Virus record (IMG/VR): IMGVR_UViG_3300005613_000001
Span: 310,001-374,000 of that record
Strand: one strand, 5' to 3'
DNA length: 64,000 nucleotides
Shown: one piece after another, positions 1 to 64,000 of the stretch
Layout of the letters: each line of letters begins with the position of its first letter
Numbering within the stretch: position 1 is the stretch's first letter
Program-made: the position numbers and the translations under genes
Notes under the pieces: model-generated
What the model saw: only the letters and a program-made list of their open reading frames with translations
The model's database searches: none
What the model was told of the DNA's origin: nothing

Positions 1-524
1 GCATCAAAATCTAATATTATTCTTTGACACTTCTCCGCCTCAGCTTTGGAAGTGTACTTGTTGAATGTGTCCCAACAATTTAAAAACCAACCGAGGGGCT
101 TCTTGTTGTATTGTATTTTCCCCTGTATTTTTTTACCCTCTGCTGTAGTTTGTTCCCAAGCACGCCAACTACCAAAATTTGTGTATAAAGCTTTGTGGCT
201 TCCATCCCCATTAAAAGATGTTTGGAAAAAACGCTGAATGGAAGTATCTATATTTTCACCATAAGCTCCGCAGATTCGCCACCCCTCATAAATATTACCC
301 ACCGTAGGTTGATACACATTGCTTTTTATTGACCGCATTTCATCTTTAGCAAACGCTACGAATAGGGTTTGGTTTCTAAAATAAAATAATGTTATAGGGA
401 ATTCAACATAATGTACCTTAAGGTCATACCCGTTATAGACTACGCGCCTTTGAGGTTCATATTCCCTAAGAACATCTTTTCTATTTGTTACACCCCTAGT
501 CGTCGCTAGAACCCGATATGCCAT
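1..524 (-). CDS. Prokaryotic E2 family D-like (PRTRC protein B-like) protein, partial; runs off the left edge
   Basis: Hand-translated, not in ORF track. ATG at 524 after an AGG-rich SD, open to base 1. Motifs EFPITLF, GNIYEGWRIC, FFQTSF are shared with ORFs at 15608 and 35863. Confidence 0.55.
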   Translation of the reverse strand, partial: MAYRVLATTRGVTNRKDVLREYEPQRRVVYNGYDLKVHYVEFPITLFYFRNQTLFVAFAKDEMRSIKSNVYQPTVGNIYEGWRICGAYGENIDTSIQRFFQTSFNGDGSHKALYTNFGSWRAWEQTTAEGKKIQGKIQYNKKPLGWFLNCWDTFNKYTSKAEAEKCQRIILDFD

Positions 525-975
525 CCTGATTTCCTTTTTCAACAACGGCTGCCGTTATTAATAGGTGTTGGCAAAAGTCGCGGCCAAATACCTCAGCGAT
601 TAAATTCCATTCACGCTCGTCATTCTGAGCATGTTCCTCAGGAGTAAGCTCAACAATAGGCCCGAATGCCTTTTCCAAAAACCGTTTTCGTTCTGCAATT
701 TCTTCTTTTGTTGGAAGTGGCTCGTTGGGGCACTCTTGGTTGCGGTATTCTTCATGAATCTTAGGATTGATCTTTTCCGCCATCCTGCCGGGCAATTCAC
801 GAAGATCATAGTTGAAACCGCAAGTGCAAGGTGCGTAACCATACACTTCAACAGCCCGAAAGACCGCGCAGGGAGCAAAGTGGTTAAGAACCCCCTCACG
901 CCGGGCTATTACAGGTCTGAAATACCTGTCTTTAAGAAGTTGGAGATGTTTTATTGTACGCTCTTTTTCGTCCAT
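496..975 (-). CDS. Hypothetical protein
   Basis: ORF track; start moved to the ATG with a GGAG SD 7 nt upstream. Confidence 0.7.
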   Translation of the reverse strand: MDEKERTIKHLQLLKDRYFRPVIARREGVLNHFAPCAVFRAVEVYGYAPCTCGFNYDLRELPGRMAEKINPKIHEEYRNQECPNEPLPTKEEIAERKRFLEKAFGPIVELTPEEHAQNDEREWNLIAEVFGRDFCQHLLITAAVVEKGNQDGISGSSDD

Positions 976-995
976 TGATAGCTCCAATAAAACAA

Positions 996-1027
996 GCCCT
1001 TATCTACATTCTACCATAGATAAGGGC
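996..1027 (-). terminator. Probable intrinsic terminator ending the tRNA-array transcript
   Basis: 11-bp perfect stem GCCCTTATCTA/TAGATAAGGGC followed by TTGTTTTATT on the minus strand, just downstream of the last tRNA. The loop contains TGGTAGAAT, an extended -10-like element. Confidence 0.6.
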
Positions 1028-1036
1028 AAAGGAAAG

Positions 1037-1119
1037 TGGCCTTGGCGGGATTCGAACCCGCACGGGGATACCCCCACATGGTCCTGAACCATGCGCGTCT
1101 GCCATTTCGCCACAAGGCC
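1037..1119 (-). tRNA. trnL: tRNA-Leu(CAG), long variable arm, no encoded CCA
   Basis: Acceptor GGCCTTG/CAAGGCC, anticodon arm CATGG-TTCAGGA-CCATG, T loop TTCGAAT. Confidence 0.95.
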
Positions 1120-1154
1120 ATTATTAATACTATATAACGAACAACGGAGGCTAC

Positions 1155-1946
1155 ATGTTAAAAGTTAATTGTAATTATGGAAATCATCACGTAAGAGTAA
1201 AGCACAGAAAGTTCATTTCTGTAGCTATTACTAGCCGTTGCAATCTAAAGTGCGCTAGCTGCTCTCAGTTGTGTGGAGTAAGACGAAAACGTTGGGATAT
1301 TTCATTAGATCAGTTAAAAATCAATTTGGATGTAATTAAAAATACTCGCAAGAAATCAAACCGGCTAGTGATAATTTACGGGGGAGAGCCAACATTACAC
1401 CGCCAGTGGGAAGAAGTTTTACAGATACTTAGAACGTACAAAACCCTCCGATTCACTGTTTGCACCAACGGCAGAGTTCGAGTTACTCCTGAAAAAGATC
1501 CTCAAATAAAATATAGAGTTAATACCCTTAAGCAAAAAAACAAAGGAGCAAACATTATGACTTGGCATGCTCCAAAAGACTTATACCCTCGTAGAAGGTC
1601 ACAATCCTTTTGGAAAGCAGCCCAGCGTAGATGTTATTTATGGAAACGTTGTGGTGTTTGTATTTATGATGATCGCGCCTACATATGTACCGTTGCTGCT
1701 GCTATGGATTTTGCGTTGGGAAAGCCTTATGGTTGGAAAGTGAATGGTGAAAACACATTTCACAAAACAGATGAACAAATTAATCAACAAGGAAATATTT
1801 TCTGCCAAAGATGTCAGTGGTGTTTGTGTCAAAAACATCAAAGGGGCCAACATCCCACAATAATATCAAAAACTAATTTTGACATTATGAAAGCTTTGAA
1901 TTTGAAGTGTAAAAAAATAAAACGAGGGATCGTTGCGGTAAAGTGA
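1155..1946 (+). CDS. Radical SAM protein with Cys-rich C-terminus
   Basis: CNLKCASC (CxxxCxxC), GGEP motif, TNG motif. Confidence 0.85.
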   Translation: MLKVNCNYGNHHVRVKHRKFISVAITSRCNLKCASCSQLCGVRRKRWDISLDQLKINLDVIKNTRKKSNRLVIIYGGEPTLHRQWEEVLQILRTYKTLRFTVCTNGRVRVTPEKDPQIKYRVNTLKQKNKGANIMTWHAPKDLYPRRRSQSFWKAAQRRCYLWKRCGVCIYDDRAYICTVAAAMDFALGKPYGWKVNGENTFHKTDEQINQQGNIFCQRCQWCLCQKHQRGQHPTIISKTNFDIMKALNLKCKKIKRGIVAVK

Positions 1947-2186
1947 TTACCAATCTTTATAATCAGTTAAATCTAATTCCTCTTTAGTGATATTATTTAC
2001 AACTTTGATAACCATGCCAAGTCCTGTAGGTGTAAACATATAGGTGAATCCGCCTCCTATTGCTCCATAATTAGGGCCACCCACTCTAGCTACATCGGTT
2101 CCCTCTTGTTGTTTAGCCACCTTGGCGTTCTGTTCCTGTTTCCAAGTATCAATTTGTGCTTGTTGATTTTTAGATATTATAAACAT
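1947..2186 (-). CDS. Conserved phage hypothetical protein (GAIGG..TY.FTPTGLG type)
   Basis: ORF with AGGAG SD; motif typical of phage small proteins. Confidence 0.7.
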   Translation of the reverse strand: MFIISKNQQAQIDTWKQEQNAKVAKQQEGTDVARVGGPNYGAIGGGFTYMFTPTGLGMVIKVVNNITKEELDLTDYKDW

Positions 2187-2199
2187 TTATTTCTCCTAG

Positions 2200-2283
2200 T
2201 GCCGAAGAGAGGACTCGAACCTCCACGCCCCGAAGGACATGAGTTCCTAAAACTCAGGCGTCTACCAATTCCGCCACTTCGGC
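2200..2283 (-). tRNA. trnL: tRNA-Leu(TAG), long variable arm
   Basis: GCCGAAG/CTTCGGC acceptor; TGAGT-TTTAGGA-ACTCA anticodon arm. Confidence 0.95.
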
Positions 2284-2799
2284 TTGTTTTTTCCGTCGTT
2301 CTCTTTGTTGCTTTGCAATCGTAGTTATCTCTGCCCAACCTTTTGATCCACACCACCCATCTGTTTGACTATGGCAATTGGGACAATTAAATTCTAAGTT
2401 TTCTTTTCTGTCATCAAGCCAATCTTTATTTTTGTGATCCACTTGGAGCATAATTGGTTTTCCATTCCATTCTCCCTCTAACCCACAAGTGCATTTGTAT
2501 TCTCTTCCTGATTCAATTAATGCTCTTCTTAATCGAAAAGAGTGTTGCCTTTTGCCGTGTGTCCTTTTAATCAATATTTCTTGCCATGTTTTCTTTTTTG
2601 GACCACCCCTATGATTTTTACCACAATTGGCCGCCCGCCCTAGAAAATGTGATGTATCTAAACCAAATTCTTTTATTTTACGTGAAATATGTGTGTGTGA
2701 CCCGCCTGCCTCTTTTAAACCCAACTTTCTTAGCACTTGAGCTATAGAAATAGATTCTTCAACTAATGGTTTTAGTAATGCTTTTGTGTATTTGCTCAT
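2254..2799 (-). CDS. HNH homing endonuclease; last 10 codons overlap tRNA-Leu(TAG)
   Basis: CTCG...LQVDHKN...ENLEFNCPNCHSQT HNH/zinc motifs. Confidence 0.85.
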   Translation of the reverse strand: MSKYTKALLKPLVEESISIAQVLRKLGLKEAGGSHTHISRKIKEFGLDTSHFLGRAANCGKNHRGGPKKKTWQEILIKRTHGKRQHSFRLRRALIESGREYKCTCGLEGEWNGKPIMLQVDHKNKDWLDDRKENLEFNCPNCHSQTDGWCGSKGWAEITTIAKQQRERRKKQAEVAELVDA

Positions 2800-2843
2800 A
2801 CATTAATATAGTATGAGTCTTCCATTTTTTTTGTGTTTTCCAA

Positions 2844-3362
2844 TCATTTTTCGGCATATTGTTTCCACTTTTCATCTAGCCACTTATAAAGGGCTTTGTT
2901 TTCTACTGATTGAGCATGACCTATTATCTTCTCACCAGTATCTACATAACGGTGACCTTTTTCTGGCCCTGTTTCTATTGGTCGCTTGCTTTCTTCACCA
3001 ATCGCCCCATCTTTATCGTCCCACCCCTGCGACTCCGTACAAGGCTCACCTGTGTCCTTGTAATGCCAATCATTAAAATACTCTACTGGTCGTCCAGTTT
3101 CAGTACAAATCGGAGGGTATAAAGACTCTTCTAAAGGAATACCTTCAGGCACAGGTTCTAATTCTTCTAACGCATGCACAGTCCCAAAAGGAGGCCCTGT
3201 ATCCCAGTGATACTCCGTAAATAAGTAATAATTACCAAACTTCTCCCTAATCCCTATAAACCCACTAACTGCCTCCCTGAATACCCCTAAAGATAAATTC
3301 CTAGAGGATATCCGGTAAAGCATTCCATTCTTGCATTCGTCAAGAGGAATCATACTAGCCAC
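2844..3362 (-). CDS. Hypothetical protein
   Basis: 172 aa ORF in operon order. Confidence 0.7.
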   Translation of the reverse strand: MASMIPLDECKNGMLYRISSRNLSLGVFREAVSGFIGIREKFGNYYLFTEYHWDTGPPFGTVHALEELEPVPEGIPLEESLYPPICTETGRPVEYFNDWHYKDTGEPCTESQGWDDKDGAIGEESKRPIETGPEKGHRYVDTGEKIIGHAQSVENKALYKWLDEKWKQYAEK

Positions 3363-3811
3363 CGTCTAATTTGATTTTCCAACTCATCTAAACTTGATAC
3401 TATTTCAATTTCGGGGCGGACCAATTCAACTTGAACTTCCAAATCAAATCTGCGTTCGTAATCAGGATGTACGCCCACAAACAGGTTGTATTTCTTATCC
3501 AACACCTTGCCCAACTCAAACAAAGTGATTGGCTGGATAGTTTCAGGAGTAAACCAAAAACTTACCGCCTCGGTATTACCCAACCAAAAGTGTTCCCATT
3601 TAATTTGTCTTTTTGCCTCGGGGCCTTCTTTTCCGAATTCTTCCCTTCGCCTCGGATTCACCACAAATAGGTCGGTATCCTCAAATCTTTTAGCGAAATC
3701 AAATTGCCAAGGCTCACACCCGGAGATACCACCAGCGAGGAAGATGCTTTGTACGTCAACGAATTCAGCCACATCACAGTTATTCGGGGCTTCCAGGTAT
3801 CTCATCTTCAT
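3350..3811 (-). CDS. Nucleoside 2-deoxyribosyltransferase-like protein
   Basis: IFLAGG..WQ, NPRR, QIKWE, PITLFELG motifs. Confidence 0.8.
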   Translation of the reverse strand: MKMRYLEAPNNCDVAEFVDVQSIFLAGGISGCEPWQFDFAKRFEDTDLFVVNPRRREEFGKEGPEAKRQIKWEHFWLGNTEAVSFWFTPETIQPITLFELGKVLDKKYNLFVGVHPDYERRFDLEVQVELVRPEIEIVSSLDELENQIRRWLV

Positions 3812-3968
3812 CCTCCTTGTCGCATTTATTACAAATTACAGAGCCATGTTCAGGCACAAACCACACACCACATTCTTTACATTTGGTAGTATCGTTTATT
3901 TCACACACCATTTGCATTAATATTTGTTGCTTCATAATACAAGAGGCGTAAGGTGTCCCCGCTACCAA
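3780..3968 (-). CDS. Small Cys-rich hypothetical protein
   Basis: CKEC...CNKC; fills the gap in the operon. Confidence 0.45.
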   Translation of the reverse strand: MVAGTPYASCIMKQQILMQMVCEINDTTKCKECGVWFVPEHGSVICNKCDKEDEDEIPGSPE

Positions 3969-4012
3969 GACCTTGCGGGAAGGTTGTATTTGCCAGGCCG
4001 GTTACCTCCACC

Positions 4013-4459
4013 TTACCACCATTTCCTTCCATTGGGCCTATTTAATGTTAAATGGAAAGCAACAGCCTTATCATCAAAGCCTGTGGTTTCCGAAATATAA
4101 GTCATTACCGCCTCTTTATCTTCAGGAGTACGAGCAGCACTTAAGAGGCGTTCAATATGGTCTTCAACTTCTGGTTTTAATTCTAATTGCTCAAAAGTTT
4201 CACAATAACAATATTTACAACCTACGGGCTCCATGTCTTCATAGGAATCAAAATGCCTGTGATAATGATGGCCGCATTTGCAAATCCTGTAGTTGCCAAA
4301 CTCAGGGTCATATAGTGGGGGTAGTTCGTCTCCTACACAAAGTTCCAATTCATTTCTTACCACTCTGACAACATAACCGTTATCAAGATGAAGTAGAGTT
4401 TGCCATTTCATGGCCTCTACTTTTACTATCGTTCTTCCTGCTAATTCATTTATATCCAA
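4013..4459 (-). CDS. Hypothetical protein with possible Zn-binding motif
   Basis: CKCGH..H.H...CKYC. Confidence 0.65.
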   Translation of the reverse strand: MDINELAGRTIVKVEAMKWQTLLHLDNGYVVRVVRNELELCVGDELPPLYDPEFGNYRICKCGHHYHRHFDSYEDMEPVGCKYCYCETFEQLELKPEVEDHIERLLSAARTPEDKEAVMTYISETTGFDDKAVAFHLTLNRPNGRKWW

Positions 4460-4460
4460 T

Positions 4461-4781
4461 TTATCTTCCTGTCAATGCTCTTTCATAAAGATTCTTCACA
4501 GCTTCTTTGCAAGGTTGGGTGTATTGAATGCCCGGTTCCGTTAATGAAGGCATAAGAAAAACCATACCTTCATGAAGTTGATCTTTTGGTATTCCCATTA
4601 CGACACTGAAATTATTTAAATCAACCATTTGTTCTTCTTCATCCCCCCACCACTCTAACTGATCTTCCGCATGCGACTCAGGATGATCGGGGCATAGTTC
4701 CGTAGATTTTGCCATTAACACCCTTACAGTGTCGTCGTAATCAGGAGCCCTAAAAATTTCATCAATACATAAACGAAGCAT
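4461..4781 (-). CDS. Hypothetical protein
   Basis: ORF with GGAG SD. Confidence 0.65.
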   Translation of the reverse strand: MLRLCIDEIFRAPDYDDTVRVLMAKSTELCPDHPESHAEDQLEWWGDEEEQMVDLNNFSVVMGIPKDQLHEGMVFLMPSLTEPGIQYTQPCKEAVKNLYERALTGR

Positions 4782-4822
4782 GATAAACTCCCTTTTCTAA
4801 TATAGGAACGAAATCACATAAG

Positions 4823-4907
4823 TAGCCGAGGCGGGATTCGAACCCGCACGCCCTTAACGGGCACGGGATTTTAAGTCCCGAGCGTCTGCCAATTCCGCCA
4901 CTCGGCC
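4823..4907 (-). tRNA. trnL: tRNA-Leu(TAA), long variable arm
   Basis: CGGGA-CTTAAAA-TCCCG anticodon arm; canonical D and T arms. Confidence 0.95.
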
Positions 4908-5174
4908 CTCTCCACTTTTACCCGATCTAAGAAACATAAAGGTTCCAAAAAGTATTCCAAAAGTACCCAATACTACGGCCACTAGACCCGGTGTTAAAAT
5001 ACTGAAATCTTTGTTAGCACTTCCAATTCCTGCATACCAAGCGCCAAATATCGCTGCACTATGCCCAACCACAAGAGAGAGCGAACCCAACGCAGCACGG
5101 GGAGCTTTGACCCCCATTTTGGTCATTAGTTTAATCATTAATTTACATCCGTTGGTACATTTCGTTGTTCCCAA
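4854..5174 (-). CDS. Small two-TM membrane protein; 3' end reads into tRNA-Leu(TAA)
   Basis: Two hydrophobic stretches; C-terminal RVAELADARDLK is tRNA-derived. Confidence 0.55.
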   Translation of the reverse strand: MGTTKCTNGCKLMIKLMTKMGVKAPRAALGSLSLVVGHSAAIFGAWYAGIGSANKDFSILTPGLVAVVLGTFGILFGTFMFLRSGKSGEGRVAELADARDLKSRAR

Positions 5175-5536
5175 TGGTTCTCTAATGCTCCCTCAATGAA
5201 AACCAACCAAAGCTCTCGGTCAGAATCCCAAGTTACAAATGATTTAAACATTACAGGACCATTGGGATTGGGGCGGATATCGACCTGCCTCATTACCCCA
5301 GCATCACCACCGAATTCAATTTTTAACGAGGCGGCTACCTCTTCGTTTCCATCAATATCTTCTACTATCCCCTCAACCATCCTCGCCACTCTCTCTTTTG
5401 TATCCTCCCGTCCTACACACTGGACAGCAGCACGCATCATGGGAGAGAACGAACAAACATAGGGAATATGAAAGCCGTCAGATGTAAGATAGTCGGAAAC
5501 GAATGCATAGTTTTTCATTTTTTCTTCCTGTGACAA
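5138..5536 (-). CDS. Hypothetical protein
   Basis: 132 aa ORF in operon order. Confidence 0.65.
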   Translation of the reverse strand: MSQEEKMKNYAFVSDYLTSDGFHIPYVCSFSPMMRAAVQCVGREDTKERVARMVEGIVEDIDGNEEVAASLKIEFGGDAGVMRQVDIRPNPNGPVMFKSFVTWDSDRELWLVFIEGALENHWEQRNVPTDVN

Positions 5537-5691
5537 TCACAGCGACATGGTGTTTTGTTGCCCGCCTTCTTAGAACACTCTTTTGGAGTTAATCCAGGGG
5601 CGGCACAACAACATACCGTTTGCTTTACCTCACCATCTACAATCCGCTTAACTTCCGTCCAATACTCACCAGATTTGCGGAAAGTAGTCAT
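5515..5691 (-). CDS. Small Cys-rich hypothetical protein
   Basis: Start reset to the ATG 2 nt after the tRNA discriminator base. Confidence 0.5.
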   Translation of the reverse strand: MTTFRKSGEYWTEVKRIVDGEVKQTVCCCAAPGLTPKECSKKAGNKTPCRCDCHRKKK

Positions 5692-5693
5692 AG

Positions 5694-5776
5694 TACCGAA
5701 GGTGGGATTTGAACCCACACGCCCTTACGGACAATAGATTTTGAATCTATCGCGTCTGCCATTCCGCCACTTCGGC
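5694..5776 (-). tRNA. trnL: tRNA-Leu(CAA), long variable arm
   Basis: ATAGA-TTCAAAA-TCTAT anticodon arm. Confidence 0.95.
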
Positions 5777-6036
5777 TAATTATTAAGATGCAAATGTTCT
5801 TTGCGGTAACGATCCTGCAATTCTTGCCCGCCTCCTAATTTCTCAATGTCCGACAGACCAGTTTTTTCACCTAATGCTTGAATACAAATTGGGCAACATG
5901 GAGTATTTTCCTCAGGATCGCGGTTATCAATAATCAACAGACCACAAAATGTCAAAGAGGCATCGGCATCGCCCATGTGAACAAAACCGTTAATTTGTGT
6001 TACATCAAATGAGTCTATTTTTTCACTTTGGCTCAT
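5776..6036 (-). CDS. Hypothetical protein
   Basis: Start reset to MSQSE; stop TAG shares its G with tRNA base 1. Confidence 0.6.
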   Translation of the reverse strand: MSQSEKIDSFDVTQINGFVHMGDADASLTFCGLLIIDNRDPEENTPCCPICIQALGEKTGLSDIEKLGGGQELQDRYRKEHLHLNN

Positions 6037-6439
6037 TGCTTGTCCCTGGCGCGTTACGACTGATAGGTGTTTGAGCATTTGCCTCCGCAGACTCAGCAAA
6101 TTCTGCTAGGTCTTTAAACACTTTATTTGCTTCTGTAGACAAATTACTTGCCATTCCTATTACTCTTTCCACCGAATCACGCATTTTCTCTAATTTTACT
6201 TCCGGTGTAAGTTTTTCAAGCCACTCTAAGACGGAAGTATTATTATCCCATTTATTAGGAAGATCACCAATTAGATCAACGCCTCTATAATTTATTTTGA
6301 ATTTACCGCACTGACAGCGGTAGTAATGATAACTCGGCCATCTATTACAAACTCCCCCACGATCTAGGATATCGGTCTTTTTTAGCCCGCTTTTTCCACC
6401 TAAACATTCCCATTTATGTTTGTGTCCTAAACCAAACAT
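6023..6439 (-). CDS. Hypothetical protein
   Basis: 138 aa ORF in operon order. Confidence 0.65.
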   Translation of the reverse strand: MFGLGHKHKWECLGGKSGLKKTDILDRGGVCNRWPSYHYYRCQCGKFKINYRGVDLIGDLPNKWDNNTSVLEWLEKLTPEVKLEKMRDSVERVIGMASNLSTEANKVFKDLAEFAESAEANAQTPISRNAPGTSNEPK

Positions 6440-6449
6440 TTAATCTTCC

Positions 6450-6899
6450 TTAATCTGGGGTTACTTGTTCGCCGGAAATCTCTTCAATTAGAGATTCGTA
6501 ATGCATAACGAGGCTTATCCAGGGATCAATTTGCTCTAATAGTTCATCTCTGTTTAGCTTTTGTAGATTGCTTGACAACATCCAATACTCAGGTTTTGTG
6601 AGTGGTCTTTCTCTAGCCTTTTTTAGAATTTCTACCTCGGCACGGACTTCTTTCAATCGACTTGATAAAGCATGTTCAAGCAAAAAGCAATCATCAATAC
6701 CAAACACTAACGTTTTATATCTTGTTTGCTGGTCTTCCCACCATCGTTCGAATTGTTCATCTGACTTGAAATTACATACCTCCACCCGATCAAACATCTC
6801 AGTATTGGGAGGCATTTCACCCGCAAAGTCTTCCTCGGCTTTTTCGCCATCTTTCCAGAGGACGGGGATGTTCTTCCAATATGCTACTGTGCGTATCAT
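6450..6899 (-). CDS. Hypothetical protein
   Basis: 149 aa ORF with ATGA overlap to the upstream gene. Confidence 0.7.
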   Translation of the reverse strand: MIRTVAYWKNIPVLWKDGEKAEEDFAGEMPPNTEMFDRVEVCNFKSDEQFERWWEDQQTRYKTLVFGIDDCFLLEHALSSRLKEVRAEVEILKKARERPLTKPEYWMLSSNLQKLNRDELLEQIDPWISLVMHYESLIEEISGEQVTPD

Positions 6900-7357
6900 T
6901 TGTCTCCCTTTAATTTTCTACCATGCTTTGCAAGAGTCTCTCTCAATTCAATTAATGTTGAATTGCCAAAATTGGGACAATTTACAAAATCGTCTGCGGT
7001 AAAAGAACACAACTCATTAAAACAAAAATTCTTTCTATCGGCTTGCCCATATTTTCCATACATAAGACGAATAAAAGCCTTTTTGGCTCGCAATGGCATT
7101 TGGGAATAAAATAATTTAAACTCATCTGTTGGAAGACAATCATCAACTCTCACTTCAACAGTGGCTTTCATCGCCTTTTTTACCGTCGCTTCTAATGCTT
7201 CAAATTGTTGCACCCAATCTTCATGTGGATTTTTACAGGTTTCACTTGCTATATGACAAAGCTTATAGACAAAACTCTGCCAGTCTGTTGGGGGTTCTAA
7301 GTCTAGAAGTGTGAAACCCTCTAAAGTTTTACATACTCTTTCAGAAAGATCAGACAT
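6896..7357 (-). CDS. Protein with C-terminal RNA polymerase alpha-CTD-like domain
   Basis: MPLRAKKAF...ELCSFTADDFVNCPNFGNSTLIELRETLAKHG resembles the alpha-CTD L..RA...dL....dLl...NFG..sl.Ei...L pattern; SD AAGGAG. Confidence 0.65.
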   Translation of the reverse strand: MSDLSERVCKTLEGFTLLDLEPPTDWQSFVYKLCHIASETCKNPHEDWVQQFEALEATVKKAMKATVEVRVDDCLPTDEFKLFYSQMPLRAKKAFIRLMYGKYGQADRKNFCFNELCSFTADDFVNCPNFGNSTLIELRETLAKHGRKLKGDK

Positions 7358-7375
7358 TTTAAACTCCTTTAAAAG

Positions 7376-7459
7376 TGCCGAAGGTGGGACTTGAACCCAC
7401 ACGGGATTTCTCCCACATGGCCCTCAACCATGCGCGTCTGCCAATTCCGCCACTTCGGC
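7376..7459 (-). tRNA. trnL: tRNA-Leu(GAG), long variable arm
   Basis: CATGG-TTGAGGG-CCATG anticodon arm. Confidence 0.95.
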
Positions 7460-7680
7460 TATTTTCTATTTTCTTCCCTACGTTGCCTGAAACTTTTACC
7501 ATCTGGATTGCGAGGGGCATCCAAATCTTTTTGATCTTCTTCTAAACACCATTTAACAAATTTACAAATTATGTCCAACTCTTCTTTTGATGCATCTACA
7601 TGATCAAATCGCCAATGGTCTAATCTTATAGCCAAGTTCTCTGAACATTCTTCAATTAAATCAGCGGGCTCTATTTTCAT
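7459..7680 (-). CDS. Hypothetical protein
   Basis: ORF; stop abuts the tRNA 5' end. Confidence 0.6.
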   Translation of the reverse strand: MKIEPADLIEECSENLAIRLDHWRFDHVDASKEELDIICKFVKWCLEEDQKDLDAPRNPDGKSFRQRREENRK

Positions 7681-7931
7681 TCCTGCCTTTCATCTATTGT
7701 TTTAAACTCTTCATGACAAGCAAAACATCTAACTATGTGGGGAATTTGAACCATTTCAAATTGATCCCAACCTTCTGGTAGCTCTTCCCATTCTTCTAGT
7801 CCATGAAAATCACGATATGCTTCCTCCCGCCCCTCTTTTGTAAATTCTGCCTTTTGAGGAAGGGCATAATTAGCGGCATCGCAATGTGGGCAATACCAAT
7901 GATAGGCGGTTTGTAATTCAACTACTTTCAT
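7677..7931 (-). CDS. Zinc-ribbon hypothetical protein
   Basis: CPHC ... CFAC. Confidence 0.65.
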   Translation of the reverse strand: MKVVELQTAYHWYCPHCDAANYALPQKAEFTKEGREEAYRDFHGLEEWEELPEGWDQFEMVQIPHIVRCFACHEEFKTIDERQE

Positions 7932-8119
7932 GTTTTTTTACAGGGACAACTTGAACAGCCATCATCTAATGATCTTTCCCAACAGGTAATACTATCACCA
8001 CAGGTATTGCGATTTCCGCCTCCTATTGTAAATGTGACTATCCTAGATTTGGGTTCTTCTGGAAGTTTTGGTACAAAAACTCCTGCAATACAAGTAGCCA
8101 AAAAACTACGTCTTTTCAT
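7928..8119 (-). CDS. Small protein with twin-arginine-like N-terminus
   Basis: MKRRSFLATCIAGVFVP; Cys-rich C-terminus. Confidence 0.5.
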   Translation of the reverse strand: MKRRSFLATCIAGVFVPKLPEEPKSRIVTFTIGGGNRNTCGDSITCWERSLDDGCSSCPCKKT

Positions 8120-8283
8120 GATTCGTACCCGTTGTATCTCCCATAGCCCGGTTGGCATTCTGGGTTTCTTTTTGCTCTACGACGCTCAATTCTTCTTTTG
8201 CTAACTTTCAGGTGACGATGATACTTCCCGTGGCAGTAACCATCGGCTTGTTCTACGCTAGCTACTTTTCTGTCTTTAGCCAT
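8116..8283 (-). CDS. Small basic hypothetical protein
   Basis: GGAG SD and an upstream TGTGG-TATACT promoter. Confidence 0.55.
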   Translation of the reverse strand: MAKDRKVASVEQADGYCHGKYHRHLKVSKRRIERRRAKRNPECQPGYGRYNGYES

Positions 8284-8315
8284 TGATAGTCTCCCATTTA
8301 CAGTATACCACACAT

Positions 8316-8618
8316 TCAGCTAATGGAAACCAAATCAAATCCGTAAAAGCCATCCACTTGCTCTTTATTGCCGGTATCGTCTTCTATCTCGGCATGTTTG
8401 TATTGAGCCTTCAAACAAGCCGCCTCTGCCCTTTCTCGGGTTTTAAATAGAAAAACGGACTGACAACATCCACAGATTGCTTGGCAAGTTACCTTAGTCC
8501 AGCCTTTATATTCATTTTTATATTTATCCTCCACTTTATCTAATGTACGTTTAGATTTAGGAGGCGTGGGCTTTTTACGCTCAAATTTCTTCTGTTTTCT
8601 CTTTTTCATTTTTCTCAA
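8316..8618 (-). CDS. Hypothetical basic protein
   Basis: ORF in operon order. Confidence 0.5.
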   Translation of the reverse strand: MRKMKKRKQKKFERKKPTPPKSKRTLDKVEDKYKNEYKGWTKVTCQAICGCCQSVFLFKTRERAEAACLKAQYKHAEIEDDTGNKEQVDGFYGFDLVSIS

Positions 8619-8793
8619 AATGCCATTTATTTAATTGTTGTCGCAATTCCTCTAACTCTTCTTCTCTGAATGTCATATTACGGAATTCAGTCTTCACCTG
8701 ATATCCAGCACCACCCGCAGGGTAGCAAATTTCTCTTTTGCACTTTACTAGACACCAACCATCTTCATTGGTAATGATATGGATTTTTCTCAT
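8581..8793 (-). CDS. Hypothetical protein
   Basis: ORF in operon order. Confidence 0.5.
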   Translation of the reverse strand: MRKIHIITNEDGWCLVKCKREICYPAGGAGYQVKTEFRNMTFREEELEELRQQLNKWHFEKNEKEKTEEI

Positions 8794-8965
8794 ATCGCTT
8801 CACCATTTCAATTATAATATTGCCTTTTTCATCGGTGTTTTCACATTCTGGACAAAGTTCAAGACCAGTCCCGCCGATTACGCTTTCTAAATATGCGGTT
8901 CTAGAAAACGCCTTCTTACATTCTGGACATTCCGTAGTGACTTCTACTTTTGTTCCCCAAGTCAT
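8765..8965 (-). CDS. Zinc-ribbon hypothetical protein
   Basis: CPEC ... CPEC. Confidence 0.55.
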   Translation of the reverse strand: MTWGTKVEVTTECPECKKAFSRTAYLESVIGGTGLELCPECENTDEKGNIIIEMVKRYEKNPYHYQ

Positions 8966-9125
8966 AATTTTCTTTTTTTTGATGAATCTCTACTTTCTCA
9001 ACTCTAAATTTCTTTCTATAGCTTTTTCAAGACTAGTTGCCTTAATGGCCCCATAAAACTGTTCTAATTTTGGGGCGAAACAAAAGTAGGTCTTTTCCAT
9101 CGAAATCTCCTTTTGTTTTATTTAG

Positions 9126-9204
9126 TGGCACAAGAGGGATTCGAACCCTCATCCACATGTTTTTGAAACATGTCGCTCTGCCAGGGTGATTGGCGTATTG
9201 TGCC
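9126..9204 (-). tRNA. trnL: Atypical tRNA with CAA (Leu) anticodon, short variable loop and enlarged D loop
   Basis: GGCACAA/TTGTGCC-A acceptor; CATGT-TTCAAAA-ACATG; 5-nt variable loop TGGAT; GAGGG-TTCGAAT-CCCTC. Confidence 0.85.
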
Positions 9205-9208
9205 TCAG

Positions 9209-9285
9209 TGGCTCAGGTGGGATTCGAACCCACATCCACATAATTTTAAGTTATGTCGCTCTGCCGTTAGTTGGCGTACTGAGCC
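9209..9285 (-). tRNA. trnL: Atypical tRNA with TAA (Leu) anticodon and short variable loop
   Basis: GGCTCAG/CTGAGCC-A; CATAA-CTTAAAA-TTATG; variable loop TGGAT. Confidence 0.85.
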
Positions 9286-9289
9286 TTCA

Positions 9290-9496
9290 TCATCCAAATG
9301 CCTTTCTAGCATCTGTTTCGTTATTGAACAAACGACAACCCCAATAGGTTAAACTGTTTTCGTCAAACGATGAGTTGTTAGCTAATGCTATTTTACATGC
9401 TTCGTTAAAAGTGTCTGCTTCTTGAATGGCATACAAGAAAGCCGTACCACTCTGTCCCGTCGCCCTAAACCCTTCTACCCAAATTTCAAATTTCAT
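9290..9496 (-). CDS. Hypothetical protein
   Basis: ATG with GAGG SD. Confidence 0.65.
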   Translation of the reverse strand: MKFEIWVEGFRATGQSGTAFLYAIQEADTFNEACKIALANNSSFDENSLTYWGCRLFNNETDARKAFG

Positions 9497-9515
9497 TTTA
9501 ACCTCTTTTTTCAAG

Positions 9516-9594
9516 TAGCACGGGAGGGATTCGAACCCTCATCCACTAGTTTCTAAAACTAGTCGCTCTGCCAGGGTGATTGGCGTACCGTGCC
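9516..9594 (-). tRNA. trnL: Atypical tRNA with TAG (Leu) anticodon and short variable loop
   Basis: GGCACGG/CCGTGCT-A; CTAGT-TTTAGAA-ACTAG; D and T arms identical to the 9126 gene. Confidence 0.85.
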
Positions 9595-9598
9595 ATAT

Positions 9599-9796
9599 TT
9601 ACAAGTTGTCACTCAATGATTTTAAATCTTTTATAATTTGCTTATCAATAGGCTCTAAAAGTTTTGAACTAATATCCGCATGCTTAGCACATGATGCACA
9701 CAAATGCCGAAGACCATTCAAATACTGCCGCGTTGTTACCGCATCTTCATCGCAGGTCGCCCTTGGATTGCTACTATGCCAATGTTCGCATTTCAT
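9599..9796 (-). CDS. Small Cys/His hypothetical protein
   Basis: CEHWH...C...CASC. Confidence 0.5.
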   Translation of the reverse strand: MKCEHWHSSNPRATCDEDAVTTRQYLNGLRHLCASCAKHADISSKLLEPIDKQIIKDLKSLSDNL

Positions 9797-9814
9797 GATA
9801 AAATTAAGTTAATT

Positions 9815-10200
9815 GTGCGTGGTCCACACCCCTTTCAGGGTTCTGTTACTGCTTCGGGTAGTCAGTGGTTTATTTCTGACCTTGAAGCAACCTATCTTGT
9901 GTGGTAGGTCTGCGGGTATCAGTCATTTTTGTTCAACTTGTAAGAGTTACTTACAAGTTGGATTTGTTAGACATTCCCGCCCCCGCTTTATTACGTATGC
10001 GGTTGCCACCGTCCAATAGTTCTCCATCTATCGGACCCTTTCGCTGGTTAAGGCGATACCGACACAATCAACTTTGTTTGCAGCTTAGGATCAATACATG
10101 CACCCTGACCTTACGCCCGCAAGCGGCCAATTAATTTGACTTACCAGGCAGCACCTTGTTAGTTCCCCTAAGCCCCATCAAGGCTATTCGGTTGCAAACA
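9815..10200 (-). ncRNA. Putative large structured ncRNA (unclassified) within the tRNA array
   Basis: No credible ORF. Helices TGTTTGCA/TGCAAACA, GCTTAGG/CCTAAGC, an 11-bp CAACTTGTAAG hairpin, a CUUG tetraloop and a GAAA tetraloop. Confidence 0.55.
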
Positions 10201-10202
10201 AG

Positions 10203-10287
10203 CGGAAGGTGGGGGATTCGAACCCAACCAACCCATTTTCAGGGCGACCGGCTTCCAACCGGCTTCCTAACCATTCGGTTACCTTCC
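10203..10287 (-). tRNA. trnS: tRNA-Ser(GGA); T stem has two mismatches (possibly degenerate)
   Basis: GGAAGGT/ACCTTCC-G; loop TTGGAAG; long variable arm; T stem TTGGG/CCCCC. Confidence 0.75.
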
Positions 10288-10298
10288 AAATTATAAAG

Positions 10299-10386
10299 CG
10301 GAAGGAGCCGGAGTCGAACCGGCACGGGTCGTTAACCCCTAACAGTTTTCAAAACTGCGGCCACCACCACATTGGCTTGCCCTTCC
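10299..10386 (-). tRNA. trnS: tRNA-Ser(TGA)
   Basis: GCAGT-TTTGAAA-ACTGT; long variable arm; G73. Confidence 0.92.
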
Positions 10387-10393
10387 TAAAAAG

Positions 10394-10482
10394 CGGAAGC
10401 GACTGGAATCGAACCAGCACCGGGTTTGAAACCGGAATTGATTAGCAATCAACCGCAACGAGCCAATATTTGCCTCGCTTCC
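10394..10482 (-). tRNA. trnS: tRNA-Ser(GCT)
   Basis: GTTGA-TTGCTAA-TCAAT; long variable arm; G73. Confidence 0.92.
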
Positions 10483-10487
10483 GTAAG

Positions 10488-10569
10488 TGCGCCAGAGAGG
10501 AATCGAACCTCTACAGCCGAAGGCGTGTGATTTACAGTCACAGGGGCTCACCACCTGCCCAACTGACGC
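10488..10569 (-). tRNA. trnY: tRNA-Tyr(GTA)
   Basis: TGTGA-CTGTAAA-TCACA. Confidence 0.93.
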
Positions 10570-10584
10570 ATTTTTAACTCCTAG

Positions 10585-10670
10585 TGGGCCGGGAGGGATT
10601 CGAACCCCCATCGTTTACCCTGTGGGACGTGATTTACAGTCACGTAGCTTCACCATTTGCATACCGACCC
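10585..10670 (-). tRNA. trnY: tRNA-Tyr(GTA), second divergent copy
   Basis: CGTGA-CTGTAAA-TCACG. Confidence 0.93.
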
Positions 10671-10674
10671 TAAG

Positions 10675-10760
10675 CGGAAGCGGTGGGACTCGAACCCACA
10701 ACGGGCTTTCGCCGCGCACTTGTTTTCGAGACAAGCTCCTCATCCAGCCGGATCGCTTCC
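10675..10760 (-). tRNA. trnS: tRNA-Ser(CGA)
   Basis: CTTGT-CTCGAAA-ACAAG; long variable arm. Confidence 0.93.
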
Positions 10761-10778
10761 GTAGGCTTTACCAAATTG

Positions 10779-11015
10779 TCAAAGATCTCTCTGCCGCCTC
10801 TTTGAGACAGCCTTTTCTCTCAAGTACAATTCCAATTCTTTCGCATCTTCTGGGGTCATTGAAGCAATCTTATCTCCAAGAGCCCTAATCCAATCATCGG
10901 GATTTGTTGTGCCCACTTTCGGTGGTTTCCGAGGCGGCACCAAATCCGGGTTTGTTTTCAATTCTTCTGAAAACTCTTCCAAACCTTCAATGATTTTCTC
11001 TGCTATAGTTTTCAT
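10779..11015 (-). CDS. Hypothetical protein
   Basis: ATG 2 nt after the tRNA-Phe discriminator base. Confidence 0.6.
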   Translation of the reverse strand: MKTIAEKIIEGLEEFSEELKTNPDLVPPRKPPKVGTTNPDDWIRALGDKIASMTPEDAKELELYLREKAVSKRRQRDL

Positions 11016-11017
11016 AG

Positions 11018-11090
11018 TGGTACGGGCCGGATTCGAACCGGCGTCTCCTGGGCTTCAACCAAGCGCTATTCCAAACTCAGCTACCGCACC
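11018..11090 (-). tRNA. trnF: tRNA-Phe(GAA) with G37/C38
   Basis: CTTGG-TTGAAGC-CCAGG; GGTGCGG/CCGTACC-A. Confidence 0.88.
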
Positions 11091-11096
11091 TTTTAG

Positions 11097-11170
11097 TGCT
11101 ACGGACTGGATTTGAACCAGTGACACCCAGATTTTCAGTCTAGTGCTCTACCGGGCTGAGCTACCGCAGC
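11097..11170 (-). tRNA. trnF: tRNA-Phe(GAA)
   Basis: CTAGA-CTGAAAA-TCTGG. Confidence 0.95.
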
Positions 11171-11180
11171 ATTTTAAGTT

Positions 11181-11330
11181 TTACATCATATATCCTGAAC
11201 CATCTCTACCGCCATCTGTACGACAAGGAAGATCTTCTTGACTTCCTTTTGGTGGTTCTGGTCGTTCTCCCATGTTCTCGGGTGGATTTTGACCACCTTT
11301 ACAAATTTCTGGTTCTGTTATGTGCTTCAT
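11181..11330 (-). CDS. 49-aa hypothetical protein, first gene after the attenuator
   Basis: Hand-translated MKHITEPEICKGGQNPP...GYMM; GGAG SD. Confidence 0.5.
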   Translation of the reverse strand: MKHITEPEICKGGQNPPENMGERPEPPKGSQEDLPCRTDGGRDGSGYMM

Positions 11331-11345
11331 TTATGTTACTCCAAT

Positions 11346-11386
11346 AAAAAAAGCCTTTTTCCGGCGTTGCGCCGGAAAAAGGCTTT
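11346..11386 (-). terminator. Intrinsic terminator (attenuator 3:4 hairpin)
   Basis: 17-bp stem AAAGCCTTTTTCCGGCG/CGCCGGAAAAAGGCTTT with a 3-nt loop, ending in a run of 7 T. Confidence 0.9.
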
Positions 11387-11406
11387 ATCGTTGAATCCTC
11401 TTAGCC

Positions 11407-11481
11407 TTAGGCGCACCGCCACCGATCACTGAGATACAGTGATAAAAACAAAAAACTAAGGCTTGAGGAGAAGATACCCAT
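11407..11481 (-). CDS. Putative attenuator leader peptide MGIFSSSLSFLFLSLYLSDRWRCA
   Basis: AAGGAAG SD 8 nt upstream; codons 4-18 are all Phe/Ser/Leu/Tyr; overlaps hairpin segments 1 and 2. Confidence 0.8.
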   Translation of the reverse strand: MGIFSSSLSFLFLSLYLSDRWRCA

Positions 11482-11541
11482 TTTAAACACTTCCTTTTCG
11501 TGATTTCAACCCACGCCATAAAGGCGATTGTTGTGTAATCT

Positions 11542-11570
11542 ATTATAGTCCACTCAGGACAAATTTTCAA
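11542..11570 (-). promoter_or_regulatory. sigma70-type promoter of the tRNA operon
   Basis: TTGAAA-N17-TATAAT. Confidence 0.85.
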
Positions 11571-11670
11571 GAGTTTTTTTCCAAGAGTTAGCGAGTGGGT
11601 GGTGGTGGCTGCTAGGATGGTAAGCATCTTCGAGCGTCCTGACCCACCCGCCGACTCTATGACGCATTTT

Positions 11671-12015
11671 TCATTCGGCAGGTTCGGTACAATTCCTTTT
11701 TTTCTTCAAGCCCCCCGATCTGACTACTTCATTGATCGCCAAAAGAAGGGCTTCTCCCATATTCCTGCCTGTTTCTATGAATTCATCACCATCTTCATTC
11801 CAAACTCTAGCTCTCAATGACGTAGAGACCTCATCATGAGGGTATACGCCAACCTCCCAATACCATTTGGTTTCGGGCCACTCATTAGAATGAAGACAAT
11901 TCGCAGCCAACTCCGCCACACTAGCAGGATCGTGTGCAATTACTACTTCAGATGTCCAAACACCCCCTATTACGGTGGATATGTTTTCCGCTAAGTCTTC
12001 TGGCAACAGGTCCAT
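11671..12015 (-). CDS. Hypothetical protein, probably a leaderless transcript
   Basis: ATG 6 nt after the TATCAT -10 element. Confidence 0.6.
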   Translation of the reverse strand: MDLLPEDLAENISTVIGGVWTSEVVIAHDPASVAELAANCLHSNEWPETKWYWEVGVYPHDEVSTSLRARVWNEDGDEFIETGRNMGEALLLAINEVVRSGGLKKKRNCTEPAE

Positions 12016-12021
12016 ATTCCC

Positions 12022-12049
12022 ATGATACCACACGAAATTACGATGTAAA
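12022..12049 (-). promoter_or_regulatory. Extended -10 promoter
   Basis: TTTACA-N16-TATCAT with TGTGG immediately upstream of the -10. Confidence 0.65.
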
Positions 12050-12080
12050 GCTACTCTCTTAGAGAAAATAGGAGAAATCT

Positions 12081-13136
12081 ATGAGAATCAAAGGCGGCTT
12101 CGTACCCAAGATTACGATAAACAATCAATTTGGAGATGCATTTGAGGCTCCTCAAAAAGTTACCTCAGAGGAGAAGATTGAAAAGCTTAAAAAGGCAAAA
12201 AGGGTGGAAACCCCTGTTATTGAAGTGCCTATTTCTCCTGTTGGTCCTAAGAATGTTTTATTTCTTTACCCGGCGACTGAAGAAAACAATAGGCTAGATT
12301 TATACCTCAATAATTTATTTGACCGCGACAGTGTGGGTGTTGCAAAAACATTTCAAGAAGTTGCGGATCAAATGAGTGCGTATGATGTTTTGCATATTCA
12401 ATACGATGAAGAGTTGTATAATGATAAAGAGTTAGTGCAGTTAATGGAAGCTCTTAAGGGCAAATATAATATAAACATTTTTATCACTCTCAATACATTA
12501 ACTAGCGAAAAAACACAATTCTATCAATATTTGTCACGCATTTGCCATGTGGTTGTCAACAACTCTATTCCAGCAAGATTTAATCAGAATATAAACTTCA
12601 TAGAGCCCGGTTGTGTGGCGGTTGATGTGCCTTTCCAATCTGAAAAAAATGATAAGATTGCCACATTCGGGTTTTCAACTCCTATCAAGAATACAGAATC
12701 TTTGGGAATGATCGCTAAAGAACTAGACACGGAGGTTGATGTTTATAGTCCGAACGAATATATGGGCAGCTATTCAGGGGTCAATATAATAAATGAATTT
12801 ATCCCAATGGATGAACTACTTGAAAAGCTCTCCCAATACCGCCTCTTATTATTTCTCCGTAGAAATTCTTCTTATTTGAGTGCTAGTCACAGTGTTCGTT
12901 TGGCTTTAAATTGCAGGGTGCCAATTATCTGTCAGTCTTCACCATACTTCAGTGATTTAGCCCATGTGGTCAAAGTGGCTGATTATGAGGATATTCCTAG
13001 AACGATCCACAGTTTATTTTCTGATGAGTCTCAATATCATGAGATGATTGCAAAACAAGAGGATTTTTTAGCCCAACACACTGTAGATGAGGCATTCCAG
13101 CAACACTTAGTTTTATACGATAGAGTGTTAAGGTAA
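12081..13136 (+). CDS. Glycosyltransferase-like (GT-B/GT4-like) protein
   Basis: TFGFSTPIKN, ALNCRVPIICQSSPYFSDL, C-terminal GT-B-like helix. Confidence 0.6.
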   Translation: MRIKGGFVPKITINNQFGDAFEAPQKVTSEEKIEKLKKAKRVETPVIEVPISPVGPKNVLFLYPATEENNRLDLYLNNLFDRDSVGVAKTFQEVADQMSAYDVLHIQYDEELYNDKELVQLMEALKGKYNINIFITLNTLTSEKTQFYQYLSRICHVVVNNSIPARFNQNINFIEPGCVAVDVPFQSEKNDKIATFGFSTPIKNTESLGMIAKELDTEVDVYSPNEYMGSYSGVNIINEFIPMDELLEKLSQYRLLLFLRRNSSYLSASHSVRLALNCRVPIICQSSPYFSDLAHVVKVADYEDIPRTIHSLFSDESQYHEMIAKQEDFLAQHTVDEAFQQHLVLYDRVLR

Positions 13137-13165
13137 TATAATAAATACAAGCAAGGAGGTCAAGT

Positions 13166-13873
13166 ATGAATATGATTGGTTGGATTGTAATTATTTTACT
13201 GGCGGCTGCTTTCATGTATTGGCAGAGACGCAAAATCCTTCTTTCTTTAATGAATTGGAGCATCTACACCTGGGTCTTACGAAGGGTTATCCCTTACATT
13301 AGATTTAGCTTCTACTACACCACCATGAGAGGGTGGAAATACAAAAGAGGGTATGAACTTTTAAAGCCAGGACATATTCTTCTTACTAAAGACAATTCAA
13401 AGTTATCCACTTTTTTGATCCCCGGCAGTCTTCCACATGCTGCTCTTTGTGTTGGGAAGATTGAAGATGGGGATGATTATGAAATTGGGGAGATGATAGC
13501 CAAGGGTTATACTAAGAGTTTCTTTTTTGATTGCTGCCACGAAGCAGATAGAATTGTAATTTTAGATTGTGTTGATTGGGATGATGAATACAAGCAAAAA
13601 GTTATAGAGAAATGCAAAACCTTTGAGGGTTTGCCTTACGATCTACAGTTTGATTTCGGGGTTGCTGCTCTCTATTGTTCTGAACTCGTTTATCAAGCAG
13701 ACTTTGAGAGGCGATTAGATGTCAATAAGGCTGATTTGATGGGACTCAATGTGCGAGAGTATATTACACCCCAAGGTCTTTTCAACGCCAAAAATGTGGT
13801 GGTAGTTTGGGACTCCGATCAGGAAGAAATTGACGATGAAGAATTTAATACAGCATATTTGAGATTTCAATGA
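13166..13873 (+). CDS. Permuted papain-like NlpC/P60 (YiiX/YebB-like) enzyme with N-terminal TM
   Basis: LKPGHILL, HAALCVG, PYDLQF, LYCSELV. Confidence 0.8.
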   Translation: MNMIGWIVIILLAAAFMYWQRRKILLSLMNWSIYTWVLRRVIPYIRFSFYYTTMRGWKYKRGYELLKPGHILLTKDNSKLSTFLIPGSLPHAALCVGKIEDGDDYEIGEMIAKGYTKSFFFDCCHEADRIVILDCVDWDDEYKQKVIEKCKTFEGLPYDLQFDFGVAALYCSELVYQADFERRLDVNKADLMGLNVREYITPQGLFNAKNVVVVWDSDQEEIDDEEFNTAYLRFQ

Positions 13874-14973
13874 TACGATATGTGATACCATTCAATAGAG
13901 CTAAAAATATAGGTGTTTCTTACAATGAAGCATTTAATGGATTAAACAATGATGATTTTGTTTGTTTTGTTGATGGAGATACCATCTTTTTAGACAGCTA
14001 TTTTGGAACTAAGATTGAAGATATATTAAAGTACAATGAGAAAAAAGGAATAACAATAAATGCAGCCACATGCATGACCAACAGAGTGTATTGTAAATGG
14101 CAAATTTATAATGATGAATGGTCTAATGATAATATGTTAGACCATGACAAATTCACTAAAGAATGTTGGGCAGAACATGGTACAAATGTTGAAGAAATAA
14201 CCAACGAACATATTACTCAGCCACCGCATGGCAATTATCTAATGAGTGGTGTAATGATTCTGCTGAGAAAATCAACTTGGCTAAAAGTTGGTAAATTTAG
14301 AACAAAAGGGATGTTGAGGGTAGATAATAACCTTCATCAAAAATTAATTAACCATAATGAAAAATTATATTTAATGAAGGGGATTTATCTCTATCATAAA
14401 TACAGATTTGGAAACATCAGTGATAAAGGACACTTGAGAAAAAGGAAAAGAAAAACGGTTATAAACGTGGGCCGAGGAAGGACGGGGACAACAAGTTTAA
14501 ATAGAGCATTACGTATGCTGGGATATTGTTCGCTTCATGATCCAAATGTAATTAGAGGCATGCCTATCTTGGATGGTATAAATGAAATAGGCAGATTGGG
14601 ATATAACACTGTGACAGAAAGTGTGCGTTGGACATTAGAAGATATTATAAAAGTAGATGAAGAATATCCTAATATAAAATGGATACTTACCACTAGAAAA
14701 AACAAAGATGTTTGGTATTCAAGTTTTTTAAATCGTCATAAACTCAAGCAGGAAAAACTATCGCTTTGTCTTCCTGGGGCTGATCCAAAATTAGAAACGC
14801 TCTGGAAGTGTGAATTCTATGATGAATATAATAAAATGGTGGTCTCTCATCTTAAAGATAGAGTATTAGTGCTTGAAGCTGAATTGGACTCAGCTTCTAA
14901 ATGGAAAAAGCTTTGTGAATTTCTAGGCAAAGATATTCCAAAAGAGGAATACCCCTTCTTAAACCGCTCTTAA
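13870..14973 (+). CDS. GT-A-like glycosyltransferase fused to a sulfotransferase domain
   Basis: VDGD (DxD-like) motif; VINVGRGRTGTTSL PAPS-binding loop; GEGWE-like WKKLCEFLG..P..PFLN tail. Confidence 0.7.
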   Translation: MIRYVIPFNRAKNIGVSYNEAFNGLNNDDFVCFVDGDTIFLDSYFGTKIEDILKYNEKKGITINAATCMTNRVYCKWQIYNDEWSNDNMLDHDKFTKECWAEHGTNVEEITNEHITQPPHGNYLMSGVMILLRKSTWLKVGKFRTKGMLRVDNNLHQKLINHNEKLYLMKGIYLYHKYRFGNISDKGHLRKRKRKTVINVGRGRTGTTSLNRALRMLGYCSLHDPNVIRGMPILDGINEIGRLGYNTVTESVRWTLEDIIKVDEEYPNIKWILTTRKNKDVWYSSFLNRHKLKQEKLSLCLPGADPKLETLWKCEFYDEYNKMVVSHLKDRVLVLEAELDSASKWKKLCEFLGKDIPKEEYPFLNRS

Positions 14974-15288
14974 AAGATTGTACTTCTTAAAATGCTTACG
15001 ATCTTCGCCATAGATCGGTTCTGTAGCAATAGCGGTAAGTTGGTTGCCAATATCCGCCTCGTAGAAAGGCTTGTATTTAATCCCTAAAGAACTGAGATAG
15101 GAAGTCTGCTTCTCTAATTTCCTCTCATTACTGATCTGACAGATAATGACATGAGGATGTTCAATTTGAGGCGGGATTAAATGGCGAGTGGCTTCAATAG
15201 CCGCGTGAGTAGATTGAACAGCTTGCTGCTCAATAGAAAGATCTTTTCGCACAAGGATGTAAACGTAAGGGGTTTTGTTCTACAACAT
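14959..15288 (-). CDS. Pth2-like peptidyl-tRNA hydrolase; the SD-linked ATG is followed by an in-frame TAG at codon 3
   Basis: YVYILVRKDL..QQAVQSTHAA, EADIGNQLTAIATEP; AAGGAG-ATG-TTG-TAG-AAC. Confidence 0.65.
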
Positions 15289-15298
15289 CTCTCTCTCC

Positions 15299-15607
15299 TT
15301 AAAAGTAAGTAAATTCAACAAACACTTTCGTTAATTTGGCTTTTCTAGCCGCACAGAGACGGTGACAGCCATCTCTTACTCTCATTGCATCTGGATGTAC
15401 GTCAATTATTATAGGATGTTTTTTATCATAGCCCGTTGTTTGGAAGGCTGCTATCAACTTCTTATAACTATTTTCTCGTCTTACCGATACTTTGAGGTCT
15501 TTTAAACTAGAAACCGTTACCCATTTTCTTTCACGCTTCTTTATTGGATGATTAACTAGGTATTCTAGTATTATCTTGACTTCTCTAGCTCTTTGTTTTG
15601 ATCTCAT
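15299..15607 (-). CDS. ParB/Srx-like N-terminal domain protein
   Basis: KLIAAFQTTGY..PIII..VRDGCHRLCAA. Confidence 0.7.
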   Translation of the reverse strand: MRSKQRAREVKIILEYLVNHPIKKRERKWVTVSSLKDLKVSVRRENSYKKLIAAFQTTGYDKKHPIIIDVHPDAMRVRDGCHRLCAARKAKLTKVFVEFTYF

Positions 15608-16195
15608 TTAACCTGAAAAATACTTGCCTAATAAATCTTCAAATGGTCTCCCTCGCTTCTTTATTGTTGATCTCATACTCTTAAACCTTTGAGAGAATCC
15701 ATTTGTATCTAGTGATTCCCATTCTTTTATAGTTTTGAACACTCCTTCTGTTGCATATCTCAAAGGTCCATACCAAAATTCTGTTGCCCAAAATGTTGAA
15801 ATCAATTCGTCAAGAGTTGTATTTCTTGGATGTATTACGTGGCGTTTTGTATCTACACATACAATCATTCCTAAACTGTTTAGTGGAGATGGATAAACTA
15901 TTGTTTGTTTTGTCACTGGGGAGACTAATGACATAGCATGAACAAGAACTTTGCCACCACTATATTTTTTACTTCCAAAAATAAGATAAGGTAAAGGAAG
16001 ATTTACATAGTTTGATCCCTTTATCCTTAATCCCCTTTTGAGTCCTCGCACTTTAATTGTTCGCCTACAAGGGGGATACAATCTAAACGTAGGAGCTATT
16101 TTTTCGTAATTAGGCTCTCCCCATTCAATGTTAATTCTACTTGCAAGAGGTTTTGTGTACCACATATCATCTCCGTACAATTTTGTTTTGCGCAT
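15608..16195 (-). CDS. Prokaryotic E2 family D-like protein
   Basis: YPPCRRTI, LPLPYLIF, PSPLN..IVC, FWATEF, EWE. Confidence 0.5.
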   Translation of the reverse strand: MRKTKLYGDDMWYTKPLASRINIEWGEPNYEKIAPTFRLYPPCRRTIKVRGLKRGLRIKGSNYVNLPLPYLIFGSKKYSGGKVLVHAMSLVSPVTKQTIVYPSPLNSLGMIVCVDTKRHVIHPRNTTLDELISTFWATEFWYGPLRYATEGVFKTIKEWESLDTNGFSQRFKSMRSTIKKRGRPFEDLLGKYFSG

Positions 16196-16249
16196 AAAGC
16201 AAGCCCCACCATGCGGGGACAACGGTGAGGCTTGCGGTCGCCGTTCAAG

Positions 16250-16576
16250 CTAATATGGGTAGACTGGGTATATCTCGCGGTGGTATGCGCACGGCGGCAC
16301 AACGGGCACAACAGGTCGTGGCGGGCAAATGAATGCTCTGAGCCTGGGGCACCATACCCTTTCAAGCACTACTTTTGGAGTATAAACCGTTCTCGGCGTA
16401 TACACCGTCCTCGTTTGTTGTTCCCACACAGTTCGGGGGACGTAGTAGGTCTGTTGTGCTGGTTCCCATACCGTTTGCGGTTGATAGATGGTTCTTTCCT
16501 GGTATACCGGAGGGCCAAATGCCATCGCGGAAGACGCAAGAACCATCACCAAAACACCGCACAGAATCCATCTCAT
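16250..16576 (-). CDS. Secreted Pro/Val/Tyr/Thr-rich repeat protein
   Basis: Signal peptide (ASSAMA); repeats PQTVW, PRTVW, RTVY, PRTVY. Confidence 0.6.
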   Translation of the reverse strand: MRWILCGVLVMVLASSAMAFGPPVYQERTIYQPQTVWEPAQQTYYVPRTVWEQQTRTVYTPRTVYTPKVVLERVWCPRLRAFICPPRPVVPVVPPCAYHREIYPVYPY

Positions 16577-16627
16577 ATCGTTTCTCCTATTCTGGGTTAC
16601 AACCCCTCTACTTCCAACATACCATGT

Positions 16628-16825
16628 TTATTGGGAATGTAAAGCTTCCAATTTTCGGACTTTCTTTAGCAATCGTTGAATACGATATCCAGTCTCACCG
16701 CACATGACCACTTGAGAGTATAACTCAAGATACTCTTCATCGCTCAGATTCTTCACTTCGCCAAGCTTATCAGGATTTATAAATTCTTGGAGTGTCAAGA
16801 TTTTACAAATCCTATTACTTGGCAT
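16628..16825 (-). CDS. Hypothetical protein
   Basis: Short ORF in operon order. Confidence 0.45.
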   Translation of the reverse strand: MPSNRICKILTLQEFINPDKLGEVKNLSDEEYLELYSQVVMCGETGYRIQRLLKKVRKLEALHSQ

Positions 16826-16980
16826 GTGACCGGCTCGCCTTCAAATTCATTGGGAATTTTGGAGGCTTGTTCGGCGGTTTCAACACGGGCCTGTAAACTA
16901 CCATCTTTTCCAAACCCGACTGCTGCAAAATGATAGGCTTTGCTGAAACGTAGCTTTCTGGCTACATCGTCTGAAGTCAT
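16795..16980 (-). CDS. Small hypothetical protein
   Basis: ATG with GGGG SD directly after the vWA gene. Confidence 0.55.
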   Translation of the reverse strand: MTSDDVARKLRFSKAYHFAAVGFGKDGSLQARVETAEQASKIPNEFEGEPVTCQVIGFVKS

Positions 16981-16984
16981 TTTA

Positions 16985-17800
16985 TTACCCCTTTAAATCT
17001 TTATCCGCCTGCTTTGCCTGGGCCTTAATTCTTTCAATAGAAGAAGGCGTAGCGCTTTGGGCACCTATATTGCCTGCTGTTTTGTCATCTTCCTCCGTCA
17101 AATTGGTGCAGTCCAACATTTCAGCGCTGTCAGAATAAAAATTAACCGCGCTGGGAACAACACCGGCTGAACGGGAAGTAAAATATTGCTTTTGCCGAGT
17201 CCTAGTGGCACGATACCCAGCACCCAAAGCGCTGGCGTTGGTATCTTTAAGCACCGCACAGTTGGCAACAGGAATTGAAAAGTTTTTAGCTGCCTTTTCA
17301 ACTTCCCTCTTTGAAACGCCCATCCAAGAAACCGTCCATTGTTGCTTGCCTTCGGAGTTTTTCACTTCTTGGATAGATTGAGACATTTCATTAACAATCG
17401 GATTCCCATTTACTCCTGGGTACTTTTGTGACGAATTTTCATCGCCATCTGTCATAATGACGATCATTCCGGCATCATTTTCCCCAAGTTGAATGGTCTC
17501 TTTGGCTTTCGATAAAACGTAAGCCACAGCATCATTTAATGCTGTTCCACCCGTAGGCAGATAGGTTTGTTCTGTCAACTCAACCAATTCATCTGCCGAC
17601 TGACACCACAAATGTTCGTCTGCATGATGGTTAAATGTAACAAGACACACCAAAACTTCCTGCTCTCCCTCTTCATGTACATCTTTGTACATTTGGACCT
17701 TTTCATTAAAATCTGAAATGGTCTTCATCTTCTTTTCTGGATACTGACCCATAGAGCCAGATTTGTCCAGAAGTAAAATTACATAAGTCTTAGGTTTCAT
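16985..17800 (-). CDS. von Willebrand factor A (vWA) domain protein
   Basis: MIDAS DKSGSM, GGTALNDA, MTDGDEN. Confidence 0.9.
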   Translation of the reverse strand: MKPKTYVILLLDKSGSMGQYPEKKMKTISDFNEKVQMYKDVHEEGEQEVLVCLVTFNHHADEHLWCQSADELVELTEQTYLPTGGTALNDAVAYVLSKAKETIQLGENDAGMIVIMTDGDENSSQKYPGVNGNPIVNEMSQSIQEVKNSEGKQQWTVSWMGVSKREVEKAAKNFSIPVANCAVLKDTNASALGAGYRATRTRQKQYFTSRSAGVVPSAVNFYSDSAEMLDCTNLTEEDDKTAGNIGAQSATPSSIERIKAQAKQADKDLKG

Positions 17801-17810
17801 TCGAAACTCC

Positions 17811-18218
17811 TTAAATTAGCTTTCTAGCCTTTTGGCATGTTTCTTTTAAGTCTTTGACTCCCTTAAACGGAGTTTTAGGTTTGGCTTTGCACGTACCACA
17901 CCTGGGTACGGGATTGCCGGGCAGAGCAACACCCTGAGGATTAGGCATTCCCTCTGGAACTTCGCCGTGAGTTAATCCCGCCTCAGTTTCATGACCTTCT
18001 GCTTTGTCCATTTTAAGTTCCTCAGTCAAAGGTTTAAATTTTCCACTCTTGACAAATCTTACTTCATACGGAAGCATTTCGTCAATATCTTTTTCTTCTT
18101 TAGCAGTAAGCCCACTGTGATAGACCACATGAATGCCATCGGCACCCACACCTATTCCTTCCACATTGGGAAAGGCTGTGATTACTGCTAATTCAAGTTT
18201 AATGTTAGGATCTAACAT
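17811..18218 (-). CDS. Hypothetical protein
   Basis: 135 aa ORF in operon order. Confidence 0.6.
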   Translation of the reverse strand: MLDPNIKLELAVITAFPNVEGIGVGADGIHVVYHSGLTAKEEKDIDEMLPYEVRFVKSGKFKPLTEELKMDKAEGHETEAGLTHGEVPEGMPNPQGVALPGNPVPRCGTCKAKPKTPFKGVKDLKETCQKARKLI

Positions 18219-18219
18219 T

Positions 18220-19203
18220 TCACTTATTACCTACCTTAACGCCATTCAAGAAACCTTCTTTAGTTTCTTCGCGTTTTCCACCTTCAAGGATTTGTTGGCA
18301 AAGTTCAGGGTTGATATAATTTACATAAATCATACCAGCCGGTTCTTCTTCCCAGAAATCAATATCCTTGGGATCAACACCGATTTCCTGATCGATCCTG
18401 GCACCAGCACCCACTTCTAATTTCTTGGTGGCTGCTCTTTTGGCACTAACACTTCTGGTAGCACCGCGCTCCTGCACATCCATGCTTTCTAGTCCCAATT
18501 CATCGGCAGCATAACTAAGAGTGTCAGCATCACCATTAAACGAACAGCACTTAGCCATAGTGCCGCCGCCAGCGCCCATGCTATACAGCCGTCTCTCACG
18601 ATATACCGGCTTCGGCTTTGCTTCCTTACTTAAATAAAAGGCAAATCCAATTGCCCAAACTCGGTCTTCACCGATCATTTGCTGTGCTACACCACGCTGC
18701 ATTTCTTCTTCGGAGATAATGTACTGCCGCACTTCACCTTGTTCATTTCTGAACCCATCCAACCACAAGGTTTGACCCGTAGTGGTCGAAATATAGCTTT
18801 GCGCAGGCCATTTGTACTCACACTCTGGGCAAAAACGATCCTGCTGAAAATCAACATTATGAATTGGGCATTGCTTTTTGTACTGCTCCAAATTCAAAGC
18901 AGTCATTTTCTTACCAGTGAGCGGATTAATGCCCTGGACAGAAATAACGACTGCAACTTCATGGGCGTGCCCTTGATTCATCGTGAAATCAAACCACATT
19001 CCCTTTCCCGCTTCTACGGGAACAAAATAACTAGATGCTTTATCTGAGCCGTTCATCCAGTTTTCGGGGCACTTAGGGTATTCATCTACCACATGTGCCG
19101 GTCTTGGAGCGCCGGGTGGCAATGAATGAAGATCATCGCCTTCCAATGCCTGAGGAGTGTGAATTACTGCACTTAAACCATTAACTGTCATTACATTATT
19201 CAT
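18220..19203 (-). CDS. Conserved uncharacterised protein (WLDG..RQ motif)
   Basis: 327 aa; GINPLTG, LWLDGF..VRQY, IGFAFY motifs. Confidence 0.75.
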   Translation of the reverse strand: MNNVMTVNGLSAVIHTPQALEGDDLHSLPPGAPRPAHVVDEYPKCPENWMNGSDKASSYFVPVEAGKGMWFDFTMNQGHAHEVAVVISVQGINPLTGKKMTALNLEQYKKQCPIHNVDFQQDRFCPECEYKWPAQSYISTTTGQTLWLDGFRNEQGEVRQYIISEEEMQRGVAQQMIGEDRVWAIGFAFYLSKEAKPKPVYRERRLYSMGAGGGTMAKCCSFNGDADTLSYAADELGLESMDVQERGATRSVSAKRAATKKLEVGAGARIDQEIGVDPKDIDFWEEEPAGMIYVNYINPELCQQILEGGKREETKEGFLNGVKVGNK

Positions 19204-19242
19204 TTTATTTTCCTCTTTCTTGAAATTGCTTTAGAAAAGAAA

Positions 19243-19274
19243 CCCAAACCCCCGGCTTATGCCGGGGGTTTGGG
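19243..19274 (-). terminator. Intrinsic terminator
   Basis: 14-bp stem CCCAAACCCCCGGC/GCCGGGGGTTTGGG followed by TTTCTTTTCT on the minus strand. Confidence 0.8.
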
Positions 19275-19283
19275 AATTCTCAT

Positions 19284-20159
19284 TTACCAAACTCTGTGAC
19301 CCGTTTTGAAGGGATCATTCGTACCGCCACCCATCTTTTTGCCTCCAAGTCGGATTTTAAGCTGAGGCAGAGTGCCCAAGCTATCCTGTTCTTGGAATTT
19401 GACGGAGGCTTTCGGGTAGCGTTTTGCTACCTGGGCGAAATCTTTACCTTGAACTCGGTCAAAGATATCGATTTCTTTATCGTCTTCCTCTCCCGTTCGC
19501 ACAGCAAGATAAACAAGCTGTTGAACATTCAAAGGAAGACTCGCCCAATTGCAACCGGCGTCAGAGACACCATCGGGGCGAAGCGGCGTACCCGGTTCGG
19601 CAGGGTTCTCGCTGGCAAATCGGTCGGGACGTTCGCCCACACGATAAACCTGCGACGGAACACCATCAACTGTTACAGTATCTCTTTCGGGATACTCCAA
19701 GTTGACGATTTCATCCACCAACTGCTTGGAAAGTTCCGGGTTAAGAGAACCGTCCTTGTTATAAACAAGGCAACGACGATCATTGGTAGCCTCTTTCAGC
19801 TTTAAGCCGTAGGGGCTGATATGATTGTCGGGGTCAAAATGATCCACAAGCTGAACAGCGGTCAAAGTGGCCGCATGCTTTTCGGGATCATTAGAGATAT
19901 CGATCTTTATCGGCGTGGGAGCCGCCTTAGAATCGTCTTCACCCCGGAAGATACGAGCAATTCTACGGGCTCGGATTAACGGCACACCACACTTTTCGAT
20001 ATCTTCGAATCGGGCGGCGCACAGATCGTCGTCGCAAATTGCCTCGGGGTGGTTCTCTACGCCACAGAGTTTGGCGAACTTTTTCAAGAACTCATCAACA
20101 TTGACACTGGTGCCTTCTAGAGCTTGGCGCGCAGCATCCAACTTTTCGGTAGCATTCAT
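19284..20159 (-). CDS. Hypothetical protein, possible N-terminal SAM/HhH-like helical domain
   Basis: 291 aa; AAGGAG SD; FEDIEKCGVPLIRARRI. Confidence 0.75.
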   Translation of the reverse strand: MNATEKLDAARQALEGTSVNVDEFLKKFAKLCGVENHPEAICDDDLCAARFEDIEKCGVPLIRARRIARIFRGEDDSKAAPTPIKIDISNDPEKHAATLTAVQLVDHFDPDNHISPYGLKLKEATNDRRCLVYNKDGSLNPELSKQLVDEIVNLEYPERDTVTVDGVPSQVYRVGERPDRFASENPAEPGTPLRPDGVSDAGCNWASLPLNVQQLVYLAVRTGEEDDKEIDIFDRVQGKDFAQVAKRYPKASVKFQEQDSLGTLPQLKIRLGGKKMGGGTNDPFKTGHRVW

Positions 20160-20363
20160 GGCTACTCTCCTTTCTCGGTTTTACGGATTTACTCGGTTTT
20201 ACTCTACTCTCTAACTCTCTCTTCTCTTCTGGTCCAGGCTTTCCGTCCTGGCACGGGCGAGGATTGCTACGGCAGGGCTCTTTTTCGGGGCCAGCCGGTG
20301 CGGTGTCTTCGCTACACCTTTAATCTAGTGTGGCAGAAGCGATTTTTCTGCCGTCTTTTCCCA

Positions 20364-20393
20364 TTATAGCATAGCAAATTATAGCATAGCAAA
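20364..20393 (-). repeat. Tandem 15-bp duplication, each copy containing TGCTATAAT (extended -10)
   Basis: TTATAGCATAGCAAA x2. Confidence 0.75.
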
Positions 20394-20467
20394 ATGGAAA
20401 GTAAACCAGTTTTTTACCGCCACTTTTGGGGGGTATATAGCCACTCTAACATTCCCCTCTATCTTCC

Positions 20468-20478
20468 ATTATACCACA
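20468..20478 (-). promoter_or_regulatory. Extended -10 promoter element TGTGG-TATAAT
   Basis: Same motif at 8302-8312, 12022-12032 and 37106-37116. Confidence 0.6.
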
Positions 20479-20536
20479 GGGTTAGGGAAAGCAAAGTGGC
20501 AAGCATAAATAGTATAGTCAAACCAAGGAGGTTGAT

Positions 20537-21238
20537 ATGAAAAAGCGTTATCGTCCTATTCTTTTCTTCCTCATCTTCTTTATGACTACAGCTTTGATTT
20601 TCACCATGATTAACCAGAAAGAAGGCGAGCGTCCGAACCTAATCAACAAACTTGTTGAAACGGTAACTGTAGATCATAAGCCGGTCTACACAGGGGAACA
20701 TAAGTTTGTCATACCCCAAAATTTTGATCTAGTAAAGAAGGTCATGCTCTACAAAGACCCACAACCAGCCATTGTAGAGGCAAATAATGGCAGACTTTTA
20801 AGCAGCCAGGTTGATGAATCTGATGTTATTTCTGTAATGCCTTTACTTGTTGAGGCAAAAACATCTTACACCGTAGAATATAATGGAGAATTTACTGCTA
20901 TTCTGGAAATGGAACAAGATTGCAGCTTTAAAGCCGCAGACATAAAAACACACACTAGAATGATAAAACCCACTGAACGCCTCAAAGTTTATGAATGCAT
21001 AATCATACTGAAGAAATCAGATCGGGGCACGTTGGGTACAATTCAAATAACAACTGGTGTGCAGTATTGGGTGCCCAAAGGAGCTACGGGAATTGTTGAT
21101 AAAAAGCTCAAAAAGGCCATAGATGAAGAATGTCAAATTACGGCTGAGGCTCTTGCCAAATATGTTGATGACCACAAAAATGATCGATTTAATTTAAGAG
21201 AATTATTAGACAAGCGAAAAACGACCAAAGATCACTAA
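20537..21238 (+). CDS. Membrane-anchored hypothetical protein
   Basis: N-terminal TM; GGAGG SD; upstream CATAAATA. Confidence 0.75.
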   Translation: MKKRYRPILFFLIFFMTTALIFTMINQKEGERPNLINKLVETVTVDHKPVYTGEHKFVIPQNFDLVKKVMLYKDPQPAIVEANNGRLLSSQVDESDVISVMPLLVEAKTSYTVEYNGEFTAILEMEQDCSFKAADIKTHTRMIKPTERLKVYECIIILKKSDRGTLGTIQITTGVQYWVPKGATGIVDKKLKKAIDEECQITAEALAKYVDDHKNDRFNLRELLDKRKTTKDH

Positions 21239-21244
21239 ATAAAA

Positions 21245-21637
21245 TTGATGAAAACATTTAGGCAATTTATAGAACAACGTCTTATAGCAGAAGCCGCGCC
21301 CCTTGGTGGTCCAATGGGCGGCGGCATTTCAGCACCGGGTGCGCTACCTCCCGGTGGTCCTCCTGGGATGGGCGGTGGCGCTCCACCTATGCCACCACCA
21401 CCAGGAGGGATGGGTGGCATGGGCGGACCTCCTATGGCTCCCCCTATGGGCGATCCAATGATGGGCGGGGGAATGCAACAAAAGCCCCTGCATTTAAAAC
21501 CTTTGGATGTGTGGCAAGTTTTAGAACGTATTTTGAGTGGTAAAGAGGTTGAGGAAAAAAAGAAGCAAGAACCTCAACAGCAACAACAACCACCGCAACA
21601 ACAAGGTCCGCCTCCACCGCAACATCTTCAAATGTAA
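21245..21637 (+). CDS. Pro/Gly/Met/Gln-rich low-complexity protein with MKTFRQF N-terminus
   Basis: ACTAAATA late motif upstream; N-terminus resembles a capsid-targeting sequence. Confidence 0.7.
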   Translation: MMKTFRQFIEQRLIAEAAPLGGPMGGGISAPGALPPGGPPGMGGGAPPMPPPPGGMGGMGGPPMAPPMGDPMMGGGMQQKPLHLKPLDVWQVLERILSGKEVEEKKKQEPQQQQQPPQQQGPPPPQHLQM

Positions 21638-21644
21638 ATAAAAG

Positions 21645-21673
21645 TTGACTTTTAATGCAGTTTACTCTAAATT
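21645..21673 (+). promoter_or_regulatory. sigma70-type promoter
   Basis: TTGACT-N17-TAAATT before the gp47-like gene. Confidence 0.6.
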
Positions 21674-21679
21674 CTCTGT

Positions 21680-22780
21680 ATGGATTCTAACCGCGTTTTA
21701 ATATATTCCGATCTGCATATTCACCCCCACAAGAAAAGCCACGAACGCCTCTATGATTGTTTAGAGGTTTTGGAATGGGTTTTTAAAACTGCGGAAGAAA
21801 AGGGGGCGCGAAATATCATATTTGTTGGGGATTTATTTCATGATCGCCAAAAGGTAGATGTATTAACGTACCAACACACCTTTGAGATTTTTGAAAAACA
21901 CCTTTGCAATAGTCAAATGAAGGCTTGGATGCTTCTCGGCAACCATGATATGTGGTCTAGAGAGAAGTGGGATTATTCTAGCGTTAAGCCTTTAGGTTCG
22001 GTATGCGGGGTTACGGTGATTGATGAGCCCTGCACGATTTCGATAGATGAGTTTGGCCGACCACCTTTTATAAGTTTCTTGCCCTTCACCAAAAATCCCA
22101 TTGAAGCTCTTTCTAATCTTGACAACGACAGCGACTTTAAAATTCTTTTCGCACATATCGCTGTTGATGGAGCTTTGTGGAATGTTCGTTCTAATACCTT
22201 TGCTGAGGTATTAATTGAGCATGATGGGGATATGGTGAAGGTAGATGCGGGCATTCTCAGTAAGTGGGATCAAGTATTTTTAGGTCACTATCATGCTGCC
22301 CAAAACATTACAGATAAAATTGAATATATTGGGTCTCCATTACAATTAAGCTATGGAGAGGCTTTTCAGAAGAAGCATATCATTCTTTATGATTTGAATA
22401 CCCATGAAAAAGAATATATTACAAATACATTTAGCCCTAAGCACTATGTCTATGAGCTTTCTGAGTGTCCAAGAGCTAAGTTTGATGCAAATGTAGATTT
22501 ATTTGTAAAGATTAAGACAGAGGATATAACCTCTCCTGAAAACATTGAAGCACAAAAGAAGATATTAGAATTACCTAATTGCAAGGAAGCCCGAGTTGAT
22601 CCTATCAAAAAGAACAAAGCAGAAGAACAAAAATCTATAGAAGATGCAAAGGCTATTCTATTAAATGAGGATGAAATGGCTGAACGCTATTTGGATGAAG
22701 TGGGTACAAATGGATTAGATCGTCAGAAGCTACTAGATGTTTTTAAAACAATATGCAATAAAAGGGAGCAAAATGCCTAG
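21680..22780 (+). CDS. gp47: Recombination endonuclease subunit (gp47/SbcD/Mre11-like)
   Basis: SDLH, GDLFH, GNHD, GHYH metallophosphoesterase motifs; adjacent to the gp46-like gene. Confidence 0.92.
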   Translation: MDSNRVLIYSDLHIHPHKKSHERLYDCLEVLEWVFKTAEEKGARNIIFVGDLFHDRQKVDVLTYQHTFEIFEKHLCNSQMKAWMLLGNHDMWSREKWDYSSVKPLGSVCGVTVIDEPCTISIDEFGRPPFISFLPFTKNPIEALSNLDNDSDFKILFAHIAVDGALWNVRSNTFAEVLIEHDGDMVKVDAGILSKWDQVFLGHYHAAQNITDKIEYIGSPLQLSYGEAFQKKHIILYDLNTHEKEYITNTFSPKHYVYELSECPRAKFDANVDLFVKIKTEDITSPENIEAQKKILELPNCKEARVDPIKKNKAEEQKSIEDAKAILLNEDEMAERYLDEVGTNGLDRQKLLDVFKTICNKREQNA

Positions 22781-23054
22781 TGATAAAAAAATATTCTTAG
22801 AAGTTTGTCATGATTACGACATTCCTCTAGAAAATGCAGAACGAGCTTGGGAAAAGCTTGAGTTTTTGAAGGAATATATTAAAAAATATTGGAGCCGATG
22901 TAAGGATATGCAGTTTTATTCTACAGAGGAAAGATTAAAACTAAGAACCTCAGCGGCAGAGGCAGGAATGGAAATTACTCCTAGTGATTTAGACCGATTG
23001 ATTGATATTTTAGGAACGGTGCAGGACGGAATCAATGAATGGGAAGCTGAATGA
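22773..23054 (+). CDS. Hypothetical protein
   Basis: Couples gp47 and gp46 by short overlaps. Confidence 0.65.
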   Translation: MPSDKKIFLEVCHDYDIPLENAERAWEKLEFLKEYIKKYWSRCKDMQFYSTEERLKLRTSAAEAGMEITPSDLDRLIDILGTVQDGINEWEAE

Positions 23055-25030
23055 AAAAGGTATATGTCAAAGCGCAAAACTTCTTGTGTTTTGGCCCCGA
23101 AGGTATTGAAATAAATTTCGATGATTATGGAAATATAATCAATATTTGGGGCGAAAATCTAGATGTTGAACCCATAAGAAGTAATGGAACTGGGAAAAGT
23201 TCCTTTCCTGAAATCTTTACCTATGCGCTTTATGGTAAAACTATTAAAAACCATAAGAAGATCAAGCATGCCAATGTAATTAATAATCAGGTAAAAAAGA
23301 AGCTCTTTGTTGAATTCCAATGGGACAATTACCGTGTAGTTCGCACCCGAAAACCTGATTCTCTTAGGTTCTGGGAAAGCGAAGATAGGGCTTGGAATGA
23401 AAATACAGAGAGAACGCTAGGCACTTCCCGAGCCACCCAAGAAGAAATTGATAAAGCTATTGGCTTGAGCTATGACAGCTTTATTAACATTGTCATGTTC
23501 ACCGACCGAAATGAAGGTTCATTTCTTGAGTGTGACGGCCCTGAAAAGCGGAAAATAGTAGAAAATCTTCTGTCGTTAGAAAAATATCGTGAATACTGTG
23601 AAATTGTTAAGGAGTTGAGGAAAAAACTCAAAGAAAACATCGAGTTGATGTTGAAAGATTTGGACCGCCTCATAAATGAGAGGAAAGTTGCGGAGAATCG
23701 TGTAGAACATATAAAGTCCCAGGAGACGCTGTGGCGTAATAAATTAAAAGACGAAATAAAAGACCTCATTGCGAGAGCTAAAGTTAAAAAGGAATCTTTA
23801 GAATCCACCACAGAGGGCTCAGCACTGGCATTCTGGCAGTCTGCCCAGGAATCACTCAAAGAAATCCAAATTCAACTGGATGCATTGGAAGAAAAGAAAA
23901 AGAAATTAAATAGTATTGCTCAGGAAATAAGAAGCAACTCAGACAAAACACGGGAATCCAGACATGCTCTAATTCTTGAAATACAGACACATAAAAGAAC
24001 AATTGAAGATAATAATAATTCAACTAAGAATCATAATGAATTTATTCGCAACTTAGAAAGCCGTAGAGGGGGGAAATGTCCATATTGTTTTGGTGCTGTT
24101 ACTGATGAGAATTGCAATAATGCAATCCTTAAAACTCATGATGAAATCAAAAAGTTGGAAATCTCTAGTGATGAAATCCAATTTAAAATTAATGAGGCGG
24201 AAAGTAAGGTAGCCAATAAGGACAAATTGATCTCAAAATTCACAGAGGGACTTGCTACGGTAGATGAAAAGCAACGAGAGATTAATAATCGTAAGAATGC
24301 ATTAAATGAAGAGTATTCATCTCATGCCAAGATTCCACGTCCTGATGTAGATGCTAAGCATCTTGTTCTTGAAAAAGAAATTGAGGAACTTAAGAAGCAG
24401 GCAATGGAGAAAACCAAGGCATATGAGGGTCCATCGCCCCATGCTGAGATTCTTGAAAATGCCAAGATTGAGTTAAATGATAAAATCAAAGATATAGATG
24501 AAAAATCTAATGAAATTGAGGAAGCTAGAAATTTAGTACCATATTATGATTTTTGGGCACACGCTTTTGGAGATACTGGAATACGGAAGTTCATTATTGA
24601 TGGAATTATCCCAGCCCTAAACTCTAGGGTATCGTTCTGGTTAGATTATTTGATGGATGGCATTGTATCTTTGGTATTTGACAATGAATTAAATGAAACT
24701 ATTGAACGAAGTCCGCCTGATGGGGATGCATTTGTTTATCATGCTATGTCAGCGGGCGAAAAAAGAATGCTTAATCTAGCGGTTTCCCAGGCTTTTGCCC
24801 ATGTTATGACATTGAGCTATGGAGCTTCCCCTCCTTTCGTATTTTTAGATGAAGCCGCCTCAAATATGGATGAGATAGCCAAGCAGGGCGTTTATAATAT
24901 GATTTACGAGTTGTCAAAGTCTAAGCAGGTTTTTGTCACAAGCCACGACCCTCACCTGTTAAATCTTTTAGAAGGGTGTGACAAAATCGGTCTCAGAAAA
25001 AAGGATGGATTCACAAAGCTTGTAAATTAA
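23051..25030 (+). CDS. gp46: Recombination endonuclease ATPase subunit (gp46/SbcC/Rad50-like)
   Basis: Walker A SNGTGKS, coiled coil with a CPYC hook, MSAGEK signature, LDE Walker B, SH loop. Confidence 0.95.
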   Translation: MKKVYVKAQNFLCFGPEGIEINFDDYGNIINIWGENLDVEPIRSNGTGKSSFPEIFTYALYGKTIKNHKKIKHANVINNQVKKKLFVEFQWDNYRVVRTRKPDSLRFWESEDRAWNENTERTLGTSRATQEEIDKAIGLSYDSFINIVMFTDRNEGSFLECDGPEKRKIVENLLSLEKYREYCEIVKELRKKLKENIELMLKDLDRLINERKVAENRVEHIKSQETLWRNKLKDEIKDLIARAKVKKESLESTTEGSALAFWQSAQESLKEIQIQLDALEEKKKKLNSIAQEIRSNSDKTRESRHALILEIQTHKRTIEDNNNSTKNHNEFIRNLESRRGGKCPYCFGAVTDENCNNAILKTHDEIKKLEISSDEIQFKINEAESKVANKDKLISKFTEGLATVDEKQREINNRKNALNEEYSSHAKIPRPDVDAKHLVLEKEIEELKKQAMEKTKAYEGPSPHAEILENAKIELNDKIKDIDEKSNEIEEARNLVPYYDFWAHAFGDTGIRKFIIDGIIPALNSRVSFWLDYLMDGIVSLVFDNELNETIERSPPDGDAFVYHAMSAGEKRMLNLAVSQAFAHVMTLSYGASPPFVFLDEAASNMDEIAKQGVYNMIYELSKSKQVFVTSHDPHLLNLLEGCDKIGLRKKDGFTKLVN

Positions 25031-25061
25031 ACTTGATTAAAATGGGCGATAGTTTATACTT

Positions 25062-25090
25062 AAGGGCTCTCCATTTGAGAGCCTTTTTTT
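25062..25090 (+). terminator. Probable terminator after the gp46-like gene
   Basis: GGCTCTC/GAGAGCC stem plus T7. Confidence 0.6.
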
Positions 25091-25188
25091 ATTATAAATT
25101 TTGTTAAAATAATAGCTATTTTTTTTCGATTCATAACACTTAGATATACGAATGCGATGGTTGAGTTCAACGAAGAAGGAAATAAAAT

Positions 25189-27441
25189 ATGTCATTGAAA
25201 GCTTTGCAAGAGTACACCTACTACAGTCGATACGCACAATATAACGCAGAAAAGAAAAGAAGAGAAACGTGGCTGGAAGCCGTAGATCGTGTTGAAGGGA
25301 TGCACCTTAAAAAATACCCTCAAATCCAAGAAGAAATCCGTTGGGCTTTTGACCAAGTAAGACAAAAACGGGTATTAGGAAGTCAAAGAGCACTTCAGTT
25401 TGGTGGCCCACCAATCGAGAAAAAAAATGCAAGGATGTATAATTGCATAGCTAGTCACTGCGACAGGATAAGGTTTTTTCAAGAGGCTTTCTGGCTTTTG
25501 CTGTGTGGTGCTGGTGCTGGATTCTCCGTTCAGAAGCACCATGTAGCAAAGCTGCCAGATTTCCACGGTCATTCTCCTGAAGACAGGCCAGTTAAAAAGT
25601 TTTTTATCCCAGACACAATTGAAGGGTGGGCCGACGCTTTAGGCATTTTATTGGCAACTTATATGCCCAATCCTGAATTTGAAGATTGGCATAATCGTAA
25701 AGTGGAGTTTGATTATTCGTTAATCAGACCAAAAGGAGCACCACTAAGCTCTGGCGTGGGCAAAGCCCCAGGGCCAGGACCATTATCACGCTCTCTCGAA
25801 GTAATTAGAGCTTTATTGGATAGGTGTGTTGAAGATGGTCAAACCCGCCTACGTCCCATAGATGCCTACGATGTTGTAATGCATTCTTCTGACGCCGTGT
25901 TATCAGGTGGAGTAAGACGATCAGCAACCATCTGTCTTTTCTCTCTTGATGATACTGAGATGGCAACAGCTAAGACGGGCAATTGGCAAAATGAAAACCC
26001 GCAACGTGGCCGCTCAAATAACTCCGCATTGCTCCTTCGTGACAACACTCCGAAGGAGCAATTTTTTGATTTAATTGAACATGTTAAGCAATTTGGCGAA
26101 CCAGGATTTGTATGGAGTGATGATACCGAGTTGGTAGTCAACCCCTGTGTAGAAATTGCACTTTATCCTGTGGACGAGGAAAACGGAGCTACTGGATGGC
26201 AGGCTTGTAATTTATGTGAGATCAATGGAAGAAAAGCCAAAACAAGAGAAGACTTTGAAATTGCAGCAAGAGCAGCAGCAATTATTGGCACACTTCAAGC
26301 AGGGTACACAGAATTTTCTTATTTAGGGCCAGTAAGTGAAAAGATTATCCGCAAGGAAGCATTGTTGGGTGTGAGTGTTACAGGAATGATGGATAATCCC
26401 GACGTTTTATTTGATCCTAAGAACCAACGTGACATGGCAAAGCTTGTCATTAAGGTCAATGAAGAAATTGCTGACAAAATCGGTATCAATCCCGCCTCAA
26501 GATGTACTTGTGTCAAGCCAGCGGGCACAACAAGTTGCATTCTAGGAACCGCTAGCGGCATTCATCCTCACCACGGCAATTTTTACTTTAGACGAGTACA
26601 AGCAAATACTCTTGAAGAGCCTCTTAAGCAATTTAAAAAATACAATCCTTTTGCAGTTGAACCTTGCGTTTGGTCTGCTAACCAGACTGATGAAGTAATT
26701 ACATTTTTGATTGAAGTGCCCAAGGGCGCAAAAACAAAGAATGACTTGAGTGCTTTGGATTTGCTAGAATACGTCAAAACCACGCAGAAAAATTGGGTAC
26801 AAGCAGGGACAGTTAAAGAGCGATGCACTAAGCCTTGGTTGAGACATAATGTTTCTAATACTATTCATGTCAAGCCTGAAGAGTGGAGTGATGTAGCCGC
26901 AATGATCTACAGAGATAGAAACCACTTTGCTGGTGTGTCCCTATTATCAGCCACAGGTGATTTGGATTATCGTCAAGCTCCAAACGTAAAAGTACACAAC
27001 CCCAGAGAGTTGTTACAAATTTATGGTGATGGGGCTATTTTTGTTCACACATTAATAACTGAAGGTATAGCTGTGTTTGGCGACCTTTGGACAGCTTGTG
27101 ACATAGCACTAGGAATCAGTCCACTTGAGGCACCTGAAGAGCCTGAAATCAAAGATGATGTTATTGATATGCGTGACCATGTAGAATATCAAAATGCAAA
27201 ACAAGAGCATAATAATAAAGTTGAATGGATTAATAACGTTACCGAATTTTCACTTCTATACACAGATGGCGACTTCAAGAAATGTACCTACTTGATGAAA
27301 GAAGTTTATAATTGGGAAAAGTGGCTTAAGTTAAAAGGTCAATACCAAGAAGTTAATTACACGGAGATGTTTGAAGACGAAGACAACACTACTTTAACTG
27401 AAACCATCGCGTGTGCAGGAGGCGCATGTGAGATAATCTAG
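25189..27441 (+). CDS. nrdJ: Class II (adenosylcobalamin-dependent) ribonucleotide reductase
   Basis: NPCVEI active site, CNLCEI, VKPAGT, C-terminal CAGGAC; no nrdB nearby. Confidence 0.9.
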   Translation: MSLKALQEYTYYSRYAQYNAEKKRRETWLEAVDRVEGMHLKKYPQIQEEIRWAFDQVRQKRVLGSQRALQFGGPPIEKKNARMYNCIASHCDRIRFFQEAFWLLLCGAGAGFSVQKHHVAKLPDFHGHSPEDRPVKKFFIPDTIEGWADALGILLATYMPNPEFEDWHNRKVEFDYSLIRPKGAPLSSGVGKAPGPGPLSRSLEVIRALLDRCVEDGQTRLRPIDAYDVVMHSSDAVLSGGVRRSATICLFSLDDTEMATAKTGNWQNENPQRGRSNNSALLLRDNTPKEQFFDLIEHVKQFGEPGFVWSDDTELVVNPCVEIALYPVDEENGATGWQACNLCEINGRKAKTREDFEIAARAAAIIGTLQAGYTEFSYLGPVSEKIIRKEALLGVSVTGMMDNPDVLFDPKNQRDMAKLVIKVNEEIADKIGINPASRCTCVKPAGTTSCILGTASGIHPHHGNFYFRRVQANTLEEPLKQFKKYNPFAVEPCVWSANQTDEVITFLIEVPKGAKTKNDLSALDLLEYVKTTQKNWVQAGTVKERCTKPWLRHNVSNTIHVKPEEWSDVAAMIYRDRNHFAGVSLLSATGDLDYRQAPNVKVHNPRELLQIYGDGAIFVHTLITEGIAVFGDLWTACDIALGISPLEAPEEPEIKDDVIDMRDHVEYQNAKQEHNNKVEWINNVTEFSLLYTDGDFKKCTYLMKEVYNWEKWLKLKGQYQEVNYTEMFEDEDNTTLTETIACAGGACEII

Positions 27442-27450
27442 GAATTTCAC

Positions 27451-27672
27451 ATGAGTTATAATTACCTCTGTCCTTATTGTTTTACACCTTACGATAGGGA
27501 TGAAAACGAAACGTGCCCTATATGTCACAATAACGCGGATTACGCGAATGGGCATTTAGCAGGATGGTACGCCGCCACCAAGCAGAATGAAGTTAATAAT
27601 ATGATGCTTGGAGAATATAAGCGCTCGTACAACGATCTATTGGAACTAAATGCTTCTATGTTTGCTAAATAA
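27451..27672 (+). CDS. Small zinc-ribbon protein
   Basis: CPYC ... CPIC. Confidence 0.55.
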   Translation: MSYNYLCPYCFTPYDRDENETCPICHNNADYANGHLAGWYAATKQNEVNNMMLGEYKRSYNDLLELNASMFAK

Positions 27673-27675
27673 TGT

Positions 27676-28463
27676 ATGAGTCGATTTTTGCAAGTCAATA
27701 CAAATCTTGACGATGTAATTGACTTAATAGTACATAGGATAAAAAACAAAGTGCCATTTTCGCTTACAAGGTACGGTCATGGCGAAATAAGCATTTTGAA
27801 TAATTCTCGTAATGTTCTTCAAAGAAAAGCAGACTGCACAAGGCATTCCTACAAATACAGATGGCAACACAAGATTTTATACCCAAAATTGCGAGAAATT
27901 ATATTTAATGGCATTAAACATGCAGATATTATAGGGCTATTAGACAAAAATGGATTGTTGAAAGATCAATTTAAACATTCGGAAGAATTGTGGTCTATTA
28001 AAAAGGGTTTATTGGCAAGAAATGGAATAAAATGGAATAAAATTAAAGTCTGCGACCATCAAATCTTCCGTGGTAAAAGAATGGGGGATATATCTGAATT
28101 AAGAAAATTCTAAGTGGTGAAAGTCTTCACATTGTATCCCCGCGAACGGTTAAATTAAAAGCTAATAATTTAGATAAGCTTTTGGATGCCCCCGTAACAT
28201 ACACTAGATTTCCTGTGCCTATAGATTTGGACAAGCGATCTGAAATACTTGAAGAGCTTGATAAAGTTACTGCTCACGTTGTGCTATTTGGCACAAGCAC
28301 AGCCGGGAAAGATCTTGGCATGCACCTCAATAGTAAGGTTTGTCTTGATTTTGGAGCCACATTAGACGCATGGGCGAGCATTGAATCTAGAGGGTGGTTT
28401 TTTAAAGGGTACAGCCAGGACCATTGTGTAATAAAAAATTCAAATGCTCTAAATACAGTATGA
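27676..28463 (+). pseudogene. GT-D-fold-like protein split by a -1 frameshift near 28104-28107
   Basis: N-half PFSLTRYGHGE and C-half LDFGATLDAW. One extra A in the A4 run would join them as ELRKILSGESLHIVS. Confidence 0.55.
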
Positions 28464-28726
28464 GGAATTTTTGGCTAACCCAAAGACTAGAGCGTGTGGC
28501 TCAAGTTTTGCAAACAGAATTAGAAAACACCTTCATAGGGAAGGATGCTAAATCAAGCGCTAGACAAATATACCTTGCAAAATTGGATTTTCTAACTCGC
28601 TGTGGACTCTCTGACGCGGAAATTAAGAAAATAAAAGTTGAAGTTAAAATTAAACCAGATCAAGAGTACGATGGCGTTGTAATCAAGGGTATTATCACTG
28701 GTTTTGAAATGCATGTATTAGACTAA
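28460..28726 (+). CDS. Hypothetical protein
   Basis: ATGA overlap with the upstream ORF. Confidence 0.6.
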   Translation: MRNFWLTQRLERVAQVLQTELENTFIGKDAKSSARQIYLAKLDFLTRCGLSDAEIKKIKVEVKIKPDQEYDGVVIKGIITGFEMHVLD

Positions 28727-28998
28727 TGTTTGAAATAAAGCAAATATCAAAGGATTCTATTGTGGCTAAACCTAAAGTTTGGATTTATGGTTTTGTAATT
28801 TGGATGTGCTTCATGCTCGCCAGTGTTCTTATAGGGTTTTTCTGGGGATTTAATCATGGTGTAGAACAAGGTACGCTAGCATCTCAAGAAAGCTATGAGA
28901 ACTGGATAATAGAACATGAAAAATACAGGCGAATTGTTGAATACGTCTTTGAAGATCTGTCTCCTGAAGAAAAAGAGAAGTATTTGATATCACAGTAG
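28726..28998 (+). CDS. Single-TM membrane protein
   Basis: Hydrophobic stretch followed by a charged C-terminus. Confidence 0.65.
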   Translation: MFEIKQISKDSIVAKPKVWIYGFVIWMCFMLASVLIGFFWGFNHGVEQGTLASQESYENWIIEHEKYRRIVEYVFEDLSPEEKEKYLISQ

Positions 28999-29012
28999 AA
29001 ATACATACCTGT

Positions 29013-29792
29013 ATGGGTAAGAAACTAATTAGGACATTATTTATTTCTGATGTCCATATGGGGTCTGGTTTTTCTCGCGCCGATCTCTTATTGGAAACAT
29101 TGGAAGCCTATGAGTACAAATCACTGTACATAGTGGGTGATTTCATCGATGGGTGGAAGTTCAATAGAAACTTTCATTGGACACAATCCTGTAATGATGT
29201 GCTAAAGAAAATCTTGGAATTAGCTGAAACTATACCAGTCTACTACTGTATAGGTAACCATGATGAATTCTTAAGATCTTTCGCCCCCGCTACGCTCAAT
29301 GAAATTAAAATAGCAGAACGATTTATTCACACGACCGCTGGTGGAAGGAAAATGATCGTTAGACACGGGGATTTCCTAGATTATGCTGTAAAACACATGG
29401 CATGGTTAGCCCATTTTGGTGACAAAATGCTATCATTCATATTGACACTTAATCGAGCATCTTACTGGCTACAGCAAAAAATAAAAATTAGGTATTGGTC
29501 TTTAAGTAACTACCTTCGTAGAAAAGTCAATAAAGTGCTATCCACACTGAAAAACTTTAAAAAGATGATAATGTTTGAAACCGTTGAGGAAGAATTGGAA
29601 GGTGTGATTTGCGGACACATACACGCCCCAGAAATTGTAGAAGAAGATGACTTCTTATACTGCAACTGTGGAGATTGGGTAGAAAATGGTTCTGCAATTG
29701 TAGAGCATTTAGATGGAAAATTTGAACTCATCCATAATGAGAATTTCCCCAAACTAATCACCCCCGTAGTAGAATATGATTGGCCGGGCTAA
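29013..29792 (+). CDS. UDP-2,3-diacylglucosamine hydrolase (LpxH)-like metallophosphoesterase
   Basis: ISDVH, GDFIDGW, GNHDE, HGD, CGHIH, NCGDW. Confidence 0.85.
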   Translation: MGKKLIRTLFISDVHMGSGFSRADLLLETLEAYEYKSLYIVGDFIDGWKFNRNFHWTQSCNDVLKKILELAETIPVYYCIGNHDEFLRSFAPATLNEIKIAERFIHTTAGGRKMIVRHGDFLDYAVKHMAWLAHFGDKMLSFILTLNRASYWLQQKIKIRYWSLSNYLRRKVNKVLSTLKNFKKMIMFETVEEELEGVICGHIHAPEIVEEDDFLYCNCGDWVENGSAIVEHLDGKFELIHNENFPKLITPVVEYDWPG

Positions 29793-29965
29793 CCACTATA
29801 TCCCAAAGTGGCTTTTATATATGTCAAAACAATCTCCATAGCTTGATTGTCATTAAAACCCTCATTCTTAGAATTCTCAAATAACTTCCATAAAAGAGGC
29901 GGTAAGCTTTCCGATAAGAATACTGCGGATTGGTCAAATTCCGATATCTGTTTTGGATCTAACAT
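29789..29965 (-). CDS. 58-aa hypothetical protein
   Basis: Hand-translated MLDPKQISEFDQ...; TATAAAT directly upstream. Confidence 0.5.
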   Translation of the reverse strand: MLDPKQISEFDQSAVFLSESLPPLLWKLFENSKNEGFNDNQAMEIVLTYIKATLGYSG

Positions 29966-30021
29966 ATTTATATCCTTTTTTGTTCTACTTTAATAAATAT
30001 AGTAATCATAGAGGGATAAAC

Positions 30022-30570
30022 ATGGAATTTAAAGACTATCTTTTGAATGAAAATAGAGCGTATTTGGGTGAGAAGATTGGCGATATTTTGAATGCCGTTC
30101 ACGACCTGGAACAAGAGGGCGCAAATATGGGAGCCCGCCAGATGATGAAGTTCTCTGAGAAGATAGTCTCTAGAATCCGCCGCATTTTACACAGCAATTG
30201 GCCTCAAACTGAGGACGGTCATCTTAAAAGCCTACAGAAAGTAGGTGTGGCTCTTATGAAGGCAATTGAAGAGAAGAATGATTTGCGAGAACTAATGCCT
30301 CAAATAAAACAGGAATTAGAGGATGTCTCTGGGAAATTAGGTGTCCCGGTCAATACTCTTGCTGCCCCCGAAGGCGAAGAATCCCCCGAAAATCCACCAG
30401 AAGGGGAACCAGGACAACAGCAACAACCTGAGCAACAACCAGAACAGCCCCCGGAGCAAATGCCAGATCAACAACAACCCGGCCAGCAACCAGGGGCACC
30501 ACCGCCAATGCAGGGGCCAGTACCGGGAGCACCCATGATGCCACCGCCAGGGGCCATGCCGCCCGCCTAG
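30022..30570 (+). CDS. Hypothetical protein, MEFKDYLLNE N-terminus and Pro/Gln-rich tail
   Basis: Start reset using GAGG SD and the AATAAATA late motif. Confidence 0.75.
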   Translation: MEFKDYLLNENRAYLGEKIGDILNAVHDLEQEGANMGARQMMKFSEKIVSRIRRILHSNWPQTEDGHLKSLQKVGVALMKAIEEKNDLRELMPQIKQELEDVSGKLGVPVNTLAAPEGEESPENPPEGEPGQQQQPEQQPEQPPEQMPDQQQPGQQPGAPPPMQGPVPGAPMMPPPGAMPPA

Positions 30571-31121
30571 TTTAAATAATTTTTAATGCGGTCAATCATA
30601 CCCTCACTGACACCTTTAACCTCTAGCATCTTATTAAAATCATCATATGGTCCATATTCCACTAATCTCTTGGCGGTTGTGGCCCCAATGCCTTCAATTT
30701 TCTTCCATTCCTTCTCTGTAAGCTCAATAAGAGGCTTTTTAGGAGGCGGGGCATAAGATTTTGCCTTCACTGGTATGGGTTCAGGCTCTTCTTCTTTTGG
30801 AGGCGGGGTATAAGACTTTGCCTTCTTCTTGATTGCTGAAATGGATTTTTGGGCTCTAGATCGGGATTCTGCCACGCCGTCATCTACAAGTTCGGTGGCT
30901 GTATGGAGATGGTATTTATCAAAGAAAGGGCCTTCCCATATATCTTCTGATCCATCTTCTGCTTTGCCCTTCTTAATTTCCCAAGTTTTAGGCACACAAA
31001 AACATACAAAGCATATTTCTGTATATTTTTTCCCAGTAACAAATGGTACACTTCTGTGACCTGAGCATAGAATCTCCATATACTCACCACAAATAGGGCA
31101 ATTATCTGGATTTCTAGCCAT
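30567..31121 (-). CDS. Zn-finger plus ComEA-like helix-hairpin-helix protein
   Basis: CPIC; IEGIGATTAKRLVE..GPY..KGVS. Confidence 0.7.
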   Translation of the reverse strand: MARNPDNCPICGEYMEILCSGHRSVPFVTGKKYTEICFVCFCVPKTWEIKKGKAEDGSEDIWEGPFFDKYHLHTATELVDDGVAESRSRAQKSISAIKKKAKSYTPPPKEEEPEPIPVKAKSYAPPPKKPLIELTEKEWKKIEGIGATTAKRLVEYGPYDDFNKMLEVKGVSEGMIDRIKNYLN

Positions 31122-31124
31122 CCT

Positions 31125-31676
31125 CTAGCCTTTGAAGAAAAATTCGTCCGGTAATTTCAATAGTTCTGTCGCGGGAATAATCAGCCATTCCCTGTATTTA
31201 AAACTGTATTCAAATGTATGATCTTGTATGATCTTTTGTTGAATAAATATGATCCAAGGCTTGTAGTCCTTTTTCCACGCTATCATGGGTATCCGATCAC
31301 AACGTTTTGATTCATCAAGGGCTTGTTTTATCCACCCATCTATTTCCGCCCGCCCCGTATTTTTACCCAGAACCATATGCAAATCTTCGTCATTATAACC
31401 GTCTTTGCATTCAATTACAAATTTAAATGTCTCAGGGCAGACAAGATCACCCGAAAAGGTTTGCTGTGCGTGTTCCGGCAAAGACCGAACTTGTCCCCAT
31501 CGGTTGCCAGATCCAAGAGTGCGAGTAAAGTCAAATCCAAATCTCTCTTTAAGAAGTTTTCCAAATAATCTTTCGCCTCTATTCCCTTTATCTTTACTTC
31601 TTACTTTCTTTTTAGACTTTTTCTTTTTCTCTGCATCTGATATAATGTCTTCGAAATCTAAATCATTAAAGTCCAT
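31125..31676 (-). CDS. Holliday junction resolvase-like PD-(D/E)xK nuclease
   Basis: SKDKGNRGER, GDL, VIECK. Confidence 0.8.
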   Translation of the reverse strand: MDFNDLDFEDIISDAEKKKKSKKKVRSKDKGNRGERLFGKLLKERFGFDFTRTLGSGNRWGQVRSLPEHAQQTFSGDLVCPETFKFVIECKDGYNDEDLHMVLGKNTGRAEIDGWIKQALDESKRCDRIPMIAWKKDYKPWIIFIQQKIIQDHTFEYSFKYREWLIIPATELLKLPDEFFFKG

Positions 31677-31684
31677 ACCTTAAT

Positions 31685-32755
31685 TTAGTAGTAACCATTA
31701 TTTAATAATCTCATTACATTTTCAAGGTCTCTTTTGATGTCGTCAACATTTGATATCAAATCTTCAAAATTACAGATATTTCCATCATCATTACTGGCAA
31801 TTGTATTTATGTCTAATGCTAAATCAGCTATACAACTACAATTAATTTCTAATGATTCCTTTTCATGATCTGTTGGTGTATGATAGATTTCTTGAGGCGG
31901 AATATCATCTTCAAATACACTTTCATCGCCTTCCTGCAATGTAAGGTCATTCTTATAATTTGTAAGCATGAATCTATGCAAGTGCTCATCATCTAATGGC
32001 GTGTTGGAGGGATAAAGGAAAAACCAGACTTCTTCAGGAGGCAATTCAATTAGTGTTTTCTTGAAAGTAGCTACTTCATCCCATATCTCGGGAGTAGAAC
32101 AAAAGAAAATTTGCCCCAATTCATCTCTCATATCCACCAGCCAAAGGCTCCGATGTTCATTACGAAACAACCATAGGCATCGCTGTTGCTCCAATTGTTC
32201 TCCAATTGCAACAGCCATATGTCCTTTTTTTATGCGCCTCCATATATTCCTTACCCCAGAGATTCTTTTAGCAATGGGAATATTAAATTTCGATGTCATT
32301 CTTTCAAAGAATCGGGAATAATCCCATTTTACTGATTCAAACAGTTTTAATAGAACCTCCGAATCGCACTCTGAGGCAAGGTTGAAGTCTTCTTTTATAT
32401 CATTGTATTCTTCTGATATATTCCCATTATGAATGAGTCCAATAAGCCTATCATCGCTGACAAAGGGGTGATTGTTGACATTTTGAGCAGGCTTTCCCAC
32501 TCCTGGCGTAGCTGCTCTGCAATGAGTTAGCAACATGTCCAAGTTTTTATCTCTTAGATTCCCCCATAATGACTTTTTTACCATTTCGCTTGATTTAATG
32601 GGTTGTTTATAAAAAACGATATTGTTCTTTGACGTTCCCCAGAAGCCAGAAGCATCTTCGCCTCGGGTTTCTGTTCGTTCAAATAACTTGGTGATTAAAT
32701 CATGGGAAAAATCGGGGTCTTTAGACTTGCCTATAACGCCTGCTATGCCACACAT
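31685..32755 (-). CDS. Class II (Ntn) glutamine amidotransferase domain protein
   Basis: MCGIAG N-terminus, RGEDASG, HCR.AT.G, HPF, HNG, DSE. Confidence 0.88.
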   Translation of the reverse strand: MCGIAGVIGKSKDPDFSHDLITKLFERTETRGEDASGFWGTSKNNIVFYKQPIKSSEMVKKSLWGNLRDKNLDMLLTHCRAATPGVGKPAQNVNNHPFVSDDRLIGLIHNGNISEEYNDIKEDFNLASECDSEVLLKLFESVKWDYSRFFERMTSKFNIPIAKRISGVRNIWRRIKKGHMAVAIGEQLEQQRCLWLFRNEHRSLWLVDMRDELGQIFFCSTPEIWDEVATFKKTLIELPPEEVWFFLYPSNTPLDDEHLHRFMLTNYKNDLTLQEGDESVFEDDIPPQEIYHTPTDHEKESLEINCSCIADLALDINTIASNDDGNICNFEDLISNVDDIKRDLENVMRLLNNGYY

Positions 32756-32782
32756 AAGGATAATTATAATTTATTAGTCAAT

Positions 32783-34030
32783 TTAAATCAATAAGGCTTT
32801 ACCTTTTTTGGGTTTCTTCCAAAGTCGCTCAAAGTGCTTTCTGAAGCCATCATAAAGAGTTGGGTCAATTAACTTCACCGCAGTCTCATCATTTAAACGA
32901 AGGCCAGGATGGGTAAAATTATAAGAGCCCGTCCATACTATTTTTTGATCTTGATGTTTGATTAACATGAATTTATGATGCATTCGCCCTCGCCAATTAT
33001 CTTTAAACGAACCCACTATTAACTCGCCCTCACCATCCTCGTCTTCTTCATAGCGGTTACTTTCATTTAAGTGTTTGTTTTTAATGATGCAATATGGAAT
33101 TTTAGCCTCTTTAAATCTTGTAATGGTATTTCTATTTTGGAACTCTTCACTCATCACAACACGAATTTTACATTTAGTCTTTTTGAGTTTTTTTAGTATT
33201 TTAGAAAAATTCACCCTAGTTAAAAAAGACATTGCTATATCAATCTCTGTGCTAGAATCTGCTGTTTTTGCAATGTGTTTTAATTGCCTTTCAACAGGAC
33301 ATGTTCTGCGTGGGAAAAACCACACACCATTTTCATGATTTATTGATGTGCCTGTAGAAGCCCCCTGAAAATTGCGATGTTTAATTGACCACACATTTCT
33401 CTGAATTACTCCCTTTCTAAGATCATCCCAATGTTTTACATACATGTCAAATAGCTCTTTGTCATCATATATAATCAAAAAATTATTATATTGATGATAC
33501 TGTGTATAATTTATATTTGCTGTCATTTGAACTATGACATATTTTCCTATTCCTGTTAATTCAGAGAATAGAAAGAATTTATCGTGCATGTACCCTTCGG
33601 TGGCTGGTTCTTGCTTCCTAGCTAAACCCATTCTAACTTCAGGATCACTCATTCCAACACGATTATCAATTATTACATTTTGGCTACCGAATTGCTCCCT
33701 AAATCTCTTCATCGTGACTTTATGATTTTTAAGACTATAACTATCAATAATTAATTTTGTATCACATTCCTGAGCATTGTTTACAAAAATGTCTGTTATT
33801 TCAAGCGGATTGCCTGTCCGTTCGCCAAACGGCAAATTTAGATTATCACCACTATTTTCCCAATCTTCGCCTATTTCCTGGTTCCACATATAAAGTGCCC
33901 CTCGCACCAAAGAACCAGGAGTGATGCGCGAAAATAAGCTCATAAGTTCCAAAAATAAATTAAAGTCTGGAAGTGTTTCTTTTCTTTTTATATTAGGATA
34001 GGAAAAATACGGCCCTATAAACTTAGTCAT
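32783..34030 (-). CDS. Phospholipase D-like protein with two HxK motifs
   Basis: MHDKFFLFS..TANIN and MHHKFML..WTGSYNFT..NDE. Confidence 0.82.
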   Translation of the reverse strand: MTKFIGPYFSYPNIKRKETLPDFNLFLELMSLFSRITPGSLVRGALYMWNQEIGEDWENSGDNLNLPFGERTGNPLEITDIFVNNAQECDTKLIIDSYSLKNHKVTMKRFREQFGSQNVIIDNRVGMSDPEVRMGLARKQEPATEGYMHDKFFLFSELTGIGKYVIVQMTANINYTQYHQYNNFLIIYDDKELFDMYVKHWDDLRKGVIQRNVWSIKHRNFQGASTGTSINHENGVWFFPRRTCPVERQLKHIAKTADSSTEIDIAMSFLTRVNFSKILKKLKKTKCKIRVVMSEEFQNRNTITRFKEAKIPYCIIKNKHLNESNRYEEDEDGEGELIVGSFKDNWRGRMHHKFMLIKHQDQKIVWTGSYNFTHPGLRLNDETAVKLIDPTLYDGFRKHFERLWKKPKKGKALLI

Positions 34031-34048
34031 AACAGGAGTATATAGAAT

Positions 34049-34477
34049 ATGAAATTGGGATTTACGGTTGGGGTGTGGGATCTCCTACACGAAGGTCATA
34101 TTAATCTATTAAAGCAAGCCAGAGAGCATTGTGACTATCTTTTTGTGGGTATAATGACAGATTTTTGGGTCAGAGTACAAAAAGATCACAACCGCCCCTT
34201 TGAATCACTTGCTCAAAGATTAGTTAATTTAAGAAATACAGGACTAACGGATAAAATTGTAATTCTAGACACATTAGATATGACCCCCTACTTACAGATG
34301 ATAGATGTATGGATTAAAGGGGACGATCAAAAAAACATGCTTCCAATCGAATGGGGGAATGAGGTATTTTTACCTCGCACACCCGACATCTCAACCACAG
34401 AATTAATTGAAAAAGCAAGAAAGTCTAAAGACGAATATGATGCATTTAGTGAAAGGTTGCACACCACAGACCCGTAA
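34049..34477 (+). CDS. Cytidylyltransferase (TagD-like)
   Basis: GVWDLLHEGH (HxGH), RTPDISTT. Confidence 0.85.
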   Translation: MKLGFTVGVWDLLHEGHINLLKQAREHCDYLFVGIMTDFWVRVQKDHNRPFESLAQRLVNLRNTGLTDKIVILDTLDMTPYLQMIDVWIKGDDQKNMLPIEWGNEVFLPRTPDISTTELIEKARKSKDEYDAFSERLHTTDP

Positions 34478-35141
34478 GTGTTCACCCTCTAAATGGCCTG
34501 TGTTTGGTGACAACCCAAAGAAGAAAATCAAGGGATTTAAAGTAATGCCTCAATGCTGTGTCCAACACTTGAGGCAAATATTACATTATCTGCATGATTT
34601 ATTTGAAGAGAAAGAAATTAAATATTGGATGGATTTTGGCACCCTATTGGGCGCAGTAAGAGGCGGGAGAAACATAGAGCATGACACGGATGGGGATTTG
34701 TGTCTAATGCTGGAAGATCGGAAAAGAATTTTGCAGCTAGACCGAAGAATGGCTAACGATGGATTTTGTATGGCCTGCTACAAACCTAAAAGAAGAAATG
34801 ACACCCACATTAAAATCTGCCGAAGTAAAACAAATCGTATGGTGGTAGATTTGTTTTTTTGGAATGATAAGAAGCTCACGGGCATACTGAGCAGTCCTGG
34901 CTTGAATGAGCCAAAATCATTCCCTGATTATTTTACTAAAAGATTGGTCTTAATTGATATGTTTGGGAAGCCCATGTGGGCTCCTCAAGACACCGAAAGG
35001 TTTTTGCGGTATAGATTTGGGAAAGATTGGAAAAAACCCCAAGATAAAAAGGTTCATTTCCAAGACGCAGAGAAGACCCACGCGCCCGCTTTCGCTTATG
35101 CCAAATCAAAAGGATGGCGGAAAAAGATTGAAATGACTTAA
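34437..35141 (+). CDS. LicD-family phosphotransferase
   Basis: YWMDFGTLLGAVRGG..HDTDGD; P..TERFLRYRFGKDWKKP. Confidence 0.85.
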   Translation: MMHLVKGCTPQTRKCSPSKWPVFGDNPKKKIKGFKVMPQCCVQHLRQILHYLHDLFEEKEIKYWMDFGTLLGAVRGGRNIEHDTDGDLCLMLEDRKRILQLDRRMANDGFCMACYKPKRRNDTHIKICRSKTNRMVVDLFFWNDKKLTGILSSPGLNEPKSFPDYFTKRLVLIDMFGKPMWAPQDTERFLRYRFGKDWKKPQDKKVHFQDAEKTHAPAFAYAKSKGWRKKIEMT

Positions 35142-35353
35142 TCTTTTTTCCTGATTTGGAACCGCAAAGTAGAAATATCGTATCCCCGATTAGTCAATTC
35201 ATCCAATACCTCTTGTGGGAAGAGGCTCAAAACATAACGAGGATTAGCCTGCCCAGCTTCATGGTCCCAGTCAACCATGAGATCACCCTCTTTCTTACTC
35301 CAATAAACCCGAATTTTATCTTTCGGCATTCTAATCCCTCTTTCTGAGATCAT
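35138..35353 (-). CDS. Hypothetical protein
   Basis: Last ORF of the early operon. Confidence 0.55.
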   Translation of the reverse strand: MISERGIRMPKDKIRVYWSKKEGDLMVDWDHEAGQANPRYVLSLFPQEVLDELTNRGYDISTLRFQIRKKD

Positions 35354-35876
35354 CCATAACCGCCTCTAATTCTTTTGTTAATTCGGGGTCAACATCCCTC
35401 CCGATAGCATCTAACAGTAATCGTGATTCCTTAACGTATAGTCCAATAAAATTAGTATCGGCTCCCTTCATTTCAAGAAGGTTATCAATACGATCTAACA
35501 ATTTTATAATTTTAGCCTCTACGCTTACTTCTGTTAAATGCGCTCGATCTGTCTCTTTACGCACTTTTCGGGAAGCCTTCATGCCCTTACTGGGGTTGGT
35601 GAGTTCATTAACCAACTCCACAACCCCAGGAGGAAATAAAGTGCTAAGGGTTTCGGGAGTGACCCAAGTATCTTCTACAACATCGTGAAGATACGCTGCT
35701 GCTACCATTTCTTCTGTGGCAAGTTTATGAACACAAGTTCTACCCGCCACTCTTGCGGGATGCGTAACATACGGCTTCCCATTATACATACGCTTTTGGT
35801 TCGCATGGGCTATCCGAGCCACATGCGCAGCACGTAAAATCAGGTTGTCTATTTCTATTGCTTTATTCAGCGACAT
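35331..35876 (-). CDS. HD-domain (p)ppGpp hydrolase-like protein (Mesh1/SAH-like)
   Basis: AHANQKR..G.PYVTHP, AAYLHDVVEDT, IKLLDRIDNL. Confidence 0.85.
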   Translation of the reverse strand: MSLNKAIEIDNLILRAAHVARIAHANQKRMYNGKPYVTHPARVAGRTCVHKLATEEMVAAAYLHDVVEDTWVTPETLSTLFPPGVVELVNELTNPSKGMKASRKVRKETDRAHLTEVSVEAKIIKLLDRIDNLLEMKGADTNFIGLYVKESRLLLDAIGRDVDPELTKELEAVMDDLRKRD

Positions 35877-36597
35877 CTTCTGCTAGTTTCCATCCTCCCT
35901 GGTTAGCAAGGAATTCTCCAAAGGTTTCAGGAGGATCATATCCACCCCGATAACCCCGAGGCAATCTAGAGTTATAGCCGTATGGACGATATTTTAATCG
36001 TTCCAACACTGCCTCTAAATCTAATTTTTCCCATTCCTTAAATCTTCCAAAGTTAGCTTTCAGTGCGGAAGTACATTCTCCTCCGGTATAATCAGTTGAC
36101 CGGAATTGTGTTTGCCAAAAAGCTTTTACAAAGCCTTGAACTGTGTAGTCATTCCGGGGCACAGGCACACAAACATTGTATTGCTCGGGGAAAACATTGG
36201 GTATCGGTGGATACCAAATTTCGGTCTTTGTACTTGTGATGGGCTCTTTTGCAAAAAAGCAATAGAATCCAACACCATCCTTAGCAAATATCATGTAAGG
36301 AAATTGAAGTGTGAAAAAATTACCGCAAACATTAATGGTTCTACGGACAGGCGGATATTCTCTTATCTCGCCTTGCATTTGCAACGCTCTAGCCTCTGCA
36401 AGTCTCTTTTGTCGCTGAGTGGCTAGTTTCCGATTGGGCTTCTTCCCTTCTCTTGTAGCCAAAGTACGAAATTCACTTTGCGGCTTTATTACGATACCTT
36501 CTTTATAGGTATCAATAAACTCATGCAATGATTCTAACATCGCAAGAGTTTTCTCATATTCTGCTTGAATATCAGGGCTAGCAAAGTTCAGATTCAT
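35863..36597 (-). CDS. Prokaryotic E2 family D-like protein
   Basis: YPPVRRTI, LQFPYMIF, PPIPNVF..VC, FWQTQF, EWE. Confidence 0.6.
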   Translation of the reverse strand: MNLNFASPDIQAEYEKTLAMLESLHEFIDTYKEGIVIKPQSEFRTLATREGKKPNRKLATQRQKRLAEARALQMQGEIREYPPVRRTINVCGNFFTLQFPYMIFAKDGVGFYCFFAKEPITSTKTEIWYPPIPNVFPEQYNVCVPVPRNDYTVQGFVKAFWQTQFRSTDYTGGECTSALKANFGRFKEWEKLDLEAVLERLKYRPYGYNSRLPRGYRGGYDPPETFGEFLANQGGWKLAEDVAE

Positions 36598-36599
36598 TC

Positions 36600-37085
36600 T
36601 TATCCCTTGTAATCGTAAACATAAACTGGAATGTCTTCATCACAAAGAATCTCTTGAATAAGAGGTTCAATTGACTCCCATTTTCCGCCCGCGAGACCTG
36701 TTCCTATTCGGGGCATATGGATACTGGCGTACAATTCCTTTGCTTGCACCCCTAGCTTTTTCAGGCATTCCTCTACAGCACTATACCTTATGGGGGGTCT
36801 TCCATTCCCCCCTGTGCGCATACCGTGTTGCCCCACCATGTTAGCTATGTGAATATACTTCTCAACTTGGATTATTTGGAGAGCACCCAGTCCAAAATCG
36901 TTTTTTGCCCTATTTCTATGCCATTTCCTGTATTCTGCTTCCGGTTCCGACCATCGTTTTGATATTGCCAAAACGAAGCCCTTTCCCCATCCTCCCAAAT
37001 CATTACAAATGTGTGCAATAATCTTTACCCCACTTGTTTGGGGGCAAGTAGCATCCCCTTGGATGTACGTAATCTTAGTAGGCAT
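36600..37085 (-). CDS. Macrodomain ADP-ribosylhydrolase-like protein
   Basis: YIQGDAT, AHICND.GGWGKGF, ANMVGQ, MPRIGTGLAGGKW. Confidence 0.9.
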   Translation of the reverse strand: MPTKITYIQGDATCPQTSGVKIIAHICNDLGGWGKGFVLAISKRWSEPEAEYRKWHRNRAKNDFGLGALQIIQVEKYIHIANMVGQHGMRTGGNGRPPIRYSAVEECLKKLGVQAKELYASIHMPRIGTGLAGGKWESIEPLIQEILCDEDIPVYVYDYKG

Positions 37086-37105
37086 AGTATCTCCCTCCAA
37101 TAACC

Positions 37106-37133
37106 ATTATACCACAATAATGAGCAATGTAAA
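37106..37133 (-). promoter_or_regulatory. Strong sigma70-type early promoter
   Basis: TTTACA-N16-TATAAT with TGTGG extended -10; GGAGG SD follows. Confidence 0.8.
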
Positions 37134-37250
37134 AAAAATACCCCTCCTGGGCATACTACCCAAGAAGGGTATAGGTCATGCACGAAAAGCGAGGTTTTTC
37201 GTGCCTTCACAACACGTACATCAAGGAGTTATAAAGATTAATCGGACTGA

Positions 37251-37997
37251 TTAATCAAAGATTTGCAATTGGTATTTAGGGGAGATGAATACATTATCCC
37301 CAAATTCCATACGGAACCACACATCGTAAATTCCGCAATCCAATTCTTCCGTATCAAGCTGATAATAGCCTAATGTTTGTTCTCTCAATTCAACCAATTC
37401 TTCTTCGGCAACCAATCTTAGATCAGCTTCCGCTGGCATGCAATCTCCGCATCGTTGTCTAATTGTAATCCTCAAAGGGGATGAAATTGCAACACTCTTA
37501 TAATACCTGTCCAAATCAGAGGCATGAGGTACATTGGGAGTTACTTTGATTATGAGATATTGCTTCGCACCTTGTGGTATCTTATTTGGCATGAAAGAGA
37601 AGCTAAAATCATACACAAACGGTACAGGAGTGGTTATCCACAAGTCCCGAACAATCTCAAAATCTTGCTCAATAGAAGCTGTTTGACATTGGTTTTCTTC
37701 ATAATCTTCAAATGACATGTACCAAATGTCAACATATTTTCCTACACAATAAAGAGTATCCTCTAATACAACATTTAAAAAATAATGGCCTTCGGCGTTA
37801 CGCTGAACAGCGTCACCATCAAATTCTTCTACTTTGGTTCGCAAATCCACATCCATAGGATTTGACTCATCCAACCGCCAGATTTCCACCCTATCAATAG
37901 AATGCACATTGCTAAATTGATGATTATTCATCACTAACATTCGCAATTTAGCTTTATCACCTACATTGGGGTTTTGATAGCGTTCCTTTGTTGCCAT
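37251..37997 (-). CDS. Putative virion structural protein
   Basis: Beta-rich ORF co-oriented with baseplate genes; TAAATA upstream. Confidence 0.6.
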   Translation of the reverse strand: MATKERYQNPNVGDKAKLRMLVMNNHQFSNVHSIDRVEIWRLDESNPMDVDLRTKVEEFDGDAVQRNAEGHYFLNVVLEDTLYCVGKYVDIWYMSFEDYEENQCQTASIEQDFEIVRDLWITTPVPFVYDFSFSFMPNKIPQGAKQYLIIKVTPNVPHASDLDRYYKSVAISSPLRITIRQRCGDCMPAEADLRLVAEEELVELREQTLGYYQLDTEELDCGIYDVWFRMEFGDNVFISPKYQLQIFD

Positions 37998-38015
37998 ATT
38001 ATATTTACCTTTTAA

Positions 38016-38219
38016 TTATGACTTTTTCCGTTCCTTTTCAATTGCTTTCGCCTCTTTTTCTTTTTGGTCAATGAATTCGTGGATAAAGTATTTTCGTTGG
38101 AACACTGGAATGCTCAATATTTCGTGGTATCCTCCTAGCCCTGGCATGTGGTAGGCTAGGAAGAATAGCTCTTGGAACCACGCTTTAAAAAATTGAGCAC
38201 TACTTAGCTCCCAATTCAC
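38016..38219 (-). CDS. Small baseplate-hub-associated protein
   Basis: Follows the gp26-like gene, as in T4-like phages. Confidence 0.45.
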   Translation of the reverse strand: MNWELSSAQFFKAWFQELFFLAYHMPGLGGYHEILSIPVFQRKYFIHEFIDQKEKEAKAIEKERKKS

Positions 38220-39301
38220 TCTTCCTGATTCGTCTTGGACCGTGGGAAGAAAAAACCCGCTTCTAATGGCAAATCAAGGCTGAATTCATTCGTGCATGCT
38301 GGGCAAAAACAATCTACATTAGTATCCACACCGAAAGGAGGCTCACTTGCTAAATTCCGCAAATAGGCAACATCTTCTACGGGCAATCTCTTTAGTAGAA
38401 CTTGTAATTCATCATTATCAGTAATAGTTTCAATGTTATTCAACAGTAAAGCTGTTCTGAATGTAAGTGTATTATCTGCGGCTTGATCTCCAAATCTTCT
38501 AAGTCGCCTTTCGCGGTATTCATTTACAGCTAAATCATCTGCACCAGTAGCCAACCTATAGCTAAATTGGTATCCCGATTTGGGAAGAGTTCCACTTAAT
38601 TTGGCTGTTGTGAAAGAATCTGGGCAATAATCCACATTCATATGGTCTAAATCAATAGTAGTTTGGAATTTAGTTTCACACCCAAATCTAGGACATTCAA
38701 CTTCAACCTCATATTTTGTTGAATATGAGATACCCCGTAGCCAGATTAATAAATAAGTTCTATCAACTGTCAAAAGGTTATAAGTGTTACAATGTTCTTG
38801 AATACAAGCATTGAAGATCATATCCATTGCTTCATTTCTTTTAATATGTCTAGGTGTGGCTAGAATTTCTTCTTCCGCACCCGTCATAGGACGCACATGC
38901 AAAGTTCCACCCTTTAATGCCTCATCTTCATAAAATCTTCCGCGAGATGGCAAGTTAATAGGTTCATAATTTACATGTAGCCCCTCTAAGAGCTTCTGTA
39001 AGTCTGACGTGTTAGCCATTGACGCCCCTAAATTTGGAGCCGGTTTAAATTGCTGTTCTTTGGGGTTAACCGGAGCAGGCGGCGGTTCATCGGGCGTAGG
39101 GGATATGTTAGGCGGTCCAGCTTGCGGAGCCGAAGGTTTAGCTTGCTGTTGCTGCTTTTCTTTTTGTTTTTGTGCTAATACTTTCTTAAACTCTTCTGGC
39201 ACATTACCTTGCACTTCAATACCACCGTCTGACATAAGCGGTCCTTTTACCGGACCCTTTGGGGGTTTAAATTCTGATTGTCGATATGTTTCATCTGGCA
39301 T
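38216..39301 (-). CDS. Baseplate hub assembly protein (gp26-like)
   Basis: LPSRGRFY, VRPMTGAEEEIL, LRGISY, CP..C, CPAC. Confidence 0.75.
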   Translation of the reverse strand: MPDETYRQSEFKPPKGPVKGPLMSDGGIEVQGNVPEEFKKVLAQKQKEKQQQQAKPSAPQAGPPNISPTPDEPPPAPVNPKEQQFKPAPNLGASMANTSDLQKLLEGLHVNYEPINLPSRGRFYEDEALKGGTLHVRPMTGAEEEILATPRHIKRNEAMDMIFNACIQEHCNTYNLLTVDRTYLLIWLRGISYSTKYEVEVECPRFGCETKFQTTIDLDHMNVDYCPDSFTTAKLSGTLPKSGYQFSYRLATGADDLAVNEYRERRLRRFGDQAADNTLTFRTALLLNNIETITDNDELQVLLKRLPVEDVAYLRNLASEPPFGVDTNVDCFCPACTNEFSLDLPLEAGFFFPRSKTNQEE

Positions 39302-39344
39302 AAAATTATCTCCTAAATTGATGACGCCTTATTTTAATATTAGT

Positions 39345-39710
39345 ATGTTGGGTTTAAATATAACAAATATTGAGGAGCTAATCTTTCATGATCAAAAAGT
39401 CCGTACTTTGCTCCCCGAGTTCCAAAATCTCTTTCAGCAATGGCAATTTGCTAAAATACACGATCTTAGATCAGTTCGGCAGCAATGTGTGCTCAGCTTT
39501 TTAAATTCTGCTAATGACAATCACATGGCTGTTCTTAAGGGGTATTTTAAATGTGAAGTTACTCTAACTAAAATTAACAATCAAATAGTAAAGAATGAAA
39601 CAATCCCAATTTCTGATTTAGAAAATGTGCTGCGTGATATGGAAGGGGAGTATCAAGACTTTGCAGCATACAGAGACAAGGATCAGATTTATATATCCTT
39701 TTGGAGATGA
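39345..39710 (+). CDS. Hypothetical protein
   Basis: Start reset to MLGLNIT; the upstream part of the track ORF is antisense to the gp26-like gene. Confidence 0.6.
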   Translation: MLGLNITNIEELIFHDQKVRTLLPEFQNLFQQWQFAKIHDLRSVRQQCVLSFLNSANDNHMAVLKGYFKCEVTLTKINNQIVKNETIPISDLENVLRDMEGEYQDFAAYRDKDQIYISFWR

Positions 39711-40057
39711 AAATGACAGATATTTTATTATTCGCGTTTGCGGTAATCGGACTTACACATATTATTGTGGACAGCAGAATATTTGAATCTCCAAGAGAAT
39801 GGATTAAAAGCCGAGATGCATGGATATTTAAAAAAGCAACAGAAGCCATAGAATGCTACCAATGTAGTGGTTTTTGGTGCGGTCTTTTTTGTGGACTTAT
39901 TTTTGTATCGCCCGCCTCTATATTTGTAAGCATACTATGGGTGTTCTTATCAGGCTGTGCGGGCAGTTTTTTAGCACAATGGGGTGCTAACTATCTGCAA
40001 TATCTAGAATCTCAAATATCTATTGATCTTAATATGGAAGAAGACGATGAGCATTAA
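39707..40057 (+). CDS. DUF1360-like membrane protein
   Basis: TM helices plus CYQCSGFW. Confidence 0.65.
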   Translation: MKMTDILLFAFAVIGLTHIIVDSRIFESPREWIKSRDAWIFKKATEAIECYQCSGFWCGLFCGLIFVSPASIFVSILWVFLSGCAGSFLAQWGANYLQYLESQISIDLNMEEDDEH

Positions 40058-40376
40058 AACATACTTGCTTTACTGTGAAATATGTGGGTACAAGAGAATC
40101 ACTGATGGTTCTGATGCTACTGATTTAGTGGAAGTAAAAACGAGCCCATTATTCACAGGGGCTCCTAAACTTGATTCTATTACCAAAAAAGTCTTCGTTC
40201 CCAAAGCCAAACCCCAAAGAAAAAGATTCAAGTGCCCCAAGTGTGGTCGTATTGTTTTCCCACGACAAATTAATAAAACCTTACCCGTATCAGAGGAATT
40301 AGATGAAGAAAGTAACGCTCTTGGAGATCAAGGAGGCGATGAGGGACAGTCGCTTTCGGAAGAGTCTTCCGCCTGA
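40047..40376 (+). CDS. Zinc-ribbon protein
   Basis: CEICG ... CPKCG. Confidence 0.65.
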   Translation: MSIKTYLLYCEICGYKRITDGSDATDLVEVKTSPLFTGAPKLDSITKKVFVPKAKPQRKRFKCPKCGRIVFPRQINKTLPVSEELDEESNALGDQGGDEGQSLSEESSA

Positions 40377-40680
40377 ATTACAAGATGATGTAAAAAAATA
40401 TCTCAAGAATCCCAAATGTAAATGCAATCTACCAATATATCTGCGGGTTATGAAAGAGTGTAGAAAGCAAATTAAAGCATATTTTCCGGGGCGGGCAATT
40501 GAAAACCCAGATGAAGAAATAAACAAAATGGCCCAGAACAATTGGACTGTAATCAATTGCAAAATACAAGACTTACAAAAACGGTTAAAGCAATTACCTA
40601 GCGGGCGCAAGCAAATTGCCATTACTAGATATGAAGATGAAGTTACTGTAATAGTTAATGAACTTGATATTTCGTTCTAA
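40303..40680 (+). CDS. Hypothetical protein
   Basis: 125 aa ORF. Confidence 0.65.
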   Translation: MKKVTLLEIKEAMRDSRFRKSLPPELQDDVKKYLKNPKCKCNLPIYLRVMKECRKQIKAYFPGRAIENPDEEINKMAQNNWTVINCKIQDLQKRLKQLPSGRKQIAITRYEDEVTVIVNELDISF

Positions 40681-41324
40681 TTATTTTCATTATTTTCATA
40701 TCTTTTTATAAATTGGCAATTCATGCAGAGAATTTGAAACCCAGGTGGAAAATTATTTCTTTTTATCCATCTATAAATTTCATCCCCTTTCATTCGTTCG
40801 CCTTTTTTATTTTTATGTTTACAACCATCTCCTTCAATGTGGTCAATGCTAAGAGCCCTTATATCAGAATAATTGCATTTTACACACTGCATTGATCCAT
40901 TTGAATAATAAGAAAAAACAGACAACTTGTTTTTCATTTTAGAGCGATAAATTGCACTTTGCATATACTCTGGGTTGTTTTGACGGCGACGTGCAGAATT
41001 TTTCCTTTCATATTCTTTTTTGCACATAACACAATATCGTGTATTTTTATATCTGTTTTTATCAATTAAAACCTTATTACATAAACAACATTTATTTTTA
41101 CAATCATTACACAACGCATGTTTATTGCGTCCTGTTATCCCACTTAGAGATTGACCACATATGGTACACTTTTTGCGATTGTTAATTGTTTTTTCGAGAT
41201 CTTTAGTCTCATAAAGATGTGGCCTTCCAATAATTCTAGAAAGAATACCTTTTTTAACCCAAGACTCAATTGTTGCTCTAGATATATTGTATTTTTGAGA
41301 CGCTTGTTTAGCTGTAATCTTCAT
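40677..41324 (-). CDS. Putative free-standing homing endonuclease (HTH + Zn finger + HNH-like)
   Basis: MerR-like N-terminus; CVKC..LSIDHI..FQILCMNC. Confidence 0.7.
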   Translation of the reverse strand: MKITAKQASQKYNISRATIESWVKKGILSRIIGRPHLYETKDLEKTINNRKKCTICGQSLSGITGRNKHALCNDCKNKCCLCNKVLIDKNRYKNTRYCVMCKKEYERKNSARRRQNNPEYMQSAIYRSKMKNKLSVFSYYSNGSMQCVKCNYSDIRALSIDHIEGDGCKHKNKKGERMKGDEIYRWIKRNNFPPGFQILCMNCQFIKRYENNENN

Positions 41325-41347
41325 ATATTTAAACAAACAATTTACCA

Positions 41348-42277
41348 TCAACGAATTAGATGCTGCTTACTAACAATGCCCATGTGACGGGTATTATTGA
41401 TGATTTCCTCACAGCTTGCTCTCATTTTTGCTGGATATGCCTTATATTTGTTAATTTCCATCGGCCAATCATCTGATTGTAGTCTATTTTGCCCTAAGAT
41501 TAAGGCATTTTCATAAAATGATGCCGCCTTTTTGTATTTCTTGAGTAGGTGGTAATATACGTCACCAAGAAGACACCAAAACTCAGCCATTAAAGGCTTT
41601 ACACTCAAACAAGACAGTAGATTCTTAATTGCTCGCTCTGCATCTTTTTTAACATAACAATGAACCATAGCGCAATAATACCTTGTCATTGTGACTGGCA
41701 TTTGTTTTTCTTTATCTCTAAACAAATACTGCTCTGCGGCACTTAAAAATTCATTGTGTTTCTTCTGCGATAAAAGTACGCACGCCTCATAATAATAGGG
41801 CTCTGGCGATGTTGGGAATTGTGCTTTCCATTCTTTGATATACTCTAGAGCATCAGGATCAGTGGATGTAGTGGCGTATATGATGACATTTAAATCTTTA
41901 GCTTCGTTGTCAATAAGGCATTCAAAAATAGGATTGGAGAACTTTAATTCTCGCTCTATGTGCCACAATCTTATCTGTTTGGTAATAATATCACCCTGAA
42001 ATATAGGGAGGCGGTAAGATTCGGGAGTCCCGTTTATCGCCTCTAATACATCTTGTGCTCCATAGGCAAGTGTTTCTCCTGAATTTAAGTACATTTGCCA
42101 CTTTGCTTGTGTTATTAGCCCATTGCGAAACTCGCTTCTATCTCTATATTCACGCTCTGCGATATTACCAACGACTACCTCAACTCGCTCATCTGACTCC
42201 AATGATTTAAGCGAATCCAGGGTCTTTTGAGAGTCGTCTTTACAATTGCTTATTATTTGGATTGTTAGATTTTTCAT
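41348..42277 (-). CDS. Glycosyltransferase-like/TPR protein
   Basis: Degenerate GT2 N-terminus (RNGL, IRLW); helical repeats PEPYYY, AEFWCLLGDVYY. Confidence 0.55.
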   Translation of the reverse strand: MKNLTIQIISNCKDDSQKTLDSLKSLESDERVEVVVGNIAEREYRDRSEFRNGLITQAKWQMYLNSGETLAYGAQDVLEAINGTPESYRLPIFQGDIITKQIRLWHIERELKFSNPIFECLIDNEAKDLNVIIYATTSTDPDALEYIKEWKAQFPTSPEPYYYEACVLLSQKKHNEFLSAAEQYLFRDKEKQMPVTMTRYYCAMVHCYVKKDAERAIKNLLSCLSVKPLMAEFWCLLGDVYYHLLKKYKKAASFYENALILGQNRLQSDDWPMEINKYKAYPAKMRASCEEIINNTRHMGIVSKQHLIR

Positions 42278-42416
42278 TTATAATCTCTATTAATTTTACC
42301 AAAGCCTGGGCTTCATTGTCCATTTGGACAGATTGGTAATGTGACGCGAGACTTTTATAGGGGTTAGGATTAAGCGGGTTTTCCAATATTTCTAAAAAAG
42401 TTTTATAAAGGTCCAT
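42240..42416 (-). CDS. Small TPR-like protein
   Basis: ILENPLNPNPYKSLASHY. Confidence 0.45.
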   Translation of the reverse strand: MDLYKTFLEILENPLNPNPYKSLASHYQSVQMDNEAQALVKLIEIINEKSNNPNNKQL

Positions 42417-42482
42417 AAAATTAATGGAGTAAAACAGTATATAATATATAAATAGCCCTTTTTGTATCTTAATCGGAGGATT

Positions 42483-43085
42483 ATGGCAGCTAACGAATAC
42501 TTGAACAATAAGTTCTTTGAAAGTGTGATTGTTAAATTTCAAACTTCAAAGCGTGAAAAAACAATGCGAGAGTTTATTTTAGAAGATTTGAAAGAAGCGC
42601 AAGAAAGGCGAATGAAACGGAATAGAAATAAAAAAAGAGGCGACCAACTAAGAGAATTGCTTGAAAGAAATGATGAAAGATACAAAGAGGTGTGTGAAAA
42701 ATTCCACGAATCACAAGACGACTTGGCAATACTTTTTTATACGCTAAGTGAAAAAATAGTCCAATATGCTAAGTTCCAATTTATAGATGAAGACGACGCT
42801 GTGCAAGAGGGGGTTGTGATTTGTTTTGAAAAGGTGGATAGATTTGATCCTGAATATGTTGGCAAGAATGGGCAGAAAGCCAAAGCCTTTAACTATATGA
42901 CAACCTGTATTTTAAATCACTTTCGGCAACTATATCGCACTGCTAGAAACTACCAGGAACTAAAGAGAAAATATCTCGATTACCTACAAACTGAATTAGA
43001 AAAGATTGTTATACATAATGGAAAAATCAACCCAAATACTACAAAAACAATACCTGTAGAGAATAGTAGATCAAGATACGAATGA
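42483..43085 (+). CDS. Late-transcription sigma factor (gp55-like)
   Basis: DDAVQEG..CFEKVDRFDPE..KAFNYMTTCILNHF sigma region 2; GGAGG SD. Confidence 0.75.
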   Translation: MAANEYLNNKFFESVIVKFQTSKREKTMREFILEDLKEAQERRMKRNRNKKRGDQLRELLERNDERYKEVCEKFHESQDDLAILFYTLSEKIVQYAKFQFIDEDDAVQEGVVICFEKVDRFDPEYVGKNGQKAKAFNYMTTCILNHFRQLYRTARNYQELKRKYLDYLQTELEKIVIHNGKINPNTTKTIPVENSRSRYE

Positions 43086-43086
43086 C

Positions 43087-43115
43087 TTGCGCCATCTGTT
43101 TATATTGTGTATAAT
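43087..43115 (+). promoter_or_regulatory. sigma70-type promoter
   Basis: TTGCGC-N17-TATAAT. Confidence 0.6.
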
Positions 43116-43140
43116 AACCCCGGAGAGGTAATTTAATTAT

Positions 43141-43377
43141 ATGTTTATTACAAGAAACAGCTTAAATGATATTGAGGAGCGAGAGTTAATTCAAAAATTA
43201 ATTGATAATGGATTCGGTGATATGGTCCTGGCTCTTTTGGAAAATGAAAATAAAGTCTATACCAAAAAAGGAAGACTCAATAAAAGCGGGGCATGTAGAG
43301 TGTTGGGGTGGAAAACCAAAGAGCTTGAAGATAAATTAGAAGAATGCCGAAAACTACTTAAAGAAGATGTAGAATAA
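43141..43377 (+). CDS. Small hypothetical protein, possible HTH
   Basis: GRLNKSGACRVLGWKTKEL. Confidence 0.65.
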   Translation: MFITRNSLNDIEERELIQKLIDNGFGDMVLALLENENKVYTKKGRLNKSGACRVLGWKTKELEDKLEECRKLLKEDVE

Positions 43378-43390
43378 ACGAGGCGGGGTA

Positions 43391-43954
43391 TTAGCTATAA
43401 TCGGCTGATCCACCGATCATGGTGTATGCTCGATCAAACCTTAAAGTAACTTGGCAAGTTACCACTTCGGAATTGCCCATATCTAATTCCCCCCAATCTG
43501 TTGTCAAAGGCCAACAGTTTTCTAATCTCCACCTTTCAATTACATCCCCACATCCACTTAAAATGCTTAAGTTGCCTTGACGTTTAAAACTATCGGCTCC
43601 GCCTGCCCGCGAAGCTCCACCGGAAACAATTGGCCTAAATTGCATACCGCCACCGGCATTGAGATCATAGACTTCACGAATCCATTGGAATACAGGGTGG
43701 TTACCACTGCGGAAGCAGTAGTCATAGAGTGTTAGCTGAAGAGGTTTCCAATCGGGCTTTCCTGGGAAATAGACATTTTCTACAGCATGTTGAGCTTCAA
43801 TTTCTTTCCATGTTAATTGTGGTCGGCCTCCTTTTTGTGGAGGTAAGACATCAACTCCATTATCATAATCATCTATGATACTATCGATAGAGAATGTCCA
43901 TCGAAATTTCCGTTTGAAGGTTACATCAATTAGACCGCCAATTCCCATCTGCAT
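43391..43954 (-). CDS. gp19: Tail tube protein (gp19-like), paralog 2
   Basis: RKFRW, YFPGKPDW, WRLENCWP..D.G.LD..TLRFD. Confidence 0.85.
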   Translation of the reverse strand: MQMGIGGLIDVTFKRKFRWTFSIDSIIDDYDNGVDVLPPQKGGRPQLTWKEIEAQHAVENVYFPGKPDWKPLQLTLYDYCFRSGNHPVFQWIREVYDLNAGGGMQFRPIVSGGASRAGGADSFKRQGNLSILSGCGDVIERWRLENCWPLTTDWGELDMGNSEVVTCQVTLRFDRAYTMIGGSADYS

Positions 43955-44033
43955 CGCACATACTCCTAAATATAAACAAATGGACTCCCGCTTTAAACGA
44001 GAGCCCTTTTGTTTATTTTAATTCTTGTTAGCA

Positions 44034-44657
44034 TTAGCTTCCAAGTAGTGCTTGACCGAAGGACGTTACACCCCCACCACAGGCCGTGCAGCCACATGGT
44101 CCGAATGTACCTTCGCAAGACGTATATTGAACATCAGAATATCTAAGTGTTAATTCCACTGTAGCTTCTTCTGAACTCGCATAGTCAAGGTCTCCAAAGT
44201 TGATAGCTTGCGGCCATGCATCCCACAATCGCCATGTTTCCATCGCTACGCCGCAACCATCATACATTTTAAGGGTTGCTTGTCCCGCATAGTCTTGGAC
44301 GGCTGCCCCCATGTTAAGTTGGCCTCGGATACCACCACCCTCTAGTCGGAAGTCATATACGGATGATAACCACGAATATAGTGCCATAATGCCGGGCTGT
44401 GATCCACTACCCGCAGCATTTACCACGTCGTAATACTGTACCGTAATTTGTTCCCAGGAGGCTTTACCGGGTATCCACGTTTTGGCGTTTTTAACATTTA
44501 TTTCGGTTTCTTCAATCGAAATATTAGGACGAGCAGCAATCTTGACGAAATGTTCAGGAATTGAATCTCCGCAGAAATCAACTCTAAAACCCCATCTAAA
44601 CTTTCTCTTAAAGATTACATTGGGTTGTCCCAAGTCACCTAAACCCATTTCAGCCAT
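44034..44657 (-). CDS. gp19: Tail tube protein (gp19-like), paralog 1
   Basis: RKFRW, IPGKASWE, WRLWDAWP..INFGDLDY..LTLRY. Confidence 0.88.
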   Translation of the reverse strand: MAEMGLGDLGQPNVIFKRKFRWGFRVDFCGDSIPEHFVKIAARPNISIEETEINVKNAKTWIPGKASWEQITVQYYDVVNAAGSGSQPGIMALYSWLSSVYDFRLEGGGIRGQLNMGAAVQDYAGQATLKMYDGCGVAMETWRLWDAWPQAINFGDLDYASSEEATVELTLRYSDVQYTSCEGTFGPCGCTACGGGVTSFGQALLGS

Positions 44658-44675
44658 ATCATACCTCTCTAATTT

Positions 44676-47147
44676 TTAGAAGTTTTCTGAAGTCTCTTCA
44701 AAGCTATCAGCTTGGTTGTGAATAGAGAATTCAATAAAGATGAATTCCACAGCCTTGGTTGGCTTAACACCAATTCGTGCCCTGAATTCATTTCTGTCGA
44801 TTACTTCGGGCGTATTCAACTCTTCGTCAGCCTTAATTCTGTAATCGGTTAATCCTCGCCCCACTTTAATCTCTTCCAGAACGCCAGTTGCTATATTAAT
44901 AAATCTTTCACGGAAAATCTCGTCGTGAGGATTGAATAGCAATCTACGGGCCTTCTTTCTAATCATCTTAGCTGCAACAAAGAGCATTCTACGAACATTA
45001 ACACGGTCCAATGCTGTGGGTCTGCGTTGCAACGTCTTTTGACCCCAAACTACGAAACCGTCAATATCAGCGAACTGAACAATCGGGTTAATTGCATTTC
45101 GATACCCATACATCAAGTCTCTTTCAACAAGAGTCGGGCGGCTAAATACATCGGTGACAGCCGGTACTTGCCCTCTGTCTGCCCCAGCGGGAGCCCACCA
45201 AGGATACGCCAGAAGGTCGTTTCGGGCATACACAGCCATTACGGAGCCAGAAGGAGGAGCCCATACGTCAATTCCATTCCAAGAGTCACGAATCTTAACC
45301 CACGGCCAATATAGAGCCGCAAAGTCCGTATCAAACTTGGTAGAGTTCAACGGATGAACACCATTTTGCCAGTGAACAATCTCGGTCACAGTTAATCCGA
45401 ATGGAGGATCAACAATACACATTGAGTCCATGCGGTGGTTCTGGCAAACATCAATCATTGCAAGAATGACAGATGTAGAAGAGTGACCAGGAACAGCTAG
45501 TAAGTCAATATCAATTTGTTCAGGTTCGGATAGAGAATACACACCGCTCATTTCGGTACTGTTACCAATCAAGAGAGCGTCTTGGTCATCGGGATCAGCC
45601 GGAATTCCGTCTGCTCCACCAACCAAAGTGTATGTTCCATCTGCGGGCGATGCTGGGTTGCTTGTTACATCTTCGCACTTCACCCAATCAGAAACCACAT
45701 TCAAAAAGACTTCAACATAATAACTGCTCGTTTCGTCTTTATTTAAGTTACCCCAAGTTTCCATTTGGACGCTATTATTATAAACATCCATCGTGAAAGT
45801 ACCTTGGTGGGTATCATTTGTAATAACAACTTGAGTATCATTACCATCAATGCCAGGGCTATCGGCGGTAATTGTCATTGTCGTTGTTGCAGAAGCATTT
45901 TCAGAACCATTTACAATACCTGCGACATATACATCTGCATCGCCTGTATCACGTTCTGGGCTTGCTCCGGTATAGGTCAAGTTTTGGAAGCCAAACACTG
46001 TATCGGCGGTACTATCCGCTTTTACAAGGATTTTAGCATCTTGACCGAAGTGATTTGTAATAAGTGTTACACTTAAAGCCGCAACTTCTGTTGCATAATC
46101 TGGATCTGTTGGACCCACACCACCACCAACGGCTTGGAAGCCGCCCGGTAGAGAAGCAATCTGCGTATTAATCGCAGCCACGGCCTGAGCCGTTGAGACA
46201 GTTGCATCACCTTCTAAAGCAGCCAAATCAATCACTTGGACAACATTATCAATTAAAACGTTGTCAGTGCCATCAATGACCACCTGTAAATTCATATCGC
46301 TTAACTCACCGAAATTGAAGTTACCATCAACGGAAGCGGACCCTGATGTGGGGTAAGCTAAATTGGAACCAGGAGCGACAGCGCGTGTCATATCTGTTCC
46401 CAATCCTGTTACGTTTGTCCCTCCACCAGCTACGACAGTACCGCCGTAAATGGAGTCCGAAACGGAAACTAATTCGATGCTAGCGTCTGGACCATATGAG
46501 AAAACTGACATAATGCCAATTTCATCATCGTCCGTGCAATAGAACTGAATGCCGTCATCGGCATAAGTTAATTGCAAGTTCAAGTCTTCAACTAATTGCT
46601 CACATGTGTAAGCGGTATTGGTAAGAGGTGCCGGTCTATTGGCGTTCGCTAAAACAACCAATGTTTTACTGGCGATATTACCATTTAGTCTCCAACGGAA
46701 AAACGAATCACTGCTAAAACTATAACCACCAGCAATAACAATCCCATTAGCATCTTGAGTCGCATTATCGGGAGTATCGGAAGCGAATAATACCACACCA
46801 CCAGCAGAAGGTACATCTACCTCTGCAATTTGTGCTGCTTCATGTTCAACAGGTTCCGACACGCCTACACGAACGATATAACAGTCACTTGCAATACGCA
46901 TGTACTGTTGTGCGGCGTAAATTAAATATGGATCACCAACGTCAGGATGCGGGTATCCAAAAATGTCATTTAGCTCTCTTTGATTTCTAACTAATGTTGG
47001 AACTCCAATTGGCCCTTTACTTGCAAATCCGACCATTCCAGCTTTATGATAACTTCTTTCAGATTCATAAAAGCTTAAGTCCTTTTCTGCAATTCGGACA
47101 CTTGGACTTATTGTATTAGATGGTGGAAACCCCTTAAGAATTGCCAT
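44676..47147 (-). CDS. gp18: Tail sheath protein (gp18-like)
   Basis: SPSVRIAEKDLS, YWPWV, PPSG, WWAPAG, WGQKTL, RVNVRR, IFIEF. Confidence 0.95.
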   Translation of the reverse strand: MAILKGFPPSNTISPSVRIAEKDLSFYESERSYHKAGMVGFASKGPIGVPTLVRNQRELNDIFGYPHPDVGDPYLIYAAQQYMRIASDCYIVRVGVSEPVEHEAAQIAEVDVPSAGGVVLFASDTPDNATQDANGIVIAGGYSFSSDSFFRWRLNGNIASKTLVVLANANRPAPLTNTAYTCEQLVEDLNLQLTYADDGIQFYCTDDDEIGIMSVFSYGPDASIELVSVSDSIYGGTVVAGGGTNVTGLGTDMTRAVAPGSNLAYPTSGSASVDGNFNFGELSDMNLQVVIDGTDNVLIDNVVQVIDLAALEGDATVSTAQAVAAINTQIASLPGGFQAVGGGVGPTDPDYATEVAALSVTLITNHFGQDAKILVKADSTADTVFGFQNLTYTGASPERDTGDADVYVAGIVNGSENASATTTMTITADSPGIDGNDTQVVITNDTHQGTFTMDVYNNSVQMETWGNLNKDETSSYYVEVFLNVVSDWVKCEDVTSNPASPADGTYTLVGGADGIPADPDDQDALLIGNSTEMSGVYSLSEPEQIDIDLLAVPGHSSTSVILAMIDVCQNHRMDSMCIVDPPFGLTVTEIVHWQNGVHPLNSTKFDTDFAALYWPWVKIRDSWNGIDVWAPPSGSVMAVYARNDLLAYPWWAPAGADRGQVPAVTDVFSRPTLVERDLMYGYRNAINPIVQFADIDGFVVWGQKTLQRRPTALDRVNVRRMLFVAAKMIRKKARRLLFNPHDEIFRERFINIATGVLEEIKVGRGLTDYRIKADEELNTPEVIDRNEFRARIGVKPTKAVEFIFIEFSIHNQADSFEETSENF

Positions 47148-47150
47148 ATC

Positions 47151-47372
47151 TTAATCTCCCTTATCTAACCTATTGGGTACGTATTGTGTAGAAATTAAAC
47201 CTTGTTTTTCTGCACGCTCTATATATTCAGTTGCTCTTTCATCTTCTAATAAATAAATATTTTTTCCCGAGCCAAGACCCGGAATATTTAAACACGTTAA
47301 GGCTCTAGGTGCTCTTCTTGATCTAATAACAAGCTGCACTGGACCCCTCTGTTTGTTCTGTATTCTTATCAT
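47151..47372 (-). CDS. Small hypothetical protein
   Basis: Lies between the gp15-like and sheath genes. Confidence 0.6.
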   Translation of the reverse strand: MIRIQNKQRGPVQLVIRSRRAPRALTCLNIPGLGSGKNIYLLEDERATEYIERAEKQGLISTQYVPNRLDKGD

Positions 47373-48361
47373 TCTAGTTCTTTTACCGCCGTTTCAAGTT
47401 TCGCTAGAACATCCGTCATTTCTTCATCTGATGTTCCTGCTACTATTTCCTCTTTTATACGAAGAACCGCTTTATCCCTTCTAATTGGTTGGGGTATATA
47501 ACTCTTCGCTGTCATATTAAATTGGAACTTCACTACTCTAATAGCCTGATCCCCAGGTTTAACATCAATATTGTTTCCCGTAGAATCCAGTTCCACTATG
47601 GTTTCCCAATGCACTCCTCTTACGTTTATGTATGCAACCGGGTTAAATTTTGTAAATATTTGTTCGGCTATCTGGTTCATGTCTTCAAGGTACAAAGTCC
47701 AGGCATACAAAGTATAAGAAATATCCACAGGTATGCCCCTTGTAATGCCAAAAACCGTATCTCTATTGTACTTTTCGGAGATGGTAAATCCGGGGCGTCC
47801 GTCTAATAATCGCCCCAAATATCTCGCCTCGCTGTAAGTGTATCTTTCCTGGTTAAATTGAATGTCTGTTGAGTGAACGGCCAGCATGGGAAGCCTAATG
47901 CGATCCACTACTAAGGTCTTATCTTTACGAACATTATCTTGAAGAACCGCAGCCACAGCCTTTTCCTGTGTCGCCCAAATTATAGGCACATGATGTGCCT
48001 TCCCATTTTCGTCAATAACCACAAGATCTCTAAAAAGATCCATTATCGCCTCATCGGCCCCTCGCAAAGCTTTTGAATAACGATAAATTGTGTTATAACT
48101 AGGCTGTTCTACATCATTAATAATATGACCCGACATCATCGGATCACAGTCACCCCTTGCTCCCAAGCCAGTCTTTTGATTGCTGTCACTCTCTTGAATC
48201 CAATCCTTAAATTCATCCTCAATCCTACGAAATGAGGGCTCTCCGGTGTCGTGACATTGACCTGGAACGGGATCTAGATTAGGCTTATCATTAAGAGGGC
48301 TTTTTACATCACAAGGACGCAATGTTGGTTCTCTATTAATGGGATTTTGATGTTGCTCCAT
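47369..48361 (-). CDS. Tail sheath stabilizer/terminator (gp15-like)
   Basis: VPIIWATQEK, RLPMLA, PVDISYTL, DMNQIAEQI; position in the tail module. Confidence 0.75.
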   Translation of the reverse strand: MEQHQNPINREPTLRPCDVKSPLNDKPNLDPVPGQCHDTGEPSFRRIEDEFKDWIQESDSNQKTGLGARGDCDPMMSGHIINDVEQPSYNTIYRYSKALRGADEAIMDLFRDLVVIDENGKAHHVPIIWATQEKAVAAVLQDNVRKDKTLVVDRIRLPMLAVHSTDIQFNQERYTYSEARYLGRLLDGRPGFTISEKYNRDTVFGITRGIPVDISYTLYAWTLYLEDMNQIAEQIFTKFNPVAYINVRGVHWETIVELDSTGNNIDVKPGDQAIRVVKFQFNMTAKSYIPQPIRRDKAVLRIKEEIVAGTSDEEMTDVLAKLETAVKELE

Positions 48362-48407
48362 AAATCGCTTTCTTTTATATTATATAGCTTAATAGGCTGT
48401 TATTTAA

Positions 48408-49313
48408 ATGAGAATGAAAGAAAAGATAATAATTAAGTGTAATTTGTGCCCCGGCGATTTGTGTACTTTAACAGCCGCCATCTACTCATTGCATGTCAAA
48501 TATAAAAATCAATATGTAACCGATGTGAGAACGCATTGGCCTTCTATTTTTAATAACAACCCCCACATAACACCTCTCCAAGATAAAGAGGCGAGATCAA
48601 TTGAGGCTCACTACACCGACTTAATCGATGCCTCTAATACTGTGCCCGTGCCGTTCTTATTAGGCTACACCCAAAATTTAAGCCAACAGCTAGGTATTCG
48701 GCTTACGCTGGTAACCAATAAGCCCCAATTGTATTTGAATAGCGAAGAAGAAAAAATTAAGTTGTTTTCTGAACCCTTTTTATTAATCAATGCTGGCACA
48801 AAGAGAGATGTAACTTGCAAACAGTGGCCTGTAGAATACTACCAAGCCGTAGTAGACCAATTAAAAGATAAAATAAAATTTATACAAGTGGGCAATCCCA
48901 ATGATAATCATGTGGCATTAAAAGGAGTTATCAATTGGGTGGGAAGAACGCCTGCCCGGAAATTAATCATCCTAGCTAGCCAATCGATGGGAGGTATTGG
49001 TCCCGTCACATGGCTTCAACATCTTTGTGCTGCTTTTGAAAAACCTTATTTCTGCCTTCTAGGAGGAAGAGAGGGGGTGTCTTGGGTTCAATATCCATTT
49101 CAACAGACCTTTCACGTTATGGGGCAACTGGATTGTTGTAGCCACGGCGGTTGCTGGAACGCTAGAGTGGTGCCACTTTCTAAGAATGAAGAGAATCTAT
49201 GTGAATGCCCTCAAACTAATTTTAAGATTCCAGCACCCCGTTGTATGACTATGATAAAACCTGAACAAGTGATAATGTCACTACACACATATTTGGATGC
49301 CCTACGAGGCTAA
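48408..49313 (+). CDS. GT9 (heptosyltransferase-like) glycosyltransferase
   Basis: PGD..TAA..L, KQWPVEYY, IQVG, NWVGRT, HLCAAF.KP. Confidence 0.75.
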   Translation: MRMKEKIIIKCNLCPGDLCTLTAAIYSLHVKYKNQYVTDVRTHWPSIFNNNPHITPLQDKEARSIEAHYTDLIDASNTVPVPFLLGYTQNLSQQLGIRLTLVTNKPQLYLNSEEEKIKLFSEPFLLINAGTKRDVTCKQWPVEYYQAVVDQLKDKIKFIQVGNPNDNHVALKGVINWVGRTPARKLIILASQSMGGIGPVTWLQHLCAAFEKPYFCLLGGREGVSWVQYPFQQTFHVMGQLDCCSHGGCWNARVVPLSKNEENLCECPQTNFKIPAPRCMTMIKPEQVIMSLHTYLDALRG

Positions 49314-50024
49314 ATGTTCCCAATATGTTTGTTGGGCTTTTTGTGTAATTCTAATTAATTTCCTATCAAAACAATTTATCCAATCTCCAAATGTGCCCTT
49401 TCTTAATGCCCTTGGATTTCCCTGATTGCGGAACATCTTTTCATTTACCACTTTTACTAAAATATCCAAAGATTTGCATTCAACCCCTAAGAAATCAACA
49501 ATCTTCCTAATTTCTGCTGTTGTGTTGTACTTCATCCACTCATAACTTGTCCAAATATAAGGCATCTCATTAGCTCTTTTGCGTCTTGTTGAATAGCCCC
49601 GCTCCATTCGTTTGATTTGTCTAGCTAAATCAACCTCAGCAAATTCGGTATAAAGATCTTTTATGGTTTTAGCCAAATTCGGCTTGCCACGCTTCCATCG
49701 CTTCGGCCACACAGATTGTTTTAAATCGAAACGAGCCATTCTAAAATGGGCAATGGATGTGAGAATATCCCTTGGATTTCTGACTACTGTTATAATCTTG
49801 TAATCATGTGGTTTTAATTTATCTAAAACATCCGTATGAATAAAATGATGTTGTTTTTGTATCCGCCCTGCATCTATATTCTTTCTAACAGCCTTTATTT
49901 GATCTTCGCCAAACACCTCTCCATCCACCACAGAAGCCACCTCACTACCTAAGACGGTTTGTAGAATTTCCCCCATCCAAGTGCTTCCTGTCCGCATTTC
50001 AGATAAAATTATAACTTTATTCAT
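49302..50024 (-). CDS. Sulfotransferase
   Basis: MRTGSTWM, VRNPRD..TS, YE, RKG..GDW. Confidence 0.85.
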   Translation of the reverse strand: MNKVIILSEMRTGSTWMGEILQTVLGSEVASVVDGEVFGEDQIKAVRKNIDAGRIQKQHHFIHTDVLDKLKPHDYKIITVVRNPRDILTSIAHFRMARFDLKQSVWPKRWKRGKPNLAKTIKDLYTEFAEVDLARQIKRMERGYSTRRKRANEMPYIWTSYEWMKYNTTAEIRKIVDFLGVECKSLDILVKVVNEKMFRNQGNPRALRKGTFGDWINCFDRKLIRITQKAQQTYWEHLAS

Positions 50025-52017
50025 TTAAATATCCCTTCATGAGTTTTCCAATATTCTCCCATGAAAATCTTTGTAAGTCTTTTACTGCCTGCTTGCCCCT
50101 GCCCTTGGCTTCTTCTTGGTGTTCATAAACCCATCGCATTGTGGCTTTCAAGTGATCTATCTCAACCTCAGCCCAAGATTGTGTTTCATCATACCATTTA
50201 AATTGAGGCATCCCTGAAACTGGAACTAATGTATAATCCAATAGAAAACTATTTTTTCTTGTCATATACTCTAGATTTCCCCCGAAATTCGTAGCTATCG
50301 CAGGGTTGCCAAAAGACATAGCCTCAAAAATTGGAATTCCCCAACCTTCACTTCGATGAGGCATCACATAGCAATCGCACGCTGTGTGAATTCCATCAAT
50401 TTGTGTGTTGGAAAGATTCTTTACAATTAAACTTACGGGAGCACGGGGTTTCTTAAATTTGGAGGCAATTTCAGCAATCTTATCAGTAATTGCCTTATAT
50501 TGATCCTTATGACGAAAAATGTGTGCTTTCATAACCAAGCATACATTGTCGTTTGTATTAAACTCGCTAAAATATGCATGAAGCAATGCTTCTGCGTTTT
50601 TGCGAGCACACCAATCAAAAATGCAATAAAATTTATATTTACCTTTTGTACTTTCATCACACAAATCGTCTAAGTCATCTTCATAGAATTCCACCTTCCT
50701 ATCGCACATTGGAAAAGAATGTGGAGTCACTCTAATTTTTACATTAACACCCGATTTTTTGAAGACTTGCGCATTCCACTGAGTCGCTGTCCATATCTCA
50801 TCCATTTGGTTGCAGTGATCTACCAATTCATGAGGAAGCTTGGTTGTTTCCCATATGGTTAAACCTATATTTTTAACACCTTCCTCTTTATGTTCATCAA
50901 AGAAATGAGGCAATGTGTGAATTATCTTAGTTTTGTAGGGATATCTTTTCTCAATTAAGGGGTAAATTCTATCTGCATAGTCCCCTAAATCAGTTGTACC
51001 ATGAAAAACAATTGATTGAATGGGGACTTCTACCCCTGCTACTGTCATAGCTGTAATATAATTTCTAGCTGCTGCCGCATAACCATTTGCATCTAAAACC
51101 GTTCCACAGTATTTTACAGAATGTTCTTTTGCTTGCCATTTTGATTTTAAATCTTTGATGTAAGAAAAACATTTATCTTCGTACTTAAACCCAGGAATGT
51201 GTACATTATTAGACAAGTTCCATTTTGCAAGAAATGTCTTATGCTGGAAGACTACCCTTCCTTGAAAGTCATGCTGAAGCATTGCATGACCTTTTCCAAA
51301 TGAACCAATTAGTTTAGTTGCTTTTGAAGGCATAGCAAATGGAGCATTTAATTTACGCCATGCCATATGGAAGGTGTCTTTATCCCCATTGATGTAACCA
51401 TAATAAAATGAAGAATATAGGTTATACCAGTTGGTCAGCATAAGTGGCTTCCAACTTTTTTTCTTATTTAAAACAATTTGACCACTTTCAAATTCAGGTT
51501 CATTACGATATGGAATATTGCCCGCTACCTTCCATATTGGGTGATCTTTCGGCAGCCTAGTTATGTCCGGCCAAAAAACAGCACCATGTTCTTTATATTG
51601 GGGCGTTTCAAATAAAAACGTTGGGTCCACTACGGGAACATTATCTGCATCAATGAAAATTACTTCTTTAAACGGACAGTGAGTAATTGCAAATGGCTTT
51701 ACTTCATAGCCATTTAATCTTGGATGGGGAAAATTCTTGCGAACTTTATAAGCATCTACACATTCTACATTTAGAGGTTCAACTAATTTAGCCCATCTTT
51801 CGTCATATTCTGCAACTCCCAAATACCATACTTGAATAGGAAGCTCACACCCTAAGTGTCTTAACTGTTGAATTAAAACCCAAGCATTTGTATTATAGCA
51901 CAATCCTCCCGCACATGTTACAATGCCCCGCCCCTTATATTTGTCTGGATAGGGGGGCATGTTTTTTATGAAATCATTTACAATTGTTGGTGCTGTATTT
52001 TCAGTTAAAATCTTCAT
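50017..52017 (-). CDS. GT71/Mnn2-like mannosyltransferase fused to a GT4 domain
   Basis: RGIVTCAGG, FIDADN, FWPD, ESGQ, GDKDTF; C-terminal RKN, RSEGWG.P..EAM. Confidence 0.8.
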   Translation of the reverse strand: MKILTENTAPTIVNDFIKNMPPYPDKYKGRGIVTCAGGLCYNTNAWVLIQQLRHLGCELPIQVWYLGVAEYDERWAKLVEPLNVECVDAYKVRKNFPHPRLNGYEVKPFAITHCPFKEVIFIDADNVPVVDPTFLFETPQYKEHGAVFWPDITRLPKDHPIWKVAGNIPYRNEPEFESGQIVLNKKKSWKPLMLTNWYNLYSSFYYGYINGDKDTFHMAWRKLNAPFAMPSKATKLIGSFGKGHAMLQHDFQGRVVFQHKTFLAKWNLSNNVHIPGFKYEDKCFSYIKDLKSKWQAKEHSVKYCGTVLDANGYAAAARNYITAMTVAGVEVPIQSIVFHGTTDLGDYADRIYPLIEKRYPYKTKIIHTLPHFFDEHKEEGVKNIGLTIWETTKLPHELVDHCNQMDEIWTATQWNAQVFKKSGVNVKIRVTPHSFPMCDRKVEFYEDDLDDLCDESTKGKYKFYCIFDWCARKNAEALLHAYFSEFNTNDNVCLVMKAHIFRHKDQYKAITDKIAEIASKFKKPRAPVSLIVKNLSNTQIDGIHTACDCYVMPHRSEGWGIPIFEAMSFGNPAIATNFGGNLEYMTRKNSFLLDYTLVPVSGMPQFKWYDETQSWAEVEIDHLKATMRWVYEHQEEAKGRGKQAVKDLQRFSWENIGKLMKGYLNE

Positions 52018-52604
52018 TAACTAAAATCCGGTTGAATATCAGAGGGCATAGTTGTAAAAACGTATCCCCACCCTTTCGGCTCCTTTTTTGTAACTTTCCA
52101 CCACCGCTTTTCCTTGGTCTGAGGATAAACAATAGATCCTGCCTCAATTGTCTTAATATCACTCCAAAAAATCAAAGAAAAATCATTTTGATTTATAATA
52201 ATACCCTCAAACAGAAATTTTGCTCCATATTGTTGAGATTTACGAACCTCATTATAAAGCTCATCATGGTGCTCTATTGTTACTAGAGGGAGGCAGTGAA
52301 TTTTTATTTTGTTTTCTAATTGAAATGTTTTTTGGGGTTCATAAGGTTTAGGTGGTTCCGGTTCTGGTTCCGGTTCCGGTTCTGGCGGTTCCAATTCGAT
52401 AGGTTCTTCTAAAGATACATCTGATTTGACATTAAAATCGCTTTGATCGGTAACCACATCGCCTTCATCTTGGCGTGTTTCATTGTCCCACTCACAATTA
52501 TGCAGAACAAACTCTTCTTCTTCCTCCCAATTTTTCTGCTTTTTCATAAGGGGGTTCGGACCACGCAATCTGAACACTGTACCATCTTTATTTTTTATAG
52601 ACAT
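52017..52604 (-). CDS. Hypothetical protein with a PE-repeat linker
   Basis: ORF in the structural region; PEPEPEPEP. Confidence 0.7.
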   Translation of the reverse strand: MSIKNKDGTVFRLRGPNPLMKKQKNWEEEEEFVLHNCEWDNETRQDEGDVVTDQSDFNVKSDVSLEEPIELEPPEPEPEPEPEPPKPYEPQKTFQLENKIKIHCLPLVTIEHHDELYNEVRKSQQYGAKFLFEGIIINQNDFSLIFWSDIKTIEAGSIVYPQTKEKRWWKVTKKEPKGWGYVFTTMPSDIQPDFS

Positions 52605-52648
52605 CTTACTTCTATATAAGAGTGTAATTTTCACAAATGGTGGTAGAA

Positions 52649-53062
52649 ATGGCTGATTATGTAATCCCAGATGAAGGTGAAGTGGAACTTCTTGAGTATA
52701 TGGTTAACAAGACGGCAACTGGCGACCTAATATTAAAACTATTTACCAATGATATCACTGCTGACGGGGACACAGCCTACGCAGATATGACAGAATCCAC
52801 TGTCGGAGATTATGCCCCAATCACACTTACAGGAGCTAGCTGGACAGTCGCCACAGCCGCAGGGGTTACAACGGCCCAATATGCTGAACAGACTTTTAGC
52901 TTTACAACCTCTGAAACAGTATATGGATATTACGTAGTTAATAATGCTGATGATACCCTGCTTTGGGTTCATAGAGCCAGCTTTGCCCCCGCCGCCATTC
53001 CCCCAGTGGGAGGAGTATTTACTGTAGTTCCCAAATTAAGGATCACAAGTTGTGATACTTAA
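52649..53062 (+). CDS. Putative virion structural protein
   Basis: LKLFTND..Y..ITL..W..TVYGYYV pattern typical of small virion proteins. Confidence 0.6.
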   Translation: MADYVIPDEGEVELLEYMVNKTATGDLILKLFTNDITADGDTAYADMTESTVGDYAPITLTGASWTVATAAGVTTAQYAEQTFSFTTSETVYGYYVVNNADDTLLWVHRASFAPAAIPPVGGVFTVVPKLRITSCDT

Positions 53063-53076
53063 CCATAAATAGTTTT

Positions 53077-53625
53077 ATGGCAATCTATAATCCAGATGGA
53101 AGCGTTTACGGACCAGTAGGAAGTATGCGGTCGTTCGATCCCGATTCGCCCGACCACGATCTCTTCAATATCTGGGATGAAGAACTAATTAAAATTAGTG
53201 GAACGCCTCTTTTTTACTATGAAGTATTCATCCAAGATCAAACTATTGATCCTATTTATTGGGAAGATCGTGGCAAAATATGGTCCACTCATCCAATTAC
53301 CCTTTATGGGTACTATGAACCAATCCCCTCACAAAACTTTATGTCAAACTGGGGAGTTGATGCGCCTGATGAGATGATCTTTGAACTTAATTATAAATCA
53401 ACATTACAAGCTGTAGGGCATCCACCAAAAATTGGATCAAGAGTCTACAGCCCTCACCTAAATGAAAATTGGAAACTCATCCAAAGAAATTTAGGAGAAT
53501 TTAAAAAATGGGGCGTGGTAAGATTAGAATTAATATGCCAGAGATTCCAAGAATCGCTTACTACGGGCGAGGGTGAAGTTACACAAAATGAACCAGATTT
53601 CAAAATAGATGAGGTATTAGAATGA
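53077..53625 (+). CDS. gp14: Neck/head-completion protein (gp14-like)
   Basis: DEELIKISG, DPIYWED, SNWGV..PDE; CATAAATA upstream. Confidence 0.7.
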   Translation: MAIYNPDGSVYGPVGSMRSFDPDSPDHDLFNIWDEELIKISGTPLFYYEVFIQDQTIDPIYWEDRGKIWSTHPITLYGYYEPIPSQNFMSNWGVDAPDEMIFELNYKSTLQAVGHPPKIGSRVYSPHLNENWKLIQRNLGEFKKWGVVRLELICQRFQESLTTGEGEVTQNEPDFKIDEVLE

Positions 53626-54065
53626 AAACAATTAATGAATGGCAAATAAGTCAGACAGAATATGAAGATCAAGAAGAGTTTATCCAGAATATGAGCGAAT
53701 TGTCGGAATCGCTTAATGTAGCACTTAAATCTTATCATGGTGATAGATTTGATGCTTTCCTTGATATCATTGGTATATGCAATGAAACGGAACGAGCGAT
53801 AGCCGATGTGCGACACGGGACTGTCCAAGAACGAAATCAATGGACAAATAAATTACAACAATGGAAAATAGAGCAACTAGAAAAGCTAAACCCTCCTGAA
53901 AACTCCGAATTGGCAAATTGGGCTAAACAGGTTTGTGAAATCGTTGAGCAATTCCGAAATGAACAAATGCGATATAAGGGAGAAAAATTCCCTGGTTATT
54001 CGGAAATCGTTGAGGGAATAGATAATTTGTCTTTGATATTAAATAAAATTGGATTGTCAAGCTGA
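53622..54065 (+). CDS. Hypothetical protein, MKTINEW N-terminus
   Basis: 147 aa ORF. Confidence 0.65.
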   Translation: MKTINEWQISQTEYEDQEEFIQNMSELSESLNVALKSYHGDRFDAFLDIIGICNETERAIADVRHGTVQERNQWTNKLQQWKIEQLEKLNPPENSELANWAKQVCEIVEQFRNEQMRYKGEKFPGYSEIVEGIDNLSLILNKIGLSS

Positions 54066-54100
54066 AATCCCGAAGGCGGAGATACATTTTTAAACAACCT

Positions 54101-54134
54101 AAGAGGCACTTTGGGTTTTTCCAAAGTGCCTCTT
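54101..54134. terminator. 14-bp inverted repeat between convergent genes
   Basis: AAGAGGCACTTTGG/CCAAAGTGCCTCTT. Confidence 0.65.
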
Positions 54135-54152
54135 GTATTTAAAATCAAAACT

Positions 54153-54434
54153 TTATTGTTGCTTCTCTTTGGTTTGTATAACTTCATTTTGGGAACCAGG
54201 AACTACCTTTACATTGTATCCAACTTTAGCTAATTCTGTTCTATAGCTGTCAACGGCTCTGAGAAATCCCATTTCCCACAAATCAGCCACAAGACCAGCA
54301 AAGTTTTCTAAGTCTTTCTCTGTTTGGATGGCGGTAGCCAACCTGGAAATGATATCTTCATTCTTGGGATATCTGTCTTTCAGCATCTCAAGAAGATATT
54401 TCTTAACTGCGTTTTCTCTCATGTTTGGGAACAT
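54153..54434 (-). CDS. Hypothetical protein
   Basis: 93 aa ORF. Confidence 0.65.
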   Translation of the reverse strand: MFPNMRENAVKKYLLEMLKDRYPKNEDIISRLATAIQTEKDLENFAGLVADLWEMGFLRAVDSYRTELAKVGYNVKVVPGSQNEVIQTKEKQQ

Positions 54435-57246
54435 TTTTAACTCTTTCTTCTAATCTACTTCTATAATAGTTGAGTTTCTGTTCCTCTAAATATTCTTTGA
54501 GAGACTTCTTTTTCTTCTTTTTTGCGCCAATGGGATCACCCTCAATAGAATTGCCCGTATTGCAATTCCCACCATTAGGGTCACAATCAACAGCACCCCA
54601 GAAATTAGCTGTCCTTTGCACCTTATTGACTTCACCTTTATCATATGGTGGATAGCCCGCTACGACAGCCGCCTCACCCTGTAGTGTGCCAACCTCTTGT
54701 TTCCATTTTAAATAATCCTCAATCCACTTCATCATGCTTTGAACTTTAGCTTTAACTTGAGGATCAGGGTGTTGAGACAACATTTGTCCAGCCTGCCTTA
54801 AGTTGGTTATATTTTCAGGGTTAGCAAGGAACTGTGCAACCTTGGGCACAGGTGTCTTTGTGTCTTTTACAAATGCGGCATATATTCTTTCTAATGATTT
54901 ATATTTTTGATCTAACGCTGTGGGTGCCGATGTGGTTGGGCCGGGGGCTGCTGTTTTTCTAAGTGCTGCTAGTCTCTTTTCAACTTGAGGCCAATATTGG
55001 TTAAAAATAGCATCATGAACATTGTCATTGAAATACTTTTTAACAACTTGTAAGGTTTGATTTAATTGATTGTCGTCTAACTTGCTCAAAGTTTCTAAGT
55101 CAATCTGTACTTCATTGCCATTAGGCAATACGATTTTCCCCTCTCCCTGTTGAGCTAATTTTTGAAGTTCAAATACAATTTCATCTTCTTCTTCAAATCC
55201 TCCGGTATCTTCCCCTGCTGATTTACCAACTTGTCCTGCTACACTCTTTGCCAGATCCTTGTCATACTCTATCCCACGGCGATCAAGCTCGTCAGGAAGG
55301 TTCGCCGCCGCGAATTCAATCGAGTCATCTGAACTGTTGCCTTTTGCCAGGTGTTGATTATAAAGAGCTTGGAAAGCTGCTTGAATATCTTCGGCCTTTT
55401 TACCAAATGCCATTTCATCTTGGGTAATTGTCATATCACCAGAAAAATCGGGGCGTTTCATGTGTAGCCAAGTGGCAATATCCACTGCGCCTACTTTTGT
55501 ACGATTTGCCTCGGAACGCTGTCCCTGAGTGGCTTTATCCACTTCAGTTCCCGCTAACCCCGAGACTTTCTTTTCTGCGCCTGTGAGCGACCCCACGGTT
55601 GCACCTTCTTCTCCCGACCCTCCTGCCGAAGCGGGGGAGTCCAAAGACACACCCATTTTATTTCTTCTTCTTCGGGTGCCCATCATTCCATCTAAATCTA
55701 ACTGTGCAAACCTTCTGCACATGTCTTTGGCAAACCCCTTTTGTCTCTTGTCAAGCTCTTCATCAGCCTCATTGGGGTCTCTGCTCATAACCTCTTCTTT
55801 GCCTTGTCCAACGCCCCATTTTGGGTGACACAAGTTGTAAGCTAACCAATCGGCAATTACTGCTTCTACTTGGTCGTTAGATGCTAAACAAGAGGCGATA
55901 GATGAATTTAATGGTCCTGTTCCTGCCAAGCTAGCACAGAAAGATTTCTTCCCTTTCTCAGCTTGCTTTAAGAATCTTTGATACCACTTGCCAATTGTCT
56001 CCCGCAACTCGGTAACAGACATATCAGCACAAGTGTATCGTTGTCCTTGTTGTTTCTGTGCATCCCACCCGCCGAATAGATACATCTGGCTTAATGACGG
56101 TGAATTCGCCTTATACTCATCATCCCACAGCCTCTTTGCGACGTGGGCACTTGTATATTGCGAACTTAAATAACTTTGCTGTTCAGGTGAAAGCCTATCA
56201 AATGCTTTGAGCATTGACACTCTATTGGCTTCATCATTTGGACTTTCTCTAAAGTCAAGGAATTTCAACAAATCCGCCAGAGTCTTGCTACTGCCCGATT
56301 TTGCATTTTCTTCCAACCATTCTTGCGCATCCTGCAAACGAGCACTTCCAATATTCATTTCTTTCAGCTTGTTAAGAATGTCGCCTTTGTGGAAGTCAGT
56401 TAGATAGGTCTTAGTAAGCTCTTTATCGCCTGCTCTCCCTGCATCTAAATTAAATGCCTCTTTTACTTTGGTTCTGTGGCTAGGTGGCGATTTCACCAAC
56501 CTACCGTTATTAAGGACAGGCTGTTCAACCTCTTTGCTGACTGGCGTTTGTTTTCCTGTTTTATCAACAAGTGTATAATTTAGAGTTTTCTTTACCACGG
56601 GGACTACAAATGTTTCACTGCCAAATTTGACTGTGCTCATTGTAGTTGGTTGTCCATCAAATTCTTTTCGTGATTCCCCTAAAATACCTGCCTGAGTCGC
56701 CCAAAACCACAATCTTAGGGTTCTTTTAGCGGTAACCAAAGGATCTTGGGGCATAGTTTCAAATGAAGAGAAAGAATGTTGTGCTTTTAAATCTGTTCTC
56801 ACATTACCCTTTTTGTCTTTAGCACGCATTGGGGCTGATACATCCCAGTCGTTATGACCGCCTGTATATTTCCCCTGGGCAATCTCGTCATGTGATAAAT
56901 TTCGTAGTTGTTCAATATCAACAGGTTTTTCTAGCTGAGTTATGAGATCCATACTCTTGGGGTCAATTTGGAAAATAAGCCATTTCCCATGACCAGCGAA
57001 TACTCTTACTTCTTGAACGCCGTCTGGTGTTATGCCCTGTTCTCGGGCTTCTGACGCTCGTAAAAGACCTTCACTATATCTCCATGCTATGGCTCTATTC
57101 CACTTGTCTATTGGGAAATTGTGAAGCCATTTTAAATCGTGGTCATCATACAATTTACGCAGACCCGTAATGTTCTTCTGCTGAAAGGCCATCTCAAGCT
57201 GAAGATCATATGGAGTTTCATAAAAGAAGTTTTTAAATGTTTTCAT
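54403..57246 (-). CDS. Large hypothetical protein (~947 aa), MKTFKNFFYE N-terminus; candidate internal virion protein
   Basis: Long ORF; GCTATATA motif upstream. Confidence 0.8.
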   Translation of the reverse strand: MKTFKNFFYETPYDLQLEMAFQQKNITGLRKLYDDHDLKWLHNFPIDKWNRAIAWRYSEGLLRASEAREQGITPDGVQEVRVFAGHGKWLIFQIDPKSMDLITQLEKPVDIEQLRNLSHDEIAQGKYTGGHNDWDVSAPMRAKDKKGNVRTDLKAQHSFSSFETMPQDPLVTAKRTLRLWFWATQAGILGESRKEFDGQPTTMSTVKFGSETFVVPVVKKTLNYTLVDKTGKQTPVSKEVEQPVLNNGRLVKSPPSHRTKVKEAFNLDAGRAGDKELTKTYLTDFHKGDILNKLKEMNIGSARLQDAQEWLEENAKSGSSKTLADLLKFLDFRESPNDEANRVSMLKAFDRLSPEQQSYLSSQYTSAHVAKRLWDDEYKANSPSLSQMYLFGGWDAQKQQGQRYTCADMSVTELRETIGKWYQRFLKQAEKGKKSFCASLAGTGPLNSSIASCLASNDQVEAVIADWLAYNLCHPKWGVGQGKEEVMSRDPNEADEELDKRQKGFAKDMCRRFAQLDLDGMMGTRRRRNKMGVSLDSPASAGGSGEEGATVGSLTGAEKKVSGLAGTEVDKATQGQRSEANRTKVGAVDIATWLHMKRPDFSGDMTITQDEMAFGKKAEDIQAAFQALYNQHLAKGNSSDDSIEFAAANLPDELDRRGIEYDKDLAKSVAGQVGKSAGEDTGGFEEEDEIVFELQKLAQQGEGKIVLPNGNEVQIDLETLSKLDDNQLNQTLQVVKKYFNDNVHDAIFNQYWPQVEKRLAALRKTAAPGPTTSAPTALDQKYKSLERIYAAFVKDTKTPVPKVAQFLANPENITNLRQAGQMLSQHPDPQVKAKVQSMMKWIEDYLKWKQEVGTLQGEAAVVAGYPPYDKGEVNKVQRTANFWGAVDCDPNGGNCNTGNSIEGDPIGAKKKKKKSLKEYLEEQKLNYYRSRLEERVKNVPKHERKRS

Positions 57247-57292
57247 TTTTAACCCGTCCAACTACCTCATATATATAGCGACTACTACAATA

Positions 57293-57300
57293 TATAAATA
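57293..57300 (+). promoter_or_regulatory. T4-type late promoter TATAAATA
   Basis: Exact T4 late consensus 4 nt before the gp13-like ATG. Related (A/C)TAAATA motifs occur at 13141, 20504, 21234, 27664, 29992, 53064, 60723 and 62984. Confidence 0.7.
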
Positions 57301-57304
57301 TATC

Positions 57305-58186
57305 ATGGCAAGCACAATATTATTAAGTACCCCAACAAGATCTGCTACAGGGCAAGCCTGCGCAGGTACGAGTTGCGGCGACGTAGGCCCAACAGAACCC
57401 TTACATAAAGATGAGTTAGGCCCAAGAAGGAATCGAGAAAAAGTGCGAGAGCAATTAAAAGATTTTGCCCTTCTTATGCTCGGTGCCCCCGCCGTTACCG
57501 TTGAATTAGATCAACAAAACCTAGATTTGGCTGTAGACCAAGCACTCAAGGTATTCGAAGATTACGCCCCAAGAGAGTATTTTGATTATTACGTATTCAA
57601 TACCACTCCTGGGAAATCTGTTTATGAACTCCCCCCAGATGTGGGCCTAGTTCGTAATGTATTTTATAAAGAACACGGAAATTTCGCATTCCAGGCTTCG
57701 GACTTGGATGGTGCTATTCCAATTGAATATTTCTATCCCGGTGGAGCTTACGCCTCCATTCAGGGTGGTTTAATCGACCCCATTCAGCCAATTTGGGGCA
57801 GAATGGGAGAGTGGGTGCTGTACAAACAGTATGAAATGATGTACTCACGCATTAGTTCAAATATCGGTGGTTGGGAGTGGGTTAGTGGCTTGAGACATAT
57901 TAAATTATATCCTACGCCCTTTAACAGCCAAAGAGTTATGGTTCATTACCTTCAAAAAATGAAGGATTGGAATGAGGTTGTAGAAGGCATGCAGGAAGGC
58001 ACCCTTGCCTATGCATTAATTATGTTGGGTAGAATTCGTGGAAAATACGCTAATATCCCAGGACCAGGCGGCGGCGGAGAACTCGATGGAAGAGAAATGC
58101 TAAATGAAGGAAAAGAGGCGCTGGAAAAATGGCGTGAGAATATGATCTTCAGGTACGGAGATCTGCTCCCAATTATGCTCGATTAG
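57305..58186 (+). CDS. gp13: Neck protein (gp13-like)
   Basis: LKDFALLMLGAPAVTVELD..LDLAVDQAL; GRIRGKY..PG.GG.ELDG. Confidence 0.85.
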   Translation: MASTILLSTPTRSATGQACAGTSCGDVGPTEPLHKDELGPRRNREKVREQLKDFALLMLGAPAVTVELDQQNLDLAVDQALKVFEDYAPREYFDYYVFNTTPGKSVYELPPDVGLVRNVFYKEHGNFAFQASDLDGAIPIEYFYPGGAYASIQGGLIDPIQPIWGRMGEWVLYKQYEMMYSRISSNIGGWEWVSGLRHIKLYPTPFNSQRVMVHYLQKMKDWNEVVEGMQEGTLAYALIMLGRIRGKYANIPGPGGGGELDGREMLNEGKEALEKWRENMIFRYGDLLPIMLD

Positions 58187-58248
58187 AAGTCCTTTGATAG
58201 CAAGGACTTACGACAAAACGTTTATATATAATATTAGATTGAAAAATT

Positions 58249-58281
58249 AAAACCTCCACACTATATTACTGTGGAGGTTTT
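58249..58281 (+). promoter_or_regulatory. RBS-sequestering hairpin with a late-promoter-like motif at the loop
   Basis: 12-bp stem AAAACCTCCACA/TGTGGAGGTTTT hides GGAGG; ACTATATTA spans the loop. Confidence 0.75.
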
Positions 58282-58284
58282 ATT

Positions 58285-59055
58285 ATGGCTTTAAAGAGAA
58301 CTACTGAAGAGGCAAGAAGGTATTTTAAAAAGTTAAAATACGAGCTATTAGATGAATACACTGGCTGCATGGTTAAGATGCGATATAAATGCACCAATTG
58401 TAACCACATCTCAGCGATTAGCTGGAATAATATATCCAGGGGCAAAAGATGCCCCTATTGTGGCAAAGGGCAAAGGAAGAAAAAATACACTCTTGAAGAA
58501 GTTCAAAAGATATTTAAAGACCGTGGGTGTGAGCTTTTAGAGCAAGAATATAAGAATAATGAAACACCCATGCAGTACAAATGCAAATGCGGTAGAACAG
58601 CTAAAATATCGTTGATTGGTTTCAAGCATCAAAACCAAGATTGTTATTATTGCGGATTGGAAAAAAATAAGAAAGAAAATCATCACGGTTGGATTGCTGA
58701 TCGGGAGCTTAAGAGGGAAAATGACCTTTTGCGTAAGAGATGTTATAAAGCCCTCTCCAGCACGCTAAAAGCATGCAACAGAGTAAAAGTTGGTCGTACT
58801 TCTGATATGTTGGGATACACTCCTGCCGAACTCCAAGAGCACGTTAAATCTCATCCTAACTGGGAAAATGTGAAGGATCAAGAATGGCACTTGGATCACA
58901 TTTTCCCCATTAATGCTTTCTTGAAACATGGTATAAAAGATGTTAAAATAATTAATAGGCTGGACAACCTTCAGCCCCTTCCTGGTAAAGAGAATATCAG
59001 TAAGAGTGACAATTATAATGAAGAGGAGTTTTTGGAGTGGTTAGAAAAACGATAG
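58285..59055 (+). CDS. Free-standing HNH homing endonuclease with Zn-ribbon repeats
   Basis: CTNC, CPYC, CKCG repeats; WHLDHIFP..NLQPL..ENISK. Confidence 0.8.
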   Translation: MALKRTTEEARRYFKKLKYELLDEYTGCMVKMRYKCTNCNHISAISWNNISRGKRCPYCGKGQRKKKYTLEEVQKIFKDRGCELLEQEYKNNETPMQYKCKCGRTAKISLIGFKHQNQDCYYCGLEKNKKENHHGWIADRELKRENDLLRKRCYKALSSTLKACNRVKVGRTSDMLGYTPAELQEHVKSHPNWENVKDQEWHLDHIFPINAFLKHGIKDVKIINRLDNLQPLPGKENISKSDNYNEEEFLEWLEKR

Positions 59056-60446
59056 CCGATTATCCTGAGCTAGTTTCCCAATGGCATCCTATTAAAAACG
59101 GTGATTTAAAGCCAGCAAACATAAGCCGCCGAAGCAGAAAAAAGATTTGGTGGAAATGTTATGATGGCGAATGGCCTGATGGGTCATTTGCAGATGATCA
59201 TGAGTGGAAAATAAGCGCAAATAATAAATCCTCTAAATGTCCTTTTTGTAGTCGCAAAAGGGTATGTCATTCCAATTCGCTGAAAGCCACTCATCCCGAA
59301 TTAATATTACAACTCCATCCTACCAAAAATGGTAACTTTGATGCTACAAGAGTGCTATCGGGCACAGCAATGAAAGTATGGTGGCAATGTGTTGATGGAC
59401 ACGAATGGCATGCATCCATTGCCAATCGAACTCATGCCACCAACCCACGCGGCTGTCCTCATTGCTATACTAAGACTTTTAAAAAACCCACCAAACAAGT
59501 TTTTTTAGAGTTTTATAGTACACATACTTTTGATGAGTGTTGCAAACACTTTAAAGTTAAGTCTGCCAGAATTTTTAATTGGCGAAAACAGTTTGGAATA
59601 GGAACAAAATTAGAGTTGAGAAATGAAAAATTATGTCTTACTTCCCGACAAATTCAAATTTTAGAAGGATCATTATTGGGAGATGGGAGTTTATCAGCAC
59701 CAAAGAAATTTTCCCACTTTAGAGAAATGCATTGTTGGAAACAGGCAGATTATGTTGATTTCAAGGGACAAGAATTAGGGGAGTTCACCAGCAATATCAG
59801 CACCACTTGGTCACATGGTAAGAAACGAAGGTCATTGGAATCAATAGGCCATCCTCAAATAACCGCATTGGAACAACAATGGTATAAGCGAGATAGTAAG
59901 GGAAATTACATTTTAAACCACAGAGGATATAGAACTAAAATAATACCCCCTCATTTGAAATTGACCCCCCTTACAATAGCCATTTGGTATTGTGATGATG
60001 GTTGGCATTCTCCCAAAGATAGAAGTGCTCATTTGTGTACCAATGGGTTTGCTTTTGATGAAACAGAATTTCTTGTAATAAAATTGAAAGAATTTGACAT
60101 ATCTTGTTGGGTACAATCCAGGTTTCAGCGTAAGACTCAAAAATTTGAACCACAAATATACATAGGACCACAATCTTATAAGAGCTTCATCCAAATGATT
60201 ACTCCGCATGTATCGGCCCCCTCAATGCAATATAAAGTAGATTTAAGTAATTATACGGAATCACAACACCAAGGCTACAAACCAAAGGGCTATTGGAGCG
60301 AACAGACTGTTCTAAAACACCTTATGTCGTATAAAGAGTTTCCAAGAAGAAGTCAATTAGACGGATCGTTATTGAATGCCATCAAACATTATGGAGGATT
60401 TAAATATTTTAGACATAAATTTGGAGTAATTAAAAGCGGAGGATAG
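59037..60446 (+). CDS. Free-standing LAGLIDADG endonuclease with treble-clef Zn-finger repeats
   Basis: PELVSQWHP.KN..WWKC..HEW..CPFC x2; GSLLGDGSL and LTPLTIAIWYCDDG. Confidence 0.85.
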   Translation: MVRKTIADYPELVSQWHPIKNGDLKPANISRRSRKKIWWKCYDGEWPDGSFADDHEWKISANNKSSKCPFCSRKRVCHSNSLKATHPELILQLHPTKNGNFDATRVLSGTAMKVWWQCVDGHEWHASIANRTHATNPRGCPHCYTKTFKKPTKQVFLEFYSTHTFDECCKHFKVKSARIFNWRKQFGIGTKLELRNEKLCLTSRQIQILEGSLLGDGSLSAPKKFSHFREMHCWKQADYVDFKGQELGEFTSNISTTWSHGKKRRSLESIGHPQITALEQQWYKRDSKGNYILNHRGYRTKIIPPHLKLTPLTIAIWYCDDGWHSPKDRSAHLCTNGFAFDETEFLVIKLKEFDISCWVQSRFQRKTQKFEPQIYIGPQSYKSFIQMITPHVSAPSMQYKVDLSNYTESQHQGYKPKGYWSEQTVLKHLMSYKEFPRRSQLDGSLLNAIKHYGGFKYFRHKFGVIKSGG

Positions 60447-60449
60447 TCA

Positions 60450-60707
60450 TTACGTCAGAGCACCCAGCATATCCAATTCCGAGTCAAGGGCTAATCCATA
60501 TCTTTGTCTCATTTGAGGGATAATATCTCTTATGGTGGCTTTTAAATGTTCTACATGAGCATCACTCTCACCATCTGCACCAAGCACATGTATAGCCTGT
60601 TGGAGATATTTTTTTAGTGCTGGTAGGGGTAGGCTCATCCACTTCATTTCAATGGGATATCCAAAGATGCCCTCTCTAATAACCATCCATTCTCTAAATG
60701 TTTTCAT
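60450..60707 (-). CDS. Small protein, MKTFREW N-terminus
   Basis: Start reset; divergent from 60737. Confidence 0.6.
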   Translation of the reverse strand: MKTFREWMVIREGIFGYPIEMKWMSLPLPALKKYLQQAIHVLGADGESDAHVEHLKATIRDIIPQMRQRYGLALDSELDMLGALT

Positions 60708-60736
60708 ATTTTTATATATGGCACTAAATAAAGAAT

Positions 60737-61207
60737 ATGAAGACATTTGAAGATTGGATTTTTGAGCACCTATTTACCGAATCCGCTAGCACCACACGGT
60801 ATAGCGTAGAGGTTAATTATCGCACCACTTCAAAAGAGGCGATGGAAGGTTTTGCAAAAATAGCTCTTGGGTACGTGAGTGCCACCCTAAAAGGTCATGA
60901 TTATCACGTCAAACACGTATTTGACGAAAAGCCCCTGAGAATCTTAGTATCTAGCCGCAATTGGGATGATGGTGAATGGGCAGGCGTGTGTTCATATAAT
61001 TACGAACATCGATGTTTTGTGGTTTCCAGGGGATTCTTTAATAAAGACCGCAGAACGGTATCAATTCAAAAATCAGCTAAATGCAGTGGTAATTCAGCAT
61101 CAGAAGTAGCCAAAGAAATGATGAATATGATGCACAATCTGAAAGATAAGCCTGATAGGAAACAAGAGAAACTCAAGCCTGTGCCCCTGAAAAGAGGGCC
61201 AAAATAA
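60737..61207 (+). CDS. Hypothetical protein, MKTFEDW N-terminus
   Basis: ACTAAATA upstream. Confidence 0.75.
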   Translation: MKTFEDWIFEHLFTESASTTRYSVEVNYRTTSKEAMEGFAKIALGYVSATLKGHDYHVKHVFDEKPLRILVSSRNWDDGEWAGVCSYNYEHRCFVVSRGFFNKDRRTVSIQKSAKCSGNSASEVAKEMMNMMHNLKDKPDRKQEKLKPVPLKRGPK

Positions 61208-61692
61208 TGTATCACCGCCTCGGTAAAGATGGACGCAAATATTGGGGAAAGAGGGGTGCCGGGATTGTTTTCACAGACGGCAAACAGATTCTTCTTCTTA
61301 AGCGTGCTGAGGGTGATGAGCATGGCACTTGGGGCATCCCTGGCGGTCGTCTTGAAGAGGGCGAATTAGACATAGATGGAGCTATCAGGGAGTCCAAGGA
61401 AGAGTGTGGTAATTTTGAAGGTCAAAGAGTGGGCAAGTTTGAGGAGGTTGATGGAACTCATCGTTGGTCCACATTCATTTACCGTATTGACAAGCCTTTT
61501 AAATGTAAATTAAGCAGGGAGCATAGTGAGTGGGATTGGTTTGAATTTGACGAGCTAGAGAATCTTCCACTACACTCTAAATTTCACAAGAACTGGCCTT
61601 CTTATCTAAAGTTAGTCAAAAGGAGATTTAAAGGATTTCAAACCTTTAAGGAGTGGCTTGCTGATCGTCTTCCCACGGAGCAATCTGGTTGA
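61207..61692 (+). CDS. NUDIX hydrolase
   Basis: WGIPGG..EEGE..GAIRESKEECG Nudix box; EHSEWDW. Confidence 0.9.
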   Translation: MYHRLGKDGRKYWGKRGAGIVFTDGKQILLLKRAEGDEHGTWGIPGGRLEEGELDIDGAIRESKEECGNFEGQRVGKFEEVDGTHRWSTFIYRIDKPFKCKLSREHSEWDWFEFDELENLPLHSKFHKNWPSYLKLVKRRFKGFQTFKEWLADRLPTEQSG

Positions 61693-62155
61693 CTACAAAC
61701 TCAATATCTTTGAGGACTTTCTTACCAACACCTTTTATTTTCCCTATTTCATCTAAAGAGGCGTAGGGTCCATTTTCAACGAGGCGTTCTGCTAGTTTGG
61801 CTCCAACACCTTGAATTTCCATCCATGATTCTTTACTGAAACTAATTGATGTTCCATTATCCTCGTTTGGCAAGACATTAAAAACTGGCAATTCTTCAGG
61901 AATGGGCTCTTTATTCCACACGGGCTCCATAGCAGCGACATATTCTGGTGGTAATTGATCCACTGGAATTGTTACAGGTTCCCCGCCATCAATTAGTGAC
62001 GGTATTTCACCCGCCTCTTTTGTATAGAATTCGTGTTTCATATCGCCGGGGGATATTTCTTCATCAAAGCTCTTAACAGTATCTTCAACTTCTTTCATGA
62101 AGTCATCATCTTTTTTTTGTTCTTTTTTCCAATCATCCCAGGTCTTAAGAGCCAT
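61646..62155 (-). CDS. ComEA-like helix-hairpin-helix protein
   Basis: IQGVGAKLAERLVENGPYASLDEIGKIKGVG. Confidence 0.75.
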   Translation of the reverse strand: MALKTWDDWKKEQKKDDDFMKEVEDTVKSFDEEISPGDMKHEFYTKEAGEIPSLIDGGEPVTIPVDQLPPEYVAAMEPVWNKEPIPEELPVFNVLPNEDNGTSISFSKESWMEIQGVGAKLAERLVENGPYASLDEIGKIKGVGKKVLKDIEFVVNQIAPWEDDQQATP

Positions 62156-62714
62156 TATTTATCTCCTTCAGTAACACTTTAAAGTCTTCAATCATACCGA
62201 GTTTTGCACTGGGGTTTCTTAGTGCATATGCGGGATGGAATATGGGTAGAACTTTCATTTCCCCGAATTGTTGCCATATCCCTCGTATCTTACTTATAGG
62301 AGTGTCAATGCCCAATAAATTATGGGCTGCTACCGCCCCCATGCAAACGATGTATTTAGGATTGATGATTTTGAGTTGTAAATCAAAATAGGGGCGGCAA
62401 TTCAACCTTTCCCCCAATTCAGGATTTCTATTTTTAGGGGGGCGGCATTTGATGGTATTTAGAATATAAACATCATCTCTATCCCATCCACAGGCAGTTT
62501 TTAATACATCATCTAGAAGTTTGCCTGCGCGGCCTACAAATGGGGTTCCCTGTAGGTCTTCATCCCGGCCTGGTGCCTCTCCGCAGAGTACGATTCCCTT
62601 ATCTGGATTTCCAGTCCCGAAGACGGTGTTTGTTCTGGTGCTGGCTAATTCTTCACATTTAGTACAAGTTTCTACCTTCTTGTTTAGAAGGGCTAACATA
62701 TCTTTTCTATTCAT
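62145..62714 (-). CDS. Uracil-DNA glycosylase family 4 ([4Fe-4S])
   Basis: CTKC, GEAPG..ED..G.PFVG, KCRPP.NR, HPAY. Confidence 0.93.
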   Translation of the reverse strand: MNRKDMLALLNKKVETCTKCEELASTRTNTVFGTGNPDKGIVLCGEAPGRDEDLQGTPFVGRAGKLLDDVLKTACGWDRDDVYILNTIKCRPPKNRNPELGERLNCRPYFDLQLKIINPKYIVCMGAVAAHNLLGIDTPISKIRGIWQQFGEMKVLPIFHPAYALRNPSAKLGMIEDFKVLLKEINNGS

Positions 62715-62953
62715 GGATATCCTGCCTCATTTCCACTCTCTAAAATTGCTTGATTAATTAATCCTCGTAATTGCGCAACTTCTTTAGGCTCCTTCGGTTC
62801 AACCACTTGCCCGGTTTGAGAACAGTGATAACCCCTTGTGCATTTACAGGGGGTGTTGGCTAGTTGTTTCAATGCGTTAAACAAATGTTCTGATAGAGAC
62901 ATTTTGACATTAAATGTGTTGGTAACGGTAGTTTTTTTCTTAATTTCTATCAT
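62711..62953 (-). CDS. Hypothetical protein
   Basis: Start reset to the ATG with an AAGGGAG SD. Confidence 0.55.
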   Translation of the reverse strand: MIEIKKKTTVTNTFNVKMSLSEHLFNALKQLANTPCKCTRGYHCSQTGQVVEPKEPKEVAQLRGLINQAILESGNEAGYP

Positions 62954-63011
62954 TGATCGTCTCCCTTTTATGTGATTATATGTAATAAATACAATTAAAT
63001 CAAGGAGCAAG

Positions 63012-63761
63012 ATGAACATAATTGTCAATACAATATGCTGGAATGAAGAGAAGATGTTACCTTTCTTTTTGAAGTATTATGAGCAATTCGCCTCTGAAAT
63101 CATAGTACATGACAATTATTCAACTGATGAATCGCCTCAGATTATTAAAAAGCACCCTAAAGCTAAGCTAAAGCATTTTTTCACAGGTGATAAATCTAGA
63201 GAGGATGTAGAGATTAAGGTAAAGGGACATGCTTGGAAGAAGTACCGAAGGGCTGATTGGGTTATAAATGTGGATATTGATGAGTACCTTTATCACCCTG
63301 ATCTTCTGGGGTTTTTAGATAAGTGCAAAAAGAAAGGCATTACAGCCCCCACCCCAAAGGGCTATGAAATGATAAGTGATAGGTTCCCCAATTACGGCAG
63401 TCATATTTTTGAGCAAGTTCAGTGGGGAATGAGAAAGCACAAGATGGATAAGATGGCTATATTTGATCCCAGAGAAATTCAAGAAGTGAATTATGGCCCT
63501 GGATGCCACCCCCCTAGAGGCCCACAGGCGCATATGTTTCAACCCAAAGGAAACATTGTGAGTCGTCGGAACCCTGATTTTAAATTACTTCACTTCAAAT
63601 TCCTCGGATTTGAATACGTTCGCCAAAGATATGAGGTATTGGGGGCTAGAAAAAGCCAAGAAGATATTGCATGTACTTACGGAATGTGTTATTTTGATAG
63701 CGCCAGGAAGCTTATGAAGCGATTTAACAAAATAAAAGCTAATTCCGTAAAGGTGGTATAG
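63012..63761 (+). CDS. Glycosyltransferase family 2-like protein
   Basis: WNEE..LPFFL, DNYSTD, WVINVDIDE, LLHFK. Confidence 0.8.
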   Translation: MNIIVNTICWNEEKMLPFFLKYYEQFASEIIVHDNYSTDESPQIIKKHPKAKLKHFFTGDKSREDVEIKVKGHAWKKYRRADWVINVDIDEYLYHPDLLGFLDKCKKKGITAPTPKGYEMISDRFPNYGSHIFEQVQWGMRKHKMDKMAIFDPREIQEVNYGPGCHPPRGPQAHMFQPKGNIVSRRNPDFKLLHFKFLGFEYVRQRYEVLGARKSQEDIACTYGMCYFDSARKLMKRFNKIKANSVKVV

Positions 63762-63762
63762 A

Positions 63763-64000
63763 TTAACGCTGAGCAGTTAGAGTAATTCGCAATCCTTCTT
63801 CGTATGCCTCCAATTGCTTCCCTCTTGCTTTCCCCCAATCAAAGTAATTTATTTTTTCAAAGCTAAAACTGTGCAACATCATCTCAATAGCTTTGATTGA
63901 AGGGATGCCAACAAGGGCCATTCCATGTTGTGTGTTAGGCTTTAATATGCCATTTTGAGCAGCGGTGCCTTTTTCTGTTTTTAATCCAATGGATGGCTGA
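63763..64000 (-). CDS. C-terminal fragment of an ORF entering from the right edge (possibly methyltransferase-like)
   Basis: Open frame ...PSIKAIEMMLHSFSFE...RITLTAQR*. Confidence 0.5.
   Translation of the reverse strand, partial: QPSIGLKTEKGTAAQNGILKPNTQHGMALVGIPSIKAIEMMLHSFSFEKINYFDWGKARGKQLEAYEEGLRITLTAQR

Follow-up and report, generated by a model that had tools for sequence, protein, structure and literature searches.

Which pressure gathers tRNA genes for only four amino acids, Phe, Ser, Tyr and Leu, into one sorted array within a phage genome, and is the array regulated as a unit? The window analysed here is a stretch of 64,000 nucleotides, positions 310,001 to 374,000 of the IMG/VR phage record IMGVR_UViG_3300005613_000001. 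The record is 527,112 bp long and has 65 tRNA genes, all on one strand, which cover all 20 amino acids. An earlier note, made from the sequence alone, had described the array between 996 and 11170 as restricted to these four amino acids and sorted by amino acid, and had taken it for a regulated module that backs up one structural or modification class of host tRNAs. The array described there is real, and its gene order is confirmed exactly. The proposed function is only partly supported: the evidence for regulation is stronger than could be seen in the note, while the grouping follows amino acid rather than tRNA structure.

The sorted tRNA array

ARAGORN finds 11 tRNA genes in the array and Infernal with Rfam models adds five, giving 16 genes on the minus strand (Table 1). 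Their anticodons cover all six Leu and all six Ser codons. None of the genes encodes CCA, and each ends in N73-C74 followed by T. The sorting is not due to chance: of the 65 tRNA genes in the genome, the 17 for Phe, Ser, Tyr and Leu are all located here, and no other type is. The seventeenth gene is a second Ser-GGA at genome positions 309025-309109, on the same strand, 0.9 kb beyond the left edge of the window and 1.9 kb downstream of the hairpin at 996-1027. This hairpin, which in the note appeared to close the unit, therefore does not close the set. The long-arm Leu genes are furthermore 0.8-2.5 kb apart, separated by small ORFs, an HNH endonuclease gene and one plus-strand radical-SAM gene. 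A single transcript of 10.5 kb is doubtful in view of this opposite-strand gene and of internal promoter-like sites.

The reading that the array backs up one structural class of tRNAs is only partly right. The phage encodes a complete tRNA set, so that every class is backed up. Three class-I-shaped Leu tRNAs are part of this array, while long-variable-arm tRNAs with Asn, Lys, Cys, Glu and Ile anticodons lie in the other arrays. The membership of Phe is likewise lineage-specific, because in the distant relative LR756511.1 the syntenic array holds only Ser, Leu and Tyr, and Phe lies in the main tRNA cluster.

Table 1. Features of the array and its upstream region, in order of transcription on the minus strand (positions within the window; folding energies are predicted).
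Position	Strand	Feature	Observations
11542-11570	-	Sigma-70-like promoter, TTGAAA-17-TATAAT	11 of 12 consensus matches, best in 1-12500; predicted start near 11535; only a weaker promoter-like site (11509-11480) lies between it and the first tRNA
11407-11481	-	Leader mini-ORF, 24 codons plus TAA stop	Preceded by AAGGAAG ribosome-binding site; 15 of 23 residues after Met are F/S/L/Y; codons used TTC, TTT, TCC, TCA, AGC, AGT, CTT, CTC, TTG, TTA, CTG, TAT
11428-11472	-	Uninterrupted run of 15 F/S/L/Y codons	Leader codons 4-18
11455-11468	-	Region 1	Inside leader codons 5-9; 1:2 duplex -19.6 kcal/mol, in the minimum-free-energy fold
11398-11413	-	Region 2	Contains the leader stop codon (11409-11407); can pair with region 1 or, as antiterminator, with the terminator 5' arm
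11343-11386	-	Intrinsic terminator	Perfect 17-bp stem, 3-nt loop, T tract; -27.6 kcal/mol; runs straight into a GGAG ribosome-binding site for the next ORF
11181-11330	-	49-codon ORF between terminator and first tRNA	Called gene in the identical ENA contig; no Pfam match
11096-11170	-	tRNA-Phe (GAA)	68 bits
11017-11090	-	tRNA-Phe (GAA)	63 bits
10779-11015	-	78-codon ORF between Phe and Ser-CGA	
10676-10760	-	tRNA-Ser (CGA), long variable arm	35 bits
10584-10670	-	tRNA-Tyr (GTA), copy 1	
10487-10569	-	tRNA-Tyr (GTA), copy 2	Ortholog of Tyr copy 2 in LR756511.1 (77% identity)
10393-10482	-	tRNA-Ser (GCT)	
10298-10386	-	tRNA-Ser (TGA)	
10204-10287	-	tRNA-Ser (GGA)	Weakest call, 23 bits; ARAGORN only at a relaxed threshold; may be a degenerate copy
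9797-10203	-	407-nt ORF-poor stretch that folds significantly	z = -3.57, 0 of 100 shuffles fold as well; no Rfam match at E <= 10; no paralog or homolog in the sequences compared
9516-9594	-	Type I (short-arm) tRNA-Leu (TAG)	52-54 bits for the three type I genes, 5-nt variable loop
9209-9285	-	Type I tRNA-Leu (TAA)	As above
9126-9204	-	Type I tRNA-Leu (CAA)	As above
7375-7459	-	tRNA-Leu (GAG), long arm	
5693-5776	-	tRNA-Leu (CAA), long arm	
4822-4907	-	tRNA-Leu (TAA), long arm	
2254-2799	-	HNH homing-endonuclease gene	phrog_10822, E = 1e-52; 3' end overlaps tRNA-Leu (TAG)
2199-2283	-	tRNA-Leu (TAG), long arm	
1155-1946	+	Radical-SAM gene inside the array	PF04055, E = 1e-8
1036-1119	-	tRNA-Leu (CAG), long arm	
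996-1027	-	Terminator-like hairpin	Found by the terminator scan; 13-bp stem, T-rich tail, -17.9 kcal/mol; tail and ribosome-binding-site motif match those of the leader terminators; same-strand ORFs follow

The predicted leader and its counterparts

Just upstream of the array, outside the interval considered in the note, lie a sigma-70-like promoter, a ribosome-binding site, a mini-ORF and a terminator. The codons of the mini-ORF call on 9 of the 11 anticodons of the array, and only 12 of 6,836 small ORFs in the genome reach its fraction of F/S/L/Y residues. Its run of 15 such codons is the longest in all six frames of the genome (the next longest are 13 and 12), and lies on the right strand 258 nt upstream of the only Phe/Ser/Tyr/Leu array. 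Folding with a ribosome mask reproduces the logic of classical attenuators, with alternative 1:2, 2:3 and 3:4 pairings. With the ribosome A site at codons 3-11, 10 nt of the terminator 5' arm pair with 11413-11403 (2:3 duplex, -13.5 kcal/mol), whereas the arm is free when the ribosome is at the stop codon. The tail motif of the terminator, TTTTATTGGAG, recurs behind the leader of operon B (see below) and at the hairpin at 996-1027.

The note had suggested examining whether other amino acids sit in separate arrays with leaders of their own, and this is the case for two other tRNA operons of the genome. In operon A (leader at genome 137926-137840), 22 of 27 leader residues are A, R, V, I or Q, and the codons include two ATA, matching the rare Ile-TAT tRNA downstream. 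The leader is followed by a terminator and then by tRNAs for Arg (three), Val (four), Gln, Ile and Ala (two), and among 6,836 small ORFs only this leader itself reaches that fraction. In operon B (leader at genome 167203-167072), 35 of 41 residues fall into the 13-amino-acid set of the downstream tRNAs. All 13 are present, F and Y are absent, and this combination is unique among the 6,836 small ORFs. Cross-matching of leaders against tRNA sets is clearly diagonal.

The same design precedes the syntenic Ser/Leu/Tyr array of LR756511.1, which shares proteins at about 40-55% identity with our phage and has SbcCD next to the array, as in our phage. Here, a TTGACA-16-TAAAGT promoter is followed by a 27-codon leader rich in Ser, Leu and Tyr, which uses all six Ser codons, and by a terminator of -24 kcal/mol located 38 nt before the array. 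This leader ranks 1 of 1,936 small ORFs, and the switch model behaves in the same way. Phe covaries with the content of the operons: the leader of our array has three Phe and that of operon B none, while in LR756511.1 a candidate leader of the main cluster, where the Phe tRNAs are located, has two Phe and no Leu. By contrast, SbcC-bearing fragments of other relatives show no tRNAs nearby. The design also precedes at least five tRNA groups in two unrelated phage contigs, here called L128 and L163. L128 has three tandem units whose leaders are rich in L/S/C/W, S/Y/M and K/Q, followed by Trp-Leu-Cys-Ser, Tyr-Met-Ser and Gln-Lys-Arg tRNAs, respectively. L163 has two such units, the best with p = 1.8e-8 in a screen of 78 tests.

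Proposed leader-peptide attenuation and alternative readings

We interpret the array as one of at least three tRNA operons of this phage, and propose, with fair but not full confidence, that transcription into it is gated by a ribosome-mediated (leader-peptide) attenuator. In this view, polymerase starts at the promoter and a ribosome translates the leader, which calls on nearly every tRNA the array encodes. If the charged tRNAs are plentiful, the ribosome would run to the stop codon and cover region 2, so that the terminator forms and transcription stops. If any of them is scarce, the ribosome would stall over region 1, region 2 would pair with the 5' arm of the terminator, and polymerase would read through into the tRNA genes. 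The tRNAs would be cut out of the transcript and completed with CCA, for which the phage encodes a nucleotidyltransferase-family gene. The result would be negative feedback on the supply of exactly these tRNAs. What the analysis demonstrates are the genes and their sorting, the leader ORF and its composition, the terminator, the alternative pairings in a folding model, the two matched leaders at the other operons, and the recurrence of the design in one relative and two unrelated contigs; that transcription starts and terminates as predicted, that the leader is translated, that termination responds to stalling, and how far the read-through transcript extends, are inferred from sequence alone, and a search for RNA runs found none that holds this sequence. 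We also have to consider that at equilibrium the terminator always forms in the model, so that the switch depends on kinetics, as in known attenuators, that a clear antiterminator is obtained only for stalls at codons 3-11 and not at 12-18, and that the model is weak for operon B. Phe, Ser, Leu and Tyr codons are the T-rich codons and a U-rich leader inflates this class, although the genome-wide empirical ranks control for that. Because of internal promoter-like sites at 10317-10290 and 9648-9619 and the plus-strand gene, the attenuator may control only the proximal part of the array.

Alternatively, the array may be an ordinary, constitutively expressed tRNA cluster that tops up codons poorly served by the host, with the mini-ORF and hairpin as an incidental U-rich leader and operon boundary. 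The phage uses TTA (30%), TTG (24%) and CTA (11%) for Leu, which correspond to the three anticodons with an extra type I copy, and huge phages carry up to 67 tRNAs (PMC7162821). We nevertheless consider this unlikely, as it explains neither three leaders in one genome that each match their own downstream tRNA set, nor the same design in LR756511.1, L128 and L163, including a K/Q-rich leader before Gln-Lys-Arg tRNAs, nor the genome-wide maximum of the codon run. The sorting could also merely reflect history, as arrays grow by tandem duplication and anticodon change, so that isoacceptors and the mutually convertible class II families become neighbours without functional reason. The three type I Leu genes are 77-86% identical to each other, all Ser genes share the acceptor stem GGAAG, Leu-GAG and Leu-CAG share an anticodon stem, and partial sorting (four Val, three Arg, three Lys) is likewise seen in the other arrays. 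History explains adjacency, but not a leader whose codons track the operon content, nor why this tracking is kept when the content differs between phages, as for Phe. Both Tyr paralogs predate the split from LR756511.1, so the layout has been maintained for a long time, and we regard history alone as possible but doubtful.

A sharpened form of the note's reading, compatible with the attenuator as its sensor, is that the array replaces class II (long-arm) host tRNAs destroyed by a host defence nuclease, with the type I Leu tRNAs as nuclease-resistant substitutes. Ser, Leu and Tyr are exactly the bacterial class II families and are kept together in a distant relative, tRNA-cleaving defences and phage tRNAs that evade them are documented (PMC10264068, PMC11555353, PMC13056530), human Schlafens cut type II tRNAs, and the short-arm Leu copies lack the arm such an enzyme would read. 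However, the one bacterial Schlafen characterised cleaves Lys, Met, Ala, Val, Phe and Ile tRNAs rather than class II ones, and the grouping here follows amino acid, not shape. In L128 and L163, Leu and Ser are grouped with Trp and Cys, and Tyr with Met, and type I tRNA-Leu is also a normal chromosomal gene in many Actinomycetota (PMC6614811). With host and defences unidentified, this reading appears unlikely. It is least likely that the mini-ORFs encode small functional peptides such as membrane peptides or type I toxins. The leader of our array and the L/S-rich leaders of L128 and L163 are indeed hydrophobic and resemble signal peptides, but the A/R/V-rich, the polar 13-amino-acid, the S/Y/M-rich and the K/Q-rich leaders are not membrane-like, yet each matches its tRNA set. 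Moreover, the composition, but not the peptide sequence, is conserved between our phage and LR756511.1.

Comparison with known systems

We found no published description of tRNA operons under feedback control by leader-peptide attenuation. The closest parallel is the ribosome-mediated attenuation of amino-acid operons and of pheST (trpL, hisL, leuL, thrL, ilvL, pheL and the pheST leader), which shares the promoter-proximal mini-ORF with a ribosome-binding site, the run of regulatory codons, the intrinsic terminator, the mutually exclusive 1:2, 2:3 and 3:4 pairings, and a stop codon placed so that a terminating ribosome blocks region 2. In the phage, however, the genes controlled would be tRNA genes instead of enzymes or synthetases, so that the output is the very molecule being sensed. 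The leaders sample 4 to 13 amino acids and many synonymous codons rather than repeating one, and several units occur per genome, each matched to its own tRNA subset. The tRNA clusters of T4, T5 and huge phages (Al-Shayeb et al. 2020, PMC7162821) likewise have many tRNA genes on one strand, interspersed with small ORFs and homing endonucleases, no encoded CCA and a phage nucleotidyltransferase-family gene, but in the papers we could search they are described without leader-peptide control or strict partition by amino acid.

The inducible tRNA L-array (trn operon) of Anabaena PCC 7120 (PMC8421152) is also a supernumerary tRNA operon, off by default and switched on when translation is impaired, and is associated with an HNH gene. 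Its induction is attributed to promoter direct repeats and a putative labile repressor, and the paper does not mention a leader, attenuator or terminator. In T-box riboswitches, read-through is likewise decided by tRNA status, but a T-box binds uncharged tRNA directly and involves no translation, and neither a T-box nor any other Rfam cis-regulatory element was found in 1-13000 of the window.

The three short-arm Leu genes belong to a widespread type I tRNA-Leu family. They share with the type I tRNA-Leu of Streptomyces coelicolor (PMC6614811) a short variable loop, A73, U8-A14 and G18G19. E. coli LeuRS does not charge the Streptomyces type I tRNA, so charging of the phage copies depends on the unknown host. 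The same D-arm motif occurs in more than 120 bacterial genomes and more than 118 viral contigs, always with Leu anticodons. The three copies of our phage differ in having 5-7 nt between A15 and G18, against 2-4 nt in all 241 other matches.

Composition of the tRNA set and the short-arm tRNA-Leu genes

The record is a single IMG/VR virus record of 527,112 bp, rated 100% complete by CheckV and with a GC content of 40.8%. Tail sheath, ribonucleotide reductase, SbcCD, glycosyltransferase and LAGLIDADG genes in the window show it to be a huge tailed phage. ARAGORN and Infernal together recover 16 tRNA genes in the array, in exactly the order listed by the earlier note, so that the observation itself holds. 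The weakest of these calls is a Ser-GGA gene (23 bits). The genome has 65 tRNA genes, all on the minus strand, at 55 kb, 109-138 kb, 156-168 kb and 309-321 kb, which together cover all 20 amino acids with near-complete isoacceptor sets. Phe, Ser, Tyr and Leu occur only in the 309-321 kb block. This block has a 17th member, a second Ser-GGA 0.9 kb left of the window and 1.9 kb downstream of Leu-CAG, past the terminator-like hairpin that the note took to close the unit.

The compact half of the array has spacers of 4-14 nt within groups, while the long-arm Leu genes are 0.8-2.5 kb apart and are separated by small hypothetical ORFs, an HNH endonuclease gene, a nucleoside-deoxyribosyltransferase-like gene and a plus-strand radical-SAM gene. 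None of the tRNA genes encodes CCA; 63 of the 65 read N73-C74 and then T, and the same 3' context is seen in the phage LR756511.1. A PF01743 nucleotidyltransferase-family ORF is present in the genome, but no PF00133 (Leu/Ile/Val/Met-type) synthetase was found.

The three short-arm Leu genes are 77-79 nt long, each with a 5-nt variable loop, a 3-bp D stem, A14, A15, G18G19, U48 and A73. Similar genes of 74-77 nt, annotated as tRNA-Leu, were found by BLAST in cultured Vibrio, Gordonia, Rhodococcus and Enterococcus phages. In an alignment of nine sequences the D-arm block CCAA...GGCAGAG is invariant, as are columns T8, A14, A15, T54 (position U48) and A79 (position 73), in agreement with the Leu identity set A73, U8-A14, A15-U48 and G18G19 (PMC2377443, PMC6614811). 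The cloverleaf is likewise supported by covariation, with 99.4% of cells paired, compensatory changes in 17 of 20 pairs, and 0 of 500 shuffles reaching that. A pattern fixing this D arm, a 5-nt variable loop and only A35 in the anticodon matched more than 118 IMG/VR contigs and more than 120 bacterial genomes (Actinomycetota, which account for most of the bacterial hits, Planctomycetota, Acidobacteriota and others), both counts being lower bounds. Every one of the 241 matches has a Leu anticodon, mostly TAA and CAA. We conclude that these genes are members of the type I tRNA-Leu family, which is far more common than the literature suggests. This family has been characterised in Streptomyces coelicolor, where it is charged by the host LeuRS but not by E. 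coli LeuRS (PMC6614811); leucine charging of the phage copies is inferred by analogy. The copies are unusual only in having 5-7 nt between A15 and G18, against 2-4 nt in the other matches. Their anticodons (TAA, CAA and TAG) read TTA, TTG and CTA, which make up 65% of the Leu codons in this phage. An origin by deletion of the arm from the long-arm copies was rejected, as identity to these is only about 60-66% and the genome contains no close parent.

An earlier D-arm pattern scan of viral contigs had returned 28 loci, all of them false positives inside a methyltransferase-like coding sequence, and a stricter tRNA pattern returned nothing. Relatives sought through the ORFs of the array were either distant phages without the array or identical copies of this phage, and the tail sheath gave only one 87%-identical fragment of 15.7 kb that does not reach the array. 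A Tyr-based pattern found one unrelated small phage, a terminator-motif pattern found nothing, and five relatives found through SbcC (G004-G008) are fragments without nearby tRNAs. In searches of sequencing reads, only one sediment DNA run contained parts of the stretch and no RNA run did. Contigs from this sediment metagenome show a relative with indels between tRNA genes, in which intervening stretches are replaced or missing; one joint would remove the type I Leu-CAA gene. The intergenic ORFs therefore turn over faster than the tRNAs.

Coordinates of the features of the tRNA arrays and their surroundings (w, window; g, genome record; L-numbers are our locus designations)
Feature	Coordinates	Strand	Remarks
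tRNA array, 16 genes	w 1036-11170	-	compact half 9126-11170
tRNA-Ser (GGA), weakest call	w 10204-10287	-	23 bits
tRNA-Ser (GGA), 17th member	g 309025-309109	-	outside the window
Sigma-70-like promoter	w 11570-11542	-	best of the scan
Leader C ORF	w 11481-11407	-	ATG at 11481; 24 codons; AAGGAAG ribosome-binding site
Terminator of leader C	w 11386-11343	-	perfect 17-bp stem, T tract; -27.6 kcal/mol
Terminator-like hairpin	w 1027-996		
Leader A ORF	g 137926-137840		28 codons
Leader B ORF	g 167203-167072		43 codons
ORF-poor structured stretch	w 9797-10203	-	407 nt
Overlap of HNH ORF and tRNA-Leu (TAG)	w 2254-2283		30 nt
LAGLIDADG endonuclease gene	w 59037-60446		
Stretches replaced or missing in the sediment relative	w 5691-6450, 6893-7374, 8960-9207		
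Suppressor-type tRNAs, CTA and TTA	g 167265-167425		L048 11266-11426; 86 nt (long arm) and 74 nt
Long-arm tRNA, Asn-GTT	g 159182-159270	-	89 nt
Long-arm tRNA, Lys-CTT	g 161818-161900	-	83 nt
Long-arm tRNA, Lys-TTT	g 163106-163187	-	82 nt
Long-arm tRNA, Cys-GCA	g 163459-163544	-	86 nt
Long-arm tRNA, Glu-TTC	g 166213-166302	-	90 nt
Long-arm tRNA, Ile-TAT	g 134633-134730	-	98 nt
tRNA-like genes with enlarged anticodon loops	g 118940-119023 and 158908-158994		L045, L046
PTH2-type peptidyl-tRNA hydrolase gene	g 166309-166725	-	L048 10310-10726; PF01981, E = 4.5e-33
PF01743 nucleotidyltransferase-family ORF	g 512064-512567		541 codons

Leader ORFs and terminators upstream of tRNA operons

Upstream of the first Phe gene of the array (operon C), a promoter, a ribosome-binding site, a short ORF and an intrinsic terminator follow each other on the same strand. 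Codons 4-18 of the ORF are all Phe, Ser, Leu or Tyr codons, and this run of 15 is the longest in all six frames of the genome. The ORF uses both Phe codons, four Ser codons, five Leu codons and one Tyr codon, which together call on 9 of the 11 anticodons of the array. Region 1 (leader codons 5-9) pairs with region 2, which contains the stop codon, at -19.6 kcal/mol, while region 2 can instead pair with the 5' arm of the terminator at -13.5 kcal/mol. In a folding model of the transcript at the moment when the 3' arm has not yet been made, a ribosome with its A site at codons 3-11 gives the 2:3 antiterminator, whereas a ribosome at the stop codon leaves the arm free to form the terminator. The model is crude, using a fixed 30-nt ribosome mask and minimum-free-energy folds only, and comparative support for the pairings rests on two sequences. 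At equilibrium the terminator always forms, as expected for a kinetic switch, so that switching can only be argued kinetically. By sequence and in the folding model, the region thus has the components of a leader-peptide attenuator. A T-box riboswitch is not supported, as no match to the T-box model was found at E <= 1 in positions 1-13000.

Whether other tRNA groups of the genome have leaders of their own had been proposed as a check beforehand, and they do. The Arg-Arg-Arg-Val-Gln-Val-Val-Val-Ile-Ala-Ala block (operon A) is preceded by a leader in which 22 of the 27 residues after Met are A, R, V, I or Q, and two of whose codons are ATA, matching the rare Ile-TAT tRNA; a terminator follows. 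The leader before the Glu...Pro block (operon B) contains all 13 amino acids of that block, with 35 of 41 residues in the set, and has no Phe or Tyr. Among 6,836 small ORFs of the genome, the fraction of leader A is reached only by itself, the combination in leader B (all 13 amino acids present and a fraction of at least 0.85) is unique, and the fraction of leader C is reached by 12. The leader-by-set matrix is diagonal. The terminators of A and B were missed by our hairpin searches, and these two leaders were found by eye from the scans. The terminators of A and B share an antiterminator and terminator design, and all three terminators end in the same T tract, run into a GGAG ribosome-binding site and are followed by an ORF.

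The same arrangement is found in a distant relative, LR756511.1, a 595-kb uncultured phage whose proteins are about 40-55% identical to those of the present phage, and in which SbcCD likewise lies beside the array. It keeps a separate array of Ser x4, Leu x6 and Tyr x2 about 140 kb from its class I tRNA region, which contains its Phe genes. A -24 kcal/mol terminator lies 38 nt upstream of this array, preceded by a 27-codon leader rich in Ser, Leu and Tyr that uses all six Ser codons, and before that by a TTGACA-16-TAAAGT promoter. The leader ranks 1 of 1,936 small ORFs for Ser/Leu/Tyr content, and the folding model gives the same switch. The peptide sequence is not conserved between the two phages, but the composition is, and the Phe content of the leaders tracks the location of the Phe tRNAs.

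Matches in unrelated phages came from a screen of 78 terminator-adjacent small ORFs upstream of tRNAs, in IMG/VR loci that had been retrieved for another reason, and reach p = 1.8e-8. Contig L128, which also carries an almost complete type I Leu isoacceptor set, has three tandem units, whose leaders are rich in L/S/C/W, S/Y/M and K/Q and are followed respectively by Trp-Leu x6-Cys-Ser, Tyr-Tyr-Met-Met-Ser-Ser and Gln-Lys-Arg-Arg tRNAs. Contig L163 has two such units. Each of the tandem leader units in these contigs starts with the same promoter-like block, TTTACA..., then TTTACTATAT..., then TATATATAATATAAAGG, which suggests a duplicated regulatory cassette.

Proposed attenuation of phage tRNA operons

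The best-supported reading is that the array is a tRNA operon under leader-peptide attenuation, which would give feedback control by the supply of its own products. The genes, the leaders and their composition, the terminators and their recurrence in other operons and phages are observed in the sequences and the alternative pairings in a folding model, whereas translation of the leader, a rise in read-through when the cognate charged tRNAs are limiting, and its dependence on leader translation are inferred in the absence of any expression evidence. The interpretation offered in the earlier note, a regulated module backing up one structural or modification class of host tRNAs, is therefore partly supported. 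Its regulated module finds support, but the structural class is the weaker part, since the grouping follows amino acid: type I Leu genes are inside this array, while long-arm tRNAs with Asn, Lys, Cys, Glu and Ile anticodons are outside it. In addition, Phe membership varies between relatives, and other phages group Leu and Ser with Trp and Cys. The hairpin downstream of Leu-CAG is a plausible terminator of the same design as the leader terminators, but does not bound the tRNA set. A role in evading host defences is compatible with the attenuator and remains a possibility only, while a history of tandem duplication explains the adjacency of the genes but not the matching leaders.

Attenuation itself is textbook knowledge and tRNA arrays of huge phages are known (PMC7162821), as is an inducible bacterial tRNA array for which a different control has been proposed (PMC8421152). 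Full-text searches for leader-peptide or attenuator control of tRNA operons or phage tRNA genes found nothing in a literature collection that omits most subscription journals, so that novelty is probable but not proven. We consider it somewhat more likely than not that leader-peptide attenuation of tRNA operons is a general, so far undescribed regulatory principle of tRNA-rich phages, in which each operon carries a "codon sampler" leader measuring the supply of precisely the tRNAs encoded behind it. In this view the phage would make tRNAs on demand, for example when host tRNAs are depleted by defence nucleases or outrun by phage codon usage, and the sorting of phage tRNA genes into amino-acid-specific blocks would be explained. 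Why phages carry tRNAs, and how they use them, has been argued for fifty years between codon compensation and evasion of tRNA-targeting defences, while the regulation of these genes has hardly been addressed. A sensor that reads tRNA supply through a matched leader peptide and feeds back on tRNA transcription would give a direct, testable mechanism and would extend classical attenuation to RNA gene products. It would also provide a simple sequence signature (promoter, matched mini-ORF, terminator, tRNAs) for mining other genomes, and the leaders could serve as compact natural reporters of the supply of specific tRNA sets.

Unusual tRNAs and other features of the arrays

Two adjacent suppressor-type tRNAs lie between a perfect sigma-70 promoter with tRNA-Met and the operon B leader. 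An alternative genetic code was considered because of these tRNAs, but was rejected, as all three stop codons end long ORFs (TAA 259, TGA 144, TAG 89) and code 11 gives dense ORFs. Six tRNAs combine long extra arms with class I anticodons, and normal-length copies of several of these sit beside them. Two further tRNA-like genes have anticodon loops of 17-19 nt where the model expects 6-7; the first has G3:U70, which is the Ala identity pair. For positions 15999-16073 on the minus strand of locus L055 of LR756511.1, we note that SerRS normally needs the long arm.

The peptidyl-tRNA hydrolase gene is located inside operon B, between its leader terminator and the first tRNA. The HNH endonuclease ORF runs into the 5' part of tRNA-Leu (TAG). 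The ORF-poor stretch between Ser-GGA and type I Leu-TAG folds with z = -3.6 and contains a perfect 11-bp hairpin; it has no Rfam match, and no paralog or homolog among the sequences examined, and may be a stable non-tRNA RNA processed from the array.

What the first reader, a model, noticed from the sequence alone, without database searches (positions are those of the whole stretch)
9815..10200. Candidate ~385-nt structured noncoding RNA embedded in the tRNA array
Seen, minus strand: it starts 2 nt after tRNA-Ser(GGA) and has no credible ORF. Helices include TGTTTGCA/TGCAAACA stacked on GCTTAGG/CCTAAGC, a potential CCTTG/CAAGG pseudoknot, CCG-CTTG-CGG, TATCG/CGATA, a perfect 11-bp CAACTTGTAAG hairpin, GACCTA/TAGGTT and CCCT-GAAA-GGGG. 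Established: GOLLD and ROOL RNAs occur beside phage tRNA clusters. The 5' UGUUUGCAA..AGCC start reminds me of ROOL termini (from memory, unverified), but this element is shorter, so it may be a new class.
Basis: partly seen in the sequence, partly recalled or inferred. Interest (0 to 1): 0.65.

Follow-up and report, generated by a model that had tools for sequence, protein, structure and literature searches.

The report
Conserved small RNA among phage tRNAs
The first 126 bases of the flagged stretch are a conserved, pseudoknotted small RNA gene that sits like an extra tRNA inside the tRNA gene rows of some uncultured giant phages. It matches no described RNA family and its function is unknown. 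The other 260 bases have no match in anything that could be searched.

Summary
The window is part of a 527-kb uncultured giant phage with T4-like tail genes. The flagged 386-nt stretch (9815-10200, minus strand) has no ORF and no Rfam match, ROOL included.

Only its first 126 nt (10075-10200) are a real evolutionary unit. I found five diverged homologs (47-80% identical, 54 invariant columns) in other giant-phage contigs. All lie on the same strand as arrays of long-arm tRNAs (Leu/Ser/Tyr), and most are flush with tRNA genes on one or both sides.

Covariation supports the fold:
- On a structure-blind alignment, 95% of cells pair and 18 of 36 pairs show compensatory changes, with 0 of 500 shuffles matching.

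The 3' 260 nt, including the 11-bp hairpin, have no relative in any collection or record searched. They fold equally well on both strands.

Most likely this is a stable small RNA cut out of the tRNA precursor by tRNA-processing enzymes. That resembles T4's orphan RNAC/RNAD in context, but I detected no homology to them. Its function is unknown. It is a new RNA family of a known kind, roughly a third of the proposed size.

The parts
10202..10287 (-). Degenerate class-II tRNA-Ser(GGA) immediately upstream. Its 3' end lies about 2 nt (CU) before the motif.
   Evidence: ARAGORN calls it only at -ps80. Rfam gives a weak class-II tRNA-like hit of 23 bits. Read by eye, the T stem is poor.
10075..10200 (-). 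The conserved 126-nt pseudoknotted RNA motif, which is the real unit. RNA position n corresponds to window 10201-n.
   Evidence: Covariance models R1 and R2 hit it at 134 and 133 bits. Five diverged homologs score 83-156 bits. Covariation is shown. No Rfam hit.
10194..10200 (-). Helix A, 5' strand (RNA 1-7, UGUUUGC). It pairs with RNA 120-126 and seals the two ends of the RNA.
   Evidence: 6 of 7 pairs show compensatory changes in the CM alignment, for example UGUUUGC/GCAAACA against CAUCCGC/GCGGAUG against UGUCCAC/GUGGACA.
10075..10081 (-). Helix A, 3' strand (RNA 120-126, GCAAACA).
10179..10183 (-). Pseudoknot, 5' strand (RNA 18-22, CCUUG), in the junction between helices A and B.
   Evidence: It pairs with RNA 43-47. 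In L158 the strands read UUGUG/CACAA, giving 3 compensatory pairs. The pseudoknot was not part of the covariance model, so this support is independent of the alignment method.
10154..10158 (-). Pseudoknot, 3' strand (RNA 43-47, CAAGG), inside helix B.
10167..10174 (-). Helix B, 5' strand (RNA 27-34, GGCUUAGG).
   Evidence: 8 bp. 5 pairs show compensatory changes, and 98% of cells pair even on the MAFFT-only alignment.
10082..10089 (-). Helix B, 3' strand (RNA 112-119, CCUAAGCU).
10143..10153 (-). Stem C0+C, 5' side (RNA 48-58, UGC-UG-CCUGGU).
   Evidence: 9 pairs, 100% paired, mostly invariant. One compensatory pair (U-A against C-G) and two one-sided changes.
10099..10109 (-). Stem C0+C, 3' side (RNA 92-102, GUCAGG-GU-GCA).
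10127..10139 (-). Hairpin D (RNA 62-74), variable in sequence and length (13 nt here, about 36 nt in L156).
   Evidence: Every pair covaries: UCAA/UUGG, UCAG/CUGG, UAGC/GCUA, UAAC/GUUA, AAGC/GCUU.
10117..10126 (-). Hairpin E (RNA 75-84, CCG-CUUG-CGG), part of an almost invariant 20-nt block, CCGCUUGCGGGCGUAAGGUC.
   Evidence: The stem is invariant in all 6 sequences, and the loop reads CUCG in L158. Invariance neither supports nor opposes the pairing.
10090..10098 (-). Conserved unpaired 3' junction (RNA 103-111, UGUAUUGAU).
   Evidence: Alignments A7 and A8.
9815..10074 (-). 260-nt ORF-free tail (RNA 127-386) carrying the 11-bp and 9-bp hairpins. It is not part of the conserved RNA and its status is open.
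   Evidence: No DNA or translated match in relatives, in the phage database or elsewhere in its own genome. The fold z is about -4 on both strands.
9599..9796 (-). Downstream 65-aa ORF with no Pfam family.
   Evidence: Called as a gene on the identical ENA contig.

Best explanation
Window 10075-10200 (minus strand) encodes a member of a previously undescribed family of small structured RNAs, 125-149 nt long, found in uncultured giant phages with T4-like tail genes.

Shown:
- The gene occupies a tRNA-like slot in arrays of long-variable-arm tRNAs (Leu/Ser/Tyr), on the same strand, usually with 1-8 nt between it and a neighbouring tRNA gene.
- The RNA has a terminal helix A joining its 5' and 3' ends, stacked on an 8-bp helix B.
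- A pseudoknot links the A/B junction to the interior.
- An inner stem C0/C carries two hairpins: D is variable and E is invariant.
- About 54 positions are invariant.

Inferred:
- It is transcribed as part of the polycistronic tRNA precursor.
- It is released by the enzymes that trim the flanking tRNAs: RNase P at the 5' end of the next tRNA, and RNase Z or 3' trimming at the previous tRNA.
- The product is a compact stable RNA with sealed ends. It acts in trans through its invariant core, binding a protein or RNA of the translation or tRNA machinery during infection.

The 260 nt that follow it in this phage are a lineage-specific spacer, leader or second element, not part of the RNA.
For: Homologs:
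- Five diverged copies were found: L125 through a flanking-protein scan, and L132, L136, L156 and L158 through pattern scans.
- CM scores are 83-156 bits. Pairwise identity is 47-80%, with 54 invariant columns.
- The motif is far better conserved than its surroundings. L125 aligns at 82% over 109 nt by BLAST (76% over the full CM alignment), while the shared flanking protein is 41% identical. G020 and G021 carry it with tail sheath proteins only 57-64% identical.

Structure:
- CM alignment: 99.1% of cells pair, and 19 of 36 pairs have compensatory changes.
- Structure-blind MAFFT alignment: 95.3% of cells pair, 18 of 36 pairs are compensatory, 0 of 500 shuffles match, and slid controls give about 40% paired with at most 6 compensatory pairs.
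- The pseudoknot, which was not in the model, has 3 compensatory pairs.

Context:
- L156 and L158: tRNA-Leu(GAG) | motif | tRNA-Leu(UAG), with 1-8 nt spacers.
- L132: tRNA-Tyr | motif | class-II tRNA-like element.
- L136: motif | tRNA-Leu(CAG).
- Window: tRNA-Ser(GGA)-like | motif.
- There is one copy per genome.

Other points:
- All six frames carry stops across the motif.
- No Rfam family matches.
- A Logan sediment run holds a copy about 93% identical that covers only the tRNA end plus RNA nt 1-118; its flanks are unlike ours.
Against: - There is no expression data. No RNA run holds this phage, so the transcript, its ends and its stability are all inferred.
- The family is small (6 distinct sequences plus one partial) and patchy. 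It is absent from the complete 532-kb relative G002 and from L121, which carries the same tRNA array.
- In the window and in L125 the motif is not followed by a tRNA, so 3'-end formation there needs another route. In L125 the terminal helix is followed by a U-run.
- RNA 1-126 alone folds no better than shuffles. Nested-fold programs cannot score the pseudoknot.
- Nothing computed here points to a particular binding partner. The EF-Tu genes found next to the motif in two relatives do not co-occur with it across genomes.
Confidence: 0.6

Rival explanations
1. The whole 386 nt is one large structured RNA, a short ROOL- or GOLLD-like 'ornate' RNA. On this view the 126-nt motif is merely its best conserved domain.
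For: - The whole stretch is ORF-free on the minus strand and folds better than shuffles, with z = -3.4.
- The tail has long perfect hairpins, and nt 127-386 give z of about -4.
- ROOL and GOLLD do sit near phage tRNA islands.
Against: - None of the five homologs has anything like the tail. Two have a tRNA within 3-8 nt after helix A, one has an ORF, and helix A closes the motif in all of them.
- The tail has no DNA or translated match in the four other motif-bearing IMG/VR records or in 19 further relatives.
- The relative in run X1, about 93% identical, diverges after RNA nt 118.
- The tail folds equally well on both strands.
- No ROOL hit.
Confidence: 0.05
2. The motif is a cis-acting processing element, for example a new self-cleaving ribozyme. 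It would cut at its own boundary to mature the neighbouring tRNA, as HDV-like theta ribozymes do next to phage tRNAs.
For: - Its 5' end lies 1-2 nt after the discriminator base of the upstream tRNA in three loci, and 5 nt after it in L158, where CCA is encoded.
- It has a pseudoknotted core with many invariant unpaired nucleotides, as ribozymes do.
- Theta ribozymes set the precedent for ribozymes adjacent to phage tRNAs (PMC10879173).
Against: - No known ribozyme family in Rfam matches.
- The topology differs from HDV-like folds. Here the 5'-terminal strand pairs with the 3'-terminal strand, whereas in HDV-like ribozymes the 5' strand forms an internal P1 (structure; the HDV fold is from established knowledge).
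- In L125 and L136 no tRNA precedes the motif.
- At 126-149 nt it is large for a small self-cleaver.
Confidence: 0.12
3. The motif is a very distant homolog of phage T4 RNAD (species 2 RNA). It would then be an already known, though functionally orphan, RNA family.
For: - The genomic logic is the same. T4 has tRNA-Arg, 1 nt, rnaD (119 nt), 6 nt, rnaC (139 nt).
- Size is similar, and the giant phage has T4-type sheath and baseplate genes.
- T4 rnaD shares short collinear words with the motif: CCGGUAAGUC, GAGUAAGG and UUUAUUGAUGCC.
Against: - Model R1 with filters off and model R2 find nothing at rnaC or rnaD.
- An nhmmer profile of the six motifs finds nothing in the 8-kb T4 locus even at E<=100.
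- Threading T4 rnaD by eye onto helices C, D and E fails, because GAGUAAGG sits in a hairpin loop there (my reading).
Confidence: 0.07
4. The motif is a non-functional or merely structural spacer: a decayed class-II tRNA gene or a remnant of a mobile element carried along within the tRNA arrays.
For: - It occupies tRNA slots in the arrays.
- These arrays contain degenerate tRNAs (window 10202-10287; L125 around 365-508) and homing-endonuclease genes.
- Its distribution is patchy.
Against: - 54 invariant columns and 18-19 compensatory pairs across phages whose sheath proteins are only 57-64% identical indicate purifying selection on a fold.
- The tRNA model does not hit it at E<=10.
- It has no T arm or anticodon arm.
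Confidence: 0.06
5. The motif is a 5' leader or riboswitch controlling the downstream ORF (the 65-aa ORF here, a 92-aa ORF in L125).
For: - In the window and in L125 an ORF follows on the same strand.
- In L125 the terminal helix is followed by a U-run, which looks like a terminator.
Against: - In at least three of the six loci the next gene is a tRNA, and in L132 a class-II tRNA-like element follows.
- The two downstream ORFs are unrelated.
- In the window, 260 nt separate the motif from the ORF.
Confidence: 0.04

Closest known systems
Phage T4 RNAC (species 1) and RNAD (species 2), small stable RNAs of the T4 tRNA gene cluster
   Same: - Small RNAs (119 and 139 nt, against 125-149 nt here) encoded on the tRNA strand.
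- They directly abut a tRNA gene in a phage tRNA cluster.
- Function is still unknown (PMC3014915, PMC9697503).
- Neither is in Rfam.
- The host phage has T4-type tail genes.
   Different: - No homology is detectable by covariance model or profile HMM.
- T4 RNAC ends in a tRNA-like T arm, which the motif lacks.
- The motif has an A/B/pseudoknot architecture that I could not thread onto RNAD.
- The motif sits among Leu/Ser/Tyr tRNAs, not after tRNA-Arg.
ROOL (RF03087) and GOLLD large ornate RNAs
   Same: Phage-encoded structured RNAs of unknown function, with pseudoknots, often near tRNA islands.
   Different: - They are 4-7 times larger: the ROOL model has 574 positions, and GOLLD often exceeds 800 nt.
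- There is no CM hit to the candidate or to the whole genome.
- They form multimeric nanocages. Nothing comparable was tested or suggested here.
HDV-like theta ribozymes next to phage tRNAs (PMC10879173)
   Same: Compact pseudoknotted RNAs placed directly next to tRNA genes in phage genomes. They are proposed to take part in tRNA 3'-end maturation.
   Different: - No Rfam HDV-type hit.
- The topology differs: here the terminal strands pair with each other.
- By established knowledge of minimal HDV-like ribozymes, the motif is about twice their size.
- Catalysis was not tested.
tRNA and tmRNA genes of phage tRNA arrays
   Same: - Same slot, strand and spacing as a tRNA gene.
- Ends paired in a 7-11 bp helix, like an acceptor stem.
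   Different: - No tRNA or tmRNA model hit at the motif at E<=10.
- Default ARAGORN finds nothing there. At -ps80 it proposes permuted-tmRNA artefacts across the whole array.
- No T arm, anticodon arm, CCA or tag reading frame.

Membership tests
ROOL (Rfam RF03087) | Match to the ROOL covariance model (574 positions, gathering score 99.1 bits) | tested here: not met
   No hit at E<=10 on 9400-10700, and none in the whole 527-kb genome at E<=1. The control genomes were also silent, so only the cmscan result is informative.
ROOL (Rfam RF03087) | Length of about 500-600 nt with multiple conserved pseudoknotted domains | tested here: not met
   The conserved unit is 126 nt (125-149 nt in relatives), closed by helix A.
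GOLLD | Match to the Rfam GOLLD model; more than 800 nt with a conserved 3' half | tested here: not met
   The all-family cmscan of Rfam 15 gave no such hit. I did not run the family singly because the accession I recalled was wrong.
T4 RNAC/RNAD small stable RNAs | Encoded in a phage tRNA cluster, on the tRNA strand, abutting a tRNA gene | tested here: met
   T4 annotation. Motif context in six loci.
T4 RNAC/RNAD small stable RNAs | Sequence and structure homology to T4 rnaC or rnaD | tested here: not met
   R1 with filters off, R2, and an nhmmer profile of A7 give no hit on the T4 locus. The reverse test, an rnaD model against the motifs, was not run.
T4 RNAC/RNAD small stable RNAs | Accumulates as a discrete stable RNA during infection | not testable with these tools
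   No RNA run holds this phage.
HDV-like theta ribozymes | Cleavage-site end directly adjacent to a tRNA | tested here: inconclusive
   The 5' end of the motif is 1-5 nt from a tRNA 3' end in four of six loci, and is not next to a tRNA in L125 or L136.
HDV-like theta ribozymes | Nested double-pseudoknot HDV fold (the 5' strand forms P1 with an internal strand); match to HDV-type models | tested here: not met
   No Rfam HDV-type hit. The covariation-supported topology pairs the 5' end with the 3' end.
HDV-like theta ribozymes | Self-scission in vitro | not testable with these tools
   This needs a bench assay.
tRNA (RF00005) / tmRNA (RF00023) | Cloverleaf with T arm and anticodon arm, or a tRNA-like domain plus tag ORF | tested here: not met
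   No tRNA or tmRNA hit over 10075-10200 at E<=10. Default ARAGORN finds none. The relaxed-threshold 'tmRNAp*' calls also appear elsewhere in the array and carry atypical tags.
New family proposed here (class-II tRNA-array motif) | Helices A, B, C0/C, D and E plus the pseudoknot; an invariant core (ACAAGGUGCUGC ... CGAUAAG ... CCGCUUGCGGGCGUAAGGUC ... UGCA ... UUGAUC) | tested here: met
   The window copy scores 132.7 bits against R2 over all 126 positions. It was one of the sequences the model was built from, so it matches partly by construction. L158, which was not used to build R2, scores 82.8 bits.

The most novel reading that the evidence does not exclude
The 126-nt motif may be a new functional class of phage RNA that works on the tRNA or translation machinery. 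It could be a new self-cleaving or processing ribozyme that punctuates tRNA arrays. It could instead be a decoy or regulator that binds a host or phage factor acting on long-arm tRNAs, such as a tRNA-directed defence nuclease, a synthetase or a processing enzyme. Either way it would be the first tractable handle on the question left open by T4's RNAC and RNAD: why do phages embed non-tRNA small RNAs in their tRNA clusters?
Probability: 0.15. Interest if true: 0.85.

Novelty: new variant of a known kind. Interest (0 to 1): 0.6.

Why it matters
Phage tRNA clusters have long been known to hide non-tRNA RNAs: RNAC and RNAD in T4, and ROOL and GOLLD near tRNA islands. None of these has an established function.

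This is a further, compact family. It has a well-defined pseudoknotted fold and an unusually invariant core, and it sits in a precise tRNA-like slot. At about 130 nt it is small enough for quick biochemistry, including processing assays, probing, pull-downs and structure determination.

It also corrects the annotation. The feature is a 126-nt gene, not a 385-nt one, and simple fold-energy scans would have pointed to the wrong two-thirds of the region.

Tried and rejected
**Known RNA families**
- Rfam 15 at gathering scores and at E<=10, on the window copy and on the L132 copy: only tRNAs.
- RNase P, SRP, cobalamin riboswitch and 5S resemblances that I noticed by eye: none is backed by any CM hit, so I dropped them.
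- tmRNA: default ARAGORN finds none in the 527-kb genome. The relaxed 'permuted tmRNA' calls are artefacts.

**Homolog searches**
- BLAST against GenBank phages with the 386-nt and the 126-nt query: nothing, apart from one chance 40-nt hit.
- BLAST and nhmmer of the 386 nt against 19 related IMG/VR records and the complete relative G002: nothing.
- Protein-anchored searches: the 351-aa neighbour has no relatives in IMG/VR, and the 168-aa neighbour has few.
- Exact-protein look-ups returned only 100% identical copies of the same phage, from ENA ERZ27256772 and JGI 3300005346. The metagenome scan added a further 100% identical copy of the RNA, JGI10211J34971.
- The genome contigs pattern scan gave 16 hits. 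All were chance matches, with no R2 hit.
- R1 and R2 on 77 further sheath-related IMG/VR records: no extra member, though most are short fragments.
- The metagenome record behind L092 could not be searched because it is not held.

**Other lines**
- Paralogs in the phage's own genome: none.
- Coding remnants in the tail by tblastx: none.
- Expression: no RNA run was found. The one run laid, X1, consists of DNA contigs (5,001 letters, within the operators' limit).
- EF-Tu as a partner: rejected because it does not co-occur with the motif.
- Conserved neighbouring protein across the six loci: none.

No alternative genetic code was used.

Full report
**Setting**

The window is bases 310001-374000 of a 527,112-bp IMG/VR virus record rated 100% complete. 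The phage carries T4-type sheath and baseplate genes, a B12-dependent ribonucleotide reductase, SbcC-like genes and others. It has at least 59 tRNA genes. Its tail sheath is under 40% identical to that of any GenBank phage, but 57-68% identical to sheaths on many large metagenomic contigs of up to 664 kb. It therefore belongs to an uncultured clade of giant phages.

The candidate lies on the minus strand at the end of a run of long-variable-arm tRNAs. The order is Phe, Phe, a 78-aa ORF, Ser(CGA), Tyr, Tyr, Ser(GCU), Ser(UGA), a degenerate Ser(GGA), then the candidate, then a 65-aa ORF.

**Checking the observation**

- The stretch 9815-10200 carries only short, mostly antisense ORFs that look non-coding, and all six frames carry stops across the first 126 nt.
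- It starts about 2 nt after the Ser(GGA)-like tRNA.
- It is richer in G+C than the coding background.
- As a whole it folds better than dinucleotide shuffles, with z = -3.4.

Split into parts, the energy signal comes entirely from RNA nt 127-386. There z is about -4 on both strands, driven by the perfect 11-bp and 9-bp hairpins. Nt 1-126 give z = 0.08. No Rfam 15 family matches at gathering scores or at E<=10. The ROOL model is silent over the whole genome.

**Finding relatives**

Direct searches failed at first. The GenBank phage collection, 19 related IMG/VR records and the complete 532-kb relative G002 gave nothing. Exact-protein look-ups returned only identical copies of the same phage.

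Three leads then opened the family:
- A Logan sediment run holds a contig about 93% identical. It aligns only to window 10083-10225, that is the end of the tRNA plus RNA nt 1-118, and its flanks are unlike ours.
- A scan of JGI metagenomes, anchored on a conserved peptide of the 168-aa protein 2.4 kb downstream, returned contig SDBT01067361.1 (L125). There the protein is only 41% identical, yet RNA nt 20-127 align at 82%.
- The blocks shared by those two copies gave exact patterns. Scans of IMG/VR with these patterns found four more copies: L132 (a 254-kb record), L136, L156 and L158. The other pattern hits, including all 16 in prokaryotic genomes, were chance matches with no covariance-model hit.

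**The real unit**

All six sequences align over 125-149 nt, corresponding to window 10075-10200. Pairwise identity is 47-80%, and 54 columns are invariant. The fold has these elements:
- Helix A: 7-11 bp, joining the 5' and 3' ends.
- Junction: conserved, AAC-N-GAAUAG-CCUUG-AU.
- Helix B: 8 bp.
- Pseudoknot: the CCUUG of the junction pairs with a CAAGG inside helix B.
- Stem C0/C: inner stem.
- Hairpin D: variable, 13 to about 36 nt.
- Hairpin E: invariant, CCG-CUUG-CGG, inside a nearly invariant 20-nt block.
- 3' junction: conserved, ending in UUGAUC.

Covariation counts are as follows.

| Alignment | Cells paired | Pairs with compensatory changes | Shuffles matching | Slid controls |
|---|---|---|---|---|
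| Fitted to the covariance model | 99.1% | 19 of 36 | 0 of 500 | 37-44% paired, at most 5 compensatory pairs |
| Structure-blind MAFFT | 95.3% | 18 of 36 | 0 of 500 | 37-42% paired, at most 6 compensatory pairs |

The pseudoknot was not part of the model. In L158 it changes from CCUUG/CAAGG to UUGUG/CACAA, which is three compensatory pairs.

**The tail**

None of the five homologs has anything similar. In L156 and L158 a tRNA gene starts 3-8 nt after helix A, and in L136 about 6 nt after. In L132 a class-II tRNA-like element follows, and in L125 an unrelated 92-aa ORF.

The tail has no DNA match in the other motif-bearing IMG/VR records. It has no paralog in its own genome and no translated similarity to anything at hand. 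It may be a leader of the 65-aa ORF, a second lineage-specific RNA, or a spacer. I cannot tell which. It is not part of the conserved RNA.

**Context and likely mechanism**

The motif occurs once per record, always on the tRNA strand inside Leu/Ser/Tyr tRNA arrays:
- L156 and L158: Leu(GAG) | motif | Leu(UAG).
- L132: Tyr | motif | class-II tRNA-like element.
- L136: motif | Leu(CAG).
- Window: Ser(GGA)-like | motif.

Spacers are 1-2 nt after the discriminator base of the upstream tRNA (5 nt in L158, where CCA is encoded). They are 3-8 nt before the downstream tRNA.

A gene in that position is necessarily part of the tRNA precursor, and trimming of its neighbours should release it. I therefore infer, but have not shown, a stable RNA of about 130 nt with ends sealed by helix A. 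Its invariant core would be a specific binding or catalytic surface.

No RNA data exist to test this. No protein gene is consistently adjacent. EF-Tu genes lie next to the motif in L136 and L156. However, G002 has EF-Tu and no motif, and our phage has the motif and no EF-Tu.

The distribution is patchy. The motif is absent from the complete relative G002 and from L121, which shares the array. That pattern fits an accessory function, or gain and loss as the arrays are shuffled.

**Comparison with what is known**

- **T4 RNAC and RNAD** are the closest in kind. They are 139 and 119 nt, follow tRNA-Arg directly in the T4 tRNA cluster, are expressed, and are still of unknown function (PMC3014915, PMC9697503). 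They are not in Rfam. T4 RNAD shares three short collinear words with the motif. However, neither covariance model nor a profile HMM detects any relation, so I do not file the motif as a member.
- **ROOL and GOLLD** share the tRNA-island context. They are several times larger and unrelated by model search.
- **HDV-like theta ribozymes** share the position next to phage tRNAs (PMC10879173). They have a different topology.

**Verdict**

The finding is real but needs redrawing. It is a new family of small structured RNA, 126 nt in this phage, within the known phenomenon of non-tRNA RNAs embedded in phage tRNA clusters. It is not a 385-nt ROOL-like RNA.

My confidence levels are:
- About 0.95 that the 126-nt unit is a conserved structured RNA.
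- About 0.6 that it is released by tRNA processing.
- About 0.4 that it acts in trans.

What it actually does is unknown.

Noticed in passing
L136:3446-4501 (-); L156:13117-14295 (+); G002:C1:489880-491049 (-): Full-length EF-Tu homologs (GTP_EFTU plus domains 2 and 3) are encoded inside the class-II tRNA arrays of related giant phages. In L136 the gene lies 89 nt upstream of the motif. Our phage has none, and EF-Tu does not co-occur with the motif.
   Followed up: partly
window 10678-10765 (-), 10202-10287 (-), 9516-9594 (-), 9126-9204 (-), 9209-9285 (-): Default ARAGORN misses five tRNA or tRNA-like genes of the array. They are Ser(CGA), a degenerate Ser(GGA) with a poor T stem, a Leu(UAG)-like tRNA, and two more Rfam tRNA hits.
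   Followed up: partly
G000 genome 167265-167425 (outside the window): The phage carries adjacent suppressor-type tRNAs with anticodons CUA and UUA. The window's genes, including the 823-aa sheath, read through in table 11, so I saw no sign of recoding here and did not pursue it.
   Followed up: no
L157 (T4 AF158101 71053-71171, rnaD): T4 RNAD contains CCGGUAAGUC, GAGUAAGG and UUUAUUGAUGCC in the same order as the motif's CC(U)GGUAAGUC, GCGUAAGG and GUAUUGAUCC. No covariance model or profile HMM supports homology. This could be chance or a shared short tertiary motif.
   Followed up: partly
G002:C1:491736-491903: In the motif-less complete relative, the slot directly after tRNA-Leu(GAG) holds a 91-nt class-II-like tRNA with anticodon CUA. 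L156 and L158 carry the motif in that slot.
   Followed up: no
L125:160-510 and L121:4824-5200: Two relatives share a small Arg/Lys-rich ORF (65-79 aa) followed by a degenerate tRNA-like element, inside their Phe/Ser tRNA arrays.
   Followed up: no
window 2254-2799 (-), 59037-60446 (+): An HNH-like ORF, with relatives next to the arrays in L132 and L136, and a LAGLIDADG/treble-clef homing endonuclease. The HNH-like ORFs show mobile endonuclease genes sitting in and around the tRNA arrays, which may explain the shuffled array order.
   Followed up: no
window 11350-11386 (-): A strong intrinsic-terminator-like hairpin (17 bp followed by a T-run) lies just upstream of the Phe-Phe start of the array. 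It marks the end of the preceding transcription unit.
   Followed up: no
window 10673-10839: In the sediment run X1 this bin, which includes tRNA-Ser(CGA), reaches a contig depth above 100, against about 5 elsewhere. Abundant community members evidently carry a tRNA at least 80% similar. This might hint at the host but was not pursued.
   Followed up: no

Follow-up and report, generated by a model that had tools for sequence, protein, structure and literature searches.

The window, a 64-kb stretch that is part of a 527-kb huge phage genome, carries on its minus strand an element of about 230 nt in front of an array of tRNA genes. We interpret this element as a ribosome-mediated (leader-peptide) transcription attenuator heading a class II-plus-Phe tRNA array, with a probability of roughly 0.6. 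A promoter, a leader and a same-strand terminator precede the tRNAs, with no promoter between terminator and tRNAs, and this was found in all three leaders compared. Within the leader lies a short translatable ORF with its own Shine-Dalgarno (SD) sequence, start and stop, and an in-frame codon run for the amino acids that are tied to the downstream genes. The 5' strand of helix 1:2 overlaps these codons, a 3:4 terminator follows, and the stop codon is positioned so that a terminating ribosome would mask segment 2. An attenuator had already been proposed in the first-pass annotation of this DNA. The architecture and the array-matched codons proved to be conserved in both relatives, L008 and LR756511, whereas the 2:3 complementarity stayed at chance level. 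The features are as follows, all on the minus strand, with the SD sequence and the ORF as read from the sequence.

11542..11570, minus: sigma-70-type promoter TTGAAA-N17-TATAAT, 11/12 consensus matches
11490..11496, minus: SD sequence AAGGAAG, with the ATG (11481) 8 nt downstream
11407..11481, minus: leader ORF, 24 codons plus TAA, MGIFSSSLSFLFLSLYLSDRWRCA*
11428..11472, minus: 15 consecutive Phe/Ser/Leu/Tyr codons (F3 S6 L5 Y1), proposed regulatory codons
11456..11469, minus: segment 1, TCCTC-A-AGCCTTAG, 5' strand of helix 1:2, within codons 5-9
11425..11443, minus: inner hairpin ATCACTG/CAGTGAT, within codons 13-19
11396..11415, minus: segment 2, TGCGCC plus C-TAA-GGCTAAGAGGA, containing the stop codon (11409-11407)
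11343..11386, minus: intrinsic terminator (segments 3:4), perfect 17-bp stem, -27.6 kcal/mol
996..11330, minus: proposed gated transcription unit, tRNAs plus about 30 small ORFs
11330-11181, minus: 49-aa ORF between the terminator and the first tRNA, not conserved
11170-11017, minus: two tRNA-Phe genes, the first tRNAs of the array
minus: other array tRNAs, namely Ser-CGA, two Tyr, Ser-GCT, Ser-TGA and Ser-GGA
minus: three short-arm tRNAs with Leu anticodons, and Leu-GAG, -CAA, -TAA, -TAG and -CAG
1027-996, minus: next strong minus-strand terminator

Promoter, leader ORF and codon run

Two homologous leaders were found, one in the close relative L008 and one in the deeply diverged LR756511. 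The latter is a 595-kb genome and the sole clade-mate of the window phage among GenBank phages; the SbcC proteins of the two are 43.6% identical, and synteny is retained. All comparisons below therefore involve three leaders from two independent lineages. The assemblies L005, L011 and L009 were identical to one or other of the close alleles and added no variation. Further leaders were sought in 50,697 phage records (megablast and blastn), in IMG/VR by means of anchors from the leader, the tRNAs and proteins, in JGI metagenomes by means of a 20-mer from the invariant block, and in GTDB genomes; every one of these scans returned the source contig or L008 only. A tRNA-based blastn located no further class II arrays. 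A covariance model of the leader gave one match per genome (785 kb scanned). Of the flanking proteins, those of 120 aa and 78 aa are orphans, and the 351-aa divergent neighbour alone led to a relative. Sinorhizobium phage Phosso encodes a homologue of a cluster-embedded gene, but in a context without tRNAs, and was set aside.

The order of the unit is kept in all three leaders: promoter, SD and start, F/S/L/Y-rich ORF, 1:2 helix, inner hairpin, terminator and tRNA. The terminators are 15-17 bp long, and the first tRNA of a class II (Ser/Leu/Tyr, with or without Phe) array follows directly. The longest exact match between the window phage and L008 in their 13-kb shared locus is 57 nt, while the best tRNA reaches only 42 nt. 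This match spans the last leader codons, segment 2 and the 5' arm of the terminator, which are thus the most conserved DNA of the locus.

The promoter at 11570-11542 is the best promoter-like site in 16 kb, and its motif is unique in the window. In L008, 26/29 positions are identical, including most of the spacer, and LR756511 has a promoter-like site at the equivalent relative position. A conserved A-tract lies upstream, at about 11580-11574. Transcription is predicted from the promoter to start near 11535, and the leader transcript would extend for about 190 nt to the terminator. The 5' UTR drifts freely between relatives, with conservation setting in 4 nt before the ATG. The stretch from the leader terminator to the first tRNA has no promoter-like site in the window, L008 or LR756511, so transcription of the tRNAs from the leader promoter requires read-through. 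Within 16 kb, the only strong minus-strand terminators are those at 11386-11350 and 1027-996. A phage-encoded polymerase might disregard both promoter and terminator.

Judging from sequence features, the leader ORF is probably translated. An SD-like purine block occurs at matching spacing in L008 and LR756511, despite the diverged 5' UTR around it. In the minimum free energy (MFE) folds of the window and LR756511 leaders, the SD pairs with codons 3-4. The L008 counterpart of the ORF encodes 25 aa, with a 3-nt insertion in frame, and that of LR756511 encodes 27 aa from a GTG start. A competing frame was considered and rejected. In the window this frame is open for 80 aa, and in L008 it was called as a 171-aa gene; the upstream parts are non-homologous between the alleles. 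This ORF covers the promoter, and its L008 version starts in the middle of an HTH domain and is therefore a remnant.

Leu is represented by five different codons in the 15-codon run and Ser by four. No other F/S/L/Y run in any of the six frames of the 64-kb window is as long, the next being 12, 12 and 10 codons, and runs of at least 15 appeared in 0-1% of Markov-simulated windows. In the reading frame, F/S/L/Y codons make up 15/15 of the run in the window, 14/16 in L008 and 16/18 in LR756511, compared with 6-7 in the other frames (6/15 in both other frames of the window run). Dinucleotide shuffles of the 45 nt of the window run reached the observed bias in 0/20,000 cases; composition-preserving shuffles did so in 8/20,000 cases for L008 and 0/20,000 for LR756511. 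The nucleotides in the middle of the LR756511 ORF can no longer be aligned, but they still spell 12 consecutive S/L/Y codons. Between L008 and the window, changes that keep and changes that leave the F/S/L/Y set stand at 3:2, which equals the neutral expectation, and no selection was detectable in this comparison. The synonymous and nonsynonymous pattern between these two alleles favours neither of the two reading frames.

The promoter (11 of 12 positions), the SD sequence (11496-11490, 8 nt from the ATG), the 24-codon ORF (11481-11407, codons exactly as listed) and the run of 15 F/S/L/Y codons (11472-11428) had all been described in the first-pass annotation, and each of them was recovered here. 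Its estimate of about 1e-9 for such a run came from a uniform model, and we replace it with the Markov and shuffle frequencies given above. Homologous leaders were also inspected for loss of the ORF or its F/S/L/Y bias; L008 and LR756511 keep both.

Helices, terminator and proposed mechanism

Helix 1:2 (11469-11456 with 11410-11396) was present in the MFE fold of all three leaders and was also recovered by RNAalifold. A register-preserving comparison revealed three compensatory pairs and four wobble-compatible changes, with only the terminal pair broken. This helix had been proposed from the window alone, and its presence in the window fold and its retention with compensatory changes in both relatives bear the proposal out. 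In the inner hairpin, possibly the core of a pause hairpin, a C-G pair is replaced by U-A in L008, which is a compensatory change, and three compensatory pairs occur over the three leaders.

Segment 2 is predicted to pair with either segment 1 or the 5' arm of the terminator. It is part of 55 contiguous nt that L008 shares with 100% identity, and its motif AGGCU(A/U)AG(A/C)GGA is kept in LR756511. The stop codon sits inside this segment. In the three leaders, segment 2 ends 13, 13 and 15 nt from the first base of this codon, distances that fit within the footprint of a ribosome.

The terminator stem (11386-11370 with 11366-11350) closes a loop of 3 nt and is followed by the unpaired U-rich tail UUUUAUU. 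The 17-bp stem agreed with the earlier description, but three residues of the T7 tract claimed there form the last three stem pairs. The L008 terminator has 15 bp (-22.7 kcal/mol) and ends 52 nt before the first tRNA. That of LR756511 has 16-17 bp of unrelated sequence (-29.9 kcal/mol) and ends 36 nt before the first tRNA.

The 2:3 antiterminator proposed in the annotation fared less evenly. For each of the three leaders, the predicted MFE structure of the nascent transcript is a pairing of segment 2 with the terminator 5' arm (-16.0, -13.0 and -16.1 kcal/mol). However, the 2:3 complementarity by itself was no stronger than in dinucleotide-shuffled controls (p = 0.14 and 0.34; z about -0.4 for LR756511). 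Taken alone, the duplex energies of the 1:2 and 2:3 complementarities were not significant against shuffles (p 0.08-0.34). The 2:3 pairs hold no informative variation: the two close alleles do not differ in segment 2 or the 5' arm, and in the distant pair the terminator sequences are unrelated. Folding with and without ribosome masks had been suggested as a check. Helix 1:2 appeared in the MFE fold, but the terminator was retained under every mask at equilibrium. Since the terminator always wins at equilibrium, the attenuator model depends on kinetics.

The proposed mechanism would work as follows. During fast translation of the leader, the ribosome would reach the stop codon and its footprint would lie over segment 2. 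With segment 2 masked, the terminator would form and the tRNA genes would stay silent. If charged Phe-, Ser-, Leu- or Tyr-tRNA were scarce, the ribosome would stall in the run and melt or cover segment 1. The freed segment 2 could then pair with the emerging 5' arm of the terminator, and RNA polymerase would read into the array. If the leader were not translated, helices 1:2 and 3:4 would both form and transcription would terminate. In this mechanism, termination would respond to the supply of charged tRNA, with starvation or host anticodon nucleases as candidate triggers, and the gate would act on all 16 tRNAs. Since the leader would be decoded by the very tRNAs whose synthesis it regulates, this arrangement would amount to direct negative feedback on their supply during infection.

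The structure of the leader is also compatible with a stable, structured small RNA of about 190 nt, or with a leaky terminator, in which the ORF would be incidental and the tRNAs would be made by constitutive read-through or by another polymerase. The T4 tRNA region holds stable RNAs of unknown function at a location comparable to that of the leader unit. The covarying, conserved structure and the very stable fold (z of -5.3 for the window and -8.1 for LR756511) fit such an RNA. So does the conservation, which peaks in the 3' region and terminator as in many small RNAs, and so does the undetectable frame preference between the two close alleles. An incidental ORF, however, does not account for the frame-specific F/S/L/Y bias in two lineages (0, 8 and 0 of 20,000 shuffles), for the SD and start at proper spacing amid a drifting 5' UTR, or for an ORF indel that is in frame and a stop codon whose position inside segment 2 is constant. 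We consider the small RNA unlikely, though it survives best among the alternatives to the attenuator.

Array content and alternative signals or products

Default ARAGORN detected 11 tRNAs in the array and Rfam 15, and relaxed ARAGORN added a 16th. The first-pass annotation had stated that all 16 downstream tRNAs belong to Phe, Ser, Leu or Tyr; the anticodons of all 16 tRNAs in the window agreed, and a 17th tRNA (Ser-GGA) just past window position 1 is again a Ser tRNA. No other tRNAs were found around the array from about -19 kb to +74 kb (~93 kb), and the source genome, followed for 19 kb leftwards and 10 kb rightwards, showed no other tRNA cluster. By composition, the array consists of the long-variable-arm class II tRNAs Ser, Leu and Tyr, together with Phe.

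Both relatives offer a comparison between leader and array. The L008 array tRNAs are all F/S/L/Y, and the class II array of LR756511 is S/L/Y without Phe. The leaders of the Phe-headed arrays (window and L008) contain three to four Phe codons, whereas in LR756511 the leader contains a single Phe codon and is richer in Ser and Tyr codons. In these sequences, leader codon content tracks array content. The co-variation of leader and array that the annotation had put forward for checking thus showed in the Phe codon count, which follows the presence of tRNA-Phe, with the comparison covering only two independent lineages. The approximately 48 class I tRNAs of LR756511 stand behind ordinary promoters of the leader-promoter type, with no intervening ORF or terminator, and its lone Leu tRNA has no leader.

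The same architecture would serve a translation-coupled attenuator that senses a different signal, such as ribosome availability, transcription-translation coupling or UTP. UTP could act through polymerase pausing in the U-rich tract at 11454-11441, in the manner of pyrBI. This is improbable, somewhat more so than the small RNA. All parts of the architecture are identical to those expected for F/S/L/Y sensing, a U6-G-U4/5 tract in the ORF is conserved between the window and L008, and the leader has a weak, sub-threshold Rfam resemblance to several attenuator families. However, LR756511 lacks the U-rich tract and keeps the F/S/L/Y bias. A different signal would also leave unexplained the match between codons and array, the placement before class II arrays only, and the Phe codon count following the presence of tRNA-Phe.

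Least likely is an independent micro-protein gene whose product would be the F/S/L/Y-rich peptide of 24-27 aa (membrane or type I toxin-like), with the tRNAs adjacent by coincidence: the ORF, which is equipped with an SD and a start, persists as an ORF in the relatives and encodes in the window a moderately hydrophobic peptide (mean Kyte-Doolittle 1.49) with a basic C-terminus, but the run does not keep its hydropathy (1.49, 1.18 and 0.31 for the window, L008 and LR756511), the LR756511 peptide with 8 Ser, 2 Tyr and an Arg in mid-run forms no membrane helix, F/S/L/Y codon-set membership and RNA structure are conserved and the amino-acid sequence is not, Pfam and NCBIfam searches gave no matches, the 3' UTR and terminator are more conserved than the coding part, and no tRNA promoter follows the terminator. 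The conserved hydrophobic transmembrane segment expected of a small membrane peptide or type I toxin was not found in the three peptides.

The attenuator reading leads to a broader proposal, for which we see about even odds. The huge phages of this clade would run a tRNA homeostat, in which the leader gauges the class II and Phe tRNAs and opens the terminator when they are short. Such a shortage could arise, for example, after decay or cleavage of host tRNAs, and the gate would close once phage tRNAs accumulate. The reasons for which phages carry tRNA genes, and the use they make of them, have been in dispute for decades; suggestions include codon compensation, a substitute for host tRNAs that have been degraded, and evasion of defences that cleave tRNAs. 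To our knowledge, all prior work on phage tRNAs treats the arrays as constitutively expressed cargo. If the attenuator reading is correct, this would be the first known case of tRNA genes under a leader-peptide attenuator, and the first of any regulatory logic for a phage tRNA array. The phage would monitor decoding capacity and adjust its tRNA supply by feedback, and decoding of Ser, Leu, Tyr and Phe would be a limiting or attacked step in its hosts. Textbook leader-peptide attenuation, which concerns amino-acid metabolism and synthetases, would then extend to tRNA genes and to viruses. With a length of about 230 nt and sigma-70-type signals, the element is directly testable, and the covariance model can be used for mining metagenomes.

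Comparison with known systems

For an attenuator ahead of tRNA genes, literature searches found no precedent in either phages or bacteria, in line with the statement in the annotation that none was known to its author for a phage tRNA array. The tRNA regions of T4, T5 and jumbo phages likewise contain arrays with small ORFs, sigma-70-like promoters and intrinsic terminators. In the phages studied here, by comparison, the class II tRNAs are set apart in a unit of their own that is proposed to be gated, and the class I tRNAs, seen in LR756511, stand behind plain promoters. A translated leader with array-matched codons was not found for T4, T5 or jumbo phages in the literature searches.

T-box riboswitches follow a similar logic, in that the state of the tRNA pool decides read-through by means of a terminator/antiterminator switch. 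However, a T-box recognizes uncharged tRNA by direct binding and lacks a leader ORF, and the genes under its control are synthetase or amino-acid genes. The T-box model RF00230 gave no match at E<=1 in window positions 1-16000 or at E<=10 in 11300-11600. Other Rfam leader families scored below their thresholds, with Phe_leader (RF01859) at 21.3 bits and Thr_leader (RF00506) at 17.4 bits against a gathering score of 55, 23S-methyl (RF01065) at 31.4 against 50, and PyrR (RF00515) at 22.1 against 54. These scores came mostly from the terminator hairpin. The UTP-sensitive attenuators of pyrBI and pyrE combine a leader ORF with a terminator, and their outcome is set by the closeness of ribosome and polymerase. 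The window allele shares a U-rich leader tract with them, whereas LR756511 lacks this tract, and the genes downstream are unrelated to pyrimidine metabolism.

Closer parallels are found among the amino-acid attenuators. Those of ilvGMEDA and ilvBN (Ile/Leu/Val) and of thr (Thr/Ile) sample several amino acids with interspersed regulatory codons, comparable to the 14/16 and 16/18 codons of the L008 and LR756511 runs. Their amino acids are joined by a biosynthetic pathway, whereas those of the phage leader are joined by the co-encoded tRNAs. The order of parts is shared with the attenuators of enterobacterial amino-acid operons and pheST (trpL, hisL, leuL, thrL, pheL and pheM). In trp/pheST-type attenuators, the stop codon lies within the 5' strand of the antiterminator, and 1:2, 2:3 and 3:4 helices lead up to a terminator; the same is predicted here. 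These attenuators control biosynthetic enzymes or a synthetase, whereas the phage leader precedes tRNAs. It also differs from them in being encoded by a huge phage, in its far longer run of 15-18 codons, and in the mixture of four amino acids. Taken together, the leader looks like a variant of a known attenuation mechanism that is newly placed before tRNA genes.

Parts of the leader and its tRNA array

The first-pass annotation had described a promoter, Shine-Dalgarno sequence (SD), 24-codon ORF and terminator hairpin upstream of the phage tRNA array. All were present on the minus strand:

11570-11542, minus strand: predicted promoter TTGAAA-N17-TATAAT, 11/12 consensus positions
8 nt upstream of the ATG at 11481, minus strand: SD AAGGAAG
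ATG 11481 to TAA 11409-11407, minus strand: leader ORF, 24 codons, product MGIFSSSLSFLFLSLYLSDRWRCA
11386-11350, minus strand: intrinsic terminator, folding into a perfect 17-bp hairpin with a U-rich tail

The promoter was the top-scoring promoter-like site within the first 16 kb of the window. The 17-bp stem was as described, but the "T7" tail was not, three of its seven T's being stem bases. The first 16 kb held only two strong minus-strand terminators, the leader's and one at 1027-996, past the last Leu tRNA, and the interval from the leader terminator to the first tRNA, tRNA-Phe, contained no promoter-like site. It does hold an orphan ORF of 49 aa that has its own SD (11181-11330, minus strand); this ORF is missing from both relatives described below, L008 and LR756511, and is therefore outside the conserved unit.

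Leader codons 4-18 encoded Phe, Ser, Leu or Tyr (F/S/L/Y) without exception, confirming the run of 15 reported earlier. It exceeded every other such run in the 64-kb window, all six frames counted (runners-up 12, 12 and 10). The probability of 1e-9 first assigned to it was replaced by empirical values: runs of at least 15 arose in 0-1% of Markov-simulated sequences of the window's size, and none of 20,000 dinucleotide-preserving shuffles of the run's 45 nt reached 15/15. The other two frames of these 45 nt contained just 6/15 F/S/L/Y codons each.

Default ARAGORN detected 11 tRNA genes downstream of the leader and Rfam 15, with a 16th added by relaxed ARAGORN. As the first-pass annotation had stated, the ARAGORN and Rfam anticodons of all 16 were for Phe, Ser, Leu or Tyr. 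The window comes from a 527-kb IMG/VR contig of a huge myovirus-like phage, on which a 17th tRNA (Ser-GGA) lies just outside window position 1. No further tRNA was found from about -19 kb to +74 kb around the window, so the F/S/L/Y cluster is real and isolated rather than a window-edge effect.

Three Leu-anticodon tRNAs of about 78 nt (9126-9204, 9209-9285 and 9516-9594, minus strand; anticodons CAA, TAA and TAG) combined a short variable arm with an unusually long D-loop, and thus had a class I shape. Each of these anticodons is also carried by a canonical long-arm Leu tRNA of the same array. The short-arm genes scored 52-54 bits in Rfam and were overlooked by default ARAGORN; one is kept in L008 (7887-7960). 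Between tRNA Ser-GGA and the small ORF that follows it, about 370 nt of GC-rich sequence (9830-10200, minus strand) had no convincing ORF, no counterpart in L008 and no Rfam match at E<=1, and may be a structured RNA or a mobile-element remnant. Farther along the window, the ORF at 59037-60446 (plus strand) encodes a homing-endonuclease domain of the LAGLIDADG type (PHROG 11023; LAGLIDADG_2 in Pfam for the corresponding gene call). About 1-4 kb past the window's right end (L014 12207-15041), a two-component system comprises a CHASE3/HisKA/HATPase histidine kinase gene between two response-regulator genes, with an HSP20 gene adjoining.

Homologous leaders in two relatives

Neither the leader, the tRNAs nor the neighbouring orphan proteins, used directly as queries, retrieved anything beyond identical copies of the window phage in other samples. 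A close relative, the 13-kb contig L008, was found through the homologue (78% identical) of a divergently transcribed 351-aa neighbour. Its tRNA cluster contained Phe, Tyr, Ser and Leu only, and a homologous leader was present, with 52 nt from the terminator end to tRNA-Phe. Coding DNA of the two phages was 69-84% identical. Conservation of the leader was sharply segmented along its length: 26/29 positions were identical in the promoter, 26/89 columns in an essentially unconstrained 5' UTR (33 gapped), 52/64 from 4 nt upstream of the ATG to codon 19, and 55/55 from codon 20 onward through the terminator 5' arm, stop codon, segment 2 and spacer included (segments 1 to 4 being the strands of helix 1:2, antiterminator 2:3 and terminator 3:4). 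The longest exact match across the shared 13 kb, 57 nt, lies in this last part; the longest inside a tRNA was 42 nt. The L008 ORF was retained with a 3-nt in-frame insertion.

The distant relative LR756511, a 595-kb metagenomic phage in GenBank, was found via a similar tRNA-Tyr. Its SbcC was 43.6% identical to that of the window phage (all others <=26%), the gene order leader, SbcD, SbcC was common to both, and on sequence identity it is the sole clade-mate within the collection searched. Its class II region (class II tRNAs, those for Ser, Leu and Tyr, have a long variable arm) consists of 12 tRNAs, Ser, Leu or Tyr only, headed by these features:

Before the first class II tRNA: promoter-like site TTGACA-N16-TAAAGT with an upstream TG
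8 nt upstream of the GTG start: SD GAAAGGAA
Directly before the first class II tRNA: leader ORF, 27 codons, product MHTFSASLRLSSYSLSSLLYSNVRRGT
Ending 36 nt before tRNA-Ser: terminator of 16-17 bp, unrelated in sequence to the window's

The ORF start (TTC TCY NCN AGC YTN NGT) and the segment 2 region (AGGCU(A/U)AG(A/C)GGA..CAACG) aligned with the window, and the middle of the ORF gave no nucleotide alignment. A second in-frame stop follows the leader stop, as TAA GGC TAA in the window (11407-11401) and L008, and as TAG TAG in LR756511 (L016, a piece of LR756511.1, about 26621-26616).

Both homologous leaders kept the ORF and its F/S/L/Y bias, a check that the first-pass annotation had proposed. 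F/S/L/Y codons made up 15/15 (window), 14/16 (L008) and 16/18 (LR756511) of the run in frame, and 6-7 in each other frame; the observed count was matched by 0, 8 and 0 of 20,000 shuffles, respectively. The LR756511 run included 12 consecutive S/L/Y codons where its nucleotides cannot be aligned to the window, so mere inheritance of sequence does not explain the bias. Substitutions between the window and L008 favoured neither reading frame, and changes staying within F/S/L/Y versus leaving it stood at 3:2, the neutral expectation. Leader codon content also seemed to track array content. The leaders heading Phe-first arrays had 3 (window) and 4 (L008) Phe codons. The LR756511 leader had 1 Phe, 8 Ser and 2 Tyr codons, and both Phe tRNAs of that phage lie in its class I region, with none in the class II array. 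The covariation with array identity that the first-pass annotation had proposed to test for is thus suggested, in only two independent lineages.

RNAalifold of the three leaders recovered helix 1:2 (segment 1 within codons 5-9) and an inner hairpin (within codons 13-19); in four of the pairs both partners had changed. In a register-preserving comparison, helix 1:2 showed three compensatory pairs (U-A to G-C, U-A to A-U and A-U to C-G) and four one-sided wobble-compatible changes, the terminal pair alone being broken. One C-G pair of the window's inner hairpin was replaced by U-A in L008. Taken alone, the energy of helix 1:2 did not differ significantly from shuffles (p 0.08 and 0.15); this helix, proposed in the first-pass annotation, draws its support from covariation. 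Segment 2 encloses the leader stop codon in all three cases, with the first base of the codon 13-15 nt from the segment end; a terminating ribosome would therefore mask segment 2. With the terminator 3' arm not yet transcribed, the minimum free energy structure paired segment 2 with the terminator 5' arm in 3/3 leaders (-16.0, -13.0 and -16.1 kcal/mol). For the window this structure was identical to the 2:3 pairing first drawn, but shuffled sequences gave energies no worse (p 0.14 and 0.34; z -0.4). The antiterminator offered no sequence variation that could reveal covariation, and is the least supported part of the attenuator. In every equilibrium fold the terminator formed, a behaviour shared with classical attenuators; any switch would thus have to be kinetic.

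Class I tRNAs as an internal control

The LR756511 genome, covered in full, encodes about 64 tRNAs and a tmRNA. The class I tRNAs, about 48 in number and serving all remaining amino acids, occupy roughly 220-291 kb. Their densest block begins in the ordinary way: after an upstream terminator come two promoters and then tRNA-Met, without any intervening ORF or terminator; one of these promoters, TTGACA-N16-TG-TAAAGT, is of the leader promoter's type. A promoter followed by a short ORF, a strong terminator and then a tRNA occurred at the class II array only, 150 kb from the class I tRNAs, and the isolated Leu tRNA of LR756511 had no leader unit. A covariance model of the three leaders found exactly one match per genome in 785 kb scanned.

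The tRNA genes of the clade are sorted by structural class. In LR756511 the Ser, Leu and Tyr cluster (L016 16701-26521) lies about 150 kb from the roughly 48 class I tRNAs (L021 24337-47738 and L022 1434-46073, pieces of the same record), and in the window phage and L008 Phe is added to the class II cluster. Copies of the promoter motif TTGACA-N16-TAAAGT, many of them with TG upstream, lie at L022 33161-33134, 42330-42303, 44719-44692 and 44910-44883 and at L016 26788-26761; this motif is probably the promoter class driving the LR756511 tRNA regions. Odd tRNAs and the tmRNA of LR756511 lie at L020 32588-32661, L022 45614-45689 and 45999-46073, and L023 47280-47632. Besides the tmRNA (tag ANPEFAMAA), these are a CTA-anticodon tRNA of the amber-suppressor type ("Pyl" in ARAGORN), a tRNA whose anticodon has four bases (gaaa) and a Ser-CGA tRNA of 75 nt. 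The hairpin GGATACGAAAGTGTCC stands upstream of two odd tRNAs (L022 46197-46182 and 45938-45923).

ALTERNATIVES

We put the probability that the leader is a ribosome-mediated attenuator of the tRNA array at roughly 60%. As far as sequence comparison can tell, the architecture is conserved, the codons are frame-specific and matched to the array, the structure covaries, and the terminator would gate the class II array only. The attenuator interpretation of the first-pass annotation has survived comparative tests able to refute it, and has gained an internal control. Read-through, presumably with a physiological trigger, would depend on ribosome stalling in the leader and may exert negative feedback on tRNA supply.

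An attenuator sensing UTP or general translation is possible but less likely. The codon match would then be left unexplained, and the U-rich tract that UTP sensing would involve is not retained in LR756511. A non-coding RNA with an incidental ORF would account for the conserved structure, but not for a codon bias that is frame-specific in each of two lineages, nor for the kept SD and start, the in-frame indel and the fixed stop-codon position. A micro-protein gene is unlikely, given that hydropathy was not conserved (means 1.49, 1.18 and 0.31), the LR756511 peptide was Ser/Tyr-rich with Arg inside, the peptides had no family matches, and the coding part was less conserved than the 3' UTR and terminator.

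An alternative frame (80 aa in the window; a 171-aa gene call in L008, 9127-9642, minus strand) was rejected. It runs across the promoter, and its upstream part is non-homologous between the alleles. The L008 ORF begins mid-HTH domain and covers the promoter and leader in the other frame; its first 34 residues matched the C-terminal half of the domain only, so the ORF resembles the remains of a gene joined to a frame that is open by accident.

As an attenuator, the phage leader has the same working design as the trp, his, leu, thr, pheA and pheST leaders, and samples several amino acids, as do the ilv and thr leaders. It is not a member of Phe_leader (21.3 vs gathering score 55) or Thr_leader (17.4 vs 55), fits no Rfam leader family and had no T-box match. 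Full-text literature searches for a leader-peptide attenuator before tRNA genes, in phages or bacteria, found none, and we know of no description of one controlling tRNA genes. The known leader design, set before genes with no such precedent, would thus represent a new form of attenuator.
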